In this document: positions 1 through 64,000 of the stretch, piece after piece | How positions within the stretch are numbered: the stretch's first letter is position 1 | Layout of the letters: each line of letters opens with the position of its first letter | Assembly (NCBI GenBank): GCA_964573135.1 | Contig: CAZNIO010000007.1 | Span: 117-64,116 of the forward strand | Direction of reading: 5' to 3' | Length of the DNA: 64,000 nucleotides | Source of the DNA: an uncultured Gammaproteobacteria bacterium | Lineage (GTDB): Bacteria > Patescibacteriota > Patescibacteriia > UBA2196 > GWA2-42-15 | The notes under the pieces: model-generated | What the model was told of the DNA's origin: nothing | Databases searched by the model: none | The model's input: the letters and a program-made list of their open reading frames with translations, nothing else | Made by a program: the position numbers and the translations under genes

Positions 1-3000
1 ATTACCTCTCCTGCTGACGGCTCTTCCGGTGAATCGAAAAATGTTGTCCTCAGAATTACCATTGATCAGCCAGGTACAGTTAAATTTTATGATGACGGTC
101 AAGAATCAGCCAGCCTAATATTTAGTCAAACTGGCTCATTCTCATATACTTATTTAGACATGACTCGCACTACACATGTGTTCAAAGCCAGTATAACCAA
201 TAGTAATGGCACTGACCATGATTCTATTACCTATACCGTTCAGGAACACTCAGGCGAGGATCTAGCCATTTCGATTATTCAACCTCAAAATGGTGATTCC
301 GGCACAGGCAAGCGAGTAGCTATAAGATATAATATAAATAAAAATGGATCTATCTATTTTTATGAAGGCAATAATCTACTTGGCACTGACGCCAAAGGCT
401 CTTCTGGAAATTATTTCTATCGACTTCCCGAACTGCCAGCCGGTCAATACACTTTTAAGGTTAAGCTTGTAAACCTTACTGCTGGTACAGTCGAAGATTC
501 AGTCATCTATACTATTTTAGAAGAAAATGACCCCAATCCTGACCCTCCCACCATCTCTATCGACTCCCCAGCTTCTGGCATTTCAAGTACTAACAAAAAC
601 CCAAAGATATATTACACTATTTCACAACCAGGTAAGGTTAGATTTCATGATGGTGACGCTGGCGTGTACCAAACACAAAAAACTGCCGGTAGCCACATCT
701 ATTACTTCTCCAACCTTACTCCGGGTACTCACACCCTAAGGCTAGTTGTCAGTAATGACAATGGTACGTCTAACGATTCAATTACCTATATAGTTACTCA
801 GGAGGAAGAACCGCCAGTCATCACATCCAGTCAGGGGACTATTCTGGTTAAAAAAGATTCCTCTCTTTCTTCTTACGCACAAACATTAAGTCAACACAAA
901 AATTGGAATTTACTTGAGACAACATCTACTGATGCTGGTGCTATCAGAAATCAAATAATAAATCTATACAACCAACAACCATTTAAATTTTTATTAATTC
1001 TTGGTGATCATACTCAAATCCCCGTTTACGATCAAAGTCTATTACGTGAGTATGTTACTTCAACTGGCTTTGGCCATAATGGTAGCATCTTGGCCAAAGA
1101 CAAAAATGTGCTAGATGGCTTATACTACGGTAGTATTGATCAAGATATCGATATCGAACTCAGTGTTGGCCGTCTACCTTTTAATAATAGTTCTGATCTA
1201 GAACAATATTATTCAACTTTTCCTAACAGTAAATCAATATCAAAGATTAATGTAATTAGCCATGTAGCTGGGGGCATTCCTCATACTGGTTTTCTATCGC
1301 CACAGCTCAATCAATATCAAGTAACAAATTTTGAAGGTGTTAGTACCACTGATGTCTTTAATAGTAACCTGATTGCCAGTGATCTTCTTTATTCATATAG
1401 TCATGGCACATCCGCCTCATTAGATATTGGGCAAACATACACTCAAAACAACATTCCTGGTCTTACTAACCACCCGCTTGTTATTGGGGAAGGCAACATC
1501 GCCGGCAGTGAACTTGGTCTAGAGTTTGTTAAAAAGGGAGCCTTGGCCTATCTGGGATATTATATATCTCCCGAAATCACTGGCCTTGCCTTGCTTGACC
1601 AGCCGTCTAATAAGACCACTTTTGGTGAGACTATAAAACAAGTTAACAACTATTATACTCTCTACCAAACAATTTCTCCAAGTCCCAGATCTTCCTACTA
1701 CTATATTGGTGATCCATCACTTGGGGTTAATTTTATAACCACAAATCATACTGCCTTCTCAAGGCAGGGTGATGAGATGGAAGTTCGTGTTCCAGGTATG
1801 ACAAAGCATAGTTTTGTAGACGATAATGACAACCAAGTCGTTAATCTATATACCACCTATACCTATCAATTCCAGTCCACCCAATCAACTTATGATCTCT
1901 TAAGGAAGAATCCTCCTTATGAGACAAATAACCAAATATTAATTAAGTGTGATCCATCCGTTGAAACTGGTTTTCTGTTGCCATGTCAAGATATAGCAAG
2001 CACTTATTCAGACAGCCCATACCAACATGCGGTGGTCTTTAGTAAATCAGTGCTCTCAGATAGGGGTACTTATAGTAAATACATAATAAGGATTGACGAC
2101 GAATTTAATCCTCAAAATATATATCAAAAAATAAATGGTGAGTTAATTTTTCTTAATAACTATCTATCTGAAGTTAAAGAAATCGACGACGAATTTTATC
2201 TTATAATCTATGAGCCCAATCATATTCTTTTTGAGGACATCAACAGCGGTAAAAATTCGAATCCAAAAACTTTCGTAGTTTCGCAAGAAGAAATCAGCAC
2301 AAATGCACCATCTTTGACCATTGATGGCCCCGCTTCCGGTACCACCAGTATAAATCCAAATCCAAAAATTTACTATAATATATCCCAGCCAGGCAATGTT
2401 TCATTTTTTGATGGCGATGCCGGTGCAGAGCAGGCCCAGAAAAATGCTGGTAACCACACCTATTATTTCTCTAACCTTACCCCAGGTACTCATACCTTAA
2501 ATCTAACCGTTAATAATGATAACGGATCATCCCGTGACTCTATCCAATATATAGTTGGTCAAGCCAATGCTAATACCACACCCGATGATGAATCCGATAC
2601 ACCCGATGACCAAAACCAAGACGAGGACAATAACCAGGATAATAATCAAGAGCAAGATGAAGACATTGACGATGACACGCAAGACAATGAGGACAGCACT
2701 CCACCCCCAGCTCCTGGACCCGAAGTTTCCATCACTGCTCCTCAGAATGGTTATGCCAGCGAATCAACTAATATTAAATTACGCTACACCCTTAGTCAAT
2801 CAGGCTCTGTAATCTTCTGTAATAATAGTGCTTGTAGTTCGCCTGTTAGTATGCCCAGCGGAAACCGTGCTCATAAATTTAGTAACCTTAGTTTCGGTTC
2901 GCATGTTCTAAAGGTTATTATTTCTAATGCCAAGGGCCAAGCACAAGATTCAATTAACTATTCTGTTATAAACACACCAAAAATAGAGCTACCACCTTCA

Positions 3001-3798
3001 GTAATAATTACCTCTCCCAAAAACAGATCTTTAGGCAACGCCAGCAGTCTCGTTGTTAATTATGCTATTATTACCCCTGGCAATCTAGAATTTTTTAAAG
3101 ATAACACTCGCGTTGCACAAGAGAGGGCGATTAAATCAGGTTTTTTCTCATATACTTTTAATAATCTCGCTCCTGGGCTCCATACTTTAAAAATTAAAAT
3201 ATCGAATAGCGCTGGTAGTCAAGAAGCTTCAATTCTTCATACCGTTAAAACATCCGCCACCTCAAGTATTCCGCCAAGTACAACTTCTAATGATGATCTT
3301 TCTAAGAGATTATCAGGCCGATTCTTATTAGCCACTCAAGATAATGGTAAAATATATTATGTAAATCCTACTAACCTTAAAAAATATCAAATTACCCTTG
3401 GCAATATGCAAACACTTTTGGCTAGCTTAGCTACCGGCATTACTAATGCTAATATTAATAGAATACCTATTCATCCAGACTCTGTTTCAAACAACGTAGA
3501 CAGCGATGGAGATGGCTTTAATGATTACCAAGAGGTTGCTTATGGTTACAACCCAGACATTCCGTCTTTGCCCGGCAAGCGCGGTAACGATAAAGTTCGC
3601 CCTGATTTTAACTTTGCTAATGCCATGCGAGGTAAAATCTTGATGCAAATTGAAGATAGAGGTAGGCTTCATTATGTAGACATGACCGGTAAGCGCTGGG
3701 AAATTAAATGGCAAAACGCCTTGGATATTTTTAGAAAGTTAGCTCTTGGTATCACCAATGATAATCTATCAAAAATCACAGATATTCAGAGCAACTAA
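1..3798 (+). CDS. Giant secreted/surface protein, 5'-partial. The reading frame is open from nt 1 and the listed Met160 is internal. It carries tandem ~90-aa Ig-like repeats, an acidic D/E/N/Q-rich linker, a TSP3-like DxDxDG loop and two C-terminal ~55-aa conserved modules.
   Basis: Frame 1 has no stop from nt 1 to 3798. The upstream segment (ITIDQPGTVKFYDDG...SFSYTYL) is another copy of the internal ISQPGKVRFHDGDAG...YYFSNLTPGTHTL repeat. The C-terminal GRFLLATQDNGKIYYV...LGNMQTLLASLATGITNANINRIP and GKILMQIEDRGRLHYV...LALGITNDNLSKI modules are also present in the next gene. Confidence 0.8.
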   Translation: MTSPADGSSGESKNVVLRITIDQPGTVKFYDDGQESASLIFSQTGSFSYTYLDMTRTTHVFKASITNSNGTDHDSITYTVQEHSGEDLAISIIQPQNGDSGTGKRVAIRYNINKNGSIYFYEGNNLLGTDAKGSSGNYFYRLPELPAGQYTFKVKLVNLTAGTVEDSVIYTILEENDPNPDPPTISIDSPASGISSTNKNPKIYYTISQPGKVRFHDGDAGVYQTQKTAGSHIYYFSNLTPGTHTLRLVVSNDNGTSNDSITYIVTQEEEPPVITSSQGTILVKKDSSLSSYAQTLSQHKNWNLLETTSTDAGAIRNQIINLYNQQPFKFLLILGDHTQIPVYDQSLLREYVTSTGFGHNGSILAKDKNVLDGLYYGSIDQDIDIELSVGRLPFNNSSDLEQYYSTFPNSKSISKINVISHVAGGIPHTGFLSPQLNQYQVTNFEGVSTTDVFNSNLIASDLLYSYSHGTSASLDIGQTYTQNNIPGLTNHPLVIGEGNIAGSELGLEFVKKGALAYLGYYISPEITGLALLDQPSNKTTFGETIKQVNNYYTLYQTISPSPRSSYYYIGDPSLGVNFITTNHTAFSRQGDEMEVRVPGMTKHSFVDDNDNQVVNLYTTYTYQFQSTQSTYDLLRKNPPYETNNQILIKCDPSVETGFLLPCQDIASTYSDSPYQHAVVFSKSVLSDRGTYSKYIIRIDDEFNPQNIYQKINGELIFLNNYLSEVKEIDDEFYLIIYEPNHILFEDINSGKNSNPKTFVVSQEEISTNAPSLTIDGPASGTTSINPNPKIYYNISQPGNVSFFDGDAGAEQAQKNAGNHTYYFSNLTPGTHTLNLTVNNDNGSSRDSIQYIVGQANANTTPDDESDTPDDQNQDEDNNQDNNQEQDEDIDDDTQDNEDSTPPPAPGPEVSITAPQNGYASESTNIKLRYTLSQSGSVIFCNNSACSSPVSMPSGNRAHKFSNLSFGSHVLKVIISNAKGQAQDSINYSVINTPKIELPPSVIITSPKNRSLGNASSLVVNYAIITPGNLEFFKDNTRVAQERAIKSGFFSYTFNNLAPGLHTLKIKISNSAGSQEASILHTVKTSATSSIPPSTTSNDDLSKRLSGRFLLATQDNGKIYYVNPTNLKKYQITLGNMQTLLASLATGITNANINRIPIHPDSVSNNVDSDGDGFNDYQEVAYGYNPDIPSLPGKRGNDKVRPDFNFANAMRGKILMQIEDRGRLHYVDMTGKRWEIKWQNALDIFRKLALGITNDNLSKITDIQSN

Positions 3799-3804
3799 AG
3801 CCCA

Positions 3805-3832
3805 TTGACAATTTTTATATTTTCATTAAAAT
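3805..3832 (+). promoter_or_regulatory. Putative sigma70-like promoter: -35 TTGACA (3805-3810), 16-bp spacer, -10 TAAAAT (3827-3832), ~40 nt upstream of the 3873 start codon.
   Basis: The hexamers and spacing were read directly from the sequence. Confidence 0.35.
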
Positions 3833-3872
3833 TAAATAATTTATTAATTCTTATATAACTAAACAAAAATAT

Positions 3873-6800
3873 ATGCGAAATATCTATTTTTCCAGTAGAA
3901 AAGTCCTCATTTGTGGGGTAATTTTGGCTATGCTTAGCCAAATTTTTGCCTTCACTCCTTTGCCGGCTAAGGCCAACATCTTGGGTGATATAGATGATAA
4001 TGGTCAGATACAAACATATGATGCTGCTCTTATTACTCAATATGTGGCTAGTATCATTGATTTTACCGATGCCCAGAAGGTGGCAGCTGATGCCAATGGC
4101 GACGGTAAAATCAGTAGCTTAGATGCCCATGTCATCGGGGATTATGCCGTTGGCAACATTACCAGTCTGCCCGCTCATTATCTTCAATATACCCAAGACG
4201 ATTCAACGACCGATGACTATTTTGCATATTGTGATGCACCTACAGACTGTGTATCATCCACCAATAGTTGCTACAACTCAGATACCAATCCATGGCCAAA
4301 ATATATCTGTAAATCAGACGGTAGTCCAGGGGTTGGTAAATGGTATAGCTGTGCTGACTCATCTCATCTTGGAAAAGAGGTTATGGGATATACTTGTCAG
4401 GAGCAGCCAGACGGTAGCTACGCCTGGATGGTAGCTAGCTTATTAAAACCAGACTTAACTATAAAAGACTTTAGCTGGCGACCAGCAAGTCCGTTGGTTG
4501 GTGAAAGCGACCCATATCTTTATGTTGATTTTACCGTTACAAACAAAGGCAGTCAGCCAATATCACTCAATGGCACCACATATTCTCTCTATCGTAATAA
4601 TACCAGTGATCTCATTGCCGAGTTGTTTGCTGAGAAAAATCAACCAACACTTCAGCCAGGAGAAACATACACCTATCAAAATTTGACCACCACACAAAAC
4701 TCTGGCATTAAAAACATAGCAGGGACTTTTAACCTTATAATGAAGGCTGATTCAGAAAATATTATTGTTGAATCAAATGAAAATAATAACACTCTAACAA
4801 AAACACTTGTTGTTGGCGAGCAAGGGCAATTACCAGATTTATTACCAGATTTAATTGTTAAAAATATTAAATTTAATCAAAAATGGAGCATTTGGGATAA
4901 TGTTCTTACTGCAGAAGTATGTAACCAAGGCTTGGCCACAGTTTCGGGAAAGCAACTCTCAACAGAATTTAAATTAATGGACATTGTTAGGAATCACGGA
5001 ATGTCTCAGACACTTGATCCAGGAAGCTGTCATGAAGTTTTTATCGTCTTGTCTGGCTTTAATATATCAAATTTAAGTAAAGGGTATTATGACGTAACTG
5101 TTACTGCGGATACAGACAACATTACTTCAATATATGATAATCTTGTTGAAGAATCCAACGAAAATAATAACTCTACTAGCGCCAGACTATATTTTGATAT
5201 TCCAGATATTCACAAACCCGATCTTAAAATTGAGAATTTTAAATTTACTGATTTGAGAATTAATAAATCAGGTTGGGACGTCCAAATTTCATTTGATTTA
5301 GTTAATGCTGGTTCAGTTGCACCAAGTAGCGATTTTAAAATTATAATTGAAAATTTAACCGCCAATAAAGTTCTTAAAAATGAAAATTATGCCCATGGAT
5401 ATTTCATACCAGGTCATCGACAAAAAGTATACACTGTTGGTAATGTGGGTGATGGCTTTACGGCCGGTAGCAATACCATCAGAATTAAAATTGATTTAAA
5501 TAATACAGTTGATGAATCCAATGAATCAAATAATACTCTTTTAAAAACAATTAATCTTCCTGCCAGCTTCTATTATCTACAATATACCAGAGACGATGGT
5601 ACCACTGCTCCATATCATGCTTATTGTGGCCAGCCTACCGATTGTGTCTCCTCAAGTAATGATTGCTACGACTCAGGTACCCGGCCCTTCGCTAATAAAA
5701 GATATATTTGCCAATCAGATACTTCAAATAGTGTTGGCAAGTGGTACAGATGTGCTGACTCAACTCATGCTGGTAAAACAGTCATTGGCTATACCTGCCA
5801 AAAGATGTCTAATGGAGCTTATGGTTGGGAGAAGGGCACTAATAAACCCGATTTAGTTGTTAGGGAAATTAATTATAACGATGGTTATGTGGGCGCCAAG
5901 GTATGTAATGATGGTACAGCCAAAACAGAAAGTTATAGTTCCGCAGGCCTCTTTCTTGGCAACAACTATTTTATGGGAGACTTACTTATTTCCCCGCTTG
6001 ATCCAGGTAAATGTAGTGAGGAATCAGCCATGAGAGTTACTAATTATGGATATGATAATCAGACAGTGGAAGCCAAGGTGGTGGCAGATTATTATAATAA
6101 AGTTGATGAATCTAATGAAAACAATAATACTTTAACCAAAACAATTACTATTATAGACTCCACAAATAAACCAGACCTAGTAATTAATGATGTATATTTC
6201 ACGCCCTTTGATCCCGCCGCAGGTGAAGTATTCGATGGCCAAGTGCTCATTGAGATTGAAAATCTCGGCAAAGTCGCAGCTAAAAATTTCCCTGTGGTTG
6301 TAGTCTTATCAAGTAATTGGATATTGCTTGATTGGCACGATAATCATCAACGTAAAACCGTTGATTATATCGGCAGTCATGCTACTAAGGTAATTGCTTT
6401 TGATGTTAAAGATAACTTTGTTTTTCAAAATAAACCACTTGAACTTCGTGCTTGGGTGGATAGTAACGGTGTTCTCTATTCAGGTAATGATTTAGAGAAT
6501 TTAAAAAATGATGATTTATTTATTGATGAATCGAATGAGAATAATAACACTTTTCTTAAGAAGTTAACTCTGCCCAATGATCCGGGAAAGCAAATAACAC
6601 TTAATAATTCAACATATACTCTTAACCCATCAAGCCTTACTCAAGGTATGACTGACGGGGCCGGGAATGTTGATTTTAAAGCAAATATTATTCAAAAAGG
6701 AGAGGCCAGAATGTATGGTTTCAGCGCTTTCGGTTATGGGGAAGGATTTCCAACTTATGCTACTCTTGGCACCGCAAGCGGCGGAGCGCAACCTGGCAAT

Positions 6801-9098
6801 TATACAGTTAAGCGATATTTCAATGATGATGTATTATCGGCCGATGGTGAGCTCCCCAGATTATATTCTGGTTATTTACCCATCGCTATATTTCATGGAA
6901 ATGGCAGGGGAGACGATCCGAAATTAAGATTTGATATGAATCTTACCGTTAATCCGCCATCTCTCTTCGAAGAACCAAAGCTCACAGTTTCTGCCACTAA
7001 TCCTCTCTCTCAACAAGTTGTACCAGGCACTAGCGATGTTAATTTAGGAAACTTCGTCTTTGACGCAGTTAGCTCAAGTCAAGACATTCGAGTAACAAGA
7101 GTTGATTTTAATCAACTGGTCTCTCGAGCAGGTACCCTATATAATATATCCATGCTCAAATTATTCGATGGGGATACCGAGCTTAATTCAAGTAGCGACC
7201 CAGACCCAATGGGCAATGGTTATTGGGCTACCAGTACCTTTGCTTTTTCTTCACCACTGATTATCACAAAAGGTACCGTCAAAAATTTAACCCTTAGAGG
7301 CAATATATCTAGTACGGCTAAGGATGGAGACACCCATCAATTTATCATTAATACTAATAATAATATTACGGCCAATGATAATGATTCAGGTGATACAGTC
7401 AAAGCCAATGGAGCTTATCCTCTTAACGGAACCCAACTCATCGTTGGCGCAGGTAAATTATCCATCAGTAGAAGTGATACTCTAAAAGATTCTCTTCTCA
7501 ACGGTAATACCACTGGAGTTACTATTGGTAAATTTAAAGCCCAAGCCTCAGTTACTGATATAAATATTGAGAAGTTGTATCTTGATTTTAGCCCATATCA
7601 TGGTGGTGGCACAGATGAGTTAACCGGCGTTTATCTTTATGATGGTGCCACTCAAATCGCTGAAAGCACCATTACTTCCTCAAATGCTCAAACCCTGGTC
7701 TTCAATATGGGCCATTCCCCACTTACCGTTCCAGCTGATACTGCCAAAGAATTAACCATCAAGGTTGATACATCCATGATCGATAAAAGTGGTGTAGCCA
7801 CAACTGGTACTCCGTTTGAAGGCTTCACGCCAAGCATTAAGGGTAGTTCAATTGTTGCCAAGGAGACTTCTGGCAGAGCTATTCAAGTAGAAAATAATAC
7901 CATAACTTTCCCTAACTATATTTTAGTCAAGTCTCAACCAACTATTACTAAAAGTAGTGCTTATGATGACGGCATAACCAGTAATGGCACCTATGATCTG
8001 ACCGACGTTACTGTGTCTGCCGATTCAAAAGGCCCCGTTGGTCTTTATAAAATGACTTTTGACATACATACCACCAATGTTTCATTAAGTGACTTTGGTA
8101 TTTATGAGGGCAATCTCCTAGTGGCCAACGAGGCAGATGGCGCTACTGACGGTATTAATATAACAGTTGTTGATGCCAACCATAGTATAGTTGAAGTTTA
8201 CTTCAACTCTGGCGATAGCCTGGATGGCAGAGCGAGGACAATACCTGCCGGCACATCTAAAGTTTATACCTTAAAAGCCAGTGTTCTGGGTTATCAATCC
8301 AATGTGGCAAATGGAACTGAAGCCCGTATATTAAGTGATGACAACTTTGCTACCACAACCCATTCATTAAATGCTTCAGAAGTTGACGCTAGCAGTTATG
8401 ATAATTTTATCTGGTCAGACTTATCTTACGGCAACACATCAACTACTGCCACTACAACCAAACAATGGCTCAATAGTTATTTAGTTAGAGGTTTATCTAA
8501 GGCATCTAGTGGTGGTGGCGGTGGAGGAGGTACTCCAGTACCAATCCCAACACCGACGCCGGATATTCCACTTCCAACCCCAGACCCTACACCGCCAACC
8601 AGTATCGCCAAGCGTCTTGCTGGACGCCTCCTATTGGCCGTTGAAAACAAAGGACGCATTCACTATGTTTATCCAATCGACCTTAATCGATATGAAGTTA
8701 CCTTTGGTAATGTTATGAAACTTTTTGAAGATTTATCTTTAGGTATTTCCAATGATAATCTTTACCAAATCCTTGTCAATCCAAGTTCAGAAAGCGCCGA
8801 TAGCGATCGAGACGGCGATGGCTTCAGTGATAAGGAAGAAGCAACTAATGGTTATAACCCAGACGTTGCATCAGATCCAACCAATCGCGGTAATGACAAA
8901 ATAAAGGCCAACACCGTATTATCAAATAGACTTATCGGCAGGCTGCTAATCCAAGTAGAAGGCCATGGTCGTATTTGGTATGTTGACCAGTCTGCCAAGC
9001 GCTGGGAAGTTACCTTTGGTAACGTTATGAATCTGTTTACTTCCTTAGCCCTTGGTATTACCAATGATGATCTTGATAAAATTCCAGCTGGTAACTAA
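3873..9098 (+). CDS. Giant secreted multi-domain protein (1741 aa). It has a signal peptide, an N-terminal dockerin-like double Ca-binding repeat, at least 6 CARDB-like repeats ending in a D/E-ESNExNNT motif, two ~85-aa Cys-rich modules, a beta-rich central region, a Gly/Pro-Thr linker, two C-terminal ~55-aa modules and a TSP3-like loop.
   Basis: N-terminus MRNIYFSSRKVLICGVILAMLSQIFAFTPLPAKA. DIDDNGQIQTYDAAL...DANGDGKISSLDAHV resembles dockerin. VDESNENNNTL/ESNESNNTL motifs recur 6 times, as in Pfam CARDB. YxAYC..PTDCVSS.N.CY.S....W.CADS.H.GK...GYTCQ occurs twice. The C-terminal KRLAGRLLLAVENKGRIHYV... and NRLIGRLLIQVEGHGRIWYV... modules match the previous gene. Confidence 0.85.
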   Translation: MRNIYFSSRKVLICGVILAMLSQIFAFTPLPAKANILGDIDDNGQIQTYDAALITQYVASIIDFTDAQKVAADANGDGKISSLDAHVIGDYAVGNITSLPAHYLQYTQDDSTTDDYFAYCDAPTDCVSSTNSCYNSDTNPWPKYICKSDGSPGVGKWYSCADSSHLGKEVMGYTCQEQPDGSYAWMVASLLKPDLTIKDFSWRPASPLVGESDPYLYVDFTVTNKGSQPISLNGTTYSLYRNNTSDLIAELFAEKNQPTLQPGETYTYQNLTTTQNSGIKNIAGTFNLIMKADSENIIVESNENNNTLTKTLVVGEQGQLPDLLPDLIVKNIKFNQKWSIWDNVLTAEVCNQGLATVSGKQLSTEFKLMDIVRNHGMSQTLDPGSCHEVFIVLSGFNISNLSKGYYDVTVTADTDNITSIYDNLVEESNENNNSTSARLYFDIPDIHKPDLKIENFKFTDLRINKSGWDVQISFDLVNAGSVAPSSDFKIIIENLTANKVLKNENYAHGYFIPGHRQKVYTVGNVGDGFTAGSNTIRIKIDLNNTVDESNESNNTLLKTINLPASFYYLQYTRDDGTTAPYHAYCGQPTDCVSSSNDCYDSGTRPFANKRYICQSDTSNSVGKWYRCADSTHAGKTVIGYTCQKMSNGAYGWEKGTNKPDLVVREINYNDGYVGAKVCNDGTAKTESYSSAGLFLGNNYFMGDLLISPLDPGKCSEESAMRVTNYGYDNQTVEAKVVADYYNKVDESNENNNTLTKTITIIDSTNKPDLVINDVYFTPFDPAAGEVFDGQVLIEIENLGKVAAKNFPVVVVLSSNWILLDWHDNHQRKTVDYIGSHATKVIAFDVKDNFVFQNKPLELRAWVDSNGVLYSGNDLENLKNDDLFIDESNENNNTFLKKLTLPNDPGKQITLNNSTYTLNPSSLTQGMTDGAGNVDFKANIIQKGEARMYGFSAFGYGEGFPTYATLGTASGGAQPGNYTVKRYFNDDVLSADGELPRLYSGYLPIAIFHGNGRGDDPKLRFDMNLTVNPPSLFEEPKLTVSATNPLSQQVVPGTSDVNLGNFVFDAVSSSQDIRVTRVDFNQLVSRAGTLYNISMLKLFDGDTELNSSSDPDPMGNGYWATSTFAFSSPLIITKGTVKNLTLRGNISSTAKDGDTHQFIINTNNNITANDNDSGDTVKANGAYPLNGTQLIVGAGKLSISRSDTLKDSLLNGNTTGVTIGKFKAQASVTDINIEKLYLDFSPYHGGGTDELTGVYLYDGATQIAESTITSSNAQTLVFNMGHSPLTVPADTAKELTIKVDTSMIDKSGVATTGTPFEGFTPSIKGSSIVAKETSGRAIQVENNTITFPNYILVKSQPTITKSSAYDDGITSNGTYDLTDVTVSADSKGPVGLYKMTFDIHTTNVSLSDFGIYEGNLLVANEADGATDGINITVVDANHSIVEVYFNSGDSLDGRARTIPAGTSKVYTLKASVLGYQSNVANGTEARILSDDNFATTTHSLNASEVDASSYDNFIWSDLSYGNTSTTATTTKQWLNSYLVRGLSKASSGGGGGGGTPVPIPTPTPDIPLPTPDPTPPTSIAKRLAGRLLLAVENKGRIHYVYPIDLNRYEVTFGNVMKLFEDLSLGISNDNLYQILVNPSSESADSDRDGDGFSDKEEATNGYNPDVASDPTNRGNDKIKANTVLSNRLIGRLLIQVEGHGRIWYVDQSAKRWEVTFGNVMNLFTSLALGITNDDLDKIPAGN

Positions 9099-9112
9099 AC
9101 AGCAAAGTCATC

Positions 9113-9148
9113 ATAAAAAACACCCACTTTTGTTGTGTGGGTGTTTTT
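9113..9148. terminator. Bidirectional rho-independent terminator hairpin (ACACCCAC-loop-GTGGGTGT followed by a T-run) between convergent genes.
   Basis: aaaaacacccacttttgttgtgtgggtgtttttt. Confidence 0.6.
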
Positions 9149-9200
9149 TAATATAAAATAATATGATAGTGCAAGAACAATAAATTGATAGCTCATAAGC

Positions 9201-10061
9201 TCAAGTTTGTATTCTGGACTTATGGGTTTCTTTTTTTAGTAAAATAGTTGAACCAATTATTAGTACGCCTCCCAAGGCCATATTCCACGTCAGCAGTTCT
9301 CTGAAAAAAATCAGTGCAAAAATCAAAGCACTCACCACTTCTAAATATGCTAGAAGTGATGCGGTTGATGCTTTTATTTGTTGCATGCCTTTAAAAAATA
9401 GCCCAAAACCTGCTAGCCCGATTAGTGGTGCATATATAGCTACTGTTACTCCGACTTGGGTGATTGATGGCAGGGGATTCCAAAATAGAAATGGCAGGAA
9501 TATAAAGGGTGCTACTAGGTTTTGATAAAAAACCGTTTCTTGCCATGAGTGGGTTTTAAGCCCCTTTTTAAACATAATCAGTGAAAGTGCAAACAAGATA
9601 GCCGACAAAAGCATTGAACTCATGCCTAAAAAATCCATATTGCTAAAGTTAAATTCCTGATTAATGTATATTAATATAATTCCTGAGAAAGCTATCAATA
9701 GCAAAAGTACATTTCTTTTTGATATTTTTTCTCCTATTATTAGCCATCCAAATACGGCAGCAAAAATTGGCCAAGTATAATCCATTATTACCGCATTGCC
9801 TATTGATGTATATGTAAATGCCACGAAATAGAAAAACATCCTTATGGCGTTCAGTGCTGAAGCTCCCAGCATCAACTTGGTATTTCCCTTAAATATTTTT
9901 ATTTTTTTAATTAAGAAATAAATTAAAAGAATTAAAAAAGGCACCACCGTCCTAAAAAAGGTCATCGTCGTTGGTGCCAGACTCAAATATTTAATAAATA
10001 CCCCCGCTGATCCCCAAATTATGGCTGCCAGAGCTACTTCTATGTATGGGTTAAACCTCAT
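9201..10061 (-). CDS. EamA/DMT-family permease (10 TM), paralog 1 of 3.
   Basis: Two EamA-like halves with hydrophobic helices throughout; similar in length and pattern to the ORFs at 13932-14774 and 16584-17450. Confidence 0.7.
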   Translation of the reverse strand: MRFNPYIEVALAAIIWGSAGVFIKYLSLAPTTMTFFRTVVPFLILLIYFLIKKIKIFKGNTKLMLGASALNAIRMFFYFVAFTYTSIGNAVIMDYTWPIFAAVFGWLIIGEKISKRNVLLLLIAFSGIILIYINQEFNFSNMDFLGMSSMLLSAILFALSLIMFKKGLKTHSWQETVFYQNLVAPFIFLPFLFWNPLPSITQVGVTVAIYAPLIGLAGFGLFFKGMQQIKASTASLLAYLEVVSALIFALIFFRELLTWNMALGGVLIIGSTILLKKETHKSRIQT

Positions 10062-10064
10062 ATA

Positions 10065-10370
10065 TTATTTTACAAATTCTACTTTTAAATCATATCCAAA
10101 AACGCTGGCTATTTTGCGTAAAGTCCCAGTGGTAAAATTTTGACGGCCTGCTTCCATGCGAGCCACATTGCTTTGTTTTGTGCCAATTTTATGAGCTAAT
10201 TCAGATTGCGACATTCTGTTTTCTTTTCTTAATTCTAATATTTTGTAAGCAATTTCAAGCTGTTTGCCATACTCGTCATAATATTTTTTTATTTTAGGAT
10301 CCTTTAATTGTTCTTCAAGGTAATCTTGGAAATTGAGTATTTTTTTATCTGGTTGTTTTTTTCTAGCCAT
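10065..10370 (-). CDS. HTH XRE-family antitoxin (HigA-like).
   Basis: The HTH motif MSQSELAHKIGTKQSNVARMEAGRQN. It overlaps the upstream toxin gene by 8 bp. Confidence 0.75.
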   Translation of the reverse strand: MARKKQPDKKILNFQDYLEEQLKDPKIKKYYDEYGKQLEIAYKILELRKENRMSQSELAHKIGTKQSNVARMEAGRQNFTTGTLRKIASVFGYDLKVEFVK

Positions 10371-10746
10371 ATATTTGTGCGTTGTTTAATGTGTCTATAT
10401 AATTTTCAGTGGCTTTCTTTATTTCTGCAAGGGGAGTTTTATTAGTTTTCTTTAGAAAAGCATGCAGTAGAATAACATTTTTTCCTACAAGAGTAAAATA
10501 GAATATACTATGATGGTTGCGACTAAAATCAATTCTTAATTCCCTAATTTTACCCTTAATATGCTTAGCATAAGGTTCATCTAAATACCCTTTATGTATT
10601 TGCAAAAACTCGATATATTTTAATACTTTTGCTTTATTTTTACTATCAAGCTTCTCAATATATTCTAAAACAGGAATCTTCTTTGTAACGGAACTCTGAT
10701 AAAATTTTACTTTATAATTTGAGCTCCCGTTATTATTATATATCAT
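10363..10746 (-). CDS. RelE/HigB-like toxin of the Gp49 (DUF891) family.
   Basis: The FYFTLVGKNVILLHAFLKKTNKTPLAEIKKA C-terminal signature shared with the 19242-19559 ORF. The toxin-first, XRE-antitoxin-second order is typical of HigBA. Confidence 0.65.
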   Translation of the reverse strand: MIYNNNGSSNYKVKFYQSSVTKKIPVLEYIEKLDSKNKAKVLKYIEFLQIHKGYLDEPYAKHIKGKIRELRIDFSRNHHSIFYFTLVGKNVILLHAFLKKTNKTPLAEIKKATENYIDTLNNAQIYG

Positions 10747-10773
10747 ATATGATATTATGTCAAATAGTACATT

Positions 10774-13599
10774 TTATTTACATTCACCCCAATTTTTTCC
10801 AGTACCAATATCAGCCACAATGGGTACTTTGAACTTATGTACTGTTTCCATCTCGGTTTGTATTTCCCCGGATATTTTATTCACCAGGTCATCTCTTATT
10901 TCAAACACCAATTCATCATGTACTTGCATCACCATTCTCACTTCATCTTTTTTATATTTTTCCTCTATTAATTCATCTACAGTAATCATTGCCATTTTAA
11001 TCAAGTCAGCTGAAGAACCCTGCATCGGGTGATTGATGGCCATTCTCTCAGCTTGGGCTCGCATACCTTGATGTTCCGCATTTATTTCCGGCAAAAATCT
11101 TTTCCTGCCAAATAAGGTTTCAACATATCCCATATCGTGTGCTAAGACGATAGTCTCTTCTAAATATTCTTTTAATTCATGATATACTTCAAAATATTTT
11201 TCAATAAAAGCCAAGGCCTCGTCATACGTAGACCCTGTTCTTTGAGCCAATCCTCTTGCTCCTAAGCCATACAGAATTCCAAAGTTTACTTCCTTGGCTT
11301 TTCTTCGCATTTGAGGAGTTACTTTATCCATTTTTACATCAAATACCTCAGCCGCAGTTCTTGTATGAAAATCCTCACCCCTATTAAATGATTCAGTCAT
11401 TACCCTGTCTCCTGACATTACAGCTGCAATACGAAGTTCAATTTGCGAATAATCAATAGCAACCATTCTATATCCTTTTGGAGCAACAAAAGCTTGCCTT
11501 ACTTTCCTGCCCAATTCTGTGCGAATTGGGATATTTTGTAAATTAGGTTCAGATGATGATAACCTGCCAGTGGCAGTTACTGTCTGATTGTATGATGTGT
11601 GTATTCTTTTGTCTTTTGGATTCACGATTTCAGGCAAGGCGTCAGTATATGTGCTTTTGAGTTTTGACAATTCCCTGTGATTTTCAATCAAATCAATGAT
11701 TGGATGCATTCCTTTGAGTTTTTCAAGTTCTGAGGCCGCTGTTGATATACCTGTTTTAGTTCGTGCAAGTCCAGCAGTGGAAATATTCATTTTATCAAAT
11801 AAAATTTCCTTTAACTGGAGGGGGGAGCGCATATTAAATTCTACTCCTGCCATTTTGTATACACTCTTCTCTATTTTTTCTATTTCATTGCCAAGCTCAA
11901 CGCTCATTTTTTTAAGAAATTTTTCATCAATTAGTACTCCGTTTTTTTCAATATGAGCCAGTACAGAGATTAGCGGATTTTCTATCTTTTCCAAAAGTGG
12001 TCTTAACTTATTTTTTTCAAGCCTTGGACTTAAAGTTTTATACAACTGCCAGGTATAGTCAGCATCTTCTGCTCCATAGTCTGCCACTCTTTTTATATCC
12101 ACACTTTTCAAAGTAGTCTGCGCCTTACCTTTGCCTATTAGTGCCTCAATGGGTACCATGTCATGTCTAAACTCTGTAAATACCAGGGTATCCAGTTTAT
12201 GTCCCCTAGAGCCTGGATTTAGGAGATAAGAAGCGATCATTGTATCAAATTCAATTCCTTCAAGTCTAATATCTGCCTGCCAAAGGACTTCCAAATCAAA
12301 TTTTATATTATGTCCAATTTTTTTAATATTTTTATCTGCCAATATTCTTATTAACCTGCTATCTATTTTCTTATTTACCGGTAGATAGTAGGCCTTCCCA
12401 CTTTCCCACGCAAAGCTCATACCAATCAGAGTTGATTGCCATGGATCAAGTCCGTCAGTTTCAGTGTCCACTGCAAATTCTTTTTGTTTACTTAATTTTT
12501 CAATAAAATCATCCAGTTTTTTTTGTGAGTCTAATAGTATATACCCTTTTCTGATCTCGAAATCTTTTTCCACCTCATCTTTTTTATCAAACAACGAAAA
12601 CTGACCCTTGGTGATTGTCTTTTCTGCTTGAGGGATGCGCGCAATTAAAGATTTAAAATTCCAATCTTGGAAAAGATCGATCAGCTTATCAGTATCAAAG
12701 GCTTTTATTTTACAATCCTCTAAATCAAAATCCATTTCTACATCTTTGACAATAGTCGCTAATTCTTGTGATAAATAGGCTTTGTCTTTGTTGTCTTTCA
12801 ATTTTTCAAAAGCACCTTTTTTAATATTTTTTTCATCCAATATTTTTTTTAGCTCTTTTTCTTCTAGCTTTTTAGTACTTTCAACAAATTTATATACCTC
12901 ATCCAAAGATTCAAATTCTTTTATCAAATGTGTGGCTGTTTTTTCACCCACTCCAGGTACTCCAGGGATATTATCAGACGGATCTCCGCGCAACGCCTTA
13001 TAGTCCACTACTTGAGTAGCCTTAAACCCATATTTTTCTACCACACCTTTCTCATCATAAATTATAGTATCAGTTATGCCTTTTCTGAGTGTGTAAACTT
13101 TTGTGTTTTTATCAACCAGTTGCAGAGCATCCATATCTCCCGTCACTATCAAGCTATTAATATCTTTTACCCTGTGCACCAGTGTTCCAATCAGGTCATC
13201 AGCCTCATAGCCTTTTTTCTCAAATATTTTCATATTAAAGGCTCGGATTAATTCCCTTATAAATCCCATTTGATCATATAGCTCTTGTGGCCCCTTTTTT
13301 CTTTGGGCTTTGTATTCTTTATATATCTCATTACGAAAAGTCTTTCTGGCAACATCGAAACACACTGCAATATAGTCGGGTTTAATATCTTTTAATACTT
13401 TGAGTAAAATATTAGCAAAACCATAGACTGCATTAACAAGAACCCCATCTTTATTCTGAAGAGGTGGTAGAGCGTGAAATGCTCGATGGATAATAGCATT
13501 CGCGTCAATCACGGCGAATTTTTGTTTTTTCATATGTTTATTTTCTAAAAATATTTGATATGTCATCTTGTAAAATTGATATTTCTTGTATTGCCTCAC
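10774..13599 (-). CDS. polA: DNA polymerase I (5'-3' exonuclease + 3'-5' exonuclease + polymerase domains). The likely true start is Met at 13533 (MKKQKFAVID), which removes the overlap with the next gene.
   Basis: The motifs DYSQIELRIAAVMSGD, QVHDELVFE, RRKAKEVNFGILYG; the N-terminal FEN-like domain VIDANAIIHRAFHAL. Confidence 0.95.
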   Translation of the reverse strand: MRQYKKYQFYKMTYQIFLENKHMKKQKFAVIDANAIIHRAFHALPPLQNKDGVLVNAVYGFANILLKVLKDIKPDYIAVCFDVARKTFRNEIYKEYKAQRKKGPQELYDQMGFIRELIRAFNMKIFEKKGYEADDLIGTLVHRVKDINSLIVTGDMDALQLVDKNTKVYTLRKGITDTIIYDEKGVVEKYGFKATQVVDYKALRGDPSDNIPGVPGVGEKTATHLIKEFESLDEVYKFVESTKKLEEKELKKILDEKNIKKGAFEKLKDNKDKAYLSQELATIVKDVEMDFDLEDCKIKAFDTDKLIDLFQDWNFKSLIARIPQAEKTITKGQFSLFDKKDEVEKDFEIRKGYILLDSQKKLDDFIEKLSKQKEFAVDTETDGLDPWQSTLIGMSFAWESGKAYYLPVNKKIDSRLIRILADKNIKKIGHNIKFDLEVLWQADIRLEGIEFDTMIASYLLNPGSRGHKLDTLVFTEFRHDMVPIEALIGKGKAQTTLKSVDIKRVADYGAEDADYTWQLYKTLSPRLEKNKLRPLLEKIENPLISVLAHIEKNGVLIDEKFLKKMSVELGNEIEKIEKSVYKMAGVEFNMRSPLQLKEILFDKMNISTAGLARTKTGISTAASELEKLKGMHPIIDLIENHRELSKLKSTYTDALPEIVNPKDKRIHTSYNQTVTATGRLSSSEPNLQNIPIRTELGRKVRQAFVAPKGYRMVAIDYSQIELRIAAVMSGDRVMTESFNRGEDFHTRTAAEVFDVKMDKVTPQMRRKAKEVNFGILYGLGARGLAQRTGSTYDEALAFIEKYFEVYHELKEYLEETIVLAHDMGYVETLFGRKRFLPEINAEHQGMRAQAERMAINHPMQGSSADLIKMAMITVDELIEEKYKKDEVRMVMQVHDELVFEIRDDLVNKISGEIQTEMETVHKFKVPIVADIGTGKNWGECK

Positions 13600-13921
13600 T
13601 TGGATGGCATGATCTCATTAGAGCTGAATGGCACATGGGCGTAGGTGGTGCCATTCTTGGCGGTGCAAAATCCATATCAGCCCCTATAATACAGTTGGCC
13701 TGTGTTTTGGTGCACACCAAAGCAGGGCAAAAATCAAATTGATTACATTCTTTATTTTCCTTTTTACATTCCGCATCTCGTTTAAAAAATTCTTCACTTG
13801 GCACAGGATAATTGAGCGAATAACAATATTTCTCTAAATCAGGACGGCCAGTCACAAAGAAAAGTGACACAAGTATTATCAAAGCCAATAACATATATAT
13901 GATTATATTCTTTTTCCGCAT
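13538..13921 (-). CDS. Small secreted Cys-rich protein (signal peptide plus 12 Cys).
   Basis: MRKKNIIIYMLLALIILVSLFFV signal-like N-terminus; no recognised family. Confidence 0.5.
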   Translation of the reverse strand: MRKKNIIIYMLLALIILVSLFFVTGRPDLEKYCYSLNYPVPSEEFFKRDAECKKENKECNQFDFCPALVCTKTQANCIIGADMDFAPPRMAPPTPMCHSALMRSCHPSEAIQEISILQDDISNIFRK

Positions 13922-13931
13922 AAAGTTTTTG

Positions 13932-14774
13932 TTAAAAATAATATAACATTATTATACTCCCAACGATTAAACCCACGCCAGCGAATTTTTGCCACATTCT
14001 CTCTTTTTCTTTCAGAAAAATTATACCAATTAAAACACCAAAAACCAAGGATATTTGCACAGCCATAACGACTCTTGAAATTTCACCCGTTTTTAAAGCC
14101 AAAAACAAAAACATTTCGCATAGGCCGAAAAGCCCGCCAGCTACAAGTAACCCCCATTTATTTATTTTAATTTCTTTGATAATTTTCTTTGTATTGAATT
14201 TAGTTACAGCGTAGATTATGACACCGATCAACATTAACTCAAGCGACGCTAGGGTTATTTCGTTAAAGTAGTTAATCGCAGATTTTGCGAACATAAACGC
14301 CACAAATGCAAAAAAAGTACTTAGGATAGTTAAGTTAATTCCTTTCGACCAATACATTTTTTTTCGTTCATACATGGCTATAGTAACCCCAGAAATTATT
14401 AGTATAATGGCTAAAATTTTAATAAATAAAATAGGTTCACTAAAAAATAGCCAACCCCCAAAGAGAGTAAAAATATGCCTAACCTGCATCGCTATCTTAT
14501 ATATTGATACATCAATCAGCTTTAGTGCTCTAAAAGCATACCAGTCAGACAAAAGGGCAAATATAGTTACGCCCAAAAATAACAGCCAAGCCACGCCAAT
14601 TTTTGGAAGGTGGAAATCAAAAATTATAAGAGGCAAAAGCACAGCTCCCGCGATAAAATCATGCACAGCCGTAAAAGCCAGCGCATCACCCTGTTTTTTT
14701 AGAAATATTCTAGCCACCACCCGAGAAAGGGCAAAAAATAGGCCGGCCAAAAGTGCAAAAAATAACCAATTCAT
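13932..14774 (-). CDS. EamA/DMT-family permease, paralog 2.
   Basis: 10 predicted TM helices with the EamA repeat pattern. Confidence 0.7.
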   Translation of the reverse strand: MNWLFFALLAGLFFALSRVVARIFLKKQGDALAFTAVHDFIAGAVLLPLIIFDFHLPKIGVAWLLFLGVTIFALLSDWYAFRALKLIDVSIYKIAMQVRHIFTLFGGWLFFSEPILFIKILAIILIISGVTIAMYERKKMYWSKGINLTILSTFFAFVAFMFAKSAINYFNEITLASLELMLIGVIIYAVTKFNTKKIIKEIKINKWGLLVAGGLFGLCEMFLFLALKTGEISRVVMAVQISLVFGVLIGIIFLKEKERMWQKFAGVGLIVGSIIMLYYF

Positions 14775-14858
14775 ATTTAGATTTTACCATTATTTATATA
14801 AAAAACAAATCACCTCGATAGATATCGAGGTGATTGTATATAGTTTTTATTACCCTTT

Positions 14859-15344
14859 TTATTTCTCCACTTCTTCCGTTTCAGCTTCTTCTTTCGCTTC
14901 TTCGGCTTTAACTTCTTTTTCTTGTGTCCCTTCCATCTTAGGCTCATCTTCTTTTGTGCCAAGACAGCATTTTTTGCATTTACAAACACCTGCCATTCCA
15001 GCAAAAACGAGGATTATCACAAAACCAAGCCACATTTGCCATTGGCCATAAAAACCGGCATAATCTCCTTTTATAAAAAGAGGCACAGTTATAGCCAACT
15101 CAAGTATCGTTGCCACCACCAGCATGCCCAAACCGACCAGTAGTCCTTTGCCAAAATTACGATCACCCTCAGCTGATTTGAAATACCATTTAGTCAAAAA
15201 CAATGCCACAACAGCATTAGCAACTAGCCCAACTACCCACTCCCAGGTTTCACTTATGCCTGGTATGAATATAACGATAGACCACACTGCGAAAATAATA
15301 ACCCAGAATAGTAGACCGAATAAAATAAGTTTTTTCCAGTTCAT
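14859..15344 (-). CDS. Membrane protein (4 TM) with a Cys cluster (CKCKKCC) and an acidic K/E-rich C-terminal tail.
   Basis: Hydrophobic segments followed by the AGVCKCKKCCLGTKEDE...EEAKEEAETEEVEK tail. Confidence 0.5.
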   Translation of the reverse strand: MNWKKLILFGLLFWVIIFAVWSIVIFIPGISETWEWVVGLVANAVVALFLTKWYFKSAEGDRNFGKGLLVGLGMLVVATILELAITVPLFIKGDYAGFYGQWQMWLGFVIILVFAGMAGVCKCKKCCLGTKEDEPKMEGTQEKEVKAEEAKEEAETEEVEK

Positions 15345-15454
15345 ATTTTTTTCAAATTTAATTTTCTAAAAGACCTTTAACGTTAATAATTATAGCATTT
15401 TAAGTGATACTTGAAAACTATCTCATTTTAAGCTAGTATTTGAATATGTATGCT

Positions 15455-15528
15455 GGTCACGTAGCCAAGTGGTCTAAGGCGGCAGTTTGCAAAACTGTTA
15501 TTCGCGGGTTCGACTCCCGCCGTGACCT
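15455..15528 (+). tRNA. tRNA-Cys (anticodon GCA).
   Basis: Cloverleaf: acceptor GGTCACG/CGTGACC, anticodon stem GCAGT/ACTGT with loop TTGCAAA, T-arm GCGGG-TTCGACT-CCCGC. No encoded CCA. Confidence 0.85.
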
Positions 15529-15532
15529 TTTC

Positions 15533-15563
15533 AAAACCCCAGAATATCAAATTCTGGGGTTTT
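15533..15563 (+). terminator. Rho-independent terminator after the tRNA (CCCCAGAAT-ATCAA-ATTCTGGGG plus a T-run).
   Basis: aaaaccccagaatatcaaattctggggtttt. Confidence 0.65.
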
Positions 15564-15656
15564 GAAATATTGACAAATTATTGATTTTTAGTAAGATATA
15601 AATGTAATTTAGAAATTTCAAAACAAAATAAATTCATTTTAATAAGGAGAATAGCA

Positions 15657-16013
15657 GTGAAAAAGACAATTTTAATTATTGATAGTGATTTACGGGTTCG
15701 TAACAACCTCAAGAGTTTATTAACCAGTCAGTATAAAATATTAACTGCCTGGGATGATAAGGTCGCCCTAGGCCTGCTTAGAGCAACTGGGCCTGATTTA
15801 GTAATAACGGAACGGACCATACCGGGGAGAAAACAAGGCGACATAGTAAGGAAAATACTCGTTACGCGACCTGTTCCCGTCATCGTCATTGATGCCCATG
15901 CTACCATTGAGCATGCTGTTGCCATGATGCAACTTGGCGCAAAAAACTACATTAAAAAGCCGTTTTTATCCAACGTCATAATGTTGGCAATAAAAAAAGC
16001 TCTCACAGAATAA
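15657..16013 (+). CDS. Stand-alone CheY-like receiver domain protein (GTG start, GGAG SD 8 nt upstream) with Glu at the phospho-acceptor position.
   Basis: Receiver pattern IIDSD...PDLVITERTIPG...KKPF. Aligning to CheY (DD, D57 in ISDWNMP, KPF) puts E in place of D57. Confidence 0.7.
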   Translation: MKKTILIIDSDLRVRNNLKSLLTSQYKILTAWDDKVALGLLRATGPDLVITERTIPGRKQGDIVRKILVTRPVPVIVIDAHATIEHAVAMMQLGAKNYIKKPFLSNVIMLAIKKALTE

Positions 16014-16066
16014 GAAGGACGGTAAAGACTCAGCAAAAAGCCTTCCATTAACCATATGGCAGGCTT

Positions 16067-16579
16067 TTAAACTTCATTAACTTTTTTCAAAAATTCATGA
16101 TCCCTTTCTCGTATAAAGATACTAAAATAATCAGTTGGCTTGTCTTTTTCAAAGAGCTTGAGAGCCTCTTCAAGTTTAACCCACTTATGTGAGAAATTCC
16201 AGTTGTTTTCCTCTTTATCAAATTTAGGTTTTTTAATTTCTCCTTTGACTTCTGCCAGCCAACAATATGAAATTTGTAGTTGCTTTATCTTATTCCTATA
16301 TCCTCTAATCTCCCCAATCTCTTTCAAAATTTCTATTTTACAACCAGCTTCTTCCTCTACTTCTCGCATTAAAGCTTCTTTCAAACCTTCTCCATCTTCT
16401 ACTCCTCCACCCGGCAATTTATGATGCTTATGCTTGCCATCATACACTAGTGCGATTTTTCTTTTATTGTCAAAAATTACAGCGCGAGCCGCTTCTCTTA
16501 ACTCATAAAATTTTTTATCCTCTTTGCCTTGGTTACTAATTCCTAAATCTTTTTCAGTTATTTCTCTAATTAGTTCCAT
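16067..16579 (-). CDS. NUDIX hydrolase.
   Basis: Nudix box GGGVEDGEGLKEALMREVEEEAGC (Gx5Ex7REUxEExGU). Confidence 0.85.
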   Translation of the reverse strand: MELIREITEKDLGISNQGKEDKKFYELREAARAVIFDNKRKIALVYDGKHKHHKLPGGGVEDGEGLKEALMREVEEEAGCKIEILKEIGEIRGYRNKIKQLQISYCWLAEVKGEIKKPKFDKEENNWNFSHKWVKLEEALKLFEKDKPTDYFSIFIRERDHEFLKKVNEV

Positions 16580-16583
16580 AAGT

Positions 16584-17450
16584 TTAGAAATATGATATAA
16601 ATATTATTCCAATTAATATAAATCCAGCAGCCACATACTGCTGTATTCTTAATTTTTCTCCATACATGATCCTGCCTGCCATAATAGCCACCAAAGGACT
16701 GCAGGCAGTAATGGCTGTCACAATGCTCACCTTCGCCACGTTAATACCTAAATTAAAAAATAAAGTCCCGGTAGCTCCTCCGACAGCCACTGCCAGTAGG
16801 TAGTACCACATTTTCTTATCCGGTAATTTAAAATCTAATTTAGACATTTTCAAATGAATACCGCTCCATAATATATTCCCTACTTCAATTAGCAGAGCTG
16901 TTAAGAACGGTCCCAGTACATTTACCGGTATTTTAAATAGGAAAAATACCAATCCCCACAAAAAGCAGGCCAAGCACGCATAAGGTATACCGCTTGTTAA
17001 TCTAAATAATTTTGAACTCTTGAAATCCTTTATATTAATTGAAATTAATACTACTCCTATCAGGATAAGTAACATTGATAATAGCTGTTCTTGGTTTAAG
17101 CTTTCCTTAAAAAAGATAGATGCAAAGAGCACGGTAAAAACAAGAGATGAATTAGCAATGGGGGCTACTGCTCCAACTTTGGCCAGTTTTAATGATTGGT
17201 AAAAAGCGAGCAGCGGCAAATAGCCAATACAAGAAATTGCCAAGGCTATCAATATGTATTTAAAAGAAAATTCAGTTTGGGGTATAAAAAAAAGTAGTAC
17301 TATGGTAAGTATTACCCCAACAATTATTCCCCGCCAAAATATTACTTTCTCTGGACCGAGTTTCCTAATCGGTTTTTGTGATATAGCATTTGATAGCCCA
17401 AAACCAGCCATCGATATCAGGGCAAATATTATACCTAAAGTTGTATTCAT
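16584..17450 (-). CDS. EamA/DMT-family permease, paralog 3.
   Basis: 10 TM helices with the EamA repeat pattern. Confidence 0.7.
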   Translation of the reverse strand: MNTTLGIIFALISMAGFGLSNAISQKPIRKLGPEKVIFWRGIIVGVILTIVLLFFIPQTEFSFKYILIALAISCIGYLPLLAFYQSLKLAKVGAVAPIANSSLVFTVLFASIFFKESLNQEQLLSMLLILIGVVLISINIKDFKSSKLFRLTSGIPYACLACFLWGLVFFLFKIPVNVLGPFLTALLIEVGNILWSGIHLKMSKLDFKLPDKKMWYYLLAVAVGGATGTLFFNLGINVAKVSIVTAITACSPLVAIMAGRIMYGEKLRIQQYVAAGFILIGIIFISYF

Positions 17451-17461
17451 ATCTTATATCT

Positions 17462-18364
17462 TTAAGCCATTGAGCGCAAAGCCGTGATTCTTTCCTCGAT
17501 TGGCGGATGTGTAGAGAAAAGTTTTTTCATACCCTTTTTAGCCTTAGCTCCAAAGGGGTTGGCAATAAAAAGATGGGCAGTTGCACTGGAAGCTTTTTTT
17601 AAGGGTACATCTTGCACTGAAATTTTTTCTAAAGCATTGGCCAATCCTGCTGGATATCTTGTTAATAGAGATCCTGACGCATCAGCTAAAAATTCGCGTT
17701 TGCGCGATATAGCTAATTTAATAATCTCCGAAATTAAAGGGGAGAGGATTAAAAGCACTACCCCTATAATCATTAACACTGTTCCCAACTGTCCGCCAGA
17801 GCTCTTGCTTGATCTTCTGCTGCCGCCAAATATTCTTATTCTTATAAACCAATTGGACAGAATGGCAATAATTCCCACCAGCACTACCACAATCATCATC
17901 AGACGAATATCATAATTTTTAATGTGCGATAGCTCATGAGCGATCACTCCTTCTAGCTCTTCATTTTCTAAATTATCAATTATACCCTGTGTCAAAGCAA
18001 TTGAAGCATGTTTCGGATCTCTGCCAGTAGCAAAAGCATTCATTGAGCTATCTTGGATTATATATACCTTGGGCATTGGTATGCCAGCTGTAATACATAA
18101 ATTCTCCACCATTCTATACACATATTTATTATCATTAGGCTTTAATGGGCCTTTGGCCCCAGTAGAAGCCAGTGCTACTTTGTCGCCTGAAAAATAGCTG
18201 ACGCTGGCCATAAGAAGTGATATCACCACAGCAATTACAATAGGCAAATATCCATATTCAGGATACATCCGCATAAATACCCAGCCCAAAAAAATGATAA
18301 ATATCATAAATATCATCACAAACAATACGGTCTTTCTTTTGTTAGAATCTATTTGGGAATACAT
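17462..18364 (-). CDS. htpX: HtpX-family M48 zinc metalloprotease.
   Basis: HELSHIKNYD (HExxH) plus N-terminal TM helices; typical HtpX length. Confidence 0.85.
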   Translation of the reverse strand: MYSQIDSNKRKTVLFVMIFMIFIIFLGWVFMRMYPEYGYLPIVIAVVISLLMASVSYFSGDKVALASTGAKGPLKPNDNKYVYRMVENLCITAGIPMPKVYIIQDSSMNAFATGRDPKHASIALTQGIIDNLENEELEGVIAHELSHIKNYDIRLMMIVVVLVGIIAILSNWFIRIRIFGGSRRSSKSSGGQLGTVLMIIGVVLLILSPLISEIIKLAISRKREFLADASGSLLTRYPAGLANALEKISVQDVPLKKASSATAHLFIANPFGAKAKKGMKKLFSTHPPIEERITALRSMA

Positions 18365-18367
18365 AGT

Positions 18368-18589
18368 TTATTTTTCCTTTCTAAAATCTTTTTCCCTTAG
18401 TTGAGATTGGCGTAGAATGGATCTGAAAGTACCATGCCTTATGTCTTTTTCATGTATAGGCACAATCACATTCAAGGTTGGATTTCCTATTTTTCTGTAT
18501 TTAGTATGTGAACCAGATTGAGAAACAAAAAAGAAACCCTTGCTTTGAAGAGTTTTTATAACCAACCGAAATGGAATAGGTCTAGGCAT
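18368..18589 (-). CDS. hicA: HicA-family toxin (mRNA interferase).
   Basis: LVIKTLQSKGFFFVSQSGSHTKYR matches the HicA/YcfA fold signature; 8-bp overlap with the upstream hicB-like gene. Confidence 0.75.
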   Translation of the reverse strand: MPRPIPFRLVIKTLQSKGFFFVSQSGSHTKYRKIGNPTLNVIVPIHEKDIRHGTFRSILRQSQLREKDFRKEK

Positions 18590-18803
18590 ATTGAGGCATC
18601 TTTATTGACGCTATGGCTGGATTCTGAACTTCCATCTTTCTGGGCATTGGTACATCTTCAAAATATAGGCTTAAAGCTTCTTCTAAATTATCAAGTGCTT
18701 TTTTTTTGGTTTTTCCAAAACTAGAAACATCCACCTCTAAACATTGAGAAATGTAGTGGCTACCCTCTTTCCATACTACTGATTTTAAGTTAACTTTACG
18801 CAT
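18582..18803 (-). CDS. hicB: HicB-family antitoxin.
   Basis: The YISQCLEVDVSSFGKTKKKALDNLEEALSLYFED pattern of HicB/UPF0150. Confidence 0.65.
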   Translation of the reverse strand: MRKVNLKSVVWKEGSHYISQCLEVDVSSFGKTKKKALDNLEEALSLYFEDVPMPRKMEVQNPAIASIKMPQYA

Positions 18804-18928
18804 ATATTTTAGAGCAATTTATAATTTTATTATACCCCAAAGGGGGAATAAGTCAACAAAATGTACTGCGATCATTATTCAAATATTACCCCAGAAAAAT
18901 ATTTTCCAATCAAAATCTTGTCAGTTAT

Positions 18929-19273
18929 CTATTTTTCGAAAGCCACATGCAATTGCCGGCCAGTGGCTTCGGCAATACGGTATAATGTTTCTAAAGTAAG
19001 ATTTTGACGACCACTTTCCGCCCTTGCCACAAACTCTCGTTTTACGTTCATCTTTTTCGCCAGCATGCCTTGAGTCAGTTCCATTGACTCACGCAGTTTT
19101 CGCAACTCCATTGCCGCTTTCATATATCTTGTTTTTGCCGAAATTTCTTCACGATCTTTGCAAGAATAATTTGACATGATATCTTTATGGCTAATAAGCT
19201 CTCCTTTTTCTAGAGCCTTTTTGATTTTAGCTGGTATTTTTTTAGACATAATAGTGTAATCTTTGTTTAGCAA
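18929..19273 (-). CDS. HTH XRE-family antitoxin (HigA-like), second copy.
   Basis: HTH MELTQGMLAKKMNVKREFVARAESGRQNLTLETL; overlaps the upstream toxin gene. Confidence 0.7.
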   Translation of the reverse strand: MLNKDYTIMSKKIPAKIKKALEKGELISHKDIMSNYSCKDREEISAKTRYMKAAMELRKLRESMELTQGMLAKKMNVKREFVARAESGRQNLTLETLYRIAEATGRQLHVAFEK

Positions 19274-19559
19274 TTTTAATATTTTTTAGTGGAGTTTTCC
19301 GTGTCTTTTTTTGAAAACAATGTAAGATGACTATATAATCTCTTTTAATATAGGCATACAAACCACGATAAGCTCCACCGTGCTGAATTCTCATCTCAAG
19401 CAGATTATGAATTACCTTTTTTGCTTCTGGCTGAGATAGTTGCCCCTCTGTTTCTAGTATTTCAACTAAAGCTAAAAATTCTTTTTGGATATTTTTGTTG
19501 AATTTCCAAATCTCCTTTAAGGCATTTTTATCATAAAATACTTCTTTTTTCATAATCAT
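19242..19559 (-). CDS. RelE/HigB-like toxin (Gp49/DUF891 family), second copy.
   Basis: YIVILHCFQKKTRKTPLKNIKIAKQRL C-terminal signature shared with the ORF at 10363-10746. Confidence 0.65.
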   Translation of the reverse strand: MIMKKEVFYDKNALKEIWKFNKNIQKEFLALVEILETEGQLSQPEAKKVIHNLLEMRIQHGGAYRGLYAYIKRDYIVILHCFQKKTRKTPLKNIKIAKQRLHYYV

Positions 19560-19679
19560 TGTAACTTATATGTTACTATATGTCAAATTTTTTAAAACAC
19601 CTGGTAAAAAGGGGTCAGGAGCCTTTTTCGAGTTTTAAAACAAACCATGACAAGATATTACTCTAAGCCTTTTGCCACA

Positions 19680-20459
19680 TCACGACCTCTCAATAATAAA
19701 CCCAGCAATCAAATCAATCATCTTCTCAAATTCTTCTGGTTTGGAATATTTATGTCCAGCACCTTTAATAATCTCTAGCTGACAATCCGGAATAATATTG
19801 GCAATTTTTTGGCTTTGTCCAATAGGTACATCTTCATTTTTGTCGCCATGTACTATTATAGTTGGAATTTTGATTTTCTTACCTGCCTCATACCCATCGT
19901 TATTATCACAATCTTCAAAATATGTATAATTCAGTTTTAATTTCCGACCATCACTTTTGATATAGTCTATGTAGCCAACCTTTTTCCATTTTTTTAGTTT
20001 TTCTGCCCCTCCAACAGGTAAACCACATTCTTTATAATTAGAAACTGGAGAGATAAGACCAAGCGTATACAGGTTATCTGTCTTTGAAGCTGTCATAATA
20101 CTAGCCAGGCCTCCAAAGCTTGAGCCAATCAAGCCAATTTTTGAATATTTAAGACTTTTCAAGTATTCAATCGCACTCAAAACATCATCAACTGCTTTTG
20201 ATATTGTCATATCCTCAAATTCACCACCGCTTTCCCCACGTCCAAAAAAATCAAATCTAAGGGTTGATATATTCTTTTCATTGAAAAGTTGTTCAAGTCG
20301 TACAAACTTTTTGCCATCCTTGCTCGTAGCAAATCCGTGACACAAAATAATCACAGGCCTGTTTGCATCACCCGTTGGATTTGATAGTATGCCACAAACC
20401 CGTACCCCACTTGAACTTTTAAAATATATTTTTTCTTGCATAATTTTGGTATTAACCAT
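19680..20459 (-). CDS. Alpha/beta-fold hydrolase (dienelactone-hydrolase / S9-like).
   Basis: Nucleophile elbow GSSFGG, plus downstream D and H residues (GDKNEDV..., GAGHKY). Confidence 0.7.
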   Translation of the reverse strand: MVNTKIMQEKIYFKSSSGVRVCGILSNPTGDANRPVIILCHGFATSKDGKKFVRLEQLFNEKNISTLRFDFFGRGESGGEFEDMTISKAVDDVLSAIEYLKSLKYSKIGLIGSSFGGLASIMTASKTDNLYTLGLISPVSNYKECGLPVGGAEKLKKWKKVGYIDYIKSDGRKLKLNYTYFEDCDNNDGYEAGKKIKIPTIIVHGDKNEDVPIGQSQKIANIIPDCQLEIIKGAGHKYSKPEEFEKMIDLIAGFIIERS

Positions 20460-20489
20460 TTGATTGGCTTGACCCTGTTGGTAATTATA

Positions 20490-21809
20490 TTATTTATCAG
20501 CCCCCATCATCGCTTTGCACGTCTTTGTATAAAGGTCACGGAAAATATTATCGGGATCGGTTTTACTTTTCACTTTGTCGTAATTTCCTTTATTCCAATT
20601 TTTCCAAAAATCAGATTCAGAGTAATAGTTATTTGAAATAAGTGTTTTGATTCCCCCGATCTCCATTAATTTATCTTCTATTATCTTATAATAATATCTC
20701 TTATCTTTTTTCCCTCGCATTCCATAAATTGCCAGATCCACAAAAAGTTTGTCTTTTGTTTTGTCCGATAGCTCAGTAGCTATCCACTCATATCTTCGTA
20801 CCACCTTGTATGGTACGCACCACAAAGGAAAATGATTTACTTCTTTTTTATACCATTCCATAAAATTACTAACTTTTGAAAATGGTATAAAAACATCAAG
20901 CGTAATGGGGATTTTTTTATCAGGGATAAATCGGCGAAATTTTTCAACCAATTTTAAAGTTCTCGTAGAGTTTATGAATTTGCCCACAAAAAGTCTGGCT
21001 AGAAATGATTTGGGATTTACATTAGTTACGCCATTGTCATATCTAAAGAAGTAATCAGGCGTTTTCAGATAATCTTCTTTTCGTTTGGCCGTACTCATAT
21101 AGTAAATTCTTGTCCAACTATAGTTATGTGTGTACGGTGCCTTATCAACAAAATCAGCTACGCTGAGTACGCACTCTGTTGGCGAGTGGATAATCCCATC
21201 CATAAAGTCAACGTCTTTACTCTCGTAGTGTCTCCATATAGCTGACTTATAGTCTTCAATATTACTATATTTTTCATACGTCACTTTGACAAATGACTTG
21301 GCTGGTATTAGTTTAAATTTTAGCTTTGAAATAATACCAAGTGTCCCGAAAGTACCATGAGCCATCTGAAAAACTAGACTATTTTCATTGTCAGGAGTGC
21401 AAACTAGTACCTCACCTTTTGCTGTGATTATTTCATACTCAAGACAAGTGTCATGAAAACCCCCATATTTGTATGACATTGATTCTATTGAGCATCCGGC
21501 CACAGCTCCGCCAATCGTGATGGTTTTTAATTCAGGTACAATTATTGGCACCAAGCCGTGTTCCATCGTCGCAGTTACCAAATCAACAAAAGTGATGCCG
21601 GGCTCTGCAGTACAAATTTGTTTTTCTTTATCAATATGGAGAACCTCGTTCAAATCGCTTAGGTCAATTTTCTCATCCAAATATGTCTTATTGCCAGGTT
21701 TTGGAACTTGGTGAGAAACGGATTTTTTCTTAAAGGATATTGGTGTTGTACTCTTTTTCTCTTTTAATTGTTTTATAATCCTATTTATCTTTTGTTGATG
21801 AGTCGGCAT
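20490..21809 (-). CDS. FAD-linked oxidase (PCMH-type FAD-binding domain).
   Basis: FAD-binding segment ITIGGAVAGCSIESMSYKYGGFHD; the domain order matches FAD-binding_4 oxidoreductases. Confidence 0.6.
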   Translation of the reverse strand: MPTHQQKINRIIKQLKEKKSTTPISFKKKSVSHQVPKPGNKTYLDEKIDLSDLNEVLHIDKEKQICTAEPGITFVDLVTATMEHGLVPIIVPELKTITIGGAVAGCSIESMSYKYGGFHDTCLEYEIITAKGEVLVCTPDNENSLVFQMAHGTFGTLGIISKLKFKLIPAKSFVKVTYEKYSNIEDYKSAIWRHYESKDVDFMDGIIHSPTECVLSVADFVDKAPYTHNYSWTRIYYMSTAKRKEDYLKTPDYFFRYDNGVTNVNPKSFLARLFVGKFINSTRTLKLVEKFRRFIPDKKIPITLDVFIPFSKVSNFMEWYKKEVNHFPLWCVPYKVVRRYEWIATELSDKTKDKLFVDLAIYGMRGKKDKRYYYKIIEDKLMEIGGIKTLISNNYYSESDFWKNWNKGNYDKVKSKTDPDNIFRDLYTKTCKAMMGADK

Positions 21810-21815
21810 GTTTTT

Positions 21816-22349
21816 TTATATGTGTTGTAACGGATAAATCCTATATTCCAATAAATGTAGTTTTCTACCACTCATATTAGTTTGGTCATATTCCCTGGCT
21901 ATTTTACCACCTAAAAATTCTGGAATTCTTCTACTTGCATGATTTTTTTCAACAACTGGATAAAGTATATATTGATAACCTATATTCTCATCTGCCCATT
22001 CTTTTAGTGCAATCATTGTCTCTTTGCCAAAACCATGGCCATGTGCAGATTTTTTTATCCAAATACCCAGCTCAGGAGTCTTTGTATTAATCTTGTGTAG
22101 ACCACCGCATCCCAAAAACTCCTTATTCTTTTTATCAAGAACAACAATTTGTAGATTGTTGCCCTTTTTATTGCCTGCCATCGATGTTTTAATAAACTTT
22201 ATGGTTTCTTCTATTTTTTTAGCCGGCTTAGGGAACATATAGGTGGTGATGTCAGCTGTGAACTCCTCAAAAATATCATCTTTCCAATTCATGGTGATGC
22301 CCTTTAAATAAAGATTTTTTGTTTCAATTGTTATATTTAATGTATTCAC
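21816..22349 (-). CDS. GNAT-family N-acetyltransferase.
   Basis: Acetyl-CoA-binding motif GIWIKKSAHGHGFGKE (Q/RxxGxG/A). Confidence 0.7.
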   Translation of the reverse strand: MNTLNITIETKNLYLKGITMNWKDDIFEEFTADITTYMFPKPAKKIEETIKFIKTSMAGNKKGNNLQIVVLDKKNKEFLGCGGLHKINTKTPELGIWIKKSAHGHGFGKETMIALKEWADENIGYQYILYPVVEKNHASRRIPEFLGGKIAREYDQTNMSGRKLHLLEYRIYPLQHI

Positions 22350-22369
22350 TTTGTCTAATGTTTCATTTT

Positions 22370-23071
22370 TTAAAATTCAACTTCTTTATTTTCAGTATTT
22401 AAAATATATGTTGAAATTTTTCCACTACAAAATTTTTCAACTAACTGCCCTAATTCCTCAACTATCGATTGTATCTCTTTTTCGGAAGCAGGTGAAAGAC
22501 CTTCTACTACGAGTGCTATATTTTTAGTTTTCTCTGTCATTTTAGATTTATCGCATTCACGCCAGTTCCATCTACGACACAAAATTTCTTTATCATCGGC
22601 ATACACGACTTCATTTTTTTTAGGGTGATCAACTTCATTCGTATTAAGATGAACAAAGGATTCATCTCCTTCGGCAAAACGTAAGACAATGTCTCCATCA
22701 ATCTTGTCTATGTCATCACCACCCACAGGCATCATATGCTTTAATGAAATATAGTTATATAGATCAACCACTTTATTAATATGTCGCAGTTGAACACCTT
22801 CAAGAATCATGCGATACAAATTTTCAACAGAGCATGTATACTTTTTAGGCTTAGCACCAAATGCTCTATATGCTTCTCGCCATGCGTGAATTTTGGGCAC
22901 TTCTTTAAGTGTCTCAAGACTATATCCATCCTTTATTATATTTGACTGTTCTGCCAACATAGCAAGAATATCAGAATTTTCGTCTGTATTATCTATTCCT
23001 TTTGCAATAATAACCCCAATATTGAGGGATGAATATTGTTCGAATATTTTATTGTCTATTTTGAATTTCAT
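22370..23071 (-). CDS. B3/4 domain protein (tRNA-binding-like).
   Basis: N-terminal MKFKIDNKIFEQYSSLNIGVIIAKGIDN resembles the bacterial B3/4-domain family of ~230 aa. Confidence 0.5.
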   Translation of the reverse strand: MKFKIDNKIFEQYSSLNIGVIIAKGIDNTDENSDILAMLAEQSNIIKDGYSLETLKEVPKIHAWREAYRAFGAKPKKYTCSVENLYRMILEGVQLRHINKVVDLYNYISLKHMMPVGGDDIDKIDGDIVLRFAEGDESFVHLNTNEVDHPKKNEVVYADDKEILCRRWNWRECDKSKMTEKTKNIALVVEGLSPASEKEIQSIVEELGQLVEKFCSGKISTYILNTENKEVEF

Positions 23072-23199
23072 AAGTATCTGTATAAAATAAATTTACAATA
23101 AGGTAAAAAGGGGCCAGGAGCCTTTTAAATCCAAAAGCTACAAAGCTTTATAATTCTACGGCACTACGGCCTTACTGCTTTACATCTTGTTAAAATTTA

Positions 23200-23262
23200 A
23201 CCTTAACATTCTCCTTCTCTTTTTCATCAGCTTCAAAAAATTCATATTTATTGAAGTTTAGT
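23200..23262 (-). pseudogene. Remnant of a lemA 3' end (last ~21 codons plus stop), a direct repeat of 24950-25012.
   Basis: The reverse strand reads ...NFNKYEFFEADEKEKENVKVKF*, whereas intact LemA ends ...KFKKYEFFEADEKEKENVEVKF*; about 58/63 nt are identical. Confidence 0.8.
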
Positions 23263-23267
23263 GGGAC

Positions 23268-24383
23268 TTAAGGCAAATATAAATCCTTACTCATAAAACA
23301 AACCTTGGGTTGTTTTTTTTCAAAATCCCAGGAGTGGAAAGAATCACCCATGCACTCTTGCCAATATTCACACTTATCGCACTTATCATATTTAGTCTTA
23401 TTTTCGTCTCTAAATATTCCAAATTTTTTATTCCACACTTCTGAAAAAGAATCCTTTTTAATATTTCCCTGAATTAGTTCTTTTTGTCTGGGAACGTTGG
23501 GACATACGAAAATATCTCCATTATGTAAAATACTACCGATATTTATCCCAGTGCCACAATAGAAAAAATGGCTTCTTACCTCATCTTCAAATTCATCTCC
23601 TAAAAAATGGGCACAACCATAAGTAACATTTATTTTTGCCTTCTTTTTTCTTTTTTCTTTGATAAATCTGAGTAATTTTGTTAGCTGTTCTTTACTTAGT
23701 AAAATATCCTGACTATCAATGGACCTGCCTATTGGCTCAACACTTAAAAGCCTCCAATCATTAATGCCAAGTTTCATAAAACTCTCATACATTTCATCAA
23801 GTGTATTGATATTTTTTTTGTGCACAGTTGTTGTAATTCGGAGTGGCCTTAAAAAATTTTCTTTAGTAAATAGTTCCACCGCATTTATAGCTCTCTTATA
23901 AGACCCTTGCATATTACGAAATTCATCATGAATCTCTTCCAATCCGTCAATACTTATATCAATTGTTGCCATACCTGCTTTTTTTGCTTTTTTAACAACT
24001 TCATCTGTAACTAGATAACCATTTGTCACCATACCCCAGCTAAAGCCAAGCGAAGAAACATATTCCATAACTTCAAAAAGGTCTTTTCGAAGTAAAGGCT
24101 CGCCCCCGGTTATAGCCACTGTTATTTTTTTAGCGTTAAAATTTTTTGCAACATCTCTAAAGGCATTTTTAATATCTTGCGTGCTAACGGCCTCTTCAAA
24201 AATATTCTCTCCAGCACGACTTCCGCAGTGTTTGCATTTAAAATTGCAATTTAAAGTACACTCCCAAAAAAGATATGTGAGTTCATGTTTCTCTCGAAGG
24301 TATTGTCGATGAGTCAGCCATAGCCTCTGCCGACCCAGTTTAAAAATCTTTTTGAGCATTTTTTTTCTTTTTACGTTTAACAA
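23268..24383 (-). CDS. Radical SAM enzyme with a C-terminal SPASM/twitch-like Cys-rich domain, a candidate peptide-modifying maturase. The probable start is Met at 24359.
   Basis: CxxxCxxC cluster in ECTLNCNFKCKHCGS; C-terminal auxiliary-cluster cysteines CGTGINIG...CPN...CDKCEYWQEC. Confidence 0.8.
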   Translation of the reverse strand: MLNVKRKKMLKKIFKLGRQRLWLTHRQYLREKHELTYLFWECTLNCNFKCKHCGSRAGENIFEEAVSTQDIKNAFRDVAKNFNAKKITVAITGGEPLLRKDLFEVMEYVSSLGFSWGMVTNGYLVTDEVVKKAKKAGMATIDISIDGLEEIHDEFRNMQGSYKRAINAVELFTKENFLRPLRITTTVHKKNINTLDEMYESFMKLGINDWRLLSVEPIGRSIDSQDILLSKEQLTKLLRFIKEKRKKKAKINVTYGCAHFLGDEFEDEVRSHFFYCGTGINIGSILHNGDIFVCPNVPRQKELIQGNIKKDSFSEVWNKKFGIFRDENKTKYDKCDKCEYWQECMGDSFHSWDFEKKQPKVCFMSKDLYLP

Positions 24384-24633
24384 CTAGCACAACGCCTATT
24401 ATTATTGCAGTAACAGCCACACCCGCCATAAAGATTGGTGAAAGGACCACAGTCAATATTTTCTCCCATAAGGTTGGTTCTATATAAGGGCCACTTACGC
24501 CATACATTTCTATCCCATTAGGTGGTGCAACGCCATACATTACCTGCATCTGGGCAGAAGCACCAGTGCGCTTAAAAGCAAAAGTTAGAATTGCTCCTAG
24601 AAAATATATAATTTTTTTCTTTATTTCCTTCAT
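24340..24633 (-). CDS. Small bitopic membrane protein (signal/TM, ~45-aa Gly/Tyr/Pro-rich ectodomain, TM, KKKK tail); paralog A. It is a candidate substrate of the adjacent radical SAM enzyme. Trimmed to Met at 24633.
   Basis: MKEIKKKIIYFLGAILTFAFKRTGASAQMQVMYGVAPPNGIEMYGVSGPYIEPTLWEKILTVVLSPIFMAGVAVTAIIIGVVLVVKRKKKK. Confidence 0.6.
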   Translation of the reverse strand: MKEIKKKIIYFLGAILTFAFKRTGASAQMQVMYGVAPPNGIEMYGVSGPYIEPTLWEKILTVVLSPIFMAGVAVTAIIIGVVLVVKRKKKKNAQKDF

Positions 24634-24640
24634 ATTTTTT

Positions 24641-24928
24641 CTAAATTTGATTATTATCTTTCTTCTTTTTCCTGTGCCTAATAACAAGCACTACGCCAAG
24701 TATTACTGCAACCACAGCCACGCTCACCATAAATACTGGTGAGAGAACCACTAATAATATTTTTACCCACAAAGGCTGTTCGATGGCAGGGCCTACGCCA
24801 TACGCGGCTCTTGCCGGTGAGTCATTGCCATAATCAATTTGCATTTGAGCAAAAACGCCAGCGCTTTTAAGCGCAAATACCAAAAAGCCACCTAGGAGAT
24901 ATTTAATTTTTTTCTTTATTTTCCCCAT
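24641..24928 (-). CDS. Small bitopic membrane protein, paralog B of 24340-24633 (~55% identical, same layout).
   Basis: MGKIKKKIKYLLGGFLVFALKSAGVFAQMQIDYGNDSPARAAYGVGPAIEQPLWVKILLVVLSPVFMVSVAVVAVILGVVLVIRHRKKKK. Confidence 0.6.
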   Translation of the reverse strand: MGKIKKKIKYLLGGFLVFALKSAGVFAQMQIDYGNDSPARAAYGVGPAIEQPLWVKILLVVLSPVFMVSVAVVAVILGVVLVIRHRKKKKDNNQI

Positions 24929-24949
24929 ATTTTTTTAAAAAGTTGACAA

Positions 24950-25504
24950 TTAAAATTTAACCTCAACATTCTCCTTCTCTTTCTCATCAGCTTCAAAAAA
25001 TTCATATTTCTTAAACTTCAACATACCTGCTGCCAGATTGGTTGGGAACACCTGAATTTTTGTATTAAAGTCTCTGACTTGTCCGTTATAGAATCTTCTT
25101 GATGCCTGTATCTTATTCTCCGTATCAGTTAATTCATCTTGTAATTTGGAGAAATTGTCTGACGCTTTTAGATCAGGATAGTTTTCAGCCACTGCAAATA
25201 GAGACTTTAAGGTATCTGACAGCATGTTTTCCGCCTTGCCTTTGGCTTCTGCCCCTTGGGCATTCATGGCTTCAGATCTTGCTTTGGTTACGTTTTCAAA
25301 CAGCTCTTTTTCATGTTTAGCATAACCCTTGACCGTCTCCATCAGGTTGGGGATAAGGTCGTACCGTCTTTTCAATTGCACATCAATATCAGACCAGGCT
25401 TCATCTACTCTGTTCCTTGATTTGATCAGTCCATTATACACACCTATCATCCAGGCGATAGCAATCACTATTATACCCAGAATGATATATATAAATATAT
25501 TCAT
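24950..25504 (-). CDS. lemA: LemA-family protein.
   Basis: N-terminal TM helix followed by the LemA signature NGLIKSRNRVDEAWSDIDVQLKRRYDLIPNLMETVKGYAKHE. Confidence 0.85.
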   Translation of the reverse strand: MNIFIYIILGIIVIAIAWMIGVYNGLIKSRNRVDEAWSDIDVQLKRRYDLIPNLMETVKGYAKHEKELFENVTKARSEAMNAQGAEAKGKAENMLSDTLKSLFAVAENYPDLKASDNFSKLQDELTDTENKIQASRRFYNGQVRDFNTKIQVFPTNLAAGMLKFKKYEFFEADEKEKENVEVKF

Positions 25505-25726
25505 ATATTTCCTCTTTTTAGTTAATAAAAGCTATCTAAACTATATCTTTTTCTTGCCTCACCGTCAAAAAACCTGTGTTAATAACTATTACATCCATTC
25601 TAATGATTTGTGGTATAATAAATGTAATGAAAGATTTTGGGGTTTTCCCTTATCTTGTGATATAATATAATTATTAACACGAAATTCTAGCACTCTTTTG
25701 TGCAGTCTGTGCTATATAAATAAACT

Positions 25727-26917
25727 ATGAGCCTATTACCCAGTAAAAAAAGTTATCTTGGTATTGATTTGGGGACTTCCGCTATTAAAATAGTGGAACT
25801 ACAGAATAAAAATGGTCGGGCTGTACTACTTACCTATGGTTATGTTGAGCAACCAACAGACATTGTCCGCTCATCATCCTCTGAGATGGAAGAAAGAATT
25901 GTCGAGATCGTTAAAAGCATCTGCCAAAAAAGTCGTACCACCTCAAAAAAAGTAATTGCTGCCTTACCCAGCTTTTCGGTTTTTACGTCAATTATCAGCC
26001 TGCCTGCCATGAAAAAGAAAGACCTCCATCAGGCTATCAAATGGGAAGCCAAAAAATTTATACCCCTACCCATTGAAGATATGGTACTTGATTGGAAAAT
26101 TGTACCGCCAGAGGGGAGTCAACATACGGCTCAAACTCCCAAAGCAGATCACAAATCCGAGAAAAAGGACGAGTCCAAAAAAGAGGGGTCAGACAAGGAA
26201 GAAGATTCATCCTCTAATCCACTTTCTAAACTTTTTAAAAAAGACCATTCAGATAAGGAAACCAAATTAAAAAAGGAAGATCAAAATCTTAAAATACTTT
26301 TAACCGCTGCTCCTAAAACCTTAGTTGAAAGATATCTGCGCATTTTTAAATCAGCTGGGTTGGAGATTGTGAGCTTGGAAACTGAGTCCTTTGCCCTTGA
26401 GCGCTCTTTGCAAGGCGGTGACCCCGCTCCAGTTATGATCATCGATATCGGTGCTGTCTCCTCAGATATTGTTGTTATCAATAACGGTATTCCCATTCTT
26501 AACAGAAGTATTGATGTCGGTGGTGTAACTATCACCAAAGCTATCATGTCTAGCTTAAATGTTGATATTACTCGAGCAGAGCAGTTTAAGCGTGACATTG
26601 GTTTTTCTGATTTAGGTGAAGATAATTTGCCAAATGTCATTAAAACATCCATCAGCCCAATTATTAATGAAATCAAATATTGCTTAGACATCTATTTATC
26701 TCAAGCTGGTACCAATAATATTGAAAAAATTATTCTAACCGGTGGTAGCTCATGGTTGCCCGATCTAGCTAAGCATTTAAGTAAAATTTTAGACGTTAAG
26801 GTTATTATAGGAGACCCATGGGATAGAGTAGTTTATCCCCTTGAATTAAAACCCGTTTTAAAAGAGCTAGGACCGCGCTTCTCTGTAGCCGTTGGTCTAG
26901 CTATGCGGGAAATGTAA
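25727..26917 (+). CDS. pilM: Type IV pilus assembly protein PilM (actin-like ATPase fold) with a ~55-aa K/E/D/S-rich low-complexity insertion.
   Basis: YLGIDLGTSAIKIVELQ phosphate-1 motif; first gene of a pilMNO order; insertion KADHKSEKKDESKKEGSDKEEDSSS. Confidence 0.85.
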   Translation: MSLLPSKKSYLGIDLGTSAIKIVELQNKNGRAVLLTYGYVEQPTDIVRSSSSEMEERIVEIVKSICQKSRTTSKKVIAALPSFSVFTSIISLPAMKKKDLHQAIKWEAKKFIPLPIEDMVLDWKIVPPEGSQHTAQTPKADHKSEKKDESKKEGSDKEEDSSSNPLSKLFKKDHSDKETKLKKEDQNLKILLTAAPKTLVERYLRIFKSAGLEIVSLETESFALERSLQGGDPAPVMIIDIGAVSSDIVVINNGIPILNRSIDVGGVTITKAIMSSLNVDITRAEQFKRDIGFSDLGEDNLPNVIKTSISPIINEIKYCLDIYLSQAGTNNIEKIILTGGSSWLPDLAKHLSKILDVKVIIGDPWDRVVYPLELKPVLKELGPRFSVAVGLAMREM

Positions 26918-26918
26918 T

Positions 26919-28028
26919 ATGTTCGATAATATAGACAAAAAAGCCAAAGATATTGAGGAAGAAAGTGGAATTAATCTTCTGCCCAGTGATATGCGACCCA
27001 AAAAGGAGAAGGTTAGACACGAGCACCTGCCCAGCAAAGATGCTGCTGATTTTCATATTCCTGAAAAAAAAATAAAGCCGCTCACACCACACATAAAACC
27101 TCAGCCCAAAAAAGAAAAAAAACCTAAAGTTAAAAAACCTGGTTTTTGGAGTAAGTTTTTAGCCAAGCGTAAGCGCAAGAAAGCCGAAAAGAAATTTAAA
27201 AAGATAATGGCCCAAAAGAAAATTCAAGCAATCAACAAGAAGAGAAAAAAGAAGAAACCAGCCGTTGTTCCAGGTAATATTGCCCCGCCCCAACCTAAGC
27301 CCCCTGCCGCTCCTCATTTTCAGCACAAGCTGTTAGATCCCCCAGTTAAGCAGGATTTTGAAAAACCCATTATTTCCAAACCAGCTGATGACTATAGTCA
27401 GATAAAATTAAGTCATGCCAAGCCTCTGCCTCAGGAAGATGATGAGCTGGATGTTAATCTACTGCCCCCAGAAAAACAGCTTCCTTCAGGCAAAAAAATG
27501 GCTACCCGCTACGCGCTAGCCGCTCTAATCGCTGTAGCTATAGTCGCCTTGCCATATATTTTTTTCCAGGCCAAAAAAGCAGGCCTTATTAAACAGGCCA
27601 ATGATTTAAAAATTCAGATAGAATCTGTTGAAAAAGAAATGCTGAAAACGAGTGACCTCATTAAAAAATTTGGGCCATTAGTTGATCGCCTCGATACCCT
27701 CGGCGTTTTACTCGACAACCACATCTATTGGAGTCGTCTCTTCCCCATTTTAGAAAAACACACAGCTCAAGGAGTATACTTCACCGATCTTTCAATCAGT
27801 CCCCAAACACAAATTATTTTAACTGGCAAAGCGCGCAATATACGTTCATTGGCCGAAGAACTTGTTGTTCTCAAAAATGGTGATGCCTTTACCGACGTCA
27901 CTTTGTCCTCTCTGCGCCTGCCAGAAATCGGAAAAGAGGAAGAGGGTAAAATTCCTACCGTAGATTTTACTATTTCTTTTACACTTGACAGCAAAATTAT
28001 TAATTTGTTACAGCTAGAAGAGGAATAA
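26919..28028 (+). CDS. pilN: PilN-like inner-membrane pilus assembly protein with a ~190-aa Lys/Pro-rich N-terminal extension.
   Basis: Single TM helix (YALAALIAVAIVALPYIFF) followed by a coiled-coil periplasmic domain; sits between pilM and pilO; basic KKPK/KRKKK repeats at the N-terminus. Confidence 0.65.
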   Translation: MFDNIDKKAKDIEEESGINLLPSDMRPKKEKVRHEHLPSKDAADFHIPEKKIKPLTPHIKPQPKKEKKPKVKKPGFWSKFLAKRKRKKAEKKFKKIMAQKKIQAINKKRKKKKPAVVPGNIAPPQPKPPAAPHFQHKLLDPPVKQDFEKPIISKPADDYSQIKLSHAKPLPQEDDELDVNLLPPEKQLPSGKKMATRYALAALIAVAIVALPYIFFQAKKAGLIKQANDLKIQIESVEKEMLKTSDLIKKFGPLVDRLDTLGVLLDNHIYWSRLFPILEKHTAQGVYFTDLSISPQTQIILTGKARNIRSLAEELVVLKNGDAFTDVTLSSLRLPEIGKEEEGKIPTVDFTISFTLDSKIINLLQLEEE

Positions 28029-28029
28029 T

Positions 28030-28647
28030 ATGGATCATCAGTCACACAACAAGAATAATAATGATAAGAAGATAGTTTGGTATATTAAGTATTTTAAACC
28101 CCTTATCATCATCATCCCCTTACTCATCTTGGTGGCTGGCTATTTTGTTTTTTTACAGGACGTTTACGGAGAGTATAATCAATCTAAAAGCTATATAGGA
28201 GAAAATCAAAATCAGCTCCAAGCTAAAAAGGCCCAGTTACTTAGTCTTAACAAAGTTCATCAAGGCTTTAAGGATATTAGCCTGGCTGACCGCGCTCGAG
28301 TAGCCGATATTCTACCGGAAACAATTGACGAGTCCAGCCTTTACGTCAATATTGAAAAACTTATAACCGACCCAGGCGTGACTGGTCAACTGGAAGATGT
28401 TTTCGTCAGCCCATATAAAGAAGAGAATACCAGAAAGAAAAAGGATAAATCAGCTCTTGATCTCTTGTCAGCCAAACTGAATAAAGCCAACGTTAGTTTG
28501 TCCGTTTCCAGTATAAACTATATTAATCTTAAAGTTCTTTTTGAACTTATTGAAAAGAATATTAGACTTTTTGATGTTAAGTCATTTTCATATACTGCCA
28601 AAGACGGCGAGTTAGAAATTATGATGATGGCCTATTTTTTAGAATAA
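28030..28647 (+). CDS. pilO: PilO-like pilus assembly protein (TM helix plus coiled coil).
   Basis: TM helix LIIIIPLLILVAGYFVFL followed by a helical periplasmic region; position in the operon. Confidence 0.6.
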   Translation: MDHQSHNKNNNDKKIVWYIKYFKPLIIIIPLLILVAGYFVFLQDVYGEYNQSKSYIGENQNQLQAKKAQLLSLNKVHQGFKDISLADRARVADILPETIDESSLYVNIEKLITDPGVTGQLEDVFVSPYKEENTRKKKDKSALDLLSAKLNKANVSLSVSSINYINLKVLFELIEKNIRLFDVKSFSYTAKDGELEIMMMAYFLE

Positions 28648-28660
28648 AATCAAAACCCTT

Positions 28661-28954
28661 ATGAAAGGCATGTCCAAAAAGAAAATAATAATTTATGTGT
28701 CACTGTTTGCTGTTATTATTGCAGCTAATATTTACTATTACATATCAACCACCAATTCAGGTGAAAAGCAAGATACTACTTCAAGCGTAGCCCTAGAACT
28801 TGCAGTATCTCAAATGTCTGATCAGGGGGAAGCACAAAAAAGGCAGTCTGTTTTAGAGCACGACCTTTTCCGCGAGCTTGAAAAGCTGGGTGAATGGCCG
28901 GTTGTTCCCAACCAGGTTGGTCGCGCTAATCCTTTTCTTCCCTTCTTTGAATAA
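28661..28954 (+). CDS. Small membrane-anchored protein inside the pilus operon (unknown, possibly PilP-like).
   Basis: TM helix IIIYVSLFAVIIAANIYYYI; located between pilO and pilB. Confidence 0.4.
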   Translation: MKGMSKKKIIIYVSLFAVIIAANIYYYISTTNSGEKQDTTSSVALELAVSQMSDQGEAQKRQSVLEHDLFRELEKLGEWPVVPNQVGRANPFLPFFE

Positions 28955-28962
28955 TATATTAT

Positions 28963-30696
28963 ATGAAAAAGCCTGAAGAAGCCAAAGAGCAACTTTTACA
29001 CTATTTTGTAAAAGCAAATAAAGTTGACAATAAGCTTGCCAAAGAACTCGGCCAAGAGAAACAACTGGTCGATCTCGAGGCCAAGCTTATCACCCAAGCT
29101 AAGATATCAGAAGAAGAAATCGCCCGAGCCAAGGCGTCTCTTTTTAATTTGTCCTTTCTTGCTCTAAGCGACCAGAAAATTCCCATGGAGGTTTTAGACA
29201 TTTTGCCAAGAGAGCTAGCTGAAAATTATGGCATGGTTGCCTTTGGTAAACAAGATAATATTATCAGTATTGGCTTAGTCGACCCCACCAACCTAAAAGC
29301 GCGTGAAGCCGCTGATTTCGTAGCTCGTGGTAAAAATTTAAAAACTGAATATCATCTTATTACTAAAACTGCCCTGCACCGCGCTTTGCAGCAATATGGC
29401 AGTTTGAAACTGGAAGTTGGTGAGGCCCTTGAAATGGCCAAAGACAAATTTGGAGAAGGCAGACAGGTTATTGATGAAAAAATGGAAAAGGTCATCAAGT
29501 CAGCCCCTATCTCAAAAATGGTTGCCGTCATTTTAAAACACGCCGTTGAATCACGTGCTTCAGATGTCCACATTGAGCCAACCACAGAAGAAACACATGT
29601 GCGCTATCGCGTTGACGGCAGACTTAAATTATCTTTAGTTTTACCCAAATACGTACACGCCGCTATTATTTCGCGTATCAAAGTCATGTCTAACCTGCGT
29701 ATTGATGAAACCCGCATTCCCCAAGATGGCAGGATCAGGCTCAACATTGGTGGCAGTAACATTGATTTTCGTGTTTCCACTCTCCCTCTATATAGCCAAG
29801 AGAAAGTGGTTATGAGAATTTTAGATACTTCTGGTGGTGTCTCCACCTGGGAAGAGCTTGGTTTCGAAAGCCACAATTTAGAGATAATGAAAAAGAATAT
29901 TAAAAAACCTCATGGCCTATTTCTAGTTACCGGCCCCACTGGTAGCGGTAAATCCACTACCCTGTATGCCGCCTTGCAAATCTTAAATAAAGAAGAGGTT
30001 AATATTGTCACCCTCGAAGACCCAGTCGAGTACTACTTAAAAGGGGTTAATCAGTCTCAGGTCAGACCAGCAGTCAAATTCACCTTTGCTTCAGGTTTAC
30101 GCTCTATCCTGCGTCAAGATCCAGATATTATCATGGTCGGCGAGATCAGGGACGCTGAAACTGCTGAATTGGCCATTCATGCCGGTTTGACAGGTCATAT
30201 TGTTCTCTCTACCTTGCATACCAATGATGCTTTTGGCGCCATTCCGCGTTTAATTGATATGAAGATTGAACCATTTTTAATCTCATCTACCTTAAATATT
30301 GTAGTTGCTCAAAGATTGGTCAGAAGTATTTGCCCTAAATGTAAGGAAGAATCAGAGCTACCGCCCACCACGCGCCAGGAAGTTGAAGAAATTTTTACAA
30401 GCATCCCGTCAAAAAATTTGCCACAAGGTATTACTAAGGAAAGCTTGAGCAAAGTATATCGCGGTAAAGGATGTCCTCATTGTAATCAGACCGGCTACAA
30501 GGGCCGATCAGCTATTGCCGAAGTTCTTGAAATTAATGATGAGATTAAGGATGTTGTTAATTCTGGTTTTAAGTTAAGTACTATCAAAGAAATGTTTATA
30601 AAACAAGGCATGCTTAGCTTAAAACAAAACGGCTTAGTCAAAGTGCTTGAGGGTAGAACTACTATTGAAGAAATCCTAACAGTTACCAAGGATTAG
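28963..30696 (+). CDS. pilB: Type IV pilus assembly ATPase PilB/GspE (extension ATPase).
   Basis: Walker A GPTGSGKST, Asp box VTLEDPVEY, Walker B DIIMVGEIRD, His box LSTLHTN, tetracysteine CPKC...CPHC, and an N-terminal GspE_N domain. Confidence 0.93.
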   Translation: MKKPEEAKEQLLHYFVKANKVDNKLAKELGQEKQLVDLEAKLITQAKISEEEIARAKASLFNLSFLALSDQKIPMEVLDILPRELAENYGMVAFGKQDNIISIGLVDPTNLKAREAADFVARGKNLKTEYHLITKTALHRALQQYGSLKLEVGEALEMAKDKFGEGRQVIDEKMEKVIKSAPISKMVAVILKHAVESRASDVHIEPTTEETHVRYRVDGRLKLSLVLPKYVHAAIISRIKVMSNLRIDETRIPQDGRIRLNIGGSNIDFRVSTLPLYSQEKVVMRILDTSGGVSTWEELGFESHNLEIMKKNIKKPHGLFLVTGPTGSGKSTTLYAALQILNKEEVNIVTLEDPVEYYLKGVNQSQVRPAVKFTFASGLRSILRQDPDIIMVGEIRDAETAELAIHAGLTGHIVLSTLHTNDAFGAIPRLIDMKIEPFLISSTLNIVVAQRLVRSICPKCKEESELPPTTRQEVEEIFTSIPSKNLPQGITKESLSKVYRGKGCPHCNQTGYKGRSAIAEVLEINDEIKDVVNSGFKLSTIKEMFIKQGMLSLKQNGLVKVLEGRTTIEEILTVTKD

Positions 30697-30733
30697 TATG
30701 GGAGGATTTAGTAATTAATATTTTTTAAATTAT

Positions 30734-31804
30734 ATGTCACAAGCCAGTCTAATATTCAATAGAATACTCAACTCCAGCATTACTCAAGGTGCATCATATA
30801 TCCACCTCGAATCGGGTAACAAGCCGACCCTGCGCATTGCCGGTCGCCTCAAAGGCCTTGAAGATGAATCCGTTGTTGATGGAGACTTTATTACAGAAAT
30901 TGTTAAAATTATTCTCTCGGCCGACCAGCAAGAAGAACTTGAAAAAAATAAATCAATTATTGTTGTCCACAATTTTGAAGGCGGTATGCGCTTCAAAATT
31001 AATATTTTCTACCAAAAAAGTAGCCTGGCTATGATATTTAAGTATCTTCCAGCTGAAATTAAAAAATTAGTTGATCTTGGTTTGACTGACCAGTTTATAA
31101 AACTTCTTAATAAAAAGAAGGGTCTCATTTTAGTTACCGGACAGCACGGTTCTGGCAAAGCCTCTACCTCCGCTTCAATGTTAAACCACATTAACACCAA
31201 TGCTTCACGTTATATCATAACTATTGAAAATCCAATTCAATATATTATTCCTCCATCCAAAAGTATTATTGATCAAAGAGAGGTTGGTAAGGATACCCTT
31301 AGCTTTGAGAAAGCCATCAGTTTTGCCGAAGAAAGTGATGCTGACATTGTCTTTTTATCAGAAGTCAATAATGCTAAGTCTTTAGAAAAAGCCATTGATC
31401 TTATCGACAGTGGTCGTCTAGTAATCGCTGTTGTTGAAGCCCCTTCTGCCGCCGATTCCATTGAACATCTTATAAATTTAGTGGCTGATACTGAAAGATC
31501 TAAGCATCGTCAAATCATCTCGAATCTTCTACTTGGTACGCTTGTTCAAAGGCTTATCCCTAGAAGAGGCGGAGGACAAATCGTTGTCCTCGAACTTTTA
31601 ATTGCCAATCCTGCCGTCAGCTCTTTAATTAAAGAAGGTAAGCACGCTCAATTAAGCAGTATTATTCAAACTTCGCGTGACGAGGGCATGCGCACCCTTG
31701 ATCAGTCTCTTATTGAGCTGGTACACACCGGAGAAGTGGATGCCAAAGACGCTCTGCCAGTGGCCACTGATAAAATAGGGTTTCAGGCCGCCGTTCAAGA
31801 ATAG
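30734..31804 (+). CDS. PilT/PilU-like ATPase paralog with degenerate catalytic motifs (probable pseudo-ATPase).
   Basis: Collinear with PilT, but Walker A is GQHGSGKAS (Ala after the Lys), the Asp box EDPIE is ENPIQ, Walker B DIILVGEMRD is DIVFLSEVNN, and the His box TLHT is VVEA. Confidence 0.7.
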   Translation: MSQASLIFNRILNSSITQGASYIHLESGNKPTLRIAGRLKGLEDESVVDGDFITEIVKIILSADQQEELEKNKSIIVVHNFEGGMRFKINIFYQKSSLAMIFKYLPAEIKKLVDLGLTDQFIKLLNKKKGLILVTGQHGSGKASTSASMLNHINTNASRYIITIENPIQYIIPPSKSIIDQREVGKDTLSFEKAISFAEESDADIVFLSEVNNAKSLEKAIDLIDSGRLVIAVVEAPSAADSIEHLINLVADTERSKHRQIISNLLLGTLVQRLIPRRGGGQIVVLELLIANPAVSSLIKEGKHAQLSSIIQTSRDEGMRTLDQSLIELVHTGEVDAKDALPVATDKIGFQAAVQE

Positions 31805-31807
31805 TTT

Positions 31808-33013
31808 ATGTTGTATAACTACAAAACAAAAAATAAACAGGGTCAGACAATTGAAGGTACAGTTGAAGCCCCCAGTAAAAACGAAGCCATTTCCCGCTTG
31901 GCTGAAGAGGGTTTTGTTATTATTTCTATCGAAAAAACTGGTGGTAAAAATTTGGCTGAAATTGACATTGCTTTTTTAAATAGAATTCAAACCAAGGACT
32001 TGGTTATGTTTTCTCGACAGCTGGCCGTCATGTCATCCGCCACCTTGCCCATCGTACAGTCTCTGCGTATCTTGTCGGAACAAACCGAAAACCCAAAACT
32101 TCAAAAGATCATTGATGAAATCGCCGATGACGTGGATGGTGGTGAAAAACTTTCAAACTCTCTTGAACGCCACCCTAAGGTTTTTAGTGATTTTTTTATC
32201 GCCATGGTTCGATCAGGCGAAACCTCGGGTAAGGTTGATAAAGTTCTTAATTATTTAGCTGATGAGCAGGAAAAAGACTATGCCCTGATGAGTAAAATTA
32301 AAGGAGCCATGATTTACCCTGCTTTTATCCTGACCGCTCTTGGCGGTGTTGGAATCATTATGATGGTTTTTGTAGTGCCTAAACTTACTTCAATACTACA
32401 AGAAACCGGTGGTGAATTGCCCATAGCCACTAAAATTCTGATTAGTTCAAGCAGTATTTTAACTAGCTGGTGGTGGGCCCTCCTCATCGTTCTTGGTCTT
32501 GCTTTTGTTGGTACCAAATGGATACTAAAAAAAGACAAACCAAAACAATATTTTGACTATTTTAAATTAAAAATTCCAGTTTTTGGTACTCTTTTCCAAC
32601 GTATCCATTTGGTGCGATTTACTCGCAGTTTAGCCACCCTAGTTGAAGGCGGCGTACCTTTGCCCAAATCTCTTGAAATAGTAGCAGATGTTGTCGGCAA
32701 TGAATTTTACAGACATCTGATTCAAAAGACCAGAAAAGATGTGGAAGACGGCAATCCTGTGGCCACTCTTTTTCTAAGAAGCAAGGAAGTGCCTAAAATG
32801 ATTTCTCATATGTTGTCAGTCGGTGAAAAAACCGGTCGCATTGCCGAAGTTTTAAACAAGATGACTGATTTTTATGCTAAAGAAATTGAAAGCATGGTCT
32901 CCAATTTGGTTAGCCTTATTGAACCCATGATCATGATCCTCATGGGTGTTGCCGTTGGCATTATGGTCGCCGCAGTTATTATGCCCATGTACAATATGGC
33001 CTCAGGATTTTAG
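31808..33013 (+). CDS. pilC: Type IV pilus inner-membrane platform protein PilC/GspF.
   Basis: Two GspF repeats and 3 TM segments; conserved RSGE..G and VGE..G motifs. Confidence 0.9.
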   Translation: MLYNYKTKNKQGQTIEGTVEAPSKNEAISRLAEEGFVIISIEKTGGKNLAEIDIAFLNRIQTKDLVMFSRQLAVMSSATLPIVQSLRILSEQTENPKLQKIIDEIADDVDGGEKLSNSLERHPKVFSDFFIAMVRSGETSGKVDKVLNYLADEQEKDYALMSKIKGAMIYPAFILTALGGVGIIMMVFVVPKLTSILQETGGELPIATKILISSSSILTSWWWALLIVLGLAFVGTKWILKKDKPKQYFDYFKLKIPVFGTLFQRIHLVRFTRSLATLVEGGVPLPKSLEIVADVVGNEFYRHLIQKTRKDVEDGNPVATLFLRSKEVPKMISHMLSVGEKTGRIAEVLNKMTDFYAKEIESMVSNLVSLIEPMIMILMGVAVGIMVAAVIMPMYNMASGF

Positions 33014-33150
33014 TTTATTAGTTATTTTATGCTATAATACAACTGTGGATAAAATTTATCTTAAAAATTAAATATTGCAAAGGTCGAAATATTGTAATAG
33101 ATCTAGCTAGATTTATTAGTTAACTAGTATAAATTAAAAAGAAAATTCCT

Positions 33151-33621
33151 ATGCGAAATAAAAAAGGTTTTACATTAATTGAGCTGTTGGTGGTTATTGC
33201 TATTATCGGACTTTTGGCAACCTTGTCAGTCGTAGCATTAAATAATGCACGTCAGAAATCAAGAGATGCCAAGAGAGTCTCTGATGTTAAGCAAGTTCAG
33301 ACAGCCCTCGAGCTTTATTTTATTGATGCTAACCATTATCCAGTTAAAGCTACTGCAGTTACTCTAGGTGTCAGTCCAAATGATACTCTAAGTGCAACTG
33401 GTGGATTTGCTGATGCTGTAAATGGCACCACCTATATGGGCCAAGTTCCAGCTGATCCAGGCGTTGCCTCGGGTTATGTTTATTCATATGTCAGCGTTTC
33501 GGGAAGCGGAACTTATTCCTTTACCTTTGGTCTTGAAGGCGCTACCGGCGGGTTGACTTGTGCTGGCGGTTATGACGCTACTTGTTGCGTAGCCTCTCCA
33601 GATGGTATTATTTGTACCTAG
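33151..33621 (+). CDS. Type IV (major) pilin.
   Basis: Prepilin leader plus N-terminal helix [30 protein letters not shown]; a C-terminal Cys pair; a terminator follows. Confidence 0.85.
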
Positions 33622-33649
33622 TCTGGAAGATTTTCACTGTTAAGTTTGA

Positions 33650-33676
33650 ACCCCCCGATATATCGGGGGGTTTTTG
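33650..33676 (+). terminator. Rho-independent terminator after the pilin gene.
   Basis: aaccccccgatatatcggggggttttt. Confidence 0.7.
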
Positions 33677-33744
33677 TTTTGCTTAAAATGGAAGAATAAA
33701 ACTAATATTATGTTTTTTTTACTTTTTCATGATATAATATAGTT

Positions 33745-34566
33745 ATGGATTGGTTTTTATACATTCTTGTTTTTATTCTAGGTTCCCTTATGGGTAGTTT
33801 TTTGAATTGTGTTATTTACCGCTTACATCAAGGCAAATCTTTTCTACGTGGTCGCTCTTTTTGCCCTAAGTGTAAAAAAATAATTAAGTGGTATGATAAT
33901 ATTCCGCTTGTTGGATTCCTTGCTCTCCGAGGCAAATGTCGCTTTTGTCTGAAGAAAATTTCTTGGCAATACCCAATAGTAGAGCTAACCACCGCCATTA
34001 TCTTTCTTATTATCTTCCTTGTTAGATTCTCAAGTCTTGATTTTAATCTTTTATCATTCACACATATTGATATTCTCGTCATCCTGCGTGATTGGATATT
34101 TAGTTGTTTTCTTTTAATTATCTTTATCTATGATTTAAAGTATTATCTTATTCTTGATAAGGTCAGTATCCCCGCCATGATTATTGCCTTAGCTCTAAAT
34201 TTAATTATCCAGCTTGCTTCTCATGGTTGGCATTCAATATTTTCTGCTCTCTTTTCATATCTTTTAGCAGCTTTAGTGTGTGGCGGGTTTTTTCTCCTGC
34301 AGTTTCTAATCTCGCGTGGCAAATGGATAGGTGGAGGAGATATACGACTTGGATTTCTTATGGGCCTCATGCTTGGTTGGCCGTATGCCTTGGTTGCCCT
34401 TTTTATGGCATACATCCTTGGCGCTTTGATAGGTACGGGCCTCCTAGCCACCGGTAAAAAGAAAATGCAATCTCAAATACCCTTTGGCACTTTTTTGAGC
34501 CTGGCTACCCTGGTCGCCCTGCTTTTTGGGAGTCAATTACTTAACCAATATTTATCCATTCTTTAA
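33745..34566 (+). CDS. pilD: Prepilin peptidase PilD (A24 family).
   Basis: N-terminal zinc-binding CPKC...CRFC, multiple TM segments and the conserved catalytic Asp regions. Confidence 0.88.
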   Translation: MDWFLYILVFILGSLMGSFLNCVIYRLHQGKSFLRGRSFCPKCKKIIKWYDNIPLVGFLALRGKCRFCLKKISWQYPIVELTTAIIFLIIFLVRFSSLDFNLLSFTHIDILVILRDWIFSCFLLIIFIYDLKYYLILDKVSIPAMIIALALNLIIQLASHGWHSIFSALFSYLLAALVCGGFFLLQFLISRGKWIGGGDIRLGFLMGLMLGWPYALVALFMAYILGALIGTGLLATGKKKMQSQIPFGTFLSLATLVALLFGSQLLNQYLSIL

Positions 34567-34575
34567 TTAAAGACA

Positions 34576-35130
34576 ATGAAAAAATTTAGCACAAATCAAT
34601 CCGGCTTCACCATTATTGAGCTTCTCATATCTTCAATGATTATTATAATAATATCAACCCTAGTTATTGTTAATTTTCGCAATCAAACACAAAAAGTGGC
34701 CCTTGAAAAAGAAACAGAAAGATTGAGTGGTGCTATTCGTCAAGTTCACATCAACGCTTTAACCGGACTCTTGGTTGATGGCTCTCGCCCCACTGGCGGT
34801 TTCGGCATTCACTTAGAAGAATGTAGCACCGACTGCCACTATATTCTTTTTGCCGACCAAGATGGTGATTATATCTATGAGGAAGGTATAGATGATATAT
34901 GGCAGACTTTGGGCGTTCTTGAAAACGAGGTCTACCTGGTTGATCTTTCACTTGATCCCGATGGCGCTCAAATTGAAGTTGATATTGTTTTTACTTCTCC
35001 TAAGGGAGATATTTACGTTAACGGTCTTGATGACCAAGACAGCGCTACTATTGTACTTGGCTTTCAAAATCATTCTCTAACTCAAACCATTACTTTTGAT
35101 CCTATCAACGGCCGAATCAACATTGAATAA
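34576..35130 (+). CDS. Minor pilin / pseudopilin.
   Basis: Prepilin N-terminus QSGFTIIELLISSMIIIII. Confidence 0.7.
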   Translation: MKKFSTNQSGFTIIELLISSMIIIIISTLVIVNFRNQTQKVALEKETERLSGAIRQVHINALTGLLVDGSRPTGGFGIHLEECSTDCHYILFADQDGDYIYEEGIDDIWQTLGVLENEVYLVDLSLDPDGAQIEVDIVFTSPKGDIYVNGLDDQDSATIVLGFQNHSLTQTITFDPINGRINIE

Positions 35131-35136
35131 CTCATT

Positions 35137-35685
35137 ATGTTTAAAAGCAAACGCAACCAAAAAGGACTTACCCTTGTAGAAACAACCGTTGCCCTGGGTA
35201 TTATTATGATGGGCGTCCTGGCCAGCCTTGTTTTAATGATGGCTACTTTTAATTTTGCCCAAAGAAACGAGCAGGAGATAGTTATCGTCAATCTGGCTCG
35301 TGAAGGCATAGAAATTGTTAGAGCCATGCGCAATACCGGTTCAATTGATCTTTTTGATGGAACATACGATGGGCAAAATTTTATCGTTGATTCAGATGCC
35401 AATTTCAATTTAGATACCAGCGTGGGAGAGAGTATTGATTATGACATTGATGATTGCTCATCGTGTAGCCTTTATATAAGCGATGGTCGCTATTTACATG
35501 AGGATACTGGTGATATCACTATCTTTAAAAGAATCGTTAGAATACGCAATGTTTCAGGTAATGAGAAAAAAATTACTTCCGAAATACGCTGGCAGCACAA
35601 AGGCCAAAACCATGATTTTCTATTAGAAACCAATTTTACTAATTGGGTTGATGAATTGCAAACCAAATTATTTAACCAAGAGTAA
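35137..35685 (+). CDS. Minor pilin / pseudopilin.
   Basis: Prepilin N-terminus QKGLTLVETTVALGIIMMGV. Confidence 0.7.
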   Translation: MFKSKRNQKGLTLVETTVALGIIMMGVLASLVLMMATFNFAQRNEQEIVIVNLAREGIEIVRAMRNTGSIDLFDGTYDGQNFIVDSDANFNLDTSVGESIDYDIDDCSSCSLYISDGRYLHEDTGDITIFKRIVRIRNVSGNEKKITSEIRWQHKGQNHDFLLETNFTNWVDELQTKLFNQE

Positions 35686-35690
35686 CTCCT

Positions 35691-36269
35691 ATGAGTTTAT
35701 TTCGTATAAAAAAGAATAATGTTAAAGGTTTTACCTTACTTGAAATGATCCTTGCTCTTGGTATTTTTATAATCCTCTTTACTTTGACCCTGGGTATCTA
35801 TTCTTATGCTTTGCGCGCCGAACAAAAAACCACTCAACTATCACGCTTGCAAAAAGAAGCCCAACTCATTATGGAAATTGTAGCTAAAAAGGTTAGAAAT
35901 TCACGTATTGATTATGCTTGGTATTCGGGTGAGCTTTCTTCCCCTGAAAGCAGTCTAGCCCTTCTTGACAAGTCAGCTGAGCGCACTGTTTTTAAATTGA
36001 AAACTGATGTTCTGGGTGATAATTTTGCCATTTGTTCTTTGGGAGACTGCGTCTCAGACGATGATTTTTCTATTATCCCTGCTAGCAACATAGTTATTGC
36101 CAGTCTGAATTTCTATATCAGTCCCTTAGTTGATCCTTTCAGTCTCGACGAACTACCTAGTGAATACCCCAGAGTCACCATCGTTGTTGATCTCGAGCAC
36201 ACCCAGGGAGGTATTACGCGCAACATGTTAGTTCAACAAACCATCCCCCAGAGATTAGGAGGATTTTAA
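35691..36269 (+). CDS. Minor pilin / pseudopilin.
   Basis: Prepilin N-terminus VKGFTLLEMILALGIFIIL. Confidence 0.7.
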   Translation: MSLFRIKKNNVKGFTLLEMILALGIFIILFTLTLGIYSYALRAEQKTTQLSRLQKEAQLIMEIVAKKVRNSRIDYAWYSGELSSPESSLALLDKSAERTVFKLKTDVLGDNFAICSLGDCVSDDDFSIIPASNIVIASLNFYISPLVDPFSLDELPSEYPRVTIVVDLEHTQGGITRNMLVQQTIPQRLGGF

Positions 36270-36278
36270 TATAAATCA

Positions 36279-37103
36279 ATGAAGCAAACACCCTGCCAAT
36301 TAAATAATCAGCAAGGTATCGCCCTTATTCTAGCCGTACTCATCTTGGCTAATCTTTTTATTATCGCTTTTATTGTTAGTGATATTGTTATTCGTATTGG
36401 CAAAAGTAGCCACCAAATTGGTTACTCGGAAATTGCCTATTTAGCTGCAGAAACTGCAGTTGAAAAAACAATCTATTCCATTGAATCTGATCGTGATTTA
36501 ACATCACTTGGCACCGAAGCCTCTCCTGTCACCGGTCAGCTTGAGTTTGTCGACGCCGAGTGGTTAAGCTATGTTACTCCTATTACTCAAACTGGTGTTA
36601 TCTGCATTGATAACAATCAGAAATTTAGTTTTCCAGCTGTTGACCCAGATGATGGAGTCCATAGCTGTATTTATTCAGATGCTCCTAGCGCTGATATTGA
36701 TAATACCAATCCTTTAAGGGTGCATCTCCAGGCTGGTAAAACTTTCTACCTAGAGCTTGATATTGATGGCATCGACTATCCAAATTTTCTTGATCTTAGC
36801 TGGCAGAACAAAAGGCCCGGCCAAGTCATTATCCTGAATCTTGATGAGACAGGAGAAGATATCCAGACAATTGTCGACACCAATGACGTTAAACAAGCCC
36901 AAGTGCCGCCCACAGGCAGTCTAAGCGCCAATCAGCGCTTTGATATTAGAAACGAGCACTCAAGTGACATTATCTATACCATTACCCCTTCCTTGGGCGA
37001 TTATGCCCTGACTTTAAGTATTATGGTTTATAACCAGGGGCAATATAGCACCTCACAGGAAAGAATCATCGAAGTTGAGCGACGCAATTGGCAAATCTAT
37101 TAA
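36279..37103 (+). CDS. Putative minor pilin (PilX-like) with an atypical leader.
   Basis: QQGIALILAVLILANLFIIAF hydrophobic N-terminus; position at the end of the pilin operon. Confidence 0.45.
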   Translation: MKQTPCQLNNQQGIALILAVLILANLFIIAFIVSDIVIRIGKSSHQIGYSEIAYLAAETAVEKTIYSIESDRDLTSLGTEASPVTGQLEFVDAEWLSYVTPITQTGVICIDNNQKFSFPAVDPDDGVHSCIYSDAPSADIDNTNPLRVHLQAGKTFYLELDIDGIDYPNFLDLSWQNKRPGQVIILNLDETGEDIQTIVDTNDVKQAQVPPTGSLSANQRFDIRNEHSSDIIYTITPSLGDYALTLSIMVYNQGQYSTSQERIIEVERRNWQIY

Positions 37104-37126
37104 ATTCTTTGAGATTTAAAAAACAC

Positions 37127-37160
37127 CCTGGTTATTAAAACCAGGGTGTTTTGATATCCT
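37127..37160. terminator. Bidirectional terminator hairpin with a 12-bp stem.
   Basis: aaaaacaccctggttattaaaaccagggtgtttt. Confidence 0.65.
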
Positions 37161-37164
37161 TATC

Positions 37165-37680
37165 CTATTGTGTTTTTCTCATCTCAATTTGTTTAGCCAA
37201 AAAGGAACTCTCTCCTTTTATATTCTCATAGCTTATCGCTATAATCTCATCCCCAACCATTAAGTCTGCAAAGGCCATCTCCATTCTTTTAAAATTAAAT
37301 TCCTCCCCTTCCTCTATTTGCATTGGTATAACTGTTTTTTGATACTCAGTCTCATCATCTACCCTGACTTCAATGTTAGCATCTTCTAATAAATAGTTCT
37401 TTGTCTTCTCCACCTTTATAACTACTCCATCTTCATTCTTTTCAACTATCGTGCCAATGTATGAAAAAAATTCATCTGGTAGCCCGTCCTCTACCTGACC
37501 TGCTTGTCCATTTTGTGTATCATTCACCACCACCTTATTATCTTCTTTAACTGTTTTTACGATAAAATAGGCGGCAATTAAGACAACCACCAAAAGGACC
37601 ACTACTATTATTATGGTTTTTTTAGTTTTACTTGCCGGTGGCATTGCTTCATCCATATTATTTAATTTAATTGTTAACAC
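37165..37680 (-). CDS. Membrane-anchored hypothetical protein.
   Basis: N-terminal TM helix IIIVVVLLVVVLIAAYFIV; no recognised domain. Confidence 0.45.
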   Translation of the reverse strand: MLTIKLNNMDEAMPPASKTKKTIIIVVVLLVVVLIAAYFIVKTVKEDNKVVVNDTQNGQAGQVEDGLPDEFFSYIGTIVEKNEDGVVIKVEKTKNYLLEDANIEVRVDDETEYQKTVIPMQIEEGEEFNFKRMEMAFADLMVGDEIIAISYENIKGESSFLAKQIEMRKTQ

Positions 37681-37809
37681 ATATATTATATCATCTTTTA
37701 TTAAATATATTAAATACTAATTTCTATCTTATTGACCTTTCCTAATCCATGGTGTATACTAATATTCAAGTAAAAATTCTATTCACTCTTTGATTTTTCA
37801 ACCAAAATT

Positions 37810-40629
37810 ATGTCCAATAAAATTGTTATCAAAGGCGCTCGTGTCCATAATCTGCAAAATCTTGATCTTGAGATACCTAAGAACAAATTGGTGGTGATCA
37901 CCGGCCTTTCGGGCTCTGGTAAATCAAGTCTTGCCTTTGATACAATCTATGCTGAAGGTCAGCGTCGTTACGTAGAAAGCCTATCTTCCTATGCCAGACA
38001 GTTTTTAGGGCCTAAAGGCAAGCCCGACGTTGAAAGTATCGAGGGGCTTTCGCCAGCCATTGCTCTTGACCAGCGACCAATCTCTAACAACCCGCGTTCT
38101 ACTGTGGGCACCATAACTGATGTCTATGATTATTTGCGTGTGTTCTACGCGCGTCTTGGCGTAGCTCACTGTCCAGAGTGCAAAAAACCGCTTGGTCAGC
38201 AAACCAAAGAGCAGATACTAAAGAATATACACAAACTATTTGATGGTAAGGAATTTCTTGTCCTGTCACCACTGGTTAAAGAACGGACAGGCGAGCATTT
38301 AAAAATACTTCGTCAAATTAGCAAAACTAAATATACTCAAGTGCGTATTGATAATGAGATCTATCCTAACCGCAACTTGGATGATATCGGCTTAGACGCG
38401 AATAAGAAACACACTATTGAGGTAATCATCGCTGAAATCGATCTTGCAACTAATAGCAATGGAGATAAATTGCCAAAGCTTTCACAAATAGTCTCTACCG
38501 CCCTTGACCTCAGTAATGGTTCTCTGGTTATCTATTATCCAGAAGAAGATGTCAATCATTTTTTCACACAAAACCTGGCTTGTTTTGAATGTAATATTAA
38601 TTTAGATTCAATTGAGCCCAGGCTTTTTTCTTTTAATTCTCCACGTGGAGCTTGCCCTGATTGTAAAGGTCTTGGTACCCGCCTAGATTTGGATGCTAAT
38701 TTACTTGTACCCAGCCAAAAGCTTACTTTAGCCGAAGGCGCCATTCGTCCTTTTTCACGACTTAATGGCTCTGCTTCTTCATCTGGCATGAAAACTCTAG
38801 AAAATTTAGGAAAACAATATGATTTTTCAATTAATACACCTTGGAACAAACTGACTGAATCTCAAAAAGATATTATTCTTTGCGGAGAGGCCAACGGACA
38901 AAAACTCTCAAAAAAAGATCAACGAAAGTATGCTGGTGTTGTAAATATCTTACTTAAGAAATATGAGGGCAGTGACTCAGAATATGTACGTGGTGAAATT
39001 TCTAAATATATGCGGATAAGGCAGTGTGAAACTTGTCATGGTCAAAGGCTTAAGCCAGAAAGTTTAAATGTGACAGTGGGAGACAAAAACATTTCCGAAG
39101 TTGCTCAAATGACCATTGACAAGGCTAAGCAATTTTTAAATTCTCTCAAATTTTCTTCTCGGGATAAGAAAATAGGGCAACCGTTAATTAAACAAATTGT
39201 TTTTAGATTAAAGCTCTTGTCTGATGTTGGATTAAATTATTTAACCCTTGATCGTTCAGCTGAGACCCTCTCAGGCGGGGAGGCCCAGCGTTCACGTTTG
39301 GCCACTCAAATTGGTTCTGGACTATCTGGAGTTATATATATTCTTGATGAACCATCTATTGGTTTGCATCAAAAAGATAATGACAAACTCATTGGTACAT
39401 TAAAAAAACTTAGAAGTTTAGATAATACCATTATTGTGGTTGAACATGATGAAGCCACTATTCTTGCCAGTGACTGGGTAATTGATATCGGTCCAGGGGC
39501 TGGCAAGCATGGCGGGCAATTAGTCGCTCAAGGCAAACCCGAGATTTTTATGAAAAATAAAAATTCCTTGACCGCTGACTATTTGTCAGGCCGCAAAAAA
39601 ATTGAGCCCCCCAGTAAAAATCATCATGGAAATGGTAAAAAGATAGAGATTCTTGGGGCTTCTGAATTTAATTTACAAAATATTGATGCCCGTATACCTT
39701 TGGGTAAGTTGGTTTGTGTTACTGGTGTTTCAGGATCTGGTAAATCTACCCTAGTCACAGACATTCTTTCTCGTGCTTTAGCCCAGAAATTTTATCGGGC
39801 AAAGGAACTGCCAGGAAAACACAAAGCCATTAAGGGTATGGAATATATTAATAAGGTGGTAACAATTGATCAAAGCCCTATTGGTCGCACACCACGCTCC
39901 AACCCCGCCACCTATACAGGCGTTTTCACATATATCCGTGATTTATTCACTGGTATCCCAGAAAGTCGCATTAAGGGGCTGACTGCTGGTCACTTCTCCT
40001 TTAATGTCAAGGGGGGGCGTTGTGAGGCTTGTGAAGGGGACGGAGTTCTCAAAGTTGAAATGCATTTCTTGCCGGATGTATATGTTACTTGTGAAGAGTG
40101 CCAAGGACACCGTTATCGCCAAGAAGTTCTAGAAATATATTATAGAGGTAAAAATATCTCAGATATTTTAGAAATGACCGTTGAAGATGCTTTGGAATTC
40201 TTCAAGGATATAACTCCCATTGCCAGTAAACTTAAAATTCTTGATGATGTTGGTCTTGGCTATATTCACCTTGGTCAGCCAGCCACCACACTGTCTGGTG
40301 GTGAAGCCCAGCGAATTAAACTGGCCGCTGAGCTCTCAAGACGTGCTACTGGCCGCACTCTATATATATTGGACGAACCAACCACTGGTTTACATTTTGA
40401 AGACATAAAAAAATTGCTTAAAGTTTTGAATAAATTGGTCGACAAAGGTAATACAGTACTTGTTATTGAACATAATCTTGATGTTATAAAATGTGCTGAC
40501 TGGATATTAGATATTGGACCCGGCGGAGGGGACAAAGGCGGACAAATTGTTACTCAAGGTACCCCTCAAACCGTCGCTCAATGCAAAAAAAGTTATACCG
40601 GACAATTTCTAAAAAATGTTTTAAAATAG
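37810..40629 (+). CDS. uvrA: Excinuclease ABC subunit A (canonical-length UvrA).
   Basis: Two ABC modules with Walker [10 protein letters not shown] and GVSGSGKST, signature LSGGE twice, and zinc-finger cysteines CPEC, CFEC, CPDC, CEAC. Confidence 0.95.
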
Positions 40630-40653
40630 CTGTATAAATTAAAAGGAAACTAT

Positions 40654-40935
40654 ATGTCTCATCATGATAAAAATAACTTTACAGAGGAGCAAGCCAGGGC
40701 AGTCGGGGAGCAATTGGGTATTGATTGGTCCAAATTCGATGTTGAACAATTCCGTCATGGTATGGATATTGAGCTTGAGCATGGCACACTTGATCCAAAT
40801 ACCAATGTTACAGGTGACGATGCCTTAGTTACTGGTAAAATAACTCTGGCTCACTTGAATGAGTTTTCAGACTATTATCATCGTTTAGATAAGATGGAAG
40901 AGGAAGCAGAAGAATACTGGCAGGATAAACAATGA
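40654..40935 (+). CDS. Small acidic hypothetical protein.
   Basis: ORF with a sensible start context; no recognised family. Confidence 0.35.
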   Translation: MSHHDKNNFTEEQARAVGEQLGIDWSKFDVEQFRHGMDIELEHGTLDPNTNVTGDDALVTGKITLAHLNEFSDYYHRLDKMEEEAEEYWQDKQ

Positions 40936-40947
40936 AATCTTACACTG

Positions 40948-40982
40948 CACTTAAAAACAGCTTTTTATTCAGAGCTGTTTTT
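40948..40982. terminator. Hairpin terminator between convergent genes.
   Basis: aaaaacagctttttattcagagctgttttt. Confidence 0.5.
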
Positions 40983-41018
40983 ATCTATACTTTTTCCCAT
41001 CTGGGCATCTGCATGCCA

Positions 41019-41633
41019 CTAGATTTTTTTCTTGGTCAGCTTGGTTAATTCTTCTCTGATCTCTTTCCAGCTAACTTTTTCTACCATCCTCGGCAGTGGC
41101 TCTTTTTCTGCATCCTCAAAATATATCAAACTTTTAAGTATATGTGGTAGATTATAATCAAAGCCTCTATATTTTCTACTAAATGTTTTGACTAACAACT
41201 CAAACGATATTTGTTTTAAAATAAAGTACAAGTCAATAAAATCTTTTTTACTGCCCCTGCCAGATACTGCAGTGAGTTTCATGCAAGCGATATCTCGCCA
41301 ATCAGCTAAATATGCATTCTCGTATTTCTTTTTTTTATACAATAATTTATATGGGTAATACAAAAAACTAACTGCTACACTATCCAAATCAACATGCAAC
41401 GTGTCCTCATCTTGAGACTTAATTTTTACCTTGCCTATCTTTTGTAATTCACGCTTAATACTGTCCACCTTGAATTTCTTGTAACTAAAAAAATCAAGAT
41501 CTATTGATTGCCTATGCCCAAACTGCAATGCTAAAGCAGTGCCACCAGCTAAATAGAAATTTTTGACGATCTTGGTATTATTAAATAATATTAAAACGCG
41601 CCGCGTCCCTGGCGCGAGAGTCTTTTCGAACAT
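41019..41633 (-). CDS. AbiEii/AbiGii-family nucleotidyltransferase (type IV TA toxin-like).
   Basis: FYLAGGTALALQFGHRQSIDLDFF resembles the GGTALxLxxxxRxSxDIDF motif of Pfam NTP_transf_AbiEii. Confidence 0.6.
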   Translation of the reverse strand: MFEKTLAPGTRRVLILFNNTKIVKNFYLAGGTALALQFGHRQSIDLDFFSYKKFKVDSIKRELQKIGKVKIKSQDEDTLHVDLDSVAVSFLYYPYKLLYKKKKYENAYLADWRDIACMKLTAVSGRGSKKDFIDLYFILKQISFELLVKTFSRKYRGFDYNLPHILKSLIYFEDAEKEPLPRMVEKVSWKEIREELTKLTKKKI

Positions 41634-41887
41634 AAAAATTTGTTTTTAGGAATATTAAAAATTAAACTCCAAAAATTCCAACTCTTTTTATCTAAATTAC
41701 TTATCTGTACAGCTATTTTTTTAATCTCTTTTATCCCGTAATGCTTTTTAGCTTCCTGCCAATCTTTCTTGTCGCCATACACCAAAATCCTTTGTATAAC
41801 GTATTTTTTATGTTTGTCAAAATCAATATCTTTTATATTGACATCCCAGAAAAGCGTCTTATTTAACTTTGGTTTTTTCTTGATCAT
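41591..41887 (-). CDS. Small protein overlapping the AbiEii-like gene by 43 bp (possible cognate partner).
   Basis: Overlapping co-directional ORF; no recognised family. Confidence 0.35.
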   Translation of the reverse strand: MIKKKPKLNKTLFWDVNIKDIDFDKHKKYVIQRILVYGDKKDWQEAKKHYGIKEIKKIAVQISNLDKKSWNFWSLIFNIPKNKFLCSKRLSRQGRGAF

Positions 41888-41961
41888 ATCTTAATTTTAC
41901 CATGTAAACCAGGCCAATGCAATCCAATTTTTTGCCTTTTATCAGCATTTCTCGTACAATG

Positions 41962-43170
41962 CTAGATCTGTAATTTTCTTAGCTTTCTTTGATAGTTGAT
42001 GGCAAATCTATGTGCCTCATCTCTGGCTTGTATTAATAGCGTCTTATTTTTCTCTATCCATTCTTTTAAATATTTTTCTTGTATACTAGAAATTCCTATA
42101 AATTCATCCTTTTTACGGCTCTTTCCTTTGGCAATACCAATTATAGGAATTTTTGGTATTATTTTTTTTGCTACATTTACTTGAGGTCTACCGCCGTCAA
42201 CCAATATCAAATCAGGCTTGGGCCAGTCTCCGGTTTTCCGTAAGAAACGTCGATAGAATATTTCTTTTAAGCAGGCCACATCACTTTGGCCTTCAACTGT
42301 TTTTATTTTAAATTTCCTATATTCCGATTTTACCGGTCCATTCTCATCAAAAACTACCATTGAGCCCACCTTGCCCGTCTCGCCCAGGTTAGAAATATCA
42401 TATCCTTCTATTCTTATGCCTTTCAATCTATTTTTTAAGTCTTTCTCATAGAAATCTTTAGTTAAAAGAGACACATCTTGGATATGTTTTAATTTACCAA
42501 TTTGGTTTCGCAATCTTCCCGCTTCTTCAAAGTTTTCTTTCCTTGACTCATTCTTCATTTTTTTTGCCAATTCTCCAATCAATCTTTTCTTGTTCCCCCT
42601 CAAGAATTGAATTAACGGTTTAATTACCTTGTCTTTATAATCCATTGAATTTATCTCGCCAGTGCACACTCCTAAACATTGATGCATTTGATAGTAAAAA
42701 CATGGTTTTTTGGCGTTCGGCTGACAAGTTGAAATATTAAATATCTTTTGTAAGATTTTAAGCATCTCCTTGGTCTTAATTCCAGGAAATGGTCCAAATA
42801 TATATCCTTTAATTTTCTTCTTTACCTCATGTTGTCTAATAACTTCTAATCTTGGATATTTATCTTTTGTAATTAAAAGATAATTCCAGCTTTTATCGTC
42901 TTTGCCATCCACATTGTATTTTGGCTGGTATTTTTTAATATAATTTGCTTCAAGGATTATAGCTTCTATTAGGGAGTCTGTCACAATCCATTTAATGTTT
43001 TTTATTTGGCTTACATTGTTTTCAATTGGGCGTGGAGTTTTAGTAGAGCCAAAGTAACTTGTTACTCTATTTTTTAATGACGTTGCCCGGCCAACATAAA
43101 TCAACTCTTTTTTGGTATTATAAAAAAGGTAAATACCTGGTTTATTTGGGATTTTAGATAGTTTTTTCAT
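41962..43170 (-). CDS. uvrC: Short UvrC-like excinuclease subunit (GIY-YIG, Cys motif, UVR-like helix, RNase-H-like endonuclease domain, no C-terminal HhH).
   Basis: GIYLFYNTKKELIYVGRATSLKNRVTSYF (GIY-YIG); YDISNLGETGKVGSMVVFDENGPVKSEYRKFKIK (UvrC endonuclease domain); 4-bp start/stop overlap with uvrA2. Confidence 0.75.
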   Translation of the reverse strand: MKKLSKIPNKPGIYLFYNTKKELIYVGRATSLKNRVTSYFGSTKTPRPIENNVSQIKNIKWIVTDSLIEAIILEANYIKKYQPKYNVDGKDDKSWNYLLITKDKYPRLEVIRQHEVKKKIKGYIFGPFPGIKTKEMLKILQKIFNISTCQPNAKKPCFYYQMHQCLGVCTGEINSMDYKDKVIKPLIQFLRGNKKRLIGELAKKMKNESRKENFEEAGRLRNQIGKLKHIQDVSLLTKDFYEKDLKNRLKGIRIEGYDISNLGETGKVGSMVVFDENGPVKSEYRKFKIKTVEGQSDVACLKEIFYRRFLRKTGDWPKPDLILVDGGRPQVNVAKKIIPKIPIIGIAKGKSRKKDEFIGISSIQEKYLKEWIEKNKTLLIQARDEAHRFAINYQRKLRKLQI

Positions 43171-45734
43171 AATGTTCTCTTCAAATACTTCCCCGTATGT
43201 GAGTAGGCGTATTGCGAAATAGCTTTTGGCGTGCCAGCGTAAACCACTTCTCCTCCCTCATCCCCGCCTTCAGGCCCCAAATCTATTATCCAATCCGCAC
43301 ATTTGATTAGATCTAAATTATGTTCAATAACCATGACAGTATTTCCATGATCTACCAGTCGCTGCAATACGTCTATTAGTTTTTTCACATCCTCATAATG
43401 TAAGCCCACTGTTGGCTCATCGAGTAGGTACAAAGTTCTTGTTGTACCTTTTTTTGATAATTCTTTCGATAATTTAGTTCTTTGTGCTTCTCCCCCAGAC
43501 AATGTTTTTGAAGATTGTCCCAACTCCAAATAATCTAAACCCACTTCATTTAAAACTTTTAATTTGTCATAAATAAATGGAATATCTTTGAAGAATTTTT
43601 CTGCTTCTTCAATTGTCATTTCTAAAATATCTGCAATATTTTTTCTCTTATAATGAATATCCAATGTTTCTTTATTAAATCTTTTTCCTTTACACACATC
43701 GCATGTAATTTCAACACTTGGTAGAAAATGCATCTCAATTTCAAGCGTGCCCCTGCCGTGGCAATTTTCACATCGGCCTCCTGGCCGATTAAAACTAAAT
43801 CTGCCCGGCCGATACCCCTTCATGCGCGCTTCAGGTGTAGCTGCAAAAAGTTCTCTTATATATCCCCAAGTATTAGTGTACGTGGCGGGATTTGATCTGG
43901 GGCTTCTGCCTATCGGACTTTGGCTAATCCTAACTATCCTATCAATATATTCAATATTGCTAATTTTTTTATGCTCCCCCACCTTATATTTGCTATGATT
44001 TAATTTATTTGAAATTGAATTATATATAATTTCATTCATTAGGGTTGATTTGCCAGAACCAGACACCCCGGTTAAACACACAAAACGTCTCAAGGGAATT
44101 TCTGTTGTTATATTTTTTAGATTATTCTCTTTTGCCCCAAATATTTTGAGCTTGGGTATTGTTTTATCTATTTTTCTTGGTTTTTCAGGTAAGCTGATTT
44201 TTTCTTCACCTCGCAGATATTTTCCCGTTAAAGATTTTTTTGCTTCCCCTTGTGTTTTAGCTATTGTTTCTTGCTTGGCTCTATTTGGTATAAGCATTTG
44301 ATCAGTTGGTCCAGAATATATTATTTCACCTCCATGTACTCCGGCTTTTGGTCCGATATCAACCATCCAATCACTGGCTAAAATCGTATCTTCATCATGT
44401 TCTACTACAATTATGGTGTTTCCCGCGTCGCACAAGTCGCGCAAAGTTTTTATTAATTTCTCATTATCTCGCTGATGCAAGCCAATTGTCGGCTCATCAA
44501 GTACATACAGCGCTCCAACTAATCTCGTACCCACCTGCGAAGCTAGTCGGATCCTTTGAGCCTCACCCCCAGATAATGTGCCGGCCTTTCTATTTAAAGT
44601 CAGATAATGTAGGCCCACATCAAGCATAAATTTTAATCTATTTTTTATCTCATTTAATATTACCTGAGCGATTTCCTTCTGTTGCTTGTTGAGTTTTTTA
44701 TCAAGCTCATCAAAAAAATTGGCAGTTTCTCCGATTGTCATGGCTGTTACTTCCCAAATATTTTTGTTATTAATCCTCACTGCCAAAGCATCATTATTTA
44801 ATCTCTTGCCTTCACATTTTGGGCAGATCTCTTGGCTAAAAAGAGTTACCGTACCAAGACCCGTGCAATGTTCACAATATCCGTATGGGGAATTAAAAGA
44901 AAAAAGTCTTGGTTCAATTTCTGGAAAACTATATCCCTCATGCGGGCAAGCGTATTCCCCGCTAAATATTTGCTCTTTTTTATCTGGATAAATTACCTGG
45001 CACAACCCGTCTGATAGATCCACTGCCGTTTCAATGGCCTCATTTAACCTTTTGCCATATTCTTTCTTGGTTATGGGTTGTGACAGGTCAACTATCGGCA
45101 GTTTATCTATTACCACTTCAATCGTATGTTTAAAATTCTTTTTTAAAGCTATTTTATTACGCAACGACTTAAATTTACCGTCCACTCGCACCTCTAAAAA
45201 TCCTGAGTTATATAAATCATAAAGCATTTGATAATATTCTCCTTTTCTGCCACGCACCACCGGTGAGAGTATTATAAGTTGTTGTTTTTCTTTATTCTTT
45301 TTAATTTTTTTAAAAATATTTTCCGTCATTTCATCCGTCGTCATCTTATCCAATCTTGTATTACATTTTGGACAATGCGGTTTGCCAATACGTGCGTATA
45401 ATACCCTTAAATAATCATAAATTTCTGTGATTGTGGCTACCGTAGATCTTGGGTTAGCACTATGTGCTCTTTGATCAATTGATATAGCAGGGGAGAGGCC
45501 ATCAATCTCATCTACATCCGGTTTTTGCATGCCGCCCAAAAATTGTCTGGCATATGCTGATAGGCTTTCAATATATCTTCGCTGTCCTTCAGCAAATATG
45601 GTATCAAAAGCCAGGCTGGATTTGCCTGACCCAGAAAGTCCTGTGAAAACTATCATTTTATTTCTTGGCAGCTCAAGACTAATATTTTTTAAATTATGCT
45701 CTCTTGCTCCTTTAATTACTATTTTTTCATGCAT
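43167..45734 (-). CDS. uvrA: Second UvrA paralog (855 aa), in an operon with uvrB and uvrC.
   Basis: Walker [10 protein letters not shown] and GVSGSGKST, signature LSGGE twice, zinc-finger cysteines; about 84 aa shorter than the copy at 37810. Confidence 0.9.
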   Translation of the reverse strand: MHEKIVIKGAREHNLKNISLELPRNKMIVFTGLSGSGKSSLAFDTIFAEGQRRYIESLSAYARQFLGGMQKPDVDEIDGLSPAISIDQRAHSANPRSTVATITEIYDYLRVLYARIGKPHCPKCNTRLDKMTTDEMTENIFKKIKKNKEKQQLIILSPVVRGRKGEYYQMLYDLYNSGFLEVRVDGKFKSLRNKIALKKNFKHTIEVVIDKLPIVDLSQPITKKEYGKRLNEAIETAVDLSDGLCQVIYPDKKEQIFSGEYACPHEGYSFPEIEPRLFSFNSPYGYCEHCTGLGTVTLFSQEICPKCEGKRLNNDALAVRINNKNIWEVTAMTIGETANFFDELDKKLNKQQKEIAQVILNEIKNRLKFMLDVGLHYLTLNRKAGTLSGGEAQRIRLASQVGTRLVGALYVLDEPTIGLHQRDNEKLIKTLRDLCDAGNTIIVVEHDEDTILASDWMVDIGPKAGVHGGEIIYSGPTDQMLIPNRAKQETIAKTQGEAKKSLTGKYLRGEEKISLPEKPRKIDKTIPKLKIFGAKENNLKNITTEIPLRRFVCLTGVSGSGKSTLMNEIIYNSISNKLNHSKYKVGEHKKISNIEYIDRIVRISQSPIGRSPRSNPATYTNTWGYIRELFAATPEARMKGYRPGRFSFNRPGGRCENCHGRGTLEIEMHFLPSVEITCDVCKGKRFNKETLDIHYKRKNIADILEMTIEEAEKFFKDIPFIYDKLKVLNEVGLDYLELGQSSKTLSGGEAQRTKLSKELSKKGTTRTLYLLDEPTVGLHYEDVKKLIDVLQRLVDHGNTVMVIEHNLDLIKCADWIIDLGPEGGDEGGEVVYAGTPKAISQYAYSHTGKYLKRTL

Positions 45735-45804
45735 ATACTATAAATGCCCCCGAGTTCTTTTACTAGGGGGTGTATTAAGGATATTAGCTTACTCTCATTA
45801 TATT

Positions 45805-47847
45805 TTAATCTTTCTTAGTCGTCAAACTCTTGCGTAATTCTCTAATTTCATCTCTTAAAATTGCCGCTAATTCAAACTGTAACTCTTTGGCAGCTTTTTT
45901 CATCTGCTTTTCTTTTTCTTTGGTTATTTCCTCCATTTTTCTGTCATCGCCCAGCGTATCAAGATCTAAAATTGCCTTACTTCTGGCTTTGCCTTTAAGT
46001 TTTCTTACTCCCTTACTCTTGCCACGCATCGTTATACCAAATTCTTCTAGAATGTTTTTAATGTTTTTCTCAATTGTCCTTGGTGTAATTCCATGCTTCT
46101 CATTATATTCCATCTGGATTTTCCTTCTCCTATCAGTTTCTTTTAAAGCTTGCTTAATAGATCCAGTTATCTTGTCAGCATAAATCATTACTTGTCCATT
46201 CACGTTACGCGCTGCTCTGCCAATTGTTTGTATTAGAGAAGTTTCATTTCGAAGGAATCCCTCCTTATCAGCATCTAGAATGGCTACCAGAGATACTTCT
46301 GGTATATCTAAGCCCTCACGCAAGAGATTTACCCCTACAATTACATCAATTTTTCCCTGTCTCAATTGCATAATAATATCAATGCGCTCCAAAGTATTAA
46401 TTTCTGAATGCAGATACCGTACCTTTATTTTTTTCTTTTCTAAATACTCAGTTAAATCTTCTGCCATGCGCTTAGTTAGAGTAGTTACAAGCACTTTTTC
46501 TTGCTTTTTAATCCTTTCCCCAATACGTATGATTAAATCTTCTATTTGAGACAAATTTTCTCTACCCGTAATCGGTTTAACTATTACTTGAGGATCAATT
46601 AGTCCTGTAGGTCTTACAATCTGCTCAACTATTTTATCGCTTTCTCTTATCTCAATTTCACTTGGTGTAGCCGACATATATATAACTTGCTTTACGCGCT
46701 TAGCAAACTCTTGATACTTTAATGGTCTATTATCAATTGCAGATGGTAATCTAAAGCCATGCTCAATTAAAGTTTCCTTTCTCGCCTTGTCTCCCAGATA
46801 CATCCCTCTGATTTGTGGCAATGTTACATGTGACTCATCAATCACAGTCAAAAAGTCCGGGGAATTATGTTTAAAATAGTCAAGTAAAGAAAATGGCGGT
46901 TCTCCTGGTAGTCTTTTTTCAAAATGCCTGGAATAATTTTCAATACCTGAACAATAGCCAATATTTTGAATCATTTCTAAATCATATTTAGTCCTTCTTT
47001 TTAATCTATCATGTTCAAGCACTTTGCCATGTTTTTTAAAGTATTTTAATCTATCCTTCAATTCTTCGCGAATTGTCTTAAACGCATCATTTCTTTGATC
47101 TTGCGTTATAACATAATGTTTGGCTGGGAAAATCCAGACATCCTCTACCTTGTCTTTTACTTTGCGAGTTATGGCATCCACCCTTTCGATCCTTGTAATC
47201 TTTTCTCCAACCTCAAAACGATAAATCATCTCTTCGTTTTGTGGCATTACGTCTAACATTTGTCCGCGTAAACGAAAGGTTCCCCGTTTCAAATTACTGT
47301 TAGTCCTTTCAAATTGCATATCTATAAACTGCCTGGTTAATTCTTTCCTGTTTATTTCTTGCCCCTTTTGTAGATGTAATACAATTTGCTCGTATTCTTT
47401 AGGGGATCCCAAATTGTATATTGCCGATACCGATGCTACTATTATTACATCACGTCTTGTTAGAAGAGCTTGTGTACACGCATGTCTCAATCTATCAATC
47501 TCTTCATTAATTTGCGCCTCTTTTCCAATGTATGTATCGCTGTTTGGCATATATGCCTCTGGCTGATAGTAATCATAATATGACACAAAATATTCCACAG
47601 CATTTTGTGGAAAAAATTCACGAAACTCATTACACAACTGCGCCGCCAATGTCTTATTATGTGATATAACTAAAGTCGGCTGGCATATATTTCTAATTAC
47701 ATTTGCCACCGTATACGTTTTACCAGAGCCAGTTACACCAAGCAATGTCTGCTTGGCATATTTTTTCTCTATGCCGTGCGTCAATTTTTTAATCGCCTGG
47801 GGCTGGTCACCAGCTGGTTTAAATTTTGATTCTAGTTTAAATTCCAT
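45805..47847 (-). CDS. uvrB: Excinuclease ABC subunit B. The start is set at MEFKLESKF (47847); the listed ORF runs to 47910.
   Basis: Helicase motifs GVTGSGKT, DESH, QTIGRAARN, and a C-terminal UVR domain ELAAILRDEIRELR. Confidence 0.93.
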   Translation of the reverse strand: MEFKLESKFKPAGDQPQAIKKLTHGIEKKYAKQTLLGVTGSGKTYTVANVIRNICQPTLVISHNKTLAAQLCNEFREFFPQNAVEYFVSYYDYYQPEAYMPNSDTYIGKEAQINEEIDRLRHACTQALLTRRDVIIVASVSAIYNLGSPKEYEQIVLHLQKGQEINRKELTRQFIDMQFERTNSNLKRGTFRLRGQMLDVMPQNEEMIYRFEVGEKITRIERVDAITRKVKDKVEDVWIFPAKHYVITQDQRNDAFKTIREELKDRLKYFKKHGKVLEHDRLKRRTKYDLEMIQNIGYCSGIENYSRHFEKRLPGEPPFSLLDYFKHNSPDFLTVIDESHVTLPQIRGMYLGDKARKETLIEHGFRLPSAIDNRPLKYQEFAKRVKQVIYMSATPSEIEIRESDKIVEQIVRPTGLIDPQVIVKPITGRENLSQIEDLIIRIGERIKKQEKVLVTTLTKRMAEDLTEYLEKKKIKVRYLHSEINTLERIDIIMQLRQGKIDVIVGVNLLREGLDIPEVSLVAILDADKEGFLRNETSLIQTIGRAARNVNGQVMIYADKITGSIKQALKETDRRRKIQMEYNEKHGITPRTIEKNIKNILEEFGITMRGKSKGVRKLKGKARSKAILDLDTLGDDRKMEEITKEKEKQMKKAAKELQFELAAILRDEIRELRKSLTTKKD

Positions 47848-47852
47848 ATTTT

Positions 47853-48794
47853 TTGCCTTTTGGCAGTATTTCTCGTACAATATTAGATATGAGCAACTTG
47901 CAAAAATCAATTTACCTCACTCTATCATATTTTAACCTTTTTGACTATCCCTTATCTAAAGATGAGCTTTTTTCTTGGCTTTTTAAGCCCGAATCGGTTG
48001 ATGATTTTGACAAGCAAGTAGAAGAATTATTAAAGAAAGAAAAAATTGAACATCGAGATGGTTTTTACTTTCTACCCGGCAGACAGGGGACCGCCCATAC
48101 CAGAAAAGAAAGACATTCAATTTCTTTAAGAAAAATTAGAAAAGCCCGTTTTATTGCTTGCCTATTGCGCCTTGTCCCCGGTCTACGCATGATAGCCATT
48201 TGTAGCAACCTGGGTTATTTCAATGCCGATCATAATGCCGACATTGATTTTTTTATTGTTGCTAAGCCCGGCAAAATCTGGACAGTCCGCTTTTGGTCAA
48301 CTTTTTTAATGAAAATATTAGGCCAGCGCCCTTCTAAAAAAAGAATTAAGAATAAGATATGTCTTAGCTACTATGTTACCAGTGATAACCTTAATTTAGA
48401 AGACACCAAAGTAGGAAACCCTGACATCCATCTTACTTATCTTGTCTCACAATATCTGCCCATCTATGATCAAGATAATACTTGGCAGAAATTTTGCCAA
48501 GCCAATGTTTGGCTTAATAAATATTTACCTAATTTTGATTTTGATAGAATAACCAAAAAATATTGCCTTTCCCCATTCCTTTTGTTTGTTAAAAAAATAG
48601 TTGAATCCAGCGTGGCTTCTTTTGAGGAAGGGTTCTATAGGAAAATTCAAAAAAAGATTATGCCCAAAAGTTTAAGGACAGCTGCTCAAAGAGGGGATAA
48701 TAAGGTTATAATTAACGATAAGATGTTAAAATTACATTTAAATGACAAGCGGGAGGAGTACAACCGCAAACTAAAGGATTTTTATGCTGGATGA
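47853..48794 (+). CDS. Hypothetical protein with a possible minimal nucleotidyltransferase-like motif. The likely start is 47889. It overlaps the dprA start by 11 bp.
   Basis: SNLGYFNADHNADIDFFIV resembles the [GS]x(9-13)DxD nucleotidyltransferase signature. Confidence 0.35.
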   Translation: MPFGSISRTILDMSNLQKSIYLTLSYFNLFDYPLSKDELFSWLFKPESVDDFDKQVEELLKKEKIEHRDGFYFLPGRQGTAHTRKERHSISLRKIRKARFIACLLRLVPGLRMIAICSNLGYFNADHNADIDFFIVAKPGKIWTVRFWSTFLMKILGQRPSKKRIKNKICLSYYVTSDNLNLEDTKVGNPDIHLTYLVSQYLPIYDQDNTWQKFCQANVWLNKYLPNFDFDRITKKYCLSPFLLFVKKIVESSVASFEEGFYRKIQKKIMPKSLRTAAQRGDNKVIINDKMLKLHLNDKREEYNRKLKDFYAG

Positions 48795-49683
48795 TTTAAA
48801 ATATTGGGTAGCTATTTCGCATATTCCAGGTATTGGGCCCCAAAGGTTTAAAAAATTGTATTCATTTTTTTCTTCTATGGAAAACGCTTGGCAGGCCAGC
48901 CTCTTTAATCTCAAGCAAGCCGGGCTAGAGGACAAGATAGCTAAAAATTTTCTATCTGCTAAATTGCATATCAACCCTGATGAATGTATGAGCATAATGG
49001 ATAAAGAAAAAATTAAAGCTATTACTATACACGATAACAAATACCCAAAACTTTTAAAAGAAATTTATTCACCTCCCGCTATCTTATATTACAGAGGTCA
49101 AATAGAGCATAAATATGACAATTTGTCAGTTGGCATTGTTGGCACCAGGCGTTTTACCTCTTATGGTAGGCAAGCGACAGAAAAAATAGTCAGTGATTTG
49201 GCACGCCAAGGTGTGGCAATCGTTTCTGGTTTGGCCCTAGGTATTGATACTTTGGCGCACCAAATTACTCTTACGCAAAAAGGCAGAACCGTTGCTGTTT
49301 TAGGGTGTGGCTTAGCAAACCAAGACATATATCCAGCCGCTAATCGTCATCTGGCAGATGAGATTATTTCAAATCAGGGTTTGCTTTTATCAGAGTTTCC
49401 AATTGGTACAGCTCCTTTAAGACAGCACTTTCCTCAAAGAAATAGAATTGTTTCAGGACTTTGCCGTGGTGTTGTTATTATTGAAAGCCCAGAGCGTTCA
49501 GGTTCTCTTATAACCACAAATTTAGCTGTAGAGCAAAATAGGGAAGTCTTTGCCGTTCCCGGCAATATATTCTATGAGAATTCTAAAGGTACTCATAATT
49601 TGATCAAAATGGGAGCCAAACTTATTACCTCAGCCGATGATGTATTAGAATCCTTATCCATGCTTGACACCCCTAATTCTTAA
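48784..49683 (+). CDS. dprA: DNA processing protein DprA (Smf).
   Basis: Rossmann-like core GIVGTRRFTSYGRQATEKIVSDLARQGVAIVSGLALGIDTLAHQ and an N-terminal SAM-like region. Confidence 0.9.
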   Translation: MLDDLKYWVAISHIPGIGPQRFKKLYSFFSSMENAWQASLFNLKQAGLEDKIAKNFLSAKLHINPDECMSIMDKEKIKAITIHDNKYPKLLKEIYSPPAILYYRGQIEHKYDNLSVGIVGTRRFTSYGRQATEKIVSDLARQGVAIVSGLALGIDTLAHQITLTQKGRTVAVLGCGLANQDIYPAANRHLADEIISNQGLLLSEFPIGTAPLRQHFPQRNRIVSGLCRGVVIIESPERSGSLITTNLAVEQNREVFAVPGNIFYENSKGTHNLIKMGAKLITSADDVLESLSMLDTPNS

Positions 49684-49719
49684 AGTATAATAAAAATATT
49701 ATTCATTCATTAAATAATC

Positions 49720-50355
49720 ATGAAAAAAGTATCACAAGCAGCCAAGGTTGATGTTCTCCTGGGTCTTTTTGTTGCTTCATTAATAGCTGCTAATTTCCTA
49801 GGTAGTAAAATTACTACCATTTTGGGAGTATCAGTTTCAGTTGGTATTTTTGCCTATCCTATCTCATTTCTAATTACCGACATGATTGAAGAAGTCATGG
49901 GTAAAGAAAAGACCAAACGCTTCGTCCTCTCTGGTTTTATCGCCTTAGTTGTAGTTTTAATTTTGACTTTAATTTCAGTTTACCTAAAACCTGCCTCAAG
50001 GTATCCATATAATGCAGAGTATTTAATAGTTTTTAAATCATCCCTAAGGATGATTGTTGCTAGCTTGGTTGCTTTTACTCTAAGCCAAACTCATGATATA
50101 TGGGCCTTTAATTTTTGGAAACAAAAAACCAAAGGTAGATTCCTTTGGCTACGTAACAATCTCTCAACGATTGTCAGTCAGTTTATTGATTCCACTATTT
50201 TTATGTTCATAGCTTTCTATGCTATAACACCTAAATTCACCGTTGGTTTTATATTTTCTCTAATAATTCCTTATTGGTTATTTAAAATAGCCTTTGCTAT
50301 TTTAGATACGCCGTTAGTTTACGCCGGAGTTAAGTGGTTGAGAGAGAAGGAGTAA
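49720..50355 (+). CDS. YhhQ/DUF165-family queuosine-precursor transporter.
   Basis: 6-TM protein with the conserved ANFLGSKI...FAYPISFLITDMI...STIVSQFIDSTIF blocks. Confidence 0.6.
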   Translation: MKKVSQAAKVDVLLGLFVASLIAANFLGSKITTILGVSVSVGIFAYPISFLITDMIEEVMGKEKTKRFVLSGFIALVVVLILTLISVYLKPASRYPYNAEYLIVFKSSLRMIVASLVAFTLSQTHDIWAFNFWKQKTKGRFLWLRNNLSTIVSQFIDSTIFMFIAFYAITPKFTVGFIFSLIIPYWLFKIAFAILDTPLVYAGVKWLREKE

Positions 50356-50712
50356 TAATTAGTTTTATATAAGATAAGACCCAGCTATTTTAGGTTATAG
50401 CGGGGTTTTTTAGTTGTTGAGAGAATGGGCCTTTACAAAAAAAATATTTTGTATATAATAATAAAAAGCCTTTTATTAAGTGGATCACAATAAAACACAA
50501 CGATTGGTAGAGGAGGTGACGTTCTGAAACATAAATACAAATCAAAAAACAAAAGAAATAGGCGCAAAAGAAAAGGAAAACGAAAAAAATAACTTTAGCG
50601 CCTAAATTTCCTCTCGTCTAGGGACCAGCATCATGTATAACCACTGGTCCCTCTTATTTTACCTAAAAACCCTCATCAGTGATGAGGGTTTATATATATC
50701 TAATCATTTTCC

Positions 50713-53169
50713 TTATCTCTTCAACCTTTTCTCCACTTTGGCAATATTCAACGTTGTTGCAATTACCGTATCAGGATTCAATGATATTGAATCAATGCCT
50801 TGTTTCACCAGGAATTCTGCAAAGTCTGGAAAATCACTTGGTCCTTGACCACAAATACCAATTTTTTTCTTATGCTTTTTAGCTGCTTGAATTGCTACTG
50901 AAATTAATATTTTAACTGCCTCATTTTTTTCATTACCTATATATGCCAGAGAACCTGAATCACGATCCAATCCTAATGTTAATTGGGTTAGATCGTTTGA
51001 CCCTATTGAGAAGCCATCAAAGTATTTAGCAAACTCATCCATCAAAATTACATTTGATGGAATTTCAACCATACAATATACTTGGAGTGGTTTTAGTGTT
51101 GTTGCATAGCTCTTTCTCGTTTTTGGATTAATTTTATTTACCTTAACCTTAACTCCTCGAGCCAAGCCGTGCGTTTTCATTACTTCAAGCGTTTTTTTAG
51201 CTTCCTCAACCGTTCGGCAAAAGGGCACCATTACAATTACATTATCTAAGCCAAATTTTTCACGTACTTTTTTCAACGCCAGACATTCCAATTTAAATGC
51301 CTCGCTAAATTCCTTACTATAATACCTCGAAGCTCCACGCCAGCCAATCATTGGGTTAGACTCTACTGGTTCAAATTCTCTACCGCCAATCAGCTCGGCA
51401 TATTCATTCGTCTTAAAGTCAGACATTCTAACTATCACATCTCTGGGGTAGAAAGCTGCTGCAATTTGGCTCACTCCTTCTGCTAATTTATCTATAAAGA
51501 ATTGTTTTTTATCCTTGTAACCCGCAGTCATTTTTTCAATTTCTTTCTTGGCTTTTTGATCCTTTAATTTCGGATAATTAATTAAGGCATTTGGATGGAT
51601 TTTGATATATGAGTTAATCACAAACTCTTCTCTGGCTAATCCCACGCCTTCACTTGGAATTAGGCTTTCGGTAAAGGCATTTTCTGGTATGGCCAGATTC
51701 ATCATTATTTTGGTTTTTGGCTTCTTGAAATTTTTTAAATTTGTCTTCTTTATTTCATGAGGTAAAATTCCCTGATAAGCATAACCAATTTGACCTTCAG
51801 CACATGATACTGTTATTTGCTGCCCAGTCTTAATTATCTTGCTGGCGTTACCAGTTCCCACTATACACGGGATGCCCAGCTCTCTTGATACAATCGCCGC
51901 ATGACATGTTCGGCCACCTTTTTCAGTTACAATAGCTCCTGCTATTTTCATGATTGGTTCCCAATCAGGATCAGTTATATTAGTTACTAAAACTTCCCCT
52001 GGTTTAAAGGCTTTCATGCCTTTGGTATCCATGATTATTCTTGCTTTTCCAGAGCCAATGCGATTGCCTACGCTAGTGCCTTGAGTTACTATTTTTTTAT
52101 TGGGATTCCCTTTTAATTTATATTCTTTCAAAACATTTACATCAGCCATTGAGTGCACAGTTTCTGGTCTGGCTTGTACGATGTAAATCTCATTAGTTAT
52201 TCCATCTTTAGCCCACTCAATATCCATTGATCTTTTATAGTGTTTTTCAATAATTATTCCCCAGCGTGCCAGTTGTAGCACGTCTTCGTCCGACAGGCAT
52301 AGTTTCCCCCTATCTTTTAGAGGTACAACCTCTCTTTTAGTTGGGTTGTCCAGTTTGCCACTATACACCAGCTTGGCTGCTTTAGGCCCTACTTTTTTGG
52401 AGATGATAGCAGGAAACCCTTGGTCAAAAGTAGTTTGAAAAACCCTGAATTCATCTGGTGTTACTTCCCCCTTAACAATGTATTCACCCAGTCCATAGCT
52501 GGCGTTGATTACTAGCAGGTCTTCAAAACCAGATTCAGTATCAGCTGTAAACAGCACGCCTGATACTGATTTATCAGAACGCACCATAATTTGGACTCCT
52601 ACTGACAAGGCAATTTCAAAATGGTCAAAGTGTTTATCTTCCCTATATGAGATGGCGCGGTCCGTAAAAAGCGAGGCGATACAATTGTGGACAGCCAATA
52701 GCAGTTCCTTTTCTCCAGAAATATTCAAATAGGTTTCCTGTTGCCCGGCAAATGACGCATCTGGCAGGTCCTCGGCCGTAGCCGATGATCTAACTGCTAC
52801 AGAAATATTTTTTTTACCTTTTATTAATTTCTTGTATGCCTTAAACACTTCTTTATTTATCTCGTCTGGTAATTCCGATGACATTATTAGGTCTCTTACT
52901 TTTTTACCACGAGCTCTTAAATTAGCTACGCTGTGAGTATTCAAATCCTTTAAAATATTTTTTATTTCCTTCCTAATACCTGCTTTTTGTAGAAAGTATC
53001 TATAGGCATAGGCTGTTAGGGCAAAACCATTTGGTACGCGCACTCCTTCTTTTTCTAGTTTAGAATACATTTCCCCCAAAGAGGCATTTTTGCCACCCAC
53101 ATATGGCACGTCTTTATTCGTTAATTCTTCAAAGAAAAGAATGAATTCTTTTGACTTAGATTTTGGCAT
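50713..53169 (-). CDS. ppsA: Phosphoenolpyruvate synthase (pyruvate, water dikinase; PEP-utilising enzyme family).
   Basis: Phosphohistidine domain GGRTCHAAIVSRELGIPCIVG; N-terminal ATP-grasp and C-terminal PEP/pyruvate-binding TIM-barrel motifs; PpsA-like length. Confidence 0.88.
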   Translation of the reverse strand: MPKSKSKEFILFFEELTNKDVPYVGGKNASLGEMYSKLEKEGVRVPNGFALTAYAYRYFLQKAGIRKEIKNILKDLNTHSVANLRARGKKVRDLIMSSELPDEINKEVFKAYKKLIKGKKNISVAVRSSATAEDLPDASFAGQQETYLNISGEKELLLAVHNCIASLFTDRAISYREDKHFDHFEIALSVGVQIMVRSDKSVSGVLFTADTESGFEDLLVINASYGLGEYIVKGEVTPDEFRVFQTTFDQGFPAIISKKVGPKAAKLVYSGKLDNPTKREVVPLKDRGKLCLSDEDVLQLARWGIIIEKHYKRSMDIEWAKDGITNEIYIVQARPETVHSMADVNVLKEYKLKGNPNKKIVTQGTSVGNRIGSGKARIIMDTKGMKAFKPGEVLVTNITDPDWEPIMKIAGAIVTEKGGRTCHAAIVSRELGIPCIVGTGNASKIIKTGQQITVSCAEGQIGYAYQGILPHEIKKTNLKNFKKPKTKIMMNLAIPENAFTESLIPSEGVGLAREEFVINSYIKIHPNALINYPKLKDQKAKKEIEKMTAGYKDKKQFFIDKLAEGVSQIAAAFYPRDVIVRMSDFKTNEYAELIGGREFEPVESNPMIGWRGASRYYSKEFSEAFKLECLALKKVREKFGLDNVIVMVPFCRTVEEAKKTLEVMKTHGLARGVKVKVNKINPKTRKSYATTLKPLQVYCMVEIPSNVILMDEFAKYFDGFSIGSNDLTQLTLGLDRDSGSLAYIGNEKNEAVKILISVAIQAAKKHKKKIGICGQGPSDFPDFAEFLVKQGIDSISLNPDTVIATTLNIAKVEKRLKR

Positions 53170-53290
53170 AGTTTTTATTTAATTTATATTCTTATTCTAC
53201 CATAAACGCCCCCCTCCAGTGAAGGGGAGCGAAGAGAGGGAGATTTTGATTTTGAGAGAATGCGGTATGAGGATATTCTTTCAAAGATAA

Positions 53291-53617
53291 TTATACATTA
53301 ATTTTTTCTGCGTGTTTGCCCACATATGGCATTTTCCATTTTTTACCCTGCAATGCGTTTATAATCCCAAGAATTGATAGAACTACCAGCAAAAGCCACC
53401 CCAATGGTAAGATTATCAGCCAACCAAGTACTGGAATCATCCCCAGTACCATTACAGCAAATGAACCAATGAATAATACCAGACCCTGCTTGGCGTGAAA
53501 TTGGCAATATTCATCATTGCGTCTGGTTAATAGGGGCACCAGGCACAGAACCCAGATGTATGACATAGCAGCAATAATTCTATTTTCTTGCTCTTTGGTT
53601 ACTTTTTGTTCAGCCAT
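53291..53617 (-). CDS. DUF4870-like small membrane protein.
   Basis: IIAAMSYIWVLCLVPLL...CQFHAKQGLVLFI pattern. Confidence 0.55.
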   Translation of the reverse strand: MAEQKVTKEQENRIIAAMSYIWVLCLVPLLTRRNDEYCQFHAKQGLVLFIGSFAVMVLGMIPVLGWLIILPLGWLLLVVLSILGIINALQGKKWKMPYVGKHAEKINV

Positions 53618-53637
53618 AAAAATATTTATCTTAATTT

Positions 53638-54198
53638 TTAAATTTTTTTGCGTTTAATAAATAAGCCGATGATAAGTCCCACTCCTCCAGCTACCAATCC
53701 CATAAATACCGGTTCTGTAATCAAGTTAAATATGGTCCAAAATTCTCGCACCCAAAATACTTTAAAGATGCTCATAATAAGGCCTAGGCCAAAGCCGGCA
53801 AAAAAACAGGTAATTGCTCCTTGCCACATGGTTTCTTTTTCTTTTCTCTTAACTCGCCACATTAAATATCCAAAAACAAAAAAATCAACAATTAGCAGTA
53901 GGGGATCAACCACTTCCATCATCAATAAGTTTATGCTTTTTATTAGGGCTAGGATATATACCAAAATTTCTAAAGCTGCTAAAAAAATTACCCATTTTTT
54001 GACCAACTCCACATACCAACCAATATCTTGAAAATTAGATTTTTTAGGTTTTTTGGCAATATCATCCGCGCTCTTAGCAAAAACTTTATCTTCTGCACTC
54101 TTTTTTTCTTCTACGTTATCTAATTTATCCAAAACTCTATCCAGCTGGCTCTGGACTGATTCAGTGCTATATACTTTTTTTGTATCTTTTTCCTCCAT
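53638..54198 (-). CDS. Membrane protein (unknown). Trimmed to an internal Met to avoid overlapping the upstream ORF; the listed ORF runs to 54282.
   Basis: 3-4 predicted TM helices. Confidence 0.4.
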   Translation of the reverse strand: MEEKDTKKVYSTESVQSQLDRVLDKLDNVEEKKSAEDKVFAKSADDIAKKPKKSNFQDIGWYVELVKKWVIFLAALEILVYILALIKSINLLMMEVVDPLLLIVDFFVFGYLMWRVKRKEKETMWQGAITCFFAGFGLGLIMSIFKVFWVREFWTIFNLITEPVFMGLVAGGVGLIIGLFIKRKKI

Positions 54199-54217
54199 AT
54201 ATCTTGTATATATTATA

Positions 54218-54541
54218 TCATAAATTAGAAAAAGTGTGTAAATAAAAACACACTGCCCAATAGAATTGGACAATGTGTGCAAAGATTCCCAGCTCTGGCT
54301 GAGCCAGGAAAAAAGAGATTAGCATCCATATTGCGCCACCCATTGCGCTCAGGATGGCGACAAACCCAAGTGATATGTATTTGCCCATGGCAAACCATCT
54401 GTAGAGCAGACAGTTCATTATTATGGGAGATAATATCATTGCTAGTTTATTTCCCGGGAGGGTTTCGCCAGCCAAATATCCCAGGTATATACTGAGCAAC
54501 AAAAGTATTATTCCTACAAAAAACTTTTTAATGGTTTTCAT
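54218..54541 (-). CDS. Small membrane protein (unknown).
   Basis: 3 predicted TM helices. Confidence 0.4.
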   Translation of the reverse strand: MKTIKKFFVGIILLLLSIYLGYLAGETLPGNKLAMILSPIIMNCLLYRWFAMGKYISLGFVAILSAMGGAIWMLISFFLAQPELGIFAHIVQFYWAVCFYLHTFSNL

Positions 54542-54678
54542 CTTCTTTTTTCCTTATTTTGGTATCTTATTTTTTGGTTTTTTAGATTTTATCTATTCTA
54601 ACATAATTTAAGGATTTGTCAACCAAAAAACCGCCCTGATTATTCAGGGCGGTTTATCTAAAAAATTCTGTTAATTCA

Positions 54679-56325
<1,647 letters not shown>

Positions 56326-56332
56326 TTAATAA

Positions 56333-56623
56333 TTATTCTACAATAGCGATTACCTCATTTTCAGATAAGACTAAATAATCTTCTCCTTCGACTTTTATCT
56401 CATCTGGTGAGTATTTTTTAAATAAGATTTTTTGTCCCACCTTAACTGCCATTTCTAAACGACTGCCATTATCAAGTGCGCGACCAGGGCCAACTGCTAC
56501 TACCTCGCCTTGTTCTGGCTTTTCTTTATCGACTGTATCTGGTAAAACAATACCGGATTTTGTGGTTTTGTCTTCAGATACTGGCTTTACGATCATATGA
56601 TCGCTCAAAGGTTTCAAATTCAT
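56333..56623 (-). CDS. groS: Co-chaperonin GroES.
   Basis: 95-aa protein with the GroES mobile-loop pattern, immediately upstream of groEL. Confidence 0.95.
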   Translation of the reverse strand: MNLKPLSDHMIVKPVSEDKTTKSGIVLPDTVDKEKPEQGEVVAVGPGRALDNGSRLEMAVKVGQKILFKKYSPDEIKVEGEDYLVLSENEVIAIVE

Positions 56624-56651
56624 ATATTTACCTAATTTTAGTTAATAATTA

Positions 56652-56678
56652 TTAGCACTCTCCTAATTCAAGTGCTAA
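56652..56678. promoter_or_regulatory. CIRCE operator (HrcA-binding inverted repeat) in the groES-groEL leader.
   Basis: TTAGCACTC-TCCTAATTC-AAGTGCTAA matches the consensus TTAGCACTC-N9-GAGTGCTAA at 17/18 positions. Confidence 0.85.
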
Positions 56679-56712
56679 TTTCTTTATATTATATCATTAT
56701 ATCAATAAAAAA

Positions 56713-56745
56713 AAGCCTGTCAAGAGCAGGCTTCTTTTAAGTAAA
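56713..56745 (-). terminator. Rho-independent terminator for the upstream minus-strand ligase gene (hairpin plus a U-run on the minus strand).
   Basis: Plus-strand sequence aaaaaaaagcctgtcaagagcaggcttctttt. Confidence 0.6.
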
Positions 56746-56750
56746 ATTAA

Positions 56751-58163
56751 TTATTCTTGTATTTTCTCTTCAATCTTTTCAGGTGCTTGAGGCAAAACCT
56801 CTTTTTTGTGTATACCTATGTTTTTTATAAACAGCCCCATCACTAAAAACCATAGATATATGCCAAAAGCAGAAGTGAAGAAATAGTGGTCAAATAGCAT
56901 TAAAATATATACGCATCCCATCGCTGACCCCATAATTAGCAGGGGTAAAGGATGGCCGGTAAATTGATCTTCTTTAGAAGCCACCAAGCGTGCCACAAAA
57001 TACATTAGAAGCAGAAGCATTGCTCCAGCGCCAAATACTCCCAGCTCAGTTGCTATGAGCATATATACATTGTGTACTGGCTGATATTCATAAATTAATT
57101 TTTTACTTCTATCCAAACGTCTTAATTCGTGTGTATAGTTACCCAACCCTATACCTTGAGGCCAGCTATTACGCGCCATATAGTAGGAGTTTTGTAAACT
57201 CGATACGCGTTCGGTATTAGAAACTTGTTCTAGCCTGCTTTCGCCAACAACTCTGGTTTTAACTGGTTGCCAAAAGACTGCCGTTAGAACTATCAATAGA
57301 AGTAATACCCAGGCACCCAGTGCTTTTGACAAGCGCTTGGTCTCATAAGTTGATTTTGAGGTAAAGACAAAGAATAAAAAACATATTGCCAAAACAAAGA
57401 CTAACCAAGCACTCCGTGAAAAAGTTAGAAATACCCCGGTGGTTAATAGGGTGAAGGCAGAGAAAAGAAACCATCGCTGATATGTTTTATCATTTTTAAG
57501 CACCAAATATATTAATAGGGCAAAAGCTACCACCAAAAACCCAGCCAAGATATTAGGATGGGGGAGGGATCCATAAGCTCGTAATAATCTCTCACTCCCG
57601 TATTCTATAACCGACTCACCGGTCAAGCTAGTACTTTTTTGTAAGGCCATACCTAACCACTTACTTTCAAAGACTCGATGCGTAATTACCTGCCAAATTC
57701 CCAAGACTGCCTGCAAGCAAGCCGCTGTAGTTAAAACAACAATCAATTTAATCTGCGAAAACTTTATCTTCCACACCAAGGAGAGGAGGATAAAGGCCAA
57801 TATGAAACGTATTAATAGGTAATATGCCATTTCTTGATTGTATGCCCAAAAATGAGCCGAATAGGCCATCACGCCGATTAATAGCAGGATGATTATAATG
57901 CCAATCGCCTCAGCCTTAGACATGCCAGTCGTAAATTTTATTTTTAAGCTGCGCGCTAGGAGAAAGAGGACAAACATAAGTATAAGCAGGATATCGAAAC
58001 CATACAGGCTCATACGGCCATATTCAAAAATATTTCCACCTATGCTTGAGTCTTTAAATATCCAGCGTGTCTGCCATGGAAGGAGGAAGACAAAAAGATA
58101 TAGCATCCACTCAAGTAGCTTGTTGAAAAATTTATCTTTTTTAGATAATTCAATTTGTTCCAT
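56751..58163 (-). CDS. O-antigen ligase / Wzy-like polysaccharide polymerase family membrane protein.
   Basis: About 12 TM helices with a large loop; pattern typical of the O-antigen ligase (Wzy_C) family. Confidence 0.55.
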   Translation of the reverse strand: MEQIELSKKDKFFNKLLEWMLYLFVFLLPWQTRWIFKDSSIGGNIFEYGRMSLYGFDILLILMFVLFLLARSLKIKFTTGMSKAEAIGIIIILLLIGVMAYSAHFWAYNQEMAYYLLIRFILAFILLSLVWKIKFSQIKLIVVLTTAACLQAVLGIWQVITHRVFESKWLGMALQKSTSLTGESVIEYGSERLLRAYGSLPHPNILAGFLVVAFALLIYLVLKNDKTYQRWFLFSAFTLLTTGVFLTFSRSAWLVFVLAICFLFFVFTSKSTYETKRLSKALGAWVLLLLIVLTAVFWQPVKTRVVGESRLEQVSNTERVSSLQNSYYMARNSWPQGIGLGNYTHELRRLDRSKKLIYEYQPVHNVYMLIATELGVFGAGAMLLLLMYFVARLVASKEDQFTGHPLPLLIMGSAMGCVYILMLFDHYFFTSAFGIYLWFLVMGLFIKNIGIHKKEVLPQAPEKIEEKIQE

Positions 58164-58297
58164 ATATATATTATACCCATGGGCTAATGTGAAAGCAAAT
58201 TTTTTATACTTTGGTAGAAAATTCCAGATTTCTTAATTGCTAGCTTTAGCTGAAATTATCTTATTTAGGGTATTAATTCCGATTTTTTACAGAAAAC

Positions 58298-58347
58298 AAT
58301 GATATAATGAACATAGATTAACAAAACTGTTAATGTTTATATCAAAT
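58298..58347 (+). repeat. Copy 1 of a 50-bp direct repeat comprising an AbiEi-type promoter (-10 TATAAT at 58303-58308), a 16-bp palindromic operator TTAACAAAACTGTTAA (58318-58333) and the ATG. Here it is followed by a scrambled 32-codon ORF remnant.
   Basis: 48/50 nt identical to 60564-60613, which precedes an intact AbiEi gene. Confidence 0.8.
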
Positions 58348-58486
58348 TATTACCTGTATTATTTTTATCATCGGTCTCCGAGTCTTTGTTTGTGCAATAT
58401 CCAGACAGTGAGGATAGCCAAAATATTATAGTTATATTGCTCAAAGGGGGCTTTTCGTCCAATAAAATACCGGGATTTATGACTTA

Positions 58487-59500
58487 TTGACAGAATACCG
58501 GGATTCCCGGTATAATTCAAGTATAGAACCCCTGGATAAATATATGAAAATACACTTCCCCAATAGTGCATTTATTGGAAATATCGACCCTTATCTACGA
58601 GGTATTGATTTTACTAACCGTGAAAAACTGGAAATTACAGCCAATGACAAATGGATTTCAGTTCATCCCATTGTTCTGTCCATTACGGCAGCCCTTGGAT
58701 TACCCATTAAACCGCAAGAAATAGATTGCAAGAGGCTTACGGCAACATCTACTCACTATCTTGAAAGAATGGGCTTATTTGATTTTTTGGGAATTGAGTC
58801 AGGTATGAAAATAGAGAAGCACGAATCAGCTGGACGCTTTATTCCGTTGACTAAGATAAATAATTCCAGCGAATTGACGGAGTTTATTAAAGATATGATT
58901 CCGCTTTTACATTTAGACCCTTTGCAGGCAGACTCCATAAAATACGTTGTAAGCGAATTGGTACGCAATGTCTTGGAGCACTCTCAATCAAAAATTGGAG
59001 CAATTATCTCCGCCCAATACTACAAGAAAAGCAATAAAATTAGAATAGGAATTGTGGATACAGGAGTTGGGATTAAGCAGACCATAGGAGAATCGCATTA
59101 TGCAGAGTCTGACTTGCAGGCCATTCGTTTAGCTCTTATTCCAGGTATCACCGGTACCACAAAAAAAGAGGGTGGCACAGAACTCAACGCTGGAGCAGGC
59201 CTATTTTTCATTAAATCTATTGCCAAAGTAAATCATGATTTTTTTATGATTTATAGCGGTGAAGCCATGTATAAGTTGCTCATTAAACATAGCGGAAAAT
59301 TGTTTGCTGACCCTCTTAAAGACAGGCATTCTATCAAAGAAGATTATCCATATTTCAATGGCACGGCTGTCGGAGTTGATATATCCCTAGATAGCAACAA
59401 AGAATTTTCCGAATTGCTTTCTCTTATCAGGGGTATTTATTCCAAAACTGTACGGGAAAGAAAAAAATCACGTTATAAAAAAAAGCCTAAATTTATATGA
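58487..59500 (+). CDS. GHKL-family (HATPase_c) ATPase, or RsbW-like Ser kinase, with a ~160-aa N-terminal domain of unknown function.
   Basis: N box ELVRNVLEHS, G1 box GIVDTGVGI, G2 box GTELNAGAGLFF. Confidence 0.6.
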   Translation: MTEYRDSRYNSSIEPLDKYMKIHFPNSAFIGNIDPYLRGIDFTNREKLEITANDKWISVHPIVLSITAALGLPIKPQEIDCKRLTATSTHYLERMGLFDFLGIESGMKIEKHESAGRFIPLTKINNSSELTEFIKDMIPLLHLDPLQADSIKYVVSELVRNVLEHSQSKIGAIISAQYYKKSNKIRIGIVDTGVGIKQTIGESHYAESDLQAIRLALIPGITGTTKKEGGTELNAGAGLFFIKSIAKVNHDFFMIYSGEAMYKLLIKHSGKLFADPLKDRHSIKEDYPYFNGTAVGVDISLDSNKEFSELLSLIRGIYSKTVRERKKSRYKKKPKFI

Positions 59501-59787
59501 AAATAATAAAACTACTTCCGCTTGTTGGAGAATTTGCTGAGAACAAAGATATTGCCCGTGATATCAGAATTAAACAAATTATTCCCTTTCTCGGAAATAG
59601 AGAACAGGTTGCAGTTGATTTCTCGGGAATAAGTTCAGCCACGCAGTCATTTATTCACGCTCTCATAAGTGATTTAATAAGAAAATATGACACAGATCTT
59701 TTCGATTTACTGCTATTTAAAAACTGCTCTCCCAATGTTAAAGGAATTATTAATATAGTTGTAGACTATATGCTTGAGAGGGATTAA
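59497..59787 (+). CDS. STAS-like (DUF4325-like) small protein, putative partner of the upstream GHKL ATPase.
   Basis: About 95 aa; FAENKDIARDIRIKQIIP...VAVDFSGISSATQSFIHALISDLIRKY pattern; 4-bp overlap with the upstream gene. Confidence 0.5.
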   Translation: MKIIKLLPLVGEFAENKDIARDIRIKQIIPFLGNREQVAVDFSGISSATQSFIHALISDLIRKYDTDLFDLLLFKNCSPNVKGIINIVVDYMLERD

Positions 59788-60529
59788 TAAACCAACAACC
59801 ATTATGACCTATAATCAAAAACGTAACTCCATTCTCGCTATTGTTATCTTTCTCGCCGGCCTACTTGCCGGTGGTCGTCTTTTGGTTAAAAAAATTGTTA
59901 TTATGAATAGCGAAGGAGCATCATTACACCAGGTTGTTGAAGTAATTGACGGTGATACTATTAAAATAGAGGGGAATATTCGGGTTAGGCTCTTAGGTAT
60001 TGATTCTCCAGAAGTCGGCGAATGCTATTATCAACCGGCAAAACGAGCGCTTGAAGATTTAATTGCCAAACAACGAATTGAGCTAGAAAAAGATATTACT
60101 GACAAAGATCATTATGGACGACTTCTGCGCTATGTGGCTTTGCCCGTTGAAAATGGAGATAGTATTCTTGTAAACGACTATTTAGTACGCAATGGTAATG
60201 CCCTGGCAATATCAAGTCCACCCAACAACAGGTATAGGGACCTATTTTCTTCAGCACAAGTTATTGCTAAAAGAAATAATTTTGGCTTATGGGGAGCTTG
60301 CGAGAATAATTACAGTAATGAAAGAAGAGAAGCCGATGCCGGTCCGCCCAATCCTGATTGTATTATAAAAGGAAATATATCAGAAAAAGGGTATGGTATG
60401 ACTTATTTAATGCCAGGCTGTGATAATTATGAAACAGTAAAAATTGATACTCGCAAGGGTGAAAAATATTTTTGTACAGAAAAAGAGGCTATAGAGGCAG
60501 GTTTTCGCAAAGCCACCAACTGCCCATAG
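59774..60529 (+). CDS. Membrane-anchored thermonuclease (staphylococcal-nuclease-like) with a C-terminal Cys-containing extension. An alternative start is Met at 59804.
   Basis: TM helix ILAIVIFLAGLLAGGRLLV; SNase core VVEVIDGDTIKIEGNIRVRLLGIDSPEV...YGRLLRYV. Confidence 0.8.
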   Translation: MRGINKPTTIMTYNQKRNSILAIVIFLAGLLAGGRLLVKKIVIMNSEGASLHQVVEVIDGDTIKIEGNIRVRLLGIDSPEVGECYYQPAKRALEDLIAKQRIELEKDITDKDHYGRLLRYVALPVENGDSILVNDYLVRNGNALAISSPPNNRYRDLFSSAQVIAKRNNFGLWGACENNYSNERREADAGPPNPDCIIKGNISEKGYGMTYLMPGCDNYETVKIDTRKGEKYFCTEKEAIEAGFRKATNCP

Positions 60530-60563
60530 CAATTTCCATGATCTATTGCTTTTTATTTAAAAT

Positions 60564-60613
60564 AATGATATAATGAATATAGATTAACAAAACTGTTAAT
60601 GTTTATGTCAAAT
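60564..60613 (+). promoter_or_regulatory. Copy 2 of the 50-bp repeat: promoter (-10 TATAAT 60569-60574), palindromic operator TTAACAAAACTGTTAA (60586-60601) and the start codon of AbiEi.
   Basis: Direct repeat of 58298-58347. AbiEi antitoxins are known autorepressors that bind inverted repeats in their own promoter. Confidence 0.7.
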
Positions 60614-61180
60614 ATCACTAAAAAAATACTAATTTTGGCTAATTCTGGCAAAACAGTTTTTTCTACGAACGACCTAGCTTTAATGTGGAAAATACAGGAT
60701 AAAAATACTTTACGAGTAATAATACATCGTGCCAAGCAAAGAGAGTACTTGGAGCCAATAAAAAAAGGGATATATAAATTAAACCAAAAAAAGGTAGATA
60801 TTTTTGAGTTAGCAGGAAAACTGAAGAAAAACTCATATCTTAGCTTTGAAAGCGTTTTGGCTCAAGCGGGCATTGTTCATCAATGGTATGATGAAATAAT
60901 CCTAGCTAGCAGTAGAAACCTATTTATTAATAATAAATACGGAAAATTTGTATATAGGCAATTGCCAGAAGGGATATTAGCTAATCGGCTAGGGATTGTT
61001 AAAAAAGATAATTACTTTATCGCCTGCCCAGAGAGAGCATTGTGCGACAAGGTATATAAGGATGGTTTAATATATTTTGATGACTTAGCATCTATCGATC
61101 GAGAGTTAATTTTAGATATTAGTCGAATGTATAATAAGCGAGTAATGTTAGATATTAAAAAATTGTTAGATATTAAATAA
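60599..61180 (+). CDS. AbiEi-family antitoxin / transcriptional regulator (type IV TA).
   Basis: N-terminal AbiEi_4-like domain ILILANSGKTVFSTNDLALMWK...LRVIIHRAKQREYLEPIKKGIYKL; immediately upstream of an AbiEii gene. Confidence 0.65.
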   Translation: MFMSNITKKILILANSGKTVFSTNDLALMWKIQDKNTLRVIIHRAKQREYLEPIKKGIYKLNQKKVDIFELAGKLKKNSYLSFESVLAQAGIVHQWYDEIILASSRNLFINNKYGKFVYRQLPEGILANRLGIVKKDNYFIACPERALCDKVYKDGLIYFDDLASIDRELILDISRMYNKRVMLDIKKLLDIK

Positions 61181-61187
61181 TTTCTCT

Positions 61188-61913
61188 ATGCATATAGATA
61201 AAACTGAACACAAGAAAGTTATGCTGAATATTTTGGCTAGCATCTCTTCCCATCCTCTACTGTCTACCAGTCTAGGCTTTAAGGGCGGCACTTGTTGCTA
61301 TTTTTTATATGAGCTAGATAGATTCTCTGTTGATTTAGACTTCGATTTATTACAAGAACAAAAACAAGATGAGATACTTAGCCAACTCGATAAGGTATTA
61401 AAAAAACACGGTGAAACGAAAAAAGAAGGCAATGTTTTTTCTCGCAAGGTTAAATACCATCCTGAGTCCAGCACGATTAAGATTGATATCTCTAATCGTT
61501 TTGATATTAATAAATTAAATACATATGAAGTTAAAGATATTGTCTCTGCTATCCCATTTAATATTCTAGATAAAAAAGATATCTTTGCTCATAAGTTAGT
61601 CGCCCTAGAAGAAAGGTACGCTGACAAAACCTCTTTCAAGACAATAGCCAATCGTGATTTGTATGATATCTATTTCTTTTTTGAAAAAAAATGGAATTTT
61701 AACCCTGAAATTATTAAGCTACGCACAGGAAAAACCGCCATAGAGTACTTAAGAAATTTAAAAATTTTTATTGAGAAAAAGGTTGACGAAAAAAAGATTT
61801 TAGAAGGACTGGGCTCTTTACTAGACGAGAAAAAGAGACATTGGGCAAAAAAGAACTTGAAAAAAGAAGTTATTAAAAAATTAGCTATACAAATAGAAGC
61901 CATGGGCGAGTGA
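61188..61913 (+). CDS. AbiEii/AbiGii-family nucleotidyltransferase toxin.
   Basis: LGFKGGTCCYFLYELDRFSVDLDFD matches the GGTAL...R.S.DlDF motif. Confidence 0.7.
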   Translation: MHIDKTEHKKVMLNILASISSHPLLSTSLGFKGGTCCYFLYELDRFSVDLDFDLLQEQKQDEILSQLDKVLKKHGETKKEGNVFSRKVKYHPESSTIKIDISNRFDINKLNTYEVKDIVSAIPFNILDKKDIFAHKLVALEERYADKTSFKTIANRDLYDIYFFFEKKWNFNPEIIKLRTGKTAIEYLRNLKIFIEKKVDEKKILEGLGSLLDEKKRHWAKKNLKKEVIKKLAIQIEAMGE

Positions 61914-61932
61914 GTGCAGTAAAAAAATATTT

Positions 61933-62688
61933 ATGAAATTTAATAAATCACAAATGCCAAAGCATGTTGCTATAATGCTAGATGGCAATCGTCGCTGGGC
62001 TAGAAAGCATGGTCTAGCAATCATACGAGGCCACCAGCAGATGGTTCGTGAGAATATAGAAAGATTAATAGACCATAGTATTAAGAGGGGTATTAAATAT
62101 CTCACCCTGTGGGTTTTTAGCACTGAGAATTGGGGGAGAAGTAAGTTAGAAATCAATGGACTCATAAAATTATTTCGTGAGATGTTCATGAAAAATGCAG
62201 AAAGAATACATAAGAGAGGTGTTAAGATTAATATTATTGGAGATATGAGTAGATTTCCAAAAGATATTCAGAAAAAGACAGTGGATTGGGTAGAAAAAAC
62301 AAGTAAGAACAAAAAATTTACTCTAACTTTTGCTATGAATTATGGCGGTAGAGATGAAATTTTACGAACTGTTTCTAAATTAGTGGCCAGCTTTATTAAT
62401 GATGAAAAAAAATTAAGCCAACTCAAGGAGAAAGCTCAGCGTGTGGATAATTCGACCAAGCTGTTTTCTGAAGAGTTATTTACTGGCTTGCTTGATACCC
62501 ATGATTTGCCAGACCCAGATATTATCATCCGACCCGGAGGAGAAAAAAGGATGTCTGGATTTATGCCTTGGCAGGCTGTTTATAGCGAGTTTTATTTTAC
62601 AGATGTTTTGGCTCCGGATTTTGATGAGGATGAATACGATAAGGCTTTGATGGAGTTTGCCAAAAGACACAGAAGAGTTGGGAAATAA
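61933..62688 (+). CDS. uppS: Undecaprenyl-diphosphate synthase (cis-prenyltransferase).
   Basis: HVAIMLDGNRRWA; FSTENWGRS; C-terminal RxG motif. Confidence 0.92.
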   Translation: MKFNKSQMPKHVAIMLDGNRRWARKHGLAIIRGHQQMVRENIERLIDHSIKRGIKYLTLWVFSTENWGRSKLEINGLIKLFREMFMKNAERIHKRGVKINIIGDMSRFPKDIQKKTVDWVEKTSKNKKFTLTFAMNYGGRDEILRTVSKLVASFINDEKKLSQLKEKAQRVDNSTKLFSEELFTGLLDTHDLPDPDIIIRPGGEKRMSGFMPWQAVYSEFYFTDVLAPDFDEDEYDKALMEFAKRHRRVGK

Positions 62689-62708
62689 AGAGTTCATTAA
62701 GTTAAAAA

Positions 62709-63119
62709 TTGTTTGCCTTATCAACTGAAATTAATCTTATAAATCCTAAAAATAATAACTTAAAGCAAATAGCTTTTTGTGGCCTATGCTGCCCCCAATG
62801 CGCTAAAATGAAAATAGCCGATGCGGCTGAAGTATTATACGGTGAATTGCAATCAGCCAGGGAGAAGAATATTAATATACCAAATCAGGATCAACCGCTA
62901 GATCAGAGTTTAAAAAACCTGATCAATATGCGTTGTCAAAAGTTTTGCCGTGATGGCGGGGGTAGTCCAGACTGCGAGATAAGGAAGTGTTGCCAAAGGC
63001 AGGGGATAGACGGATGTTGGCAATGTCCCCAATTTAATCAATGTTCTAAATTGAATGCACAGTTTATTAGGAATATAGAGAAAATAAGGAAGGTCGGAAT
63101 TGATGAATATCAAACTTGA
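62709..63119 (+). CDS. Cys-rich protein (DUF3795-like).
   Basis: CGLCCPQCAKMK...CQKFCRDGGGSPDCEIRKCCQRQGIDGCWQCPQFNQC. Confidence 0.45.
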   Translation: MFALSTEINLINPKNNNLKQIAFCGLCCPQCAKMKIADAAEVLYGELQSAREKNINIPNQDQPLDQSLKNLINMRCQKFCRDGGGSPDCEIRKCCQRQGIDGCWQCPQFNQCSKLNAQFIRNIEKIRKVGIDEYQT

Positions 63120-63303
63120 TCTTTTCTGCTGCTACATTCCTTAAAAGCAATTCGTTATGTTGAGAGTAACAATTATAAAATAACCGCCTACCATCTTTGC
63201 TCCTTTTGCTCCAACGATCAATCGAGCTGTGGATAACCCCGCTTGGTTTAATATGTTAAATAGTATATAATTAAACCAGATAATAATATAAATACCTTAT
63301 TAT

Positions 63304-64000
63304 ATGGAACAAAAATATACAAATTTATCAAAAAAAGAGTTAAAATTAATTGAAAATCTTCTTTTAGAAAGAAGGAACATAATAGATTTTGAAACTATCT
63401 ATAACAAATTAAAAAAACAAAAAAGCAGACAATCAGTTAGGAATTTTGTGGCAGAGATGGTTAAAAAGGGGTGGCTCATAAGAATCAAGAAAGGAATTTT
63501 TGAAATATCCGATATTGCCGGTAGGGGGTCAAGTAGTTTATCACAATTAGTTATTGCTCAAATTATAGATCCAAATTCTTACATATCATTTTTTGGTGCC
63601 TTGCAACACCATGGTATGTTTGATCAATATTTGCAGACGATTACCTCGATAACACCGAGGAAGAGCCATCAGAAAAAATTTCATAACTGGAATTTAAAAT
63701 TCATTAAGTCAAAGAAGGGGCTATTTAACGGATATAGAAAAATCAAAATCAATAATTACTATGTTAAAATTGCAGATGCAGAGAAAGCCATTTTGGATGC
63801 ATTGGCATATCGAGTAAATACTGCCAACATCGATTTGGTTTTAGAAAAAATCAGGGAATACCGAAGAAATTTAAATATTAAATATTTACTTCAAATTAGT
63901 AAAAATTATCCCATTAAAACTAAACGAATACTTGGTTTTTTATTAGATATCAATAACGTTAATACCCAAGAATTTTATCAGCAAACAAGAAGTCGGGTAG
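63304..64000 (+). CDS. Second AbiEi-family antitoxin-like gene, 3'-truncated by the window end.
   Basis: Open frame from ATG 63304 to the window end: MEQKYTNLSKKELKLIENLLLERRNIIDFETIYNKLKKQKSRQSVRNFVAEMVKKGWLIRIKKGIFEIS (AbiEi N-terminal pattern). An upstream inverted repeat GGTTTAAT-N17-ATTAAACC (63245-63277) surrounds a TATAAT box. Confidence 0.55.
   Translation, partial: MEQKYTNLSKKELKLIENLLLERRNIIDFETIYNKLKKQKSRQSVRNFVAEMVKKGWLIRIKKGIFEISDIAGRGSSSLSQLVIAQIIDPNSYISFFGALQHHGMFDQYLQTITSITPRKSHQKKFHNWNLKFIKSKKGLFNGYRKIKINNYYVKIADAEKAILDALAYRVNTANIDLVLEKIREYRRNLNIKYLLQISKNYPIKTKRILGFLLDINNVNTQEFYQQTRSRV

Follow-up and report, generated by a model that had tools for sequence, protein, structure and literature searches.

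Among described systems, the SLH repeats of Bacillota S-layer proteins follow a design logic comparable to that of CWB2 repeats, while lysostaphin-type M23 endopeptidases carry a C-terminal SH3b domain that targets them to the cell wall. The Patescibacteria (CPR) are ultra-small bacteria that account for a substantial part of bacterial diversity; most of them have not been cultivated, they apparently live attached to other cells, and to our knowledge the mechanism by which proteins are retained on their surface is essentially unknown. CWB2 (cell wall binding 2) repeats are tandem and non-identical, are located terminally on many surface proteins, and anchor wall proteins of Clostridioides difficile to the polymer PSII (PMC4973711). 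The window analyzed here, i.e., the whole stretch of 64,000 nucleotides, derives from a Candidatus Kuenenbacteria genome and contains two adjacent genes whose products end in a tandem module pair, and this pair is a widespread and undescribed building block of Patescibacteria extracellular proteins; a literature search returned no paper describing the module.

Both genes lie on the forward strand and encode giant secreted proteins. Gene 1 is listed as an open reading frame at positions 160-3798, but its frame stays open from position 1 to 3798, which gives a minimum of 1265 codons. Since the 53 codons upstream of the listed start read as one additional Ig-like repeat, gene 1 is 5'-truncated by the window edge, and its 1212 residues represent a minimum. 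It encodes Ig-like repeats (Big_3_5, Big_7 and PKD-like), a central region without domain assignment, an acidic low-complexity stretch, a Ser/Thr/Pro-rich spacer read from the sequence (3247-3300, KTSATSSIPPSTTSNDDL) and the C-terminal module pair. The product of gene 2 (3873-9098; 1741 residues) begins with a signal peptide (3873-3974) with a cleavage-type motif of the AXA type (AKA, followed by N), and continues with a type I dockerin (3981-4136, residues 37-88; Pfam PF00404, E = 1.3e-9), Cys-rich repeats, CARDB arrays, a beta-rich region without assignment, a Gly/Pro/Thr-rich spacer (8505-8603, SSGGGGGGGTPVPIPTPTPDIPLPTPDPTPPTS) and, just downstream, the module pair. The dockerin, which scores 38.6 bits against a gathering cut-off of 22.9, is separate from the module. 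Neither a TM-like segment beyond the signal peptide nor an LPXTG motif was found in gene 2. An exact match to the gene 2 product was not found in public records; the gene is neighbored by an EamA gene, and public contigs that carry this EamA gene end inside gene 2.

The preliminary description held that both genes close with module A, a loop and module B, and this arrangement was recovered (E = 4e-21 to 2e-28) by an independent HMM built from family members outside the window only, with the nearest relatives (P0001-P0005) also excluded. The four copies, all on the forward strand, are gene 1 module A (g1A, 3301-3474, residues 1048-1105; domain E = 4.3e-21), gene 1 module B (g1B, 3616-3789, residues 1153-1210; 9.8e-24), gene 2 module A (g2A, 8607-8780, residues 1579-1636; 2.3e-25) and gene 2 module B (g2B, 8922-9095, residues 1684-1741, extending up to the stop codon; 1.6e-28). 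The tandem C-terminal architecture thus holds for both genes, although the module length has to be corrected from about 55 to about 58 residues. When the same HMM was run against the six-frame translation of the window, no match besides these four copies was obtained. The copies are 32-58% identical in pairwise comparisons, and their similarity, including the HMM matches, is far beyond chance. Recent duplication of, or gene conversion between, genes 1 and 2 was rejected because identity between their tandem regions is as low as 60% at the nucleotide and 46% at the amino-acid level; the two regions are old paralogs.

The loops that separate the modules (3475-3615 in gene 1 and 8781-8921 in gene 2, both forward) are each 47 residues long and each contain one TSP3 repeat (Pfam TSP3_bac), with cores DSDGDGFNDYQE at 3499-3534 and DRDGDGFSDKEE at 8805-8840 in which the DxDxDGxxDxxE consensus is complete. 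Scores against PF18884 fall near its cut-off of 25 bits, i.e., 25.2 bits in the C-terminal fragment and 22.4 in the full protein for gene 1, and 23.1 and 21.6 bits, respectively, for gene 2. The same model matches 36 of 43 family members at E <= 5 (best 1.2e-5), residues D68, D70, D72, G73 and E79 are invariant across these 43 members, and every long linker of two samples (76/76 and 19/19) carries a DxDxD[GQN] motif. The initial likening of the loop to TSP3 or Ca-binding DxDxDG repeats was therefore well founded, and the loop is assignable to the bacterial TSP3 type, with Ca2+ as the predicted ligand. It is, however, an optional rather than a constant part of the architecture, as linkers across the family carry zero, one or two repeats, with approximately half of the family possessing one or two and the other half none.

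A module profile search retrieved 3,436 protein clusters (at 50% identity), every named source of which belongs to the Patescibacteria, including Kuenenbacteria, Komeilibacteria, members of the Parcubacteria group and other Patescibacteria; at least 465 further metagenome loci encode a sister subfamily. The module is consequently far from being specific to these two paralogs or their lineage, as had been supposed before such a search for further tandem-module proteins was made. Two copies are present in 151 of the 153 top matches and in 65 of 67 complete ORFs. Modules A and B represent distinct subtypes, given that 130 of 136 A modules have their nearest neighbor among the A modules and 128 of 136 B modules among the B modules, and the pair thus appears to be fixed and inherited as a unit. 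Adjacent module paralogs occur in the window and at loci L012, L010 and L063, three module proteins from one MAG share the locus-tag prefix KKA66, and some small proteins consist of a signal peptide and the pair alone, without a passenger.

The position of the pair varies: among the 153 matches it is N-terminal in 63, C-terminal in 81 and internal in nine, while the corresponding numbers for the 67 complete ORFs are 48, 11 and eight. The pair directly follows the signal peptide in some 40% of the members of one sample and 70% of those of the other, starting at a median of eight residues past the hydrophobic core, whereas C-terminal pairs end at the very C-terminus, and the module is therefore not inherently C-terminal, contrary to the first impression gained from the window. 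An N-terminal hydrophobic segment is present in 118 of 147 Met-started matches. Among 225 family proteins, no TM-like segment was found outside the N-terminal region, an LPXTG-like motif was present in one and a lipobox-like motif in two, and the window genes possess none of these. The possibility that the pair represents a C-terminal sorting signal (LPXTG/sortase, PEP-CTERM or T9SS CTD) was rejected because N-terminal placement is common; a C-terminal TM segment is also absent.

The passengers fused to the pair are diverse. They include proteases (trypsin-like, S8, S41, C25 and C1), repeat or adhesin-like domains (CARDB, Ig-like, fn3, PA14 and LVIVD) and CAP, SH3, amicyanin-like cupredoxin, transglutaminase-like and NAGPA domains. 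An M23 peptidoglycan endopeptidase was found together with the module twice, once among the 63 proteins of the metagenome census and once in P0242, and passengers display no enrichment for peptidoglycan enzymes. In a search for phage endolysins with the module, P0242 proved to be encoded in a 20-kb same-strand cluster in which neither recognizable phage hallmarks nor holin-like neighbors were found, and in three IMG/VR contigs the module belongs to secreted proteins that are not lysins. Two YkuD fusions (P0241 and P0244) were rejected as evidence of wall association because they contain the TSP3 repeat only and no module. The mean pI is 8.4 for module A and 7.9 for module B, as compared to 5.9 for the (acidic) whole proteins; the basic charge of the modules is nevertheless modest, and g2B is acidic (pI 6.5). 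A Pro/Thr/Gly-rich spacer separates pair and passenger in some members, including gene 2, while overall the Pro+Thr+Ser+Gly fraction of spacers (0.31 versus a background of 0.26) indicates a weak enrichment.

With respect to known domains, scans of Pfam, NCBIfam and PHROGs with the window copies and sets of 43, 63 and 66 relatives left the module unmatched, save for weak WW matches. The window copies gave no match at E <= 10 to SLH, LysM, PG_binding_1, SH3b, CWB2, SPOR or choline-binding domains, known anchoring domains are absent among the 25 families listed of the 47 matched by the 43 members at E <= 5, and NCBIfam returned no match to the module. Structure prediction, which had been recommended at the outset, yielded a confident MSA-based AlphaFold2 model of A-loop-B (pLDDT 93.8, pTM 0.86, loop included; 92-97 across the gene 2 loop); a single-sequence model (pLDDT 45) was discarded and the MSA-based model alone was used. 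Foldseek searches with this model returned no significant match in PDB or BFVD, and no solved anchoring-domain structure in PDB (SLH, LysM, SH3b, CWB2 and others) was matched; matches to chemokine-like beta3+alpha folds were rejected as insignificant. The earlier statement that no known anchoring domain can be assigned is thus borne out: given that neither a family model nor a solved structure was matched, the module does not map confidently to SLH, LysM, PG-binding or SH3b domains. The module clearly lends itself to the definition of a new Pfam family, combining a confidently predicted structure with the lack of a significant Foldseek match in PDB.

We infer that a role in surface anchoring or docking is the most plausible reading of these observations. 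The pair has the attributes of the functional class of non-covalent surface-retention modules, being confined to secreted proteins, terminal, tandem, promiscuous and present as several paralogs per genome. Our leading, if still tentative, explanation, to which we give a little less than an even chance, is that A-loop-B constitutes a non-covalent, Ca-stabilized and pseudo-dimeric tether to the cell envelope, similar in kind to SLH and CWB2 domains but unrelated to them. Under such a mechanism, A-loop-B would retain Sec-secreted proteins of Patescibacteria. Each module of approximately 58 residues is predicted to fold as three beta-strands followed by one helix and then by a strand and a helix that are both short, and modules A and B would pack together into a single compact pseudo-dimer, which in about half of the family may be rigidified by Ca2+ bound to the TSP3 repeats. 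The target of the pair would then be a conserved constituent of the producing cell's envelope, putatively peptidoglycan or an associated wall polymer, so that the fused passenger would stay at the surface, be it a giant adhesin-like Ig/CARDB array as encoded in the window, a protease, a CAP domain, a cupredoxin or an M23 enzyme. The extracytoplasmic context, terminal position, fixed pair and promiscuous passengers argue for such a tether, as do the scarcity of alternative retention devices, the adjacent paralogs, the charge contrast, the spacers and the CWB2 precedent. Conversely, the Pfam and Foldseek searches related the module neither by homology nor by fold to a domain with proven wall binding, and the lack of peptidoglycan-enzyme enrichment, the weak spacer enrichment and the modest basic charge also count against it. 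Furthermore, if the N-terminal hydrophobic segment were an uncleaved membrane anchor, an extra tether would not be needed, and a C-terminal pair would be situated at the distal tip of the protein, which would favor adhesion or docking.

Protein-protein docking, in which the pair would bind another surface protein in the manner of cohesin and dockerin or of WW domains and their peptides, is on balance unlikely, yet it draws on much of the same evidence, since position, promiscuity and the lack of another anchor fit it as well as they fit wall binding. Its particular attraction is a WW-like beta-hairpin. Sequence searches of PDB, whether with a single sequence or a profile, returned weak WW matches only, the best being the WW domains of Itch and NEDD4 (E = 0.028); Pfam WW (PF00397) weakly matches six of 43 members (best E = 0.0096, below Pfam thresholds) but none of the window copies, and hhalign aligns module and WW with a probability of 58% over 17 columns. 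The two share a three-stranded antiparallel meander whose second strand reads G-R-x-aromatic-aromatic-V-[DN]. The likeness, however, amounts to one hairpin: only about 17 columns align, the Trp...Trp-x-x-Pro signature is missing from the module, and the latter adds a helix, a strand and a helix and is extracellular and bacterial. The module was therefore not regarded as a WW domain, as neither signature Trp nor the Pro has a counterpart in the hhalign alignment. Candidate partners would be an Ig-like S-layer lattice protein, a pilus or the Pro-rich linkers of surface proteins. Pro-rich spacers are indeed common in module proteins, and p6 S-layers made of Ig-like-domain proteins are reported for Patescibacteria in the supplement of 10.1101/2024.05.28.596244. 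A conserved partner gene beside the module genes was, on the other hand, not seen in an unsystematic look at gene neighborhoods.

Adhesion to a host or partner cell, whereby the pair would recognize a glycan or protein on the surface of the cells that host these presumed episymbionts, is improbable. Giant adhesin-like proteins that contain dockerin, CARDB and Ig arrays do carry the pair, its conserved aromatic and Asn/Thr residues (W19, Y20, N35 and T32) would suit sugar binding, and, were the N-terminal segment to stay membrane-bound, C-terminal placement would put the pair at the far end of the protein. Nevertheless, it is also carried by housekeeping-type extracytoplasmic enzymes (cupredoxin, CAP, proteases and M23) and by the small proteins of signal peptide and pair only, it adjoins the signal peptide, i.e., the membrane-proximal end, in most members, and its sequence is strongly conserved over many Patescibacteria lineages that are expected to differ in their hosts. 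Equally improbable is a role without binding, in which the pair would serve folding, secretion or stability, e.g., by acting as a chaperone within its own protein or as a rigid Ca-stabilized spacer, for although it is compact, is predicted with very high confidence, contains putative Ca-binding staples and resembles no ligand-binding family in Pfam or Foldseek searches, neither its interchangeable N- or C-terminal placement, nor its stand-alone secreted form, nor the near-invariance of W19, Y20 and N35 would be expected of such an element.

Returning to the envelope tether, a more far-reaching version, which is possible but rather doubtful, is that A-(TSP3)n-B, a small domain pair whose fold lacks a solved relative, constitutes the main Patescibacteria-specific surface-display system and binds a CPR-specific envelope polymer or the S-layer, with attachment made Ca2+-dependent by the TSP3 staple. 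If so, possession of the pair would define which proteins these episymbionts display, among them the giant adhesin-like ones through which host cells are presumably contacted. Were the tether confirmed, this conserved and readily recognized pair, found on thousands of secreted proteins, would provide a sequence signature with which the displayed surface proteome could be predicted from metagenomes, would point to an envelope ligand, and would offer a handle to label or capture cells, e.g., by means of fluorescent module fusions.

With bacterial TSP3 (PF18884) and thrombospondin type 3 repeats the pair has the full DxDxDGxxDxxE consensus in common, but this membership is limited to the loop, modules A and B falling outside it, and whereas TSP3 repeats are known as long arrays, here one or two are inserted between the halves of a pseudo-dimer. 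P0242 resembles lysostaphin in that an M23 domain is followed by a C-terminal module at the position at which lysostaphin carries SH3b; in contrast to lysostaphin, the module is not SH3b, P0242 contains a single copy, and M23 fusions are rare in the family. From CWB2 and SLH repeats the pair differs in having no sequence or fold relationship to them, in its two rather than three copies, each a small beta3-alpha unit, in the TSP3 Ca-binding-type insert between the copies, and in its range, i.e., Patescibacteria rather than Bacillota. What it has in common with them is the use of tandem, non-identical copies at either end of numerous different secreted proteins per genome, and the non-covalent retention on a wall polymer that characterizes CWB2 and SLH proteins would, by analogy, extend to the module pair.

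The two adjacent giant genes on the plus strand, i.e., gene 1 (160..3798) and gene 2 (3873..9098), encode translations that share the same C-terminal order, namely a module of ~58 residues, a 47-residue loop and a second module. In gene 1, module A (g1A) spans residues 1048-1105 (nt 3301-3474) and module B (g1B) residues 1153-1210 (nt 3616-3789), and the equivalent copies of gene 2, g2A and g2B, are located at residues 1579-1636 (nt 8607-8780) and 1684-1741 (nt 8922-9095), all four on the plus strand. These copies exhibit pairwise identities of 32-58% and were all matched, at domain E-values of 4e-21 to 2e-28, by an HMM constructed from family members outside the window only, with the five closest relatives also omitted; the same HMM revealed no further module copy in a six-frame translation of the 64-kb window. 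The shared arrangement noted in the preliminary description is thereby confirmed, as is the tandem nature of the module, although its true size is about 58 rather than ~55 residues. The inter-module loop, previously described as TSP3-like, has the cores DSDGDGFNDYQE in gene 1 and DRDGDGFSDKEE in gene 2, which agree with the TSP3 consensus and score borderline values of 25.2 and 23.1 bits, respectively, against the Pfam bacterial TSP3 repeat (cut-off 25), identifying it by sequence as a putative TSP3 repeat. The tandem regions of the two genes are old paralogs, as indicated by identities of only 46% at the amino acid level and 60% at the nucleotide level.

The reading frame of gene 1 is open as far as window position 1, and the 53 codons upstream of the ATG at 160 (window 1-159) encode an extra Ig-like repeat of a type repeated within the gene; the ATG at 160 is therefore internal, and gene 1 is cut by the window edge, its true length exceeding 1212 codons. 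Its central ~486 residues (window 802-2259) returned no Pfam or PDB sequence match, and by eye contain LLILGDHTQIP, VGRLP and SHG, reminiscent of C25/gingipain-like peptidases, with no evident catalytic Cys. A strongly acidic low-complexity stretch rich in D/E/N/Q, ending in PPPAPGP, lies between Ig-like blocks (window 2578-2721). Gene 2 encodes a signal peptide with an AKA|N site, followed at the mature N-terminus by a type I dockerin (window 3981-4136; Pfam E = 1.3e-9); P0039, a family member of 1663 aa, begins with a similar signal peptide and then, as judged by eye, the dockerin-like DGDFMFGDVDGNG. Two Cys-rich segments of ~85 residues with conserved cysteines (window 4179-4430 and 5574-5831; pattern YLQYT.DD.TT..Y.AYC..PTDCVSS.N.CY.S...), for which no Pfam family was reported, each directly precede one CARDB array of gene 2. 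The module pair itself is preceded by a Gly/Pro/Thr-rich spacer in gene 2 and a Ser/Thr/Pro-rich spacer in gene 1. The public contigs carrying the EamA gene of the window, of which four independent ones are shown (L018-L021), all stop within gene 2, suggesting that this giant gene is an assembly-breakage hotspot through strain variation or internal repeats.

At permissive thresholds, no Pfam, NCBIfam or PHROGs model covered the module in the window copies or their relatives, and SLH, LysM, PG-binding, SH3b, SPOR and CWB2 domains were absent from the matches listed in these scans; the earlier view that the domain is not a known one thus holds. A description of the module was likewise not found in domain libraries or the searchable literature. 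AlphaFold2, run with a 43-sequence alignment on residues 1578-1741 of gene 2, returned a confident model (pLDDT 93.8, pTM 0.86) in which each module folds as strand-strand-strand-helix-short strand-short helix. The loop is predicted as confidently as the modules (pLDDT 92-97), and the model indicates a single compact body made up of A, loop and B, not a beads-on-a-string arrangement of two units. Only a WW-like hairpin recurs as a sequence resemblance: WW domains in the PDB match the module at E = 0.028, Pfam WW matches six of the 43 members (the best at E = 0.0096), and hhalign aligns 17 columns that lack the signature tryptophans, with a probability of 58%. Membership of the WW family, or of a known anchoring family, is ruled out, as the features of such membership were checked and are lacking.

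A word-indexed search recovered just five close relatives. An exhaustive HMMER search of 50%-identity cluster representatives, using a single-module profile derived from nine sequences, returned 3,436 representatives at E <= 1e-3, 2,884 of these at E <= 1e-10. All are named "hypothetical protein" at source, and the named organisms all belong to the Patescibacteria group, Kuenenbacteria or Parcubacteria group. An exact 8-residue word, scanned against species-representative genomes, identified 17 loci from Kuenenbacteria, Komeilibacteria and unclassified Patescibacteria MAGs, an approximately 7-fold undercount given that the word occurs in 33 of 244 family proteins. A sister subfamily (consensus GRILLQVExxGEAWYVNPxxxKRYYLGRPxDAFxxMRxLGLGI) adds at least 465 confirmed metagenome loci. 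Several module paralogs occur per genome and are often neighbours, like those of the window. The existence and architecture of the family are directly established, as is the absence of known relatives, and the module represents an undescribed, widespread domain family, for which an anchoring role is plausible rather than proven. Four loci titled "uncultured Gammaproteobacteria" (L001, L008, L016 and L017) carry the otherwise Patescibacteria-only module; their GC content of 29-33% renders the label doubtful, and it is probably a placeholder or error.

The window itself (GC about 37%) carries a type IV pilus cluster and genes for PolA, UvrA (two copies), UvrB, UvrC, GroEL and a PEP synthase/PPDK. 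One recorded protein matches the GroEL of the window at 100% identity, and the best named relatives (82-88% identity) are all from Candidatus Kuenenbacteria, followed by other Patescibacteria. Between EamA and polA, two small overlapping minus-strand ORFs of 101 and 127 aa (10065-10746) match the Gp49 (HigB-like toxin) and HTH_3 (antitoxin) genes of contig L018 in synteny and with identical lengths, and probably constitute a toxin-antitoxin pair. The pilus cluster (25727-33013) comprises PilM, a PilN-like protein, a PilB-type ATPase, a PilT-like ATPase and PilC; among the small ORFs beyond it, extending to about 37103, six of 156-274 aa may encode pilins. The UvrA paralogs (37810-40629, plus strand; 43167-45734, minus strand), the second of which lacks a match to the UvrA DNA-binding domain, lie near uvrC (41962-43170) and uvrB (45805-47910).

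Among the best 153 matches, 151 possess exactly two module copies and the other two possess four, and two copies were likewise counted in 65 of the 67 complete sister-subfamily ORFs; single-copy members exist as a minority. The nearest neighbour of module A is the A of another protein in 130 of 136 cases, and that of B another B in 128 of 136, so the pair is inherited as one unit. Internal positions are rare; the pair otherwise either follows an N-terminal hydrophobic segment directly (median 8 residues) or lies at the very C-terminus. Linker length is bimodal, being 5-16 or 39-51 aa in the Kuenenbacteria-type subfamily and 3-15 or 52-65 aa in the sister subfamily, and both classes are found in Kuenenbacteria. 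All long linkers carry the DxDxD[GQN] motif, once in 76/76 of the Kuenenbacteria type and in 19/19 of the sister subfamily, where the listed sequences reveal two tandem TSP3 repeats. With mean pI values of 8.4 and 7.9, the modules are mildly basic, set in proteins that are acidic as a whole (mean pI 5.9). The preliminary reading of a probable anchoring or docking domain stands, but its restriction to this lineage, to the C-terminus and to a fixed TSP3 loop was too narrow.

The domains fused to the pair are diverse and extracellular, including proteases (trypsin-like, S8, S41, C25 and C1), repeat or adhesin-like domains (CARDB, several Ig-like families, fn3, PA14 and LVIVD), and beta-helix, CAP/YkwD, SH3, amicyanin-like cupredoxin, transglutaminase-like, NAGPA and M23 domains; some family proteins consist of a signal peptide and the pair only. 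Among 225 family proteins, no transmembrane-like segment was found beyond the N-terminal region, and LPXTG-like and lipobox-like motifs occur in one and two, respectively. One protein, P0242, joins an M23 endopeptidase to a module at its C-terminus, and its enzymatic part matches phage endopeptidase and endolysin families. Its gene (L023 9473-10129) lies within a 20-kb cluster of same-strand ORFs of up to 1221 aa (L023 1-20129) with almost no Pfam or PHROGs matches apart from this endopeptidase; no phage hallmark gene or holin was recognized in this cluster, which may be of CPR phage or prophage origin. Secreted non-lysin proteins encoded on three IMG/VR contigs (L024 4866-5942, L025 484-1116 and L026 4896-5528) each bear a single module copy, placed immediately behind an N-terminal hydrophobic segment. 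A poly-Pro spacer and, by eye, the trypsin-like motifs GSGF and GNSGG come next in L024, and an unknown domain in L025 and L026.

The extracytoplasmic location, the placement at either terminus, the obligate non-identical pair, the promiscuous passengers, the lack of another anchor and the several paralogs per genome tentatively favor a non-covalent surface-retention module, a reading that has somewhat less than an even chance of being correct. Docking onto another surface protein is a distinctly less probable explanation, for which candidate partners are an S-layer protein of Ig-like type that Patescibacteria are reported to have (10.1101/2024.05.28.596244) or Pro-rich linkers, recognized via the WW-like hairpin. 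Host-cell adhesion by the pair and a non-binding structural or folding role are both improbable. Under the retention reading, the window proteins would be exported via Sec and their signal peptides cleaved (at the AKA|N site in gene 2), after which the C-terminal pair would hold each protein on the envelope with the dockerin, CARDB and Ig arrays pointing outward, while Ca2+ bound by the TSP3 insert would make the pseudo-dimer stiffer; binding, the ligand and Ca2+ dependence are here inferred.

The module could readily be proposed as a new domain family, and the family offers a concrete, testable entry into surface-protein display by CPR bacteria. In its proposed role, the pair would work like the tandem anchors of the SLH or CWB2 type. 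The tandem CWB2 repeats of C. difficile, whose motifs are not interchangeable, bind PSII, a wall polymer (PMC4973711), and the module pair would follow the same tandem-anchor logic, yet it differs from SLH and CWB2 in fold, copy number, Ca-binding insert and taxonomic range.

Follow-up and report, generated by a model that had tools for sequence, protein, structure and literature searches.

A secreted surface protein of a Kuenenbacteria-like CPR bacterium joins a dockerin and five CARDB repeats to two undescribed modules

What does a large secreted protein with a dockerin directly behind its signal peptide do for a CPR bacterium, and by which end is it held on the cell? The question is raised by a gene in a stretch of 64,000 nucleotides (hereafter the window, to which all nucleotide positions refer). 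A sequence-only reading had flagged nt 3873–6560, which proved to be only the N-terminal half of the gene, and had described a 1741-aa secreted protein. The open reading frame at 3873–9098 and its Sec signal peptide bear out that description. The dockerin, the CARDB repeats and the Cys-rich modules all lie where that reading had put them, with matches much stronger than chance would give. The signal peptide, MRNIYFSSRKVLICGVILAMLSQIFAFTPLPAKA with N as the next residue, is of the typical Sec type with an h-region hydropathy of 2.8 and an AKA cleavage motif, and no lipobox was found in it by sequence reading. The product, from a Kuenenbacteria-like CPR bacterium, is a real secreted surface protein of several domains, and it combines in one chain two well-known modules, a dockerin and five CARDB Ig-like repeats, and two undescribed modules (Table 1). 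The C-terminal half, which had been overlooked, probably decides how the protein stays on the cell.

Table 1. Features of the 1741-aa gene and its upstream neighbour in the window.
Feature	Position (nt)	Strand	Basis
Upstream giant gene, open at window edge, at least 1265 aa	1..3798	+	Ig-like Big/PKD domains and C-terminal tandem module
Promoter-like site TTGACA-16-TAAAAT, 11/12	3805..3832	+	consensus match only; 40 nt upstream of ATG
Whole ORF	3873..9098	+	1741 aa plus stop
Sec signal peptide, aa 1–34, cleavage after AKA	3873..3974	+	sequence reading, hydropathy
Type I dockerin, aa 37–100, Ca loops aa 39–50 and 73–84	3981..4172	+	Pfam Dockerin_1, solved-dockerin alignment
Cys-rich module 1, aa 102–185, 6 Cys, 15% aromatic residues	4176..4427	+	self-BLAST, profile search, AlphaFold
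CARDB 1, aa 190–315	4440..4817	+	self-BLAST, Pfam segment scan
CARDB 2, aa 320–440, Cys pair C350/C386	4830..5192	+	self-BLAST, Pfam, motif
CARDB 3, aa 447–562	5211..5558	+	self-BLAST, Pfam segment scan
Cys-rich module 2, aa 567–652, 6 Cys; 77% identical to the module of the Kuenenbacteria orthologue	5571..5828	+	self-BLAST, profile search
CARDB 4, aa 658–760, Cys pair C678/C714; best match CARDB 2	5844..6152	+	self-BLAST, Pfam, motif
CARDB 5, aa 765–900; best match CARDB 3	6165..6572	+	self-BLAST, Pfam segment scan
Region without detectable relatives, 135 aa, aa 905–1039	6585..6989	+	Pfam, PHROG and P0002 comparison all blank
Beta-rich mid module, three weak ~160-aa repeats, aa 1040–1546, ends in YDNFIWSD...W..SY	6990..8510	+	homology searches
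Gly7 and Pro/Thr-rich linker, aa 1547–1576	8511..8600	+	sequence reading
C-terminal module repeat A, aa 1576–1633	8598..8771	+	self-BLAST, AlphaFold
TSP3-type Ca-binding repeat, aa 1645–1660	8805..8852	+	Pfam PF18884, 22.8 bits against 25, below threshold here
C-terminal module repeat B, aa 1681–1737; 57% identical to repeat A	8913..9083	+	self-BLAST, AlphaFold

The organism had been taken for CPR-like, and this is supported by a positional orthologue, MFH1890611.1 (P0002; "MAG: CARDB domain-containing protein, partial"; GCA_043823865.1, JBDRTS010000051.1), which comes from a Candidatus Kuenenbacteria MAG placed by NCBI in the Patescibacteria / Parcubacteria group. Both genes are convergent with polA, and the two polA genes are 78% identical in DNA. 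The protein alignment is colinear, at 38% over aa 262–668 and 46% over aa 1033–1741, and P0002 shares the CARDB array, one Cys module, the mid module, the linker and the C-terminal tandem module with its TSP3 repeat. P0002 differs in having at least four CARDBs ahead of its Cys module, and in a TSR-like Cys motif plus a ~250-aa domain that replace CARDB 5 and the 905–1039 region. Its N-terminus is truncated by the contig end, so the region of the dockerin and first Cys module lies outside its sequence. Across related genomes, the polA-adjacent proteins measure 680, more than 1618 and 1741 aa and draw on the same module set. An exact database look-up of the full 1741-aa sequence returned no entry, and only a truncated variant is on record. 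In one assembly from the same population, codon 215 of the gene reads as a stop, with TAA in place of TAT at window position 4517, so the full-length protein may be dispensable.

A type I dockerin consists of two ~22-residue segments, each a 12-residue EF-hand-like loop followed by a helix. Dockerin_1 (PF00404) matched aa 37–88 at 38.6 bits in the whole protein and reached 45.3 bits (E 1e-11) in the 100-aa N-terminal segment, against a cutoff of 22.9, with the match spanning profile positions 1–52 of 57. Each of the two Ca loops, DIDDNGQIQTYD at aa 39–50 and DANGDGKISSLD at aa 73–84, has D/N at positions 1, 3 and 5, G at position 6 and D at position 12, and the spacing between them is 34 residues, where about 30–36 is expected. 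Residues 36–101 align end to end with solved dockerins through both loops and both helices, the best structure matches being the 8x3a serine-protease dockerins (E 1.9e-9) and 4uyq_B, ScaB (5e-8). The type I dockerin proposed for the N-terminus thus lies above the Pfam gathering threshold and shows canonical Ca-loop geometry. Similar to the cellulosomal reference dockerins (A. cellulolyticus ScaB, 4UYQ/4UYP; C. thermocellum CelS, 2MTE/1DAQ; the tandem serine-protease dockerins, 8X3A), it is a ~65-aa duplicated F-hand module (E 1.9e-9 to 2e-3). Unlike them, it is N-terminal, straight after the signal peptide, whereas most dockerins sit C-terminally. Its bearer has no enzyme, CBM or cohesin, with no cohesin nearby in the 64-kb window, and its organism is a CPR bacterium rather than a cellulolytic Firmicute.

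The sequence-only reading held that a dockerin implies a cohesin-bearing partner. This is an assumption. The Cohesin family was not found among 42 ORFs of the window (the protein, its upstream neighbour and the 40 other ORFs of at least 120 aa), a weak negative that covers these 64 kb only. Peer et al. (2009, FEMS Microbiol Lett 291:1) are said to have found that non-cellulosomal dockerins lacking an identifiable cohesin are common. Pfam/NCBIfam profile scans of the 1741 aa returned no catalytic, CBM or cohesin family at E <= 1; in a cellulosome the dockerin sits on a catalytic or scaffoldin subunit, and this protein is neither. Additionally, the complete relative P0003 lacks a dockerin, so the family can do without one. 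P0005, whose sequence is cut off only inside the signal peptide, likewise has none while keeping the C-terminal module.

These results bear on whether the protein might bind insoluble polysaccharide or detritus outside the cell and recruit dockerin- or cohesin-bearing enzymes, rather than hold on to a host cell. Dockerins are classically tied to polymer degradation, and a transglutaminase-core (protease-like) domain is built into this scaffold in the relative P0004. Cellulosome-like systems have also been inferred in other uncultured phyla (PMC8542988), which we count in favor of polymer scavenging. We nevertheless consider it very unlikely, given that there is no CBM or enzyme domain in the protein or the window, and no degradative enzyme gene in the 64 kb. 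A precedent for the attachment reading that we favor below is a non-cellulosomal dockerin-domain envelope protein of a CPR bacterium of the Saccharibacteria, SEML1_0315 of Southlakia epibionticum, which Tn-seq showed to be essential for epibiotic growth (Wang et al. 2023 Cell, PMC10633639). Wang and colleagues speculate that glycans associated with the host cell are its target, be it for adhesion or for degradation. SEML1_0315, which we liken to the present protein by description only, belongs to another CPR phylum and gives no indication of CARDB, Cys or C-terminal modules.

CARDB (PF07705) scored 109.5 bits against a cutoff of 22.7, its profile matches reached position 101/101, and segment scanning resolved 3 + 2 copies. 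The CARDB assignment is therefore above the Pfam gathering threshold, the test that had been set for it beforehand. The earlier count of at least six repeats was too high: self-BLAST yields five, with the approximate limits given in Table 1, and there are exactly five ESNE[NS]NN motifs, at aa 300, 427, 548, 746 and 886. "CARDB adhesion domain" is a Pfam name and not a demonstrated function. Like the CARDB arrays of other bacterial and archaeal surface proteins, this one consists of tandem ~110–130-aa copies (here five) with a C-terminal E-x-N-E-x-N-N motif, but here an undescribed six-Cys module interrupts the array. Self-BLAST pairs CARDB 2 best with CARDB 4 and CARDB 3 best with CARDB 5, and a segmental duplication appears to have copied a unit of Cys module, CARDB, CARDB with two Cys, and CARDB.

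The two Cys-rich modules, with six Cys each, are a real repeated unit located where the first reading had placed them (BLAST E 4e-38 between the two). They had been called near-identical, yet protein identity is only 62%. The six Cys occupy aligned, invariant positions. Judging by a DNA identity of 66%, a dN of 0.30 and a dS of about 2.2, the pair is an old duplication maintained under purifying selection, and we rejected recent homogenising gene conversion on the same DNA identity and dS. Relatives are few. A word-indexed homology search with module 1 returned nothing, and it took an exhaustive HMM search, which picked out only 7 cluster representatives from 1.84 billion proteins. Scanning with the Cys module recovered only three copies of the P0003-type locus from metagenomes and no relatives from viral contigs. 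The module matched 0 Pfam families at E <= 10, none in NCBIfam and none in PHROGs, and a profile search of the PDB gave no significant match (best E 0.56). AlphaFold confidently modeled a small all-beta domain (pLDDT 89.1), for which the best Foldseek matches, none of them significant, reached E 0.95 with TM at most 0.26 in the PDB and E 0.79 in BFVD. A likeness to glucansucrase domain V or TcdA/TcsL (glucan-binding/CROP-type hairpins) was dismissed, since E values of about 1 and a TM of at most 0.26 are no evidence for it. The composition of the modules raises the idea that they possibly bind glycans. It would be a long shot to see in the six-Cys module a new fold-level host or partner recognition domain of a narrow Kuenenbacteria-like clade, which would make up a cellulosome-style "adhesome" on the cell together with a dockerin that recruits further proteins through an unrecognized, highly divergent cohesin, the whole being fixed by the C-terminal tandem domain as a new class of wall anchor.

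Beyond the array, aa 905–1039 matched nothing in Pfam, PHROGs or P0002, and the 500-aa mid module is also found by itself, as a secreted protein, in several related organisms and a Saccharibacteria MAG. The C-terminus (...LGITNDDLDKIPAGN before the stop) has no LPXTG motif and no hydrophobic tail or terminal TM helix, and the protein has no Pfam match to the SLH, LysM, PG_binding or CW_binding anchors. AlphaFold modeled the C-terminal module as two compact beta3-alpha-beta-alpha units (pLDDT 92.9, pTM 0.85), and no relative of it was found in Pfam, among PDB sequences or, with Foldseek, among PDB folds. The bacterial TSP3 repeat (PF18884) between the units scored 21.6–23.1 bits in the 1741-aa protein, where the cutoff is 25, and was matched in 11/17 relatives of the module with a best E of 8e-15.

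Within the window, only the two adjacent giant proteins end in the C-terminal module; the upstream copy (nt ~3307–3795) is 45% identical over 176 aa. Elsewhere it terminates every Cys-module relative (P0002–P0005), is joined in P0027 to a peptidoglycan hydrolase of the Peptidase_M23 family, and in P0020 follows a signal peptide as two repeats with nothing else. In lysostaphin and other well-studied M23 enzymes, the additional domain is a cell-wall-targeting domain. Because the module is found on the upstream giant gene, on all Cys-module relatives and on an M23 peptidase, it is probably an envelope anchor, a reading taken from domain architecture. Viral contigs scanned with two variants of the repeat held no relatives; a phage origin, or an endolysin wall-binding domain, is unsupported, as these scans and PHROGs were blank. 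As for the upstream ORF, a gingipain/C25-like center (..FLLILGDHTQIPVY..) was suspected but dropped, as it had no Pfam or PDB phmmer support.

Identity to P0002 is 81% for the C-terminal module, 77% for the Cys module, 36% for the mid module and 27–41% for the CARDBs, indicating that the two unnamed modules carry the constraint while the CARDBs behave as spacers. We favor, at about an even level of belief, a Sec-exported, non-catalytic, rod-like modular envelope protein with an adhesin-like net function. Its export by a cleavable signal peptide is evident from the sequence. The C-terminal pair of ~55-aa repeats, bridged by TSP3 and set behind the Gly/Pro linker, would then grip the cell's own wall or envelope, as an interchangeable anchoring cassette that may be common to many surface proteins of the lineage. 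The stalk, acting as a spacer, would be formed by the beta-rich FIWSD module together with the five CARDB Ig-like domains, which evolve fast; both kinds of domain are recognized directly. At the distal end, the two conserved disulfide-type Cys modules may serve as ligand-binding heads, possibly for glycans, and the N-terminal dockerin may make a Ca2+-dependent contact to another protein, either a cohesin-like partner or a further component of the surface. Overall, the protein would serve attachment or cell–cell contact, and its gene lies beside polA at a locus whose surface proteins vary.

A canonical dockerin marks the end by which a protein is anchored and not its free end, so the true polarity could be the reverse of this proposal: the dockerin would plug into a cohesin-bearing anchor or scaffoldin encoded elsewhere, and the C-terminal tandem module would face outward as the binding end. 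Every characterized dockerin attaches its bearer to a cohesin, and the dockerin here is canonical in sequence. The C-terminal module, as the most conserved part of the protein, would also fit a ligand-binding head. We regard the reversed orientation as unlikely, however, because none of the ORFs scanned in the window has a Cohesin match, because the dockerin-less P0003 and P0005 keep the C-terminal module and would be unattached unless they had another anchor, and because its occurrence with an M23 peptidase, and in minimal proteins of signal peptide and repeats, is a pattern typical of wall-targeting cassettes.

The anchor common to two adjacent giant genes is also what would be expected of a structural, S-layer-like or sheath-like coat that lacks specific adhesion, in which the dockerin and TSP3 would give Ca2+-dependent lattice contacts between copies or with the upstream paralogous giant. 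The standalone, secreted mid modules, the presence of two Ca-dependent module types and the absence of a catalytic domain are consistent with such a coat. S-layer proteins usually conserve their length within a lineage, whereas this locus is a mosaic that ranges from 680 to 1741 aa, and a nonsense variant exists in the population. A coat is improbable in our judgment. Returning to the envelope protein anchored by its C-terminus, an adhesin role would be a reasonable reading of its sequence, and the protein may be the host-attachment scaffold first suggested; its role as an attachment protein is plausible but unproven.

Genomes of this kind can be expected to encode large mosaic surface proteins with a dockerin or CARDB, NCBI already labels the orthologue a CARDB protein, and the organism is uncultivated. 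The finding is unsurprising but useful, as an annotation and as a lead. Outside a few cultivated Saccharibacteria, little is known of the ways in which CPR/Patescibacteria attach to partner cells and recognize them. The locus provides a concrete modular candidate, in which a conserved putative anchor cassette common to several surface proteins is combined with an Ig-like stalk that changes rapidly, a bona fide dockerin, and a small, strongly conserved disulfide-type module that has no relative in any described family. Each of the two unnamed modules has clear boundaries, an alignment and a confident model, and both are defined sharply enough for entry into domain databases and for expression in binding assays.

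The 1741-aa frame is unbroken, with a sigma-70-like site nearby that matches the consensus well. Its product starts with a Sec signal peptide of the standard type, whose last residues are AKA. Against a Pfam cutoff of 22.9 bits, the Dockerin_1 model scored 38.6 bits over aa 37-88 of the full-length protein and 45.3 bits when the segment was scanned alone. Both Ca loops, DIDDNGQIQTYD and DANGDGKISSLD, follow the canonical D/N-1,3,5, G-6, D-12 pattern at a spacing of 34 residues, and aa 36-101 align end to end with the solved dockerins 8x3a, 4uyq_B, 5nrk_B and 1daq. Thus, the dockerin-like N-terminus proposed by the sequence-only reading is borne out: matches to both the dockerin and CARDB families are significant, and the loop geometry is that of a dockerin.

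Features of the 1741-aa protein (aa) and of the window (nt)
Feature	Position	Strand
Signal peptide	aa 1-34
Dockerin	aa 37-100
Cys module 1	aa 102-185
CARDB 1-3	aa 190-562
Cys module 2	aa 567-652
CARDB 4-5	aa 658-900
Orphan region	aa 905-1039
Beta-rich (mid) module, three weak ~160-aa repeats	aa 1040-1546
Gly7/Pro-Thr linker	aa 1547-1576
C-terminal repeat A	aa 1576-1633
TSP3-like Ca repeat	aa 1645-1660
C-terminal repeat B	aa 1681-1737
Upstream giant gene	1-3798	+
Sigma-70-like site	3805-3832
ORF of the 1741-aa protein	3873-9098	+
Surface gene to polA	3873-13599
EamA transporter and HTH/Gp49 (HigB-like) pair	9201-10746
Type IV pilus cluster	25727-37103	+
UvrA paralogues and UvrB	37810-40629; 43167-45734; 45805-47910	+; -; -
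DprA	48784-49683	+
Toxin-antitoxin-like genes	41019-41633; 61188-61913; 10065-10746	-; +; -
64-bp direct repeat	58284-58347; 60550-60613
HATPase-like ORF	58487-59500
ORF after second repeat copy	60599-61180

The CARDB identity of the repeat array also holds (109.5 bits; cutoff, 22.7 bits), but we count five copies, with five ESNE[NS]NN motifs, rather than the six or more first proposed. CARDB 2 is most similar to CARDB 4, each carrying a Cys pair at an identical 36-residue spacing, and CARDB 3 to CARDB 5. From these pairings, the unit of a Cys module and its CARDB(s) looks segmentally duplicated. The Cys modules are indeed duplicated, although hardly "near-identical", sharing 62% protein and 66% DNA identity (dN 0.30, dS about 2.2). 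Judged from sequence, the two copies are paralogues that arose long ago and have been under purifying selection.

The Cys module has no relative in Pfam, NCBIfam, PHROG or PDB sequences. When 1.84 billion cluster representatives were searched exhaustively with a profile of the module, only seven proteins matched: P0001, a fragment of the protein itself; P0002-P0005, mosaic CARDB proteins that all terminate in the common C-terminal module; P0006, a Cys-rich protein whose repeated copies are divergent; and the marginal P0007. A JGI metagenome scan added only three copies, all from the locus type of P0003, and the module was absent from the viral contigs scanned. With six invariant Cys and 15% aromatic residues, its composition is compatible with a disulfide-stapled binding domain. 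P0006 (287 aa) carries three divergent copies of the module's N-terminal half (...Y..Y.REDGSTA.Y..CC....DCVSS.G.CY..GTGPG.Y.C..DGRW...), an indication that the whole module or just its first hairpins also occurs outside CARDB proteins. Another Cys motif, YSWSVGDWS(A/T)CNNGKQTR.VECK...C, lies in P0002 (aa ~690-745) and P0004 (aa ~555-610); it resembles a thrombospondin type 1 repeat and was not called by Pfam at E <= 0.001. P0004 additionally has a transglutaminase-core and an fn3 domain.

The C-terminal module is shared with the upstream giant gene at 45% identity, and when the window was translated in all six frames, an HMM of its repeat matched only these two adjacent proteins. Besides ending P0002-P0005, it is fused to a Peptidase_M23 fragment in P0027, and P0020 consists of a signal peptide and two C-terminal repeats, nothing else. 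Significant TSP3_bac repeats accompany it in 11 of 17 relatives. An AlphaFold model (pLDDT 92.9, pTM 0.85) contains two beta3-alpha-beta-alpha units, with neither a fold nor a sequence match in the PDB. LPXTG, SLH, LysM, PG_binding and a TM tail are all absent from the 1741-aa protein. With no other anchor present, and with passengers that differ widely (one of them a wall hydrolase), the module is most economically read as a putative cassette anchoring proteins to the cell's own envelope, probably the cell wall. Already open at window base 1, the upstream gene (at least 1265 aa, its N-terminus beyond the 5' end) encodes repeated Big_3_5, Big_7 and PKD Ig-like units and an acidic low-complexity stretch; its ~480-aa central region matched no family.

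The positional orthologue P0002 is NCBI MFH1890611.1, 'CARDB domain-containing protein, partial [Candidatus Kuenenbacteria bacterium]', from an organism that NCBI places in the Patescibacteria / Parcubacteria group. Its gene is convergent with polA, as in the window, and DNA identity between the two polA genes is 78%. Since the 680-aa P0003 occupies this position in further relatives, the locus holds proteins of 680-1741 aa drawn from one module set: 680 aa at L003/L009-L011, >1618 aa at L002 (P0002) and 1741 aa here. Between surface gene and polA, the window has in addition an inserted EamA transporter gene and HTH/Gp49 (HigB-like) pair. Identity to P0002 is 81% for the C-terminal module, 77% for Cys module 2, 36% for the mid module and 27-41% for the CARDBs; the dockerin and orphan region are unmatched in P0002, itself N-truncated. 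These identities place the constraint on the two unnamed modules, C-terminal and Cys, with the CARDBs apparently behaving as a stalk that varies. The mid module is found on its own, too, in secreted proteins (P0028 and others, at 47% identity), and it occurs in a Saccharibacteria MAG protein.

Contig k141_597386 of an independent assembly, ENA ERZ27315495, equals window 1509-6639 save one base, T to A at 4517 (L004 position 3009), which turns codon 215 from TAT (Tyr215) to TAA; the gene is called there as two pieces, one of 214 aa with the signal peptide, dockerin and Cys module, and a 672-aa remainder. Either the population carries a true nonsense allele or the assembly is in error at this base.

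The window is chromosomal, carrying polA, two uvrA, uvrB, PPDK, groES/EL, a type IV pilus cluster and dprA. The pilus cluster encodes PilM, PilN, a T2SSE/PilB ATPase, PilT-like and PilC-like ORFs, a major pilin, several N_methyl minor pilins and a prepilin-peptidase-like ORF; with DprA, it fits the pilus/competence machinery described for Patescibacteria. The two UvrA paralogues lie close together, with UvrB next to them, and UvrA_DNA-bind was not matched in the second. The toxin-antitoxin-like genes comprise two AbiEii nucleotidyltransferase toxins and the HTH_3 / Gp49 pair. A 64-bp direct repeat (58/64 identical), including TGATATAAT and the palindrome TTAACAAAACTGTTAA, precedes the HATPase-like ORF and a second ORF followed by an AbiEii toxin gene; from its sequence it looks like a duplicated promoter-operator.

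Non-cellulosomal dockerins reportedly often lack a recognisable cohesin. The main, still plausible rival to our favored model reverses the polarity: the dockerin would plug into a cohesin encoded by the organism itself. A family scan of the ORFs in the 64-kb window, the part of the genome covered, found no cohesin. A purely structural coat or a polymer-scavenging role appears less likely. We favor over these, with about an even chance of being correct, a C-terminally anchored, stalk-projected contact protein. The C-terminus would anchor it on the cell, the beta-rich module and CARDBs would form a projecting stalk, and the conserved Cys modules and Ca-dependent dockerin at the distal end would make contact with a protein or cell of a partner. 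The epibiotic saccharibacterium Southlakia offers a precedent in an envelope protein that has a dockerin domain and is essential (PMC10633639). Dockerins, CARDBs and mosaic giant surface proteins are already known, CPR included, and P0002 carries a CARDB annotation already. New here are two modules, Cys and C-terminal, previously undescribed and now defined with confident models, together with their conservation pattern and the variable polA-adjacent locus.

Follow-up and report, generated by a model that had tools for sequence, protein, structure and literature searches.

The analysed window is a 64 kb stretch of DNA from an ultra-small bacterium of the candidate phyla radiation, and it contains a type IV pilus operon of the generic pilMNO-pilB-pilT-pilC-pilin-pilD type. 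The genes and features of the operon were as follows.

25727..26917, + strand: pilM (Pfam PilM_2, 2.2e-49)
26919..28028, + strand: pilN-like gene (Pfam PilN, 1.9e-06)
28030..28647, + strand: gene in the pilO position, without a Pfam match; its slot is that of the PilO-domain genes in the related operons L004 and L049
28661..28954, + strand: small conserved ORF of 97 aa between pilO and pilB
28963..30696, + strand: pilB, canonical extension ATPase (T2SSE, 2.9e-132, and MshEN; PDB PilB match, 5e-121)
30734-31804, + strand: degenerate PilT orthologue of 356 aa, with the ATG at 30734 and the stop codon ending at 31804
31808..33013, + strand: pilC, platform protein (T2SSF, 4.4e-65)
33151..33621, + strand: major pilin (N_methyl and T2SSG)
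33648-33673: terminator-like hairpin of 11 pairs, 3′ of the major pilin
33745..34566, + strand: pilD, prepilin peptidase (A24_N_bact and Peptidase_A24)
34576..37103, + strand: four minor-pilin-like genes (34576-35130, 35137-35685, 35691-36269, and 36279-37103), the first three with an N_methyl motif and the fourth without a Pfam match

The PilT-like ORF starts 37 nt after the pilB stop codon and is separated from the pilC start by 3 nt. The pilO–pilB gap of related operons holds an ORF of 72–121 aa without a Pfam match, whether their PilT is canonical or degenerate. A reading of this DNA made from the sequence alone (the sequence-only reading) had spoken of a competence-pilus operon. A type IV pilus operon it is, but competence was inferred, and the sole link to it is dprA, 17 kb from the operon. 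At least three assemblies made independently of each other (SRR5581654, ERZ27315522, and ERZ27315763) contain an identical copy of the PilT-like protein, which rules out a sequencing artefact. The Rfam search of the 64 kb window showed one tRNA and no other match.

The PilT-like protein matched Pfam T2SSE (PF00437), the GspE/PilB/PilT secretion-ATPase superfamily, with 74 bits (E = 1.2e-20), above the gathering cut-off of 24.9. On the NCBIfam PilT/PilU model TIGR01420 it scored 300.9 bits, under the curated cut-off of 319.1. A canonical PilT of another candidate phyla radiation genome, P0094, reached 471.5 bits on this model. The phmmer search against the PDB showed A. aeolicus PilT as a match (E = 4.6e-71), and residues 9–347 of the query corresponded to PilT residues 16–355 almost without gaps. 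An identity as PilU was rejected: in the PDB search the protein scored 243 bits with PilT but 164 bits with PilU, and its place in the operon is not that of PilU. The structure prediction that had been proposed as a check returned an intact PilT fold: the AF2 model had a pLDDT of 94.2, and Foldseek aligned it with the ATP-bound G. metallireducens PilT4 (6OJX) at a TM of 0.92. The protein also keeps the N-terminal domain, the QREVG segment, and the C-terminal helical region of PilT.

The catalytic residues showed a different picture from the fold. Seven of the nine were replaced in the PilT-like protein, and only K142 (the Walker A Lys) and E210 (the catalytic Glu) remain. Residues were mapped with the G. 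sulfurreducens PilB chain 5zfr (offset 14) and with K136, E204, and R206 of V. cholerae/P. aeruginosa PilT. The numbers E163, H222, and H229 are those we take these PilT positions to have, counted relative to K136. The sites are listed below.

30989..31042, + strand: arginine-finger region, residues 86-103 (MRFKINIFYQKSSLAMIFK); R86 is kept, and K88 and K103 replace Arg (PilB R271 and R286)
31139..31168, + strand: Walker A GQHGSGKAST, residues 136-145; K142 (= K136) is kept, with A143 for Ser/Thr
31217..31243, + strand: Asp box ITIENPIQY, residues 162-170; D166N and E169Q, Q169 being the E163 position
31343..31372, + strand: atypical Walker B DIVFLSEVNN, residues 204-213; G209S, R212N, and D213N, with E210 (= E204) kept
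31409..31438, + strand: His-box region SGRLVIAVVE, residues 226-235; H222 is R228 and H229 is E235
31613..31636, + strand: AIRNLIRE-equivalent AVSSLIKE, residues 294-301, placed by alignment

The Walker A of PilT, GPTGSGKST, reads GQHGSGKAS here, and the pattern GxxGxGK[ST] is broken at Ala143. The Asp box EDPIE has become ENPIQ. The Walker B DVIFVGEMRD of A. aeolicus PilT corresponds to DIVFLSEVNN, in which N212 occupies the R206 position, and the His box GHLVFGTLHT to GRLVIAVVEA. The sequence-only reading had reported collinearity with PilT and alteration of these four motifs, and the PDB alignment placed the motifs exactly where it had claimed. Its statement that every catalytic signature is altered was too broad, since K142 and E210 remain. 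Canonical residues elsewhere in the sequence, which it had named as the finding that would speak against it, were looked for, and the near-gapless PDB alignment contained no canonical catalytic motif at any other position. The AVSSLIKE segment keeps A, L, I, and E of AIRNLIRE, whereas the first Arg and the Asn are Ser and the second Arg is Lys; its I299 is conserved in degenerate and canonical classes alike. Lys at both arginine fingers (K88 and K103) was absent from the earlier account. Both positions are Arg in 32 of 32 canonical sequences.

The literature describes complete conservation, among PilT-like ATPases, of the Walker A/B residues, the catalytic Glu, two arginine fingers, and an Asp-box Glu, and a loss of ATPase activity and function when these motifs are mutated. 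Single substitutions at these catalytic sites inactivate model PilTs. A natural R206S change in the PilT of V. cholerae strain MO10 causes impaired retraction and hyperpiliation, and E357 of G. metallireducens PilB, the equivalent of position 169, coordinates Mg. The adjacent PilB (28963-30696) was found to be fully canonical, as had been stated, with intact GPTGSGKSTT, LEDPVEY, DIIMVGEIRD, and TGHIVLSTLHT motifs, two arginine fingers, and the tetracysteine motif. Judged by its sequence and predicted model, the PilT-like protein 30734-31804 is a predicted pseudoenzyme, with catalytic residues lost and the fold retained.

The sequence-only reading had also called the gene a PilT paralog, which is misleading. 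In other candidate phyla radiation genomes, this very pilMNO-x-pilB-pilT-pilC-pilin-pilD slot contains a canonical PilT, and tblastn with the query and PilB detected no second PilT or PilU in the 64 kb window, only weak PilB–PilT cross-matches at the P-loop. The gene at 30734-31804 is therefore the operon's own positional PilT orthologue. Twelve canonical PilT genes of candidate phyla radiation type were examined; all lay in the operon slot, with no orphans among them. No second PilT was found within 10 kb on either side of 18 degenerate loci. Approximately 64–73 kb of the source genome are visible, and a canonical PilT or PilU may lie elsewhere in it.

About 160–175 degenerate homologues of the PilT-like protein were detected, mostly in Patescibacteria (Kuenen-, Kerfeld-, Buchanan-, and Komeilibacteria). 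The catalytic score of 197 single-domain homologues was bimodal, with approximately 30 at 9/9, approximately 160 at 1–6/9, and few between; the query scored 2/9. The P-loop Gly residues, Ser/Thr143, E165, E169, and Q181-R182-E183 are more than 90% conserved in the degenerate class, and the loss of constraint is centred on residues 201–260. The Walker A Lys is Arg in 99 of 162 degenerate relatives; the window protein keeps Lys. The catalytic Glu position is E in 78/162 only, and no more than a few of the 162 have Arg at the R206 equivalent, where it is outside the six commonest residues. The H222 equivalent is mostly Arg (105/162), and His is outside the six commonest residues at both His-box positions. 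Some relatives have a destroyed P-loop (GPYGSQQDLT and GPYGARQGTT), one subfamily reaches 6/9 and lacks the His box and R206 alone, and in a Buchananbacteria-type subfamily the Walker B Gly is replaced by E or D, so that the motif resembles a restored classical Walker B. The family is a graded natural series, from loss of the His box only to a destroyed P-loop, for dissecting the importance of each residue.

Position 143 is Ser/Thr in 161 of 162 degenerate relatives, and position 169 is E in 160 of 162 degenerate and 32 of 32 canonical sequences. The window protein is alone among approximately 160 degenerates in having Ala at the Walker A Ser/Thr together with Gln at the Asp-box Glu. Only the window protein is without both Mg2+ ligands, which are more than 98% conserved in the degenerate family, and by its residues it is an extreme member of that family.

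The NJ tree of the full alignment placed 175 of 175 degenerates in one clade. With catalytic columns masked, 170 of 175 formed one pure clade, with unstable bootstraps in which the largest pure clade ranged from 49 to 173. A single origin of the degenerate clade is not claimed, given the unstable bootstrap replicates and possible long-branch attraction. No published description of a degenerate PilT family was found in the searchable literature (Patescibacteria, candidate phyla radiation, Parcubacteria, and pseudo-ATPase/pseudoenzyme).

PilT was the most conserved protein in canonical operon pairs (PilT 54%, PilB 46%, and PilC 37%) and the least conserved in degenerate operon pairs (PilT 41%, PilC 48%, and PilB 53%). 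The dN/dS of degenerate pilT was 0.09–0.13 in three Kuenenbacteria operons (L054, L055, and L056), a sister group of 86–92% identity, the closest relative of the window gene being only 56% identical. The values for pilB and pilC were 0.07–0.15 and 0.11–0.13. In the PilTs of these three operons, Arg replaces the Walker A Lys, and the catalytic Glu position is occupied by R, T, or A. Degenerate PilT is under purifying selection, as observed in these close Kuenenbacteria relatives. The intact ORF and the family-wide conservation suggest that the window gene itself is maintained, and full-length intact ORFs persist among relatives of 30–56% identity. The degeneration is not recent decay, because a large group of homologues is degenerate in related ways and dN/dS is low. 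The comparison with orthologues in related CPR genomes, proposed earlier to tell conserved degeneration from recent decay, thus gave the former.

The sequence-only reading had described a retained, non-hydrolysing pseudo-ATPase, perhaps a latch. The retention and the loss stand, with seven of nine residues replaced, an intact fold, family-wide degeneration, and a dN/dS of approximately 0.1; non-hydrolysis and the latch role are an interpretation of these data. We consider it probable, at roughly 58%, that the operon's own PilT orthologue has turned into a pseudo-ATPase that does not hydrolyse ATP or is extremely slow at best. On the best reading, the non-hydrolysing PilT would have kept a scaffold and platform-binding role. 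From the conservation, a PilT-like ring would still assemble and would dock on the PilC/PilM platform, competing or alternating with PilB. We speculate that degenerate PilT may be a non-motor gate or adaptor that displaces or regulates PilB. Extension would be stopped, and low-force, motor-independent disassembly of the pilus would follow, or the pilus would be held static; the degenerate PilT would not use ATP energy to pull out pilins. In the majority of the family, nucleotide is probably still bound and serves as a switch, since both the P-loop and the Mg ligands have been conserved, with Arg as the usual residue at the Walker A Lys. The window protein, without even the Mg ligands, may work without regard to nucleotide. 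A PilT made ATPase-dead by K136A keeps a non-catalytic platform/adaptor function, and published work describes type IV pili that retract independently of a motor.

A working retraction ATPase with non-canonical chemistry, slower or weaker than classical PilT, is unlikely. Such an enzyme would use K88/K103 as fingers, R228 for the gamma-phosphate-sensing His, and Ser144 or Gln169 for Mg/water. The retained K142 and E210 favour it and count against a pseudo-ATPase, as Lys could partly replace the arginine fingers and weak ATPase activity is possible. The P-loop, Ser/Thr143, E165, and E169 of the degenerate family point to selection on nucleotide binding, and the conserved Mg ligands and P-loop of the wider family likewise argue, against the pseudo-ATPase, that nucleotide matters for most members at least. 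The frequent Arg at the first His-box position (105/162), the 6/9 subfamily missing the His box and R206 only, and the E/D at the Walker B Gly of the Buchananbacteria type are also in line with non-canonical catalysis. However, the query is without either Mg ligand, both kept at more than 98% even in the degenerate family, and the catalytic Glu position varies (R, T, A, or Q) among relatives of 80–92% identity at a dN/dS of approximately 0.1. The destroyed P-loops of some relatives and the inactivation of model PilTs by single substitutions at these sites also speak against a working enzyme.

Alternatively, an active ATPase of PilT/PilU type could lie elsewhere in the genome, and the protein could serve it as a non-catalytic adaptor, comparable to Vibrio PilT(K136A) with PilU, or form mixed or stacked rings with it; we regard this as rather unlikely. 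In V. cholerae, ATPase-dead PilT supports PilU-driven retraction, and covalent PilT–PilT tandem fusions occur elsewhere, some with one degenerate and one canonical half (P0127, P0267, and P0129); the partly visible source genome also leaves room for a partner. Nevertheless, pilB is the only other T2SSE-family gene in the 64 kb window, and the 10 kb flanks of the 18 other degenerate loci held no second PilT. Orphan canonical PilT genes would be expected to be common if genomes with a degenerate PilT generally had one, but 12 of 12 were in the operon slot, and TM7x, a cultivated Saccharibacterium, carries only one pilT. The V. cholerae case also bears against the pseudo-ATPase, as the dead PilT there is functional only with PilU ATPase activity; a dead PilT acting alone is therefore unprecedented. 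A decaying gene or assembly artefact without function is very improbable. The faster evolution of the PilT-like protein than of PilB and PilC and its score under the NCBIfam PilT cut-off would fit decay, but the identical protein in independent assemblies, the intact full-length ORFs among relatives of 30–56% identity, the model pLDDT of 94, the dN/dS of 0.09–0.13 in close relatives, and the tight coupling to pilB and pilC in the operon are against it. The dN/dS, conservation, and independent assemblies effectively refute the pseudogene or artefact reading.

With similar catalytic losses kept under purifying selection in a large group of related bacteria, the textbook motor mechanism is probably not the one by which their pili retract. 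We propose only tentatively that in a large Patescibacteria radiation (Kuenen-, Kerfeld-, Buchanan-, and Komeilibacteria-type) the only PilT motor may have become a selectively maintained, non-catalytic pseudo-ATPase. Pilus dynamics in these ultra-small episymbionts would then follow a different principle, with retraction motor-independent or PilB-driven and a PilT-shaped switch as its gate. Few machines are enriched and conserved across the candidate phyla radiation as type IV pili are, and in these obligate episymbionts the pili are thought to serve host attachment, twitching, and DNA uptake. Published reconstructions label the gene simply as "PilT, retraction ATPase". If a dead PilT is under strong purifying selection in much of the radiation, retraction, and hence force, DNA uptake, and host contact, would work differently. 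The label "PilT = retraction ATPase, twitching motility" would be wrong for these candidate phyla radiation lineages, and homology-based annotation would overpredict motility and retraction in their genomes. PilT would have a separable, selectable non-motor function, and these genomes would be a natural experiment on the adaptor or gating role hinted at by the dead PilT of Vibrio.

The window protein resembles the PilTs of A. aeolicus (2EWV), T. thermophilus (PilT2, 5FL3), G. metallireducens (PilT4, 6OJX), and P. aeruginosa (3JVV) in length, collinearity (approximately 30–36% identity), and two-domain fold (TM up to 0.92), and it shares with PilT the slot between pilB and pilC. The ASDxHL...G..P..R N-terminal segment, R86-F87, QREVG, the GGG loop, and much of the C-terminal region are kept. 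It differs from PilT in its seven replaced catalytic residues, in AVSSLIKE for AIRNLIRE, and in its score under the TIGR01420 cut-off. PilU (9N32), an accessory, PilT-dependent retraction ATPase, has the same PilT/PilU family fold. PilU is not known to have the canonical AIRNLIRE motif. Its Walker A Lys and its catalytic Glu are canonical, and its gene normally adjoins pilT, whereas the window gene lies between pilB and pilC.

The heterodimeric ABC transporters offer an analogy only: they have conserved a P-loop site that does not hydrolyse but serves structure or regulation. However, they belong to an unrelated fold family, and their complexes always contain an active site alongside the degenerate one. 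The ATPase-defective PilTs of V. cholerae (K136A, E204A, and the natural R206S in MO10) do not hydrolyse ATP and still occupy the machine, and R206S corresponds to the N212 position here. Those are single-site laboratory or strain variants with PilU-dependent retraction, whereas the changes in the window protein are multi-site and evolutionarily fixed, with no PilU found nearby. The window protein belongs to the degenerate Patescibacteria PilT-like family (P0002-P0092 and others; loci L005-L023, L036, and L043), with which it has in common the operon slot, the loss of the His box and of R206, the Walker B Gly to Ser change, and a variable catalytic Glu.

The ORF at 30734-31804 (+) encodes a PilT-like protein of 356 aa (PilT') within a complete type IV pilus operon, all on the + strand. 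It is separated by 37 nt from the stop of pilB and by 3 nt from the start of pilC.

Type IV pilus operon around pilT'
25727-26917, +, pilM
26919-28028, +, pilN
28030-28647, +, pilO-position gene
28661-28954, +, small conserved ORF of 97 aa between the pilO-position gene and pilB, no Pfam match
28963-30696, +, pilB
30734-31804, +, PilT-like gene (pilT')
31808-33013, +, pilC
33151-33621, +, major pilin, followed by a strong hairpin (33648-33673)
33745-34566, +, pilD
34576-37103, +, four minor-pilin-like genes

An identical copy of PilT' is present in several independent assemblies, so its unusual residues are not sequencing errors. The sole Shine-Dalgarno-like sequence in 30698-30733, GGGAGG, is ~27 nt upstream of the pilT' ATG and overlaps an in-frame mini-ORF of six codons that begins with ATG; none was found there at the usual distance from the start codon. 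Every related operon examined has an ORF of 72-121 aa in the pilO-pilB intergenic slot, whether its PilT retains the catalytic residues (canonical) or has several replaced (degenerate). The product of ORF 28661-28954 may be a lineage-specific pilus component.

PilT' was assigned to T2SSE (Pfam). The best phmmer match in the PDB was A. aeolicus PilT (4.6e-71), followed by T. thermophilus PilT2, Geobacter PilT4, and P. aeruginosa PilT, with PilU and PilB scoring below these PilT structures. The alignment with PDB PilT was almost gapless across residues 9-347. The AlphaFold2 model, with 65 homologues as input, had a pLDDT of 94.2 and matched ATP-bound G. metallireducens PilT4 with a TM of 0.92. 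PilT' scored 300.9 bits with the NCBIfam PilT/PilU model, just below the cut-off of 319.1, against 471.5 for a canonical PilT encoded in a different candidate phyla radiation genome.

Catalytic residues were mapped through the 5zfr PilB chain (offset 14) and, for PilT, by the V. cholerae/P. aeruginosa residue numbers that Adams et al. give. Seven of the nine key residues were replaced in PilT', and all nine were present in the adjacent PilB.

Key catalytic residues, reference and PilT'
Walker A Lys, K136, K142 (kept)
Walker A Ser/Thr, S137, A143
Asp-box Glu (Mg ligand), E163 / PilB E357, Q169
Catalytic Glu, E204, E210 (kept)
Arg after Walker B, R206, N212
His box, first His, H222, R228
His box, second His, H229, E235
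Arginine finger 1, PilB R271, K88
Arginine finger 2, PilB R286, K103

The PilT numbers E163, H222, and H229 are counted relative to K136. The PDB alignment confirmed each motif change listed in the sequence-only reading, and its description of PilB as canonical held. Its statement that every catalytic signature is altered went too far, since K142 and E210 are kept.

According to McCallum et al., PilT-like ATPases show complete conservation of the Walker residues, the catalytic Glu, an Asp-box Glu, and two arginine fingers. The same authors report Mg coordination by the Asp-box Glu, phosphate sensing by the fingers, and contact of the His box with the gamma-phosphate. In V. cholerae, one natural substitution, R206S, is enough to cripple PilT. 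Judged from its residues, meaningful ATP turnover by PilT' is unlikely, because seven key residues, both Mg ligands among them, are replaced.

Most of the 120 best database relatives of PilT' were also degenerate; the degeneration is shared and is not recent decay. The nearest clade (proteins P0002-P0027, 45-56% identity) includes several members named Kuenenbacteria, placed by NCBI taxonomy in the Patescibacteria/Parcubacteria group. Its consensus is G[YF]H[SG]SGRT at Walker A, with Arg for Lys in most members, D..[FY]LSE at Walker B, and GR.....EA at the His box. When the nine catalytic positions were scored in 197 single-domain homologues, the distribution was bimodal: about 30 scored 9/9, about 160 scored 1-6/9, and only four scored 7-8. 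PilT' scored 2/9. A GTDB scan added loci in Buchanan-, Kerfeld-, Komeili-, and Portnoybacteria-labelled and unclassified Patescibacteria genomes, some with fully destroyed P-loops such as GPYGARQGTT and GPYGSQQDLT. Matches in Saccharibacteria, in some Parcubacteria, and in Firmicutes and Coriobacteriia were canonical.

GPYGARQGTT, GPYGSQQDLT, and GPYNSQKAIT replace Walker A in Kerfeldbacteria-type loci L036 (10001-11008), L043 (8865-9869), and L023 (10001-11038), whose proteins are full-length despite this loss and lie between pilB and pilC. The Buchananbacteria-type loci L008-L015, L035, and L039 (pilT slot, ~10001-11040 in most) carry Glu/Asp at a Walker B position where all PilT-like ATPases have Gly. 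The resulting DVLFLEE restores the classical hhhh[DE]E form of Walker B in proteins that have Arg for the Walker A Lys and no longer have the His box. This subfamily may use an alternative catalytic chemistry.

Conservation was compared between 162 degenerate and 32 canonical sequences. Forty positions were conserved in both classes, including A20/H24/G28/P31/R34 (N-terminal), R86-F87, the P-loop glycines, E165, P167, E169, Q181-R182-E183, G281 (GGG loop), and I299. The 25 positions conserved only in canonical PilT were the catalytic ones: they include both arginine fingers, D166, G209, E210, R212, D213, T226, H235, T236, R245, R282, and R300. Mean conservation of residues 201-260 was 0.70-0.81 in the canonical versus 0.39-0.51 in the degenerate class, and in the C-terminal block 301-340 the degenerate class was at least as conserved as the canonical. 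Among the 162 degenerate sequences, the Walker A Lys position held Arg 99 times and Lys 61 times. Taken together, the family resembles a nucleotide-binding protein without hydrolysis machinery, because Ser/Thr143 (161/162) and E169 (160/162) are kept while the catalytic Glu is variable (E in 78/162). Loss of both Mg ligands (A143, Q169) was unique to PilT'.

The relative rates of PilT, PilB, and PilC were reversed between the classes. PilT was the most conserved in canonical-canonical operon pairs (54% versus 46% for PilB and 37% for PilC) and the least conserved in degenerate-degenerate pairs (41% versus 53% and 48%); it exceeded PilB in 91% and only 3% of pairs, respectively. In three close Kuenenbacteria operons (L054, L055, L056; protein identity 86-92%), Arg replaces the Walker A Lys of PilT, and the position of the catalytic Glu holds R, T, or A. 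The dN/dS of pilT (0.09-0.13) was indistinguishable from that of pilB (0.07-0.15) and pilC (0.11-0.13), which is not neutral decay. The catalytic Glu codon is thus hypervariable within a strongly constrained gene.

The sequence-only reading called pilT' a paralog, which the gene order contradicts. Canonical P0094, P0108, P0093, and P0118, from candidate phyla radiation-type operons, occupy the slot pilM-N-O-x-pilB-pilT-pilC-pilin-pilD, and the canonical genes of L020, L022, L024, L026, L028, L032, L040, and L045 lie in the same slot (12/12, no orphans). All 18 degenerate loci have the pilB-pilT'-pilC arrangement. No second PilT was found in the 64 kb window or within 10 kb either side of the 18 loci. 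Since canonical genes fill the same slot and no second PilT is nearby, pilT' is the positional orthologue of PilT. In the full-alignment NJ tree, all 175 degenerates formed a single clade beside canonical PilTs of other candidate phyla radiation lineages. With catalytic columns masked, 170/175 still formed one pure clade; bootstrap replicates were unstable, and we do not claim a single origin. L020 and L022 are separate pilB-pilT loci of one genome (JAKJED01, Patescibacteria UR.bin240), both with canonical PilT, so duplicated pilus systems do occur in Patescibacteria.

Other features of the window and sister operons were recorded. The only DNA-uptake links in the window are DprA (48784-49683, +) and a staphylococcal-nuclease-like protein (59774-60529, +), 17-28 kb downstream of the pilus operon. 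No ComEC was seen in the window; in L049 it follows the pilus operon. L054 (9303-9846) and L055 (9117-9738) share an insertion site between the genes for the major pilin and PilD that holds a different toxin-antitoxin cassette in each, BrnT/CopG in one and a PIN-domain pair in the other. AbiEii nucleotidyltransferase toxin matches (type IV toxin-antitoxin) were found in ORFs 41019-41633 (-) and 61188-61913 (+). Two small overlapping ORFs (24340-24687 and 24641-24928, -), whose similar-looking products contain hydrophobic segments, are followed directly downstream by a radical SAM/SPASM enzyme gene (23268-24383, -). This arrangement (23268-24928) resembles a peptide-maturation (RiPP-type) cluster and recurs in L001. 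Two UvrA-type genes encode 939 aa (37810-40629, +) and 855 aa (43167-45734, -), and they occur together with uvrC (41962-43170, -) and uvrB (45805-47910, -); two copies of UvrA seem unusual in a genome that is probably very small. Candidate adhesins for contact with a host are two very large proteins (1212 and 1741 aa; 160-9098, +) that carry a dockerin domain along with Ig-like, PKD, and CARDB repeats.

The residue loss, fold, and selection, which like the synteny are shown here, support the earlier proposal of a non-hydrolysing pseudo-ATPase kept in the operon; its role is a matter of inference. We favour PilT' as a PilT-shaped non-motor gate or adaptor, which would form a hexamer and bind the PilC/PilM platform. 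It would antagonise or regulate PilB and permit passive pilus disassembly. The gate or adaptor is favoured because ATPase-dead PilT in Vibrio still engages the machine and acts as an adaptor, and because several type IV pili are intrinsically capable of motor-independent, low-force retraction.

A decaying gene or an artefact is effectively excluded. A slow ATPase with non-canonical chemistry is improbable. That PilT' serves as adaptor to an active PilT or PilU from a gene elsewhere is also doubtful, if slightly less so; pairings of this kind do occur naturally, as seen in tandem PilT-PilT fusions in which one half is degenerate. P0121-P0130, P0191, and P0267 (~700-1000 aa) contain two tandem PilT modules, several with both halves canonical. 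In P0127 and P0267 the N-terminal half is degenerate and the C-terminal half canonical, and P0129 and P0191 have degenerate features in each half. By Rosetta-stone reasoning, these fusions hint that a degenerate PilT module can function as the partner of an active one.

No degenerate, pseudo-ATPase, or pseudoenzyme PilT was found in the literature searched, and within those limits the family appears undescribed. From their residues, its proteins would belong to the PilT family but have an active site that is conserved and non-catalytic. Papers on candidate phyla radiation type IV pili treat PilT as a retraction ATPase. The TM7x study reported ATP-binding and hydrolysis sites for Saccharibacteria PilT, which agrees with the canonical Saccharibacteria PilT found here.

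Follow-up and report, generated by a model that had tools for sequence, protein, structure and literature searches.

The locus described here is part of a 64-kb window (the whole stretch of DNA that was analysed, 64,000 nucleotides). Two small genes, called K and S hereafter, are followed by a gene for a nuclease homologue, and all three are bracketed by two copies of an abiE promoter region, the second of which leads into an abiE operon. The features are as follows.

58284..58347, + strand: direct-repeat copy 1, an orphan duplicate of the abiE extended -10, inverted repeat and first 5 codons (extended -10 TGATATAAT at 58300-58308; TTAACA-N4-TGTTAA at 58318-58333; ATG at 58333)
58348..58465, no strand: junction segment of 118 bp between copy 1 and the conserved cassette, in which no recognisable homology was found
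58466..58543, + strand: cassette control region, with an upstream half-site (TACCGGGAT, 58468-58476), a -35 (TTGACA, 58487-58492), a 17-bp palindrome (TACCGGGATTCCCGGTA, 58496-58512) and a -10 (TATAAT, 58511-58516) overlapping the palindrome's right arm
58544..59500, + strand: K gene, 318 aa, STAS-like N-terminal domain, GHKL serine-kinase domain and basic C-terminal helix
59497..59787, + strand: S gene, 96 aa, single-domain STAS-like DUF4325 protein; 4-bp ATGA overlap with K
59804..60529, + strand: SNase homologue, 241 aa, N-terminal hydrophobic anchor and C-terminal Cys-rich 'sunset' domain
60550..60613, + strand: direct-repeat copy 2, with the functional abiE promoter (TGATATAAT, 60566-60574), an operator-like inverted repeat (60584-60599) and the abiEi start
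60599..61913, + strand: abiEi (60599 or 60605 to 61180) and abiEii (61188-61913), a type IV toxin-antitoxin pair that we read as the target operon of the insertion

The K gene had been given a TTG start at 58487 in the original prediction. We rejected this start, as the ATG at 58544 yields a protein of 318 residues and the homologues have 317 to 321. With the start moved, the N-terminal domain comprises about 125 residues rather than the 160 first proposed. K begins directly with this STAS-like domain (residues ~1-125), with no matches to HTH families, followed by a GHKL domain of the RsbW/SpoIIAB type and a family-specific basic C-terminal helix (~284-318). The kinase motifs are an N box (SELVRNVLEH, with E138 and N142), a G1 box (DTGVGI) and a G2 box (NAGAGLF). 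Both Pfam profiles matched K slightly below their cut-offs (HATPase_c, E 5e-5, 24.1 bits vs. 26.4; HATPase_c_2, E 7e-5, 23.2 bits vs. 27.4), and the NCBIfam search of K and S returned only sub-threshold SpoIIAB and KinD matches. The GHKL assignment holds, with the fold confirmed by structure comparison and by the homologues; most close homologues of K carry precomputed matches to PF13581. The predicted model of K is of moderate confidence (pLDDT 64.5), and its best structural matches are SpoIIAB, RsbW and SiaB, in support of the proposed analogy with RsbW-like kinases and their STAS partners.

The DUF4325 assignment of S was confirmed (E 2.9e-12, 46.6 bits vs. a Pfam cut-off of 23). Its predicted model has a STAS fold (pLDDT 95), and the best solved relative by sequence is the Escherichia VapS (9z7o; E 1e-3 with the DUF4325 profile). 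The ATGA overlap indicates that S is translationally coupled to K. No recognisable DNA-binding domain was found in K or S. In the literature, three passing mentions of DUF4325 were all that we found.

K aligns with VapK (hhalign, 94%, E 1e-7), and on sequence grounds K and S are homologous to the CapK/VapK kinases and to the VapS substrate, respectively. These kinases belong to DNA-damage-sensing systems described in 2026 (Chambers et al., EMBO J 2026, PMC13373217), and they are activated by single-stranded DNA via a conserved aromatic residue, W68 in CapK and F54 in VapK (PMC13373217). K has an invariant Trp residue, W37, after strand 2 of its STAS-like domain; its position resembles that of CapK W68, although the automatic alignment is unreliable in this region. 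VapKSC is composed of the VapK kinase, the VapS STAS antitoxin and the VapC PIN toxin; VapS has 116 residues, with a phosphoserine at S48 and a functional VapC-inhibiting tail at residues 94-116 (PMC13373217). In S, three residues are invariant at the start of helix 2, namely T49, Q50 and S51. The VapS phosphoserine aligns with Q50, and in a hand alignment anchored on a conserved Phe, CapS S54 corresponds to S51. With a Gln residue at the acceptor position, the acceptor must be the neighbouring T49 or S51, or S may have none.

Comparison with other genomes established that the segment 58466-59787 is a self-contained, horizontally mobile two-gene cassette, K-S, with its own promoter and a conserved palindromic operator. 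We collected 3146 homologues of K, the best 120 of which are 67-100% identical; the K homologues represent 265 species-level loci. S adjoins K in 78 of 80 species-level loci, the other two being at contig ends, and the 4-bp overlap is found in 72 loci. The hosts are CPR bacteria, DPANN and other archaea, Elusimicrobia and Actinobacteria, with identities of 60–84%. Conservation at the DNA level extends across the K-S loci from the upstream half-site to the stop codon of S, with no conserved sequence 3' of S among the loci compared, and in the window homology to other K-S loci begins only at about 58466. The flanks are unrelated: 184 Pfam families are represented among 125 neighbours, with at most three neighbours per family and the two strands in nearly equal shares, and the closest relatives (80-84% identity) are found between ruvC and yebC and next to dnaA/rnpA.

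K-S pairs are also present on mobile elements. In one phage the pair is a moron located between head and tape-measure genes, a K-S-like pair adjoins the integrase of Marinitoga phage MPV1, and distant relatives are carried by plasmids. Relatives belong to PHROG families 3364 and 5816, the latter being a K-S fusion. Annotated relatives in phage and plasmid collections are only partial and 26-32% identical. PADLOC gave no system-level match for K or S, the sole match being to the N-terminus of a 1750-aa 'DrmA' model that includes a K-S-like fusion.

The K-S promoter is the only 12/12 match to the sigma-70 consensus within positions 58100-62000. The strict core of its palindrome, CCGGGAWTCCCGG, is found 5' of the K gene in 59 of 77 loci (68 of 77 with a relaxed pattern). 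The sites occupy fixed positions, at about -56 and -25. Elsewhere, only four matches to the core were found in 881 kb of flanks, and there is one match in the whole window. Among the K-S loci compared, the palindrome is present only 5' of K and never 3' of S. The TACCGGGAWTCCCGGTA palindrome is set within σ70 elements in bacteria and beside a TATA box in archaea. Thus, TTGACW-N15-19-TRNWMT was detected in 33 of 40 bacterial loci and a TATA box in none of them, whereas 33 of 39 archaeal loci have TTTATWWA at -29 to -33 and none has sigma-70 elements. Archaea have no sigma factors. A phage subfamily (45% identity) harbours a different 20-nt inverted repeat at the same place.

The direct repeat that brackets the three genes is 64 nt long (58284-58347 / 60550-60613, 91% identity). 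It includes the 50-nt core reported originally (58298-58347 / 60564-60613), for which we found the same 48 of 50 identical positions and start-to-start spacing of 2266. Both substitutions of the core are outside the extended -10 and the inverted repeat, which show 100% identity between the copies. Within the window there are exactly two occurrences of a 41-nt core pattern, vs. 0 expected from 100 shuffles, and TTAACAAAACTGTTAA is likewise found at the two repeat copies only. The repeat is not an assembly artefact, since the identical arrangement is present in independent ENA, JGI and NCBI assemblies. Some details had to be revised. TTAACAAAACTGTTAA had been described as a perfect 16-bp palindrome and actually consists of 6-bp arms, TTAACA/TGTTAA, around a non-symmetric 4-nt spacer (6+4+6). 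The promoter element proves to be of the extended -10 type, TGATATAAT, and lacks a good -35. Repeat homology ends after 'TCAAAT', and the supposed scrambled 32-codon remnant that follows copy 1 has only its first five codons in common with abiEi (MFISN vs. MFMSN), with no abiEi homology past codon 5 on the 3' side of copy 1. This 32-codon ORF is a junction and no scrambled remnant. An Rfam scan of 57900-61300, covering the repeats and the leader, gave no RNA element at E<=1.

The downstream operon was identified with PADLOC (AbiEi 3e-34, AbiEii 6e-50) and Pfam (AbiEii 3.5e-17). It has the organization of AbiE systems, with an AbiEi regulator, then an AbiEii nucleotidyltransferase, and an inverted-repeat operator-like site in the promoter. 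The start of abiEi is probably the second ATG, at 60605, as in orthologues. The repeated motif is native to abiE modules of other genomes, in which it is found 5' of abiEi orthologues. Comparison with orthologues of 77% and 60% identity shows conserved arms and a variable spacer in the inverted repeat, the pattern expected of an operator, which makes it a candidate binding site of AbiEi. The host organism has three abiE-type pairs in a row.

We searched the other K-S loci for flanking repeats. Same-strand repeats of 26-101 bp, with scores of 49-141 bits, were found in 12 of 78 loci, the control maxima of the scan being 33 bits (another locus) and 39 bits (inverted). They are made of local sequence (5' ends of genes lying downstream, the 3' end of an upstream gene and a tRNA-Val) and differ at every site. 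Their upstream copies are decaying gene fragments. The repeats also enclose extra genes in four loci (L060, L061, L091 and L093). Most K-S loci (about 80%) are without a flanking repeat, and the closest relatives and the phage loci have none or marginal ones (17 bp in L106). The ends of the inserts vary, from 0 to 95 nt left of the first operator site and from 1 to 100 nt right of the stop codon; no conserved termini were detected at the junctions, and no recombinase accounts for the duplications. As with transposon and casposon duplications and the att repeats of islands, direct repeats of local sequence flank the insert. In contrast with them, the K-S repeats are long, variable (26-100+ bp) and different at each site, the insert ends are unfixed, and there are no terminal inverted repeats, transposase, Cas1 or integrase. 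We also considered K-S as a transposon or insertion sequence and rejected this possibility, as it has two genes only, variable ends and duplications of 26-101 bp. We found no paper on long duplications around such modules. To find an empty site or ancestral arrangement, AbiEi and the Wzy_C protein encoded upstream were looked up as exact sequences, which yielded the same arrangement only, besides contigs broken inside K or SNase, and a metagenome scan with AbiEi found nothing.

The original prediction placed a cargo between two copies of the abiE promoter-operator-start region, which is borne out. Of the two origins that it envisaged, disruption and duplication of the 5' end is favoured over promoter capture, because the motif is native to abiE elsewhere and duplications of local sequence are found at at least 12 other K-S loci. 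The repeat of the window is thus best read as a long target duplication, generated when K–S and an SNase passenger entered abiEi. K-S, with 118 bp on its left and SNase on its right, would have inserted at codons 5-6 of abiEi and duplicated 64 bp of the target, with copy 2 still serving abiE. Copy 1, read as the upstream half of the duplication, would be a promoter-operator relic, now facing into the insert. As the downstream repeat follows SNase and not S, the insertion carried SNase, or the history is more complex. Taken as a whole, a mobile K-S cassette, the kinase/S mechanism proposed below and insertion with duplication into abiEi form the explanation towards which we lean, with some reservation.

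Two other histories of the repeat were weighed against target duplication. Copy 1 might be a working, AbiEi-repressed promoter that drives or boosts K, S and SNase and ties the cassette to the state of abiE. It is co-directional with K-S, no terminator is predicted between them, and both its full identity to copy 2 in the -10 and inverted repeat and the operator-like conservation of the arms in abiEi orthologues fit such a role. Nevertheless, this identity is equally explained by a recent duplication, and the decay of the upstream copies at other loci speaks for relics. An abiE promoter is found upstream at no other K-S locus, AbiEi being near K-S in only 2 of 80 loci and there on the other strand. 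Moreover, 200 bp downstream of copy 1 the cassette carries a full-consensus promoter and a conserved operator of its own, and the idea that it needs copy 1 as a promoter was thus abandoned. We hold regulatory capture to be rather unlikely, with AbiEi control of read-through from copy 1 being possible. The repeat could also be what is left of two head-to-tail abiE operons, the coding part of the upstream one having been replaced by K, S and SNase. The three successive pairs indicate that local amplification or accumulation of abiE does occur here, but these pairs are divergent paralogues that do not have the promoter motif in common. Such a history requires a deletion or replacement exactly from codon 6 to the next promoter, no abiEi or abiEii remnants are seen in 58348-58465 or 60530-60549, and the unrelated local duplications at the other K-S loci (at least 12) would be left unexplained. 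A tandem origin is thus very improbable.

The place of SNase bears on the function of the locus. Its assignment is secure (E 2.8e-13, above the Pfam cut-off), and it starts 16 nt after S without a separate promoter. The gene order mirrors VapK-VapS-VapC, and the PADLOC candidate-defence model C3a212 matches SNase at 9e-19. The three genes might therefore constitute one VapKSC-like system in which S would restrain the nuclease and K would free it by phosphorylating S. The pair itself resembles VapKSC in that K has the STAS and GHKL architecture of its homologue VapK, K precedes S, S is a DUF4325/STAS protein related to VapS, and the loci are scattered, on mobile elements and near defence genes. 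However, there is no VapC or other conserved third gene beside K-S (0/80 loci). SNase is absent from all 80 loci and from the 80-84% identical relatives, and twelve SNase orthologues (57-64% identity) have no adjacent K-S. S ends with its STAS domain, without the C-terminal helix by which VapS inhibits VapC. In addition, SNase is probably membrane-anchored with its catalytic domain outside the cell and beyond the reach of S, because its hydrophobic anchor is preceded by K/R residues and its 'sunset' domain is of the secreted type. K-S also differs from VapKSC by the extra basic C-terminal helix of K, the Gln residue of S at the phosphoserine position, the conserved 17-bp palindromic operator and its occurrence in archaea. 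Thus, the triad is improbable as a functional unit, and SNase is probably a bystander, passenger or resident gene rather than a conserved K-S partner. SNase orthologues adjoin unrelated abiE modules in two other contigs (L121 and L123); this suggests a hot spot of insertion at which SNase may be resident. Another reading makes K-S a controller of the downstream SNase and abiE genes upon DNA damage, as CapK and CapS control adjacent immune operons through palindromes that overlap promoters (PMC13373217). K and CapK have homologous kinase cores and a 'HYLERMGLFxFL'-type motif in the STAS-like domain, and in both systems a kinase is paired with a STAS substrate and palindromic sites overlap the promoter. 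Unlike CapK and CapS, K has no HTH and S lacks the wHTH of the CapS repressor, and the operator is TACCGGGAWTCCCGGTA as opposed to TTAA half-sites. There is no conserved downstream operon: the genes that follow K-S are unrelated, 41 of them being encoded on the K-S strand and 36 on the other, and a palindrome restricted to the 5' side of K and found once in the window is at odds with control of genes downstream. The chances of this reading are slim indeed.

In the reading that we prefer, K-S would act on its own, with a mechanism modelled on CapKS/VapKSC and SpoIIAB-SpoIIAA. As in SpoIIAB-SpoIIAA, RsbW-RsbV and SiaB-SiaC, the partner has a STAS fold, and phosphorylation is expected at a serine where STAS helix 2 begins. 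In contrast with these partner-switching pairs, K has an additional N-terminal STAS-like domain, and K-S has no associated sigma factor or phosphatase, occurs in archaea and is mobile. A cassette-encoded factor would bind TACCGGGAWTCCCGGTA and autoregulate the operon. The leading candidate would be a K dimer, binding through its basic C-terminal helix, or else a complex of K and S; the choice of binder is a guess, as neither protein has a recognisable DNA-binding domain. As the pair is accompanied by no effector gene, K itself would most likely be the output and would act on a target that bacteria and archaea have in common; S would be an antitoxin-like substrate that serves as a buffer. The cassette would then be a toxin-antitoxin-like, abortive-infection-type or addiction module. 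Like type II toxin-antitoxin systems, K-S consists of two short, translationally coupled genes with a palindromic operator inside their own promoter, and it is patchy, found on phages and plasmids and co-located with ParE, Zeta and AbiE modules. Neither protein is from a known toxin or antitoxin family, and the likeness is in organization only.

More tentatively, the minimal K-S may represent a selfish or defence cassette that spans both domains, has not been described before and is unusual in three respects. Within only ~1.3 kb it would hold a complete sensor-effector unit, whose proteins are conserved at 60-84% identity in bacteria and archaea alike. It would keep one operator while sigma-70 elements and TATA box are swapped, with mostly leaderless mRNA, which would make it portable between the two domains. 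Lastly, like abiE and other small modules, it would enter genomes without an element-encoded recombinase, with long, variable target duplications that regenerate the interrupted gene.

CapK/VapK-type kinases have so far been described only as regulators or triggers attached to effectors (PMC13373217). Here, the kinase-STAS core stands alone, without an effector. It is very common in CPR bacteria and DPANN archaea, the smallest cells known, and has hardly changed between bacteria and archaea. If the pair suffices for a phenotype, it would be a minimal form of the signalling module, with a target common to both domains, and the conserved operator offers a testable handle. The long, variable duplications provide an entry point to the insertion of small modules in streamlined genomes without destruction of the genes that are hit.

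All three genes between the two copies of the abiE repeat were found by domain search to encode the proposed domains, with DUF4325 in S (E-value 2.9e-12) and a staphylococcal-nuclease domain in the nuclease (SNase; E-value 2.8e-13). K scored just under the Pfam cut-offs for HATPase_c and HATPase_c_2, and its assignment as a kinase domain was confirmed by other evidence, including homology to VapK and CapK. The start first given for its gene was corrected to the ATG at 58544, which yields a protein of 318 residues. The features of the locus are as follows.

58284-58347: copy 1 of the direct repeat
58348-60549: insert, made of a 118-bp junction, the K-S cassette and the SNase gene, bounded by the 64-bp duplication
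58487-58516: σ70 promoter TTGACA-18-TATAAT, the only full-consensus match in 58100-62000
58544-59500, + strand: K
59497-59787, + strand: S (96 residues)
59804-60529, + strand: SNase
60550-60613: copy 2 of the direct repeat
60599-61913: abiE-type pair
63304-64000: abiE-type pair, cut by the window end
L012 (contig), 8706-10285 and 10536-11940: continuation of the same row of three abiE-type pairs beyond the window

K has 3146 detectable homologues, the best 120 of which are 67-100% identical to it and come from very different lineages, with Magasanikbacteria, Moranbacteria, Falkowbacteria, Woesearchaeota, Nanoarchaeota, Aenigmarchaeota and Actinobacteria among the top ones. One genome per species was scanned, and 80 of the 265 loci found were kept. 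S directly follows K in 78 of these, the remaining two being contig ends, and the genes overlap by 4 bp (ATGA) in 72. The original prediction was a three-gene system of K, S and SNase. The conserved unit is instead a pair: SNase was found near K-S in 0/80 loci, AbiEi in 2/80 and AbiEii in 3/80, and no conserved third gene was detected beside K-S in the 80 loci. The immediate neighbours belong to 184 Pfam families, each seen three times at most, lie on either strand about equally and match defence models in a minority of cases. The closest relatives are bare pairs (84%, near dnaA/rnpA; 82%, between ruvC and yebC; 80%, also bare). Nucleotide conservation of the cassette extends from an upstream half-site (~58466) to the stop codon of S (59787).

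The putative operator of the cassette is conserved and embedded in domain-specific promoters. In the window, a TACCGGGATTCCCGGTA palindrome lies between the -35 and -10 hexamers, with the -10 overlapping its right arm. In 59 of 77 loci (68 with a relaxed pattern), the 200 nt preceding K contain its strict core, CCGGGAWTCCCGG, at stereotyped positions of about -56 and/or -25; by contrast, 881 kb of flanking DNA yielded only 4 matches, and the whole window has 1. In the 110 nt ahead of K, bacterial loci harbour a σ70-type -35/-10 pair (33/40) and no TATA box (0/40), whereas archaeal loci harbour TTTATWWA 29-33 nt before the ATG (33/39) and no σ70 elements (0/39). A binning error behind the bacterial and archaeal labels is ruled out by this dichotomy. 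Of the 33 bacterial promoters, 25 have a -10 separated from the ATG by 5-14 nt, and in archaea the TATA spacing puts the start of transcription approximately at the ATG; thus, most copies are probably leaderless in both domains. In a phage-borne subfamily (45% identity), the same position is taken by a 20-nt inverted repeat of different sequence, a pattern that would be expected of a cognate operator.

Two related systems, CapK-CapS and VapKSC, were described in 2026 (PMC13373217). CapK (HTH-STAS-GHKL), activated by ssDNA, phosphorylates CapS (STAS-wHTH), which de-represses an adjacent immune operon; VapK (STAS-GHKL) frees the PIN toxin VapC by phosphorylating the antitoxin VapS (PMC13373217). 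Compared with the sequences in the appendix of that paper, K is homologous to VapK (94%, E-value 1e-7) and to CapK (91%, E-value 1e-6). VapS is the best solved relative of S by sequence profile (E-value 1e-3), and the AlphaFold model of S has a STAS fold (pLDDT 95.3). K and S are thereby related by homology and fold to the CapK/VapK and VapS/STAS families. Nevertheless, K has a basic C-terminal helix (about 284-318) that is not found in either system and lacks the HTH of CapK, while S is devoid of both the wHTH of CapS and the inhibitory tail of VapS. An invariant Gln of S aligns with S48 of VapS, and the adjacent T49 and S51 are invariant. Among the CapK/VapK kinase-STAS systems, K-S is a new variant, minimal in composition and spread across both domains. 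K would phosphorylate S at T49 or S51 and might be activated by ssDNA, its invariant W37 being positioned like W68 of CapK. A cassette product, with the basic helix of K as the candidate binder, would bind the palindrome and autoregulate the operon. K may act on a target that both domains share, S serving as a buffering partner; the cassette would then be toxin-antitoxin-like or abortive-infection-like.

As for its location, we infer that K-S sits in abiE within a long target duplication. The 50-nt repeat first reported (48/50 identical) is part of a 64-nt direct repeat with 91% identity. A 41-nt core pattern of it occurs exactly twice in the 64-kb window and in 0 of 100 shuffles, and independent assemblies from ENA, JGI and NCBI show the same arrangement. 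The 'perfect 16-bp palindrome' is rather a 6-bp inverted repeat, TTAACA/TGTTAA, with a 4-nt spacer, and the promoter element is an extended -10, TGATATAAT. Orthologues of abiEi (77% and 60% identity) whose genomic surroundings are unrelated have the same upstream features, namely the extended -10, identical inverted-repeat arms around a spacer that varies, and a start in common. Judged from these upstream regions, the motif is native to abiE, so that copy 2 is the original and copy 1 the duplicate, as expected if the 5' end of the operon was duplicated. The homology between the copies stops after the fifth codon, and the 32-codon ORF after copy 1 is therefore a junction rather than a scrambled remnant of abiEi. 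Insertion into abiE would have produced the 64-bp duplication, which would have regenerated an intact abiEi.

The window locus fits a pattern of flanking duplications at other K-S loci. Comparison of the 600 nt upstream with the 600 nt downstream of K-S on the same strand revealed direct repeats in 12 of 78 loci (about 15%), 26-101 bp long, 78-100% identical and scoring 49-141 bits. The highest control scores were 33 bits, with the downstream region taken from another locus, and 39 bits, in inverted orientation; with 4-kb flanks, all controls stayed below 40 bits. The repeats lie close against the cassette and are made up of local sequence that varies between sites. No common termini were found at the ends of the repeat-flanked inserts, which vary, and no recombinase gene within them. 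Another four loci have repeats around K-S plus other small modules, the extra genes coding for RHH and ParE, a protein resembling Zeta toxin, AAA_14/DUF4143 with AbiEii, or an SNF2 helicase, which suggests repeat-bounded mini-islands of small accessory modules. Representative loci are listed here.

L028, 102-187 and 1587-1672: 5' part of the downstream gene duplicated (promoter, start, 15-20 codons)
L031, 7853-7898 and 9295-9340: likewise, 5' part of the downstream gene (promoter, start, 15-20 codons)
L023: 3' end of the upstream gene duplicated
L026, 4940-5012 and 6433-6505: whole tRNA-Val duplicated
L060, 9616-10103; L093, 2825-3316; L061, 4717-7764; L091, 9311-12824: repeats enclosing more than K-S
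L111 (Moranbacteria contig), 4740-4870 and 6293-6490: abiE module flanked by direct repeats

The L111 repeats, of 109 bp (87%) and 37 bp (92%), include the beginning of the gene that follows. As abiE is itself repeat-flanked there, long duplications are not restricted to K-S and may be a general feature of small modules in such genomes.

The duplicated abiE 5' end around an insert thus stands, but not the nuclease as a functional partner (0/80 loci). SNase comprises a hydrophobic N-terminal segment after K and R residues, the SNase domain and a C-terminal 'sunset' domain, a layout that suggests an externally exposed nuclease. Its orthologues on 12 metagenome contigs (57-64% identity) have no adjacent K-S, and two (58-63%) lie beside unrelated abiE pairs in an order unlike that of the window (contigs L123, 3709-5729, ordered AbiEi-AbiEii-SNase, and L121, 1276-5556). 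SNase may thus have come in as a passenger with the insertion, or have been resident at a spot where small modules accumulate; exact look-ups of AbiEi and of the upstream Wzy_C protein found no empty-site variant of the locus. Either way, it is probably unrelated to K-S function. The three abiE-type pairs in a row are interleaved with uppS and a DUF3795 gene, and the TTAACA-N4-TGTTAA promoter motif is found at the first pair only. Independent assemblies of this population (L196-L198, L002/L013, L015/L016) break repeatedly in K (about residues 140-160) and SNase (about residue 7 and about residues 145-155), probably because organisms living alongside carry cassette or SNase sequences that are almost identical.

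K-S is also linked to mobile elements. A full-length pair (44-45% identity) is present on three IMG/VR contigs; that of L098 (8001-9250; 45%), from a tailed phage, has its own promoter and is flanked by head genes and the tape-measure gene, making it a typical moron. In Marinitoga phage MPV1, a 'histidine kinase' and 'anti-sigma factor' pair adjoins the integrase. K and S match PHROG families with no assigned function, of which phrog_5816 is a K-S fusion. Lastly, positions 74-248 and 327-389 of the PADLOC model PDLC02567 ('DrmA', 1750 positions) match K and S, and some DrmA-like helicases thus carry a fused, K-S-like N-terminal module.
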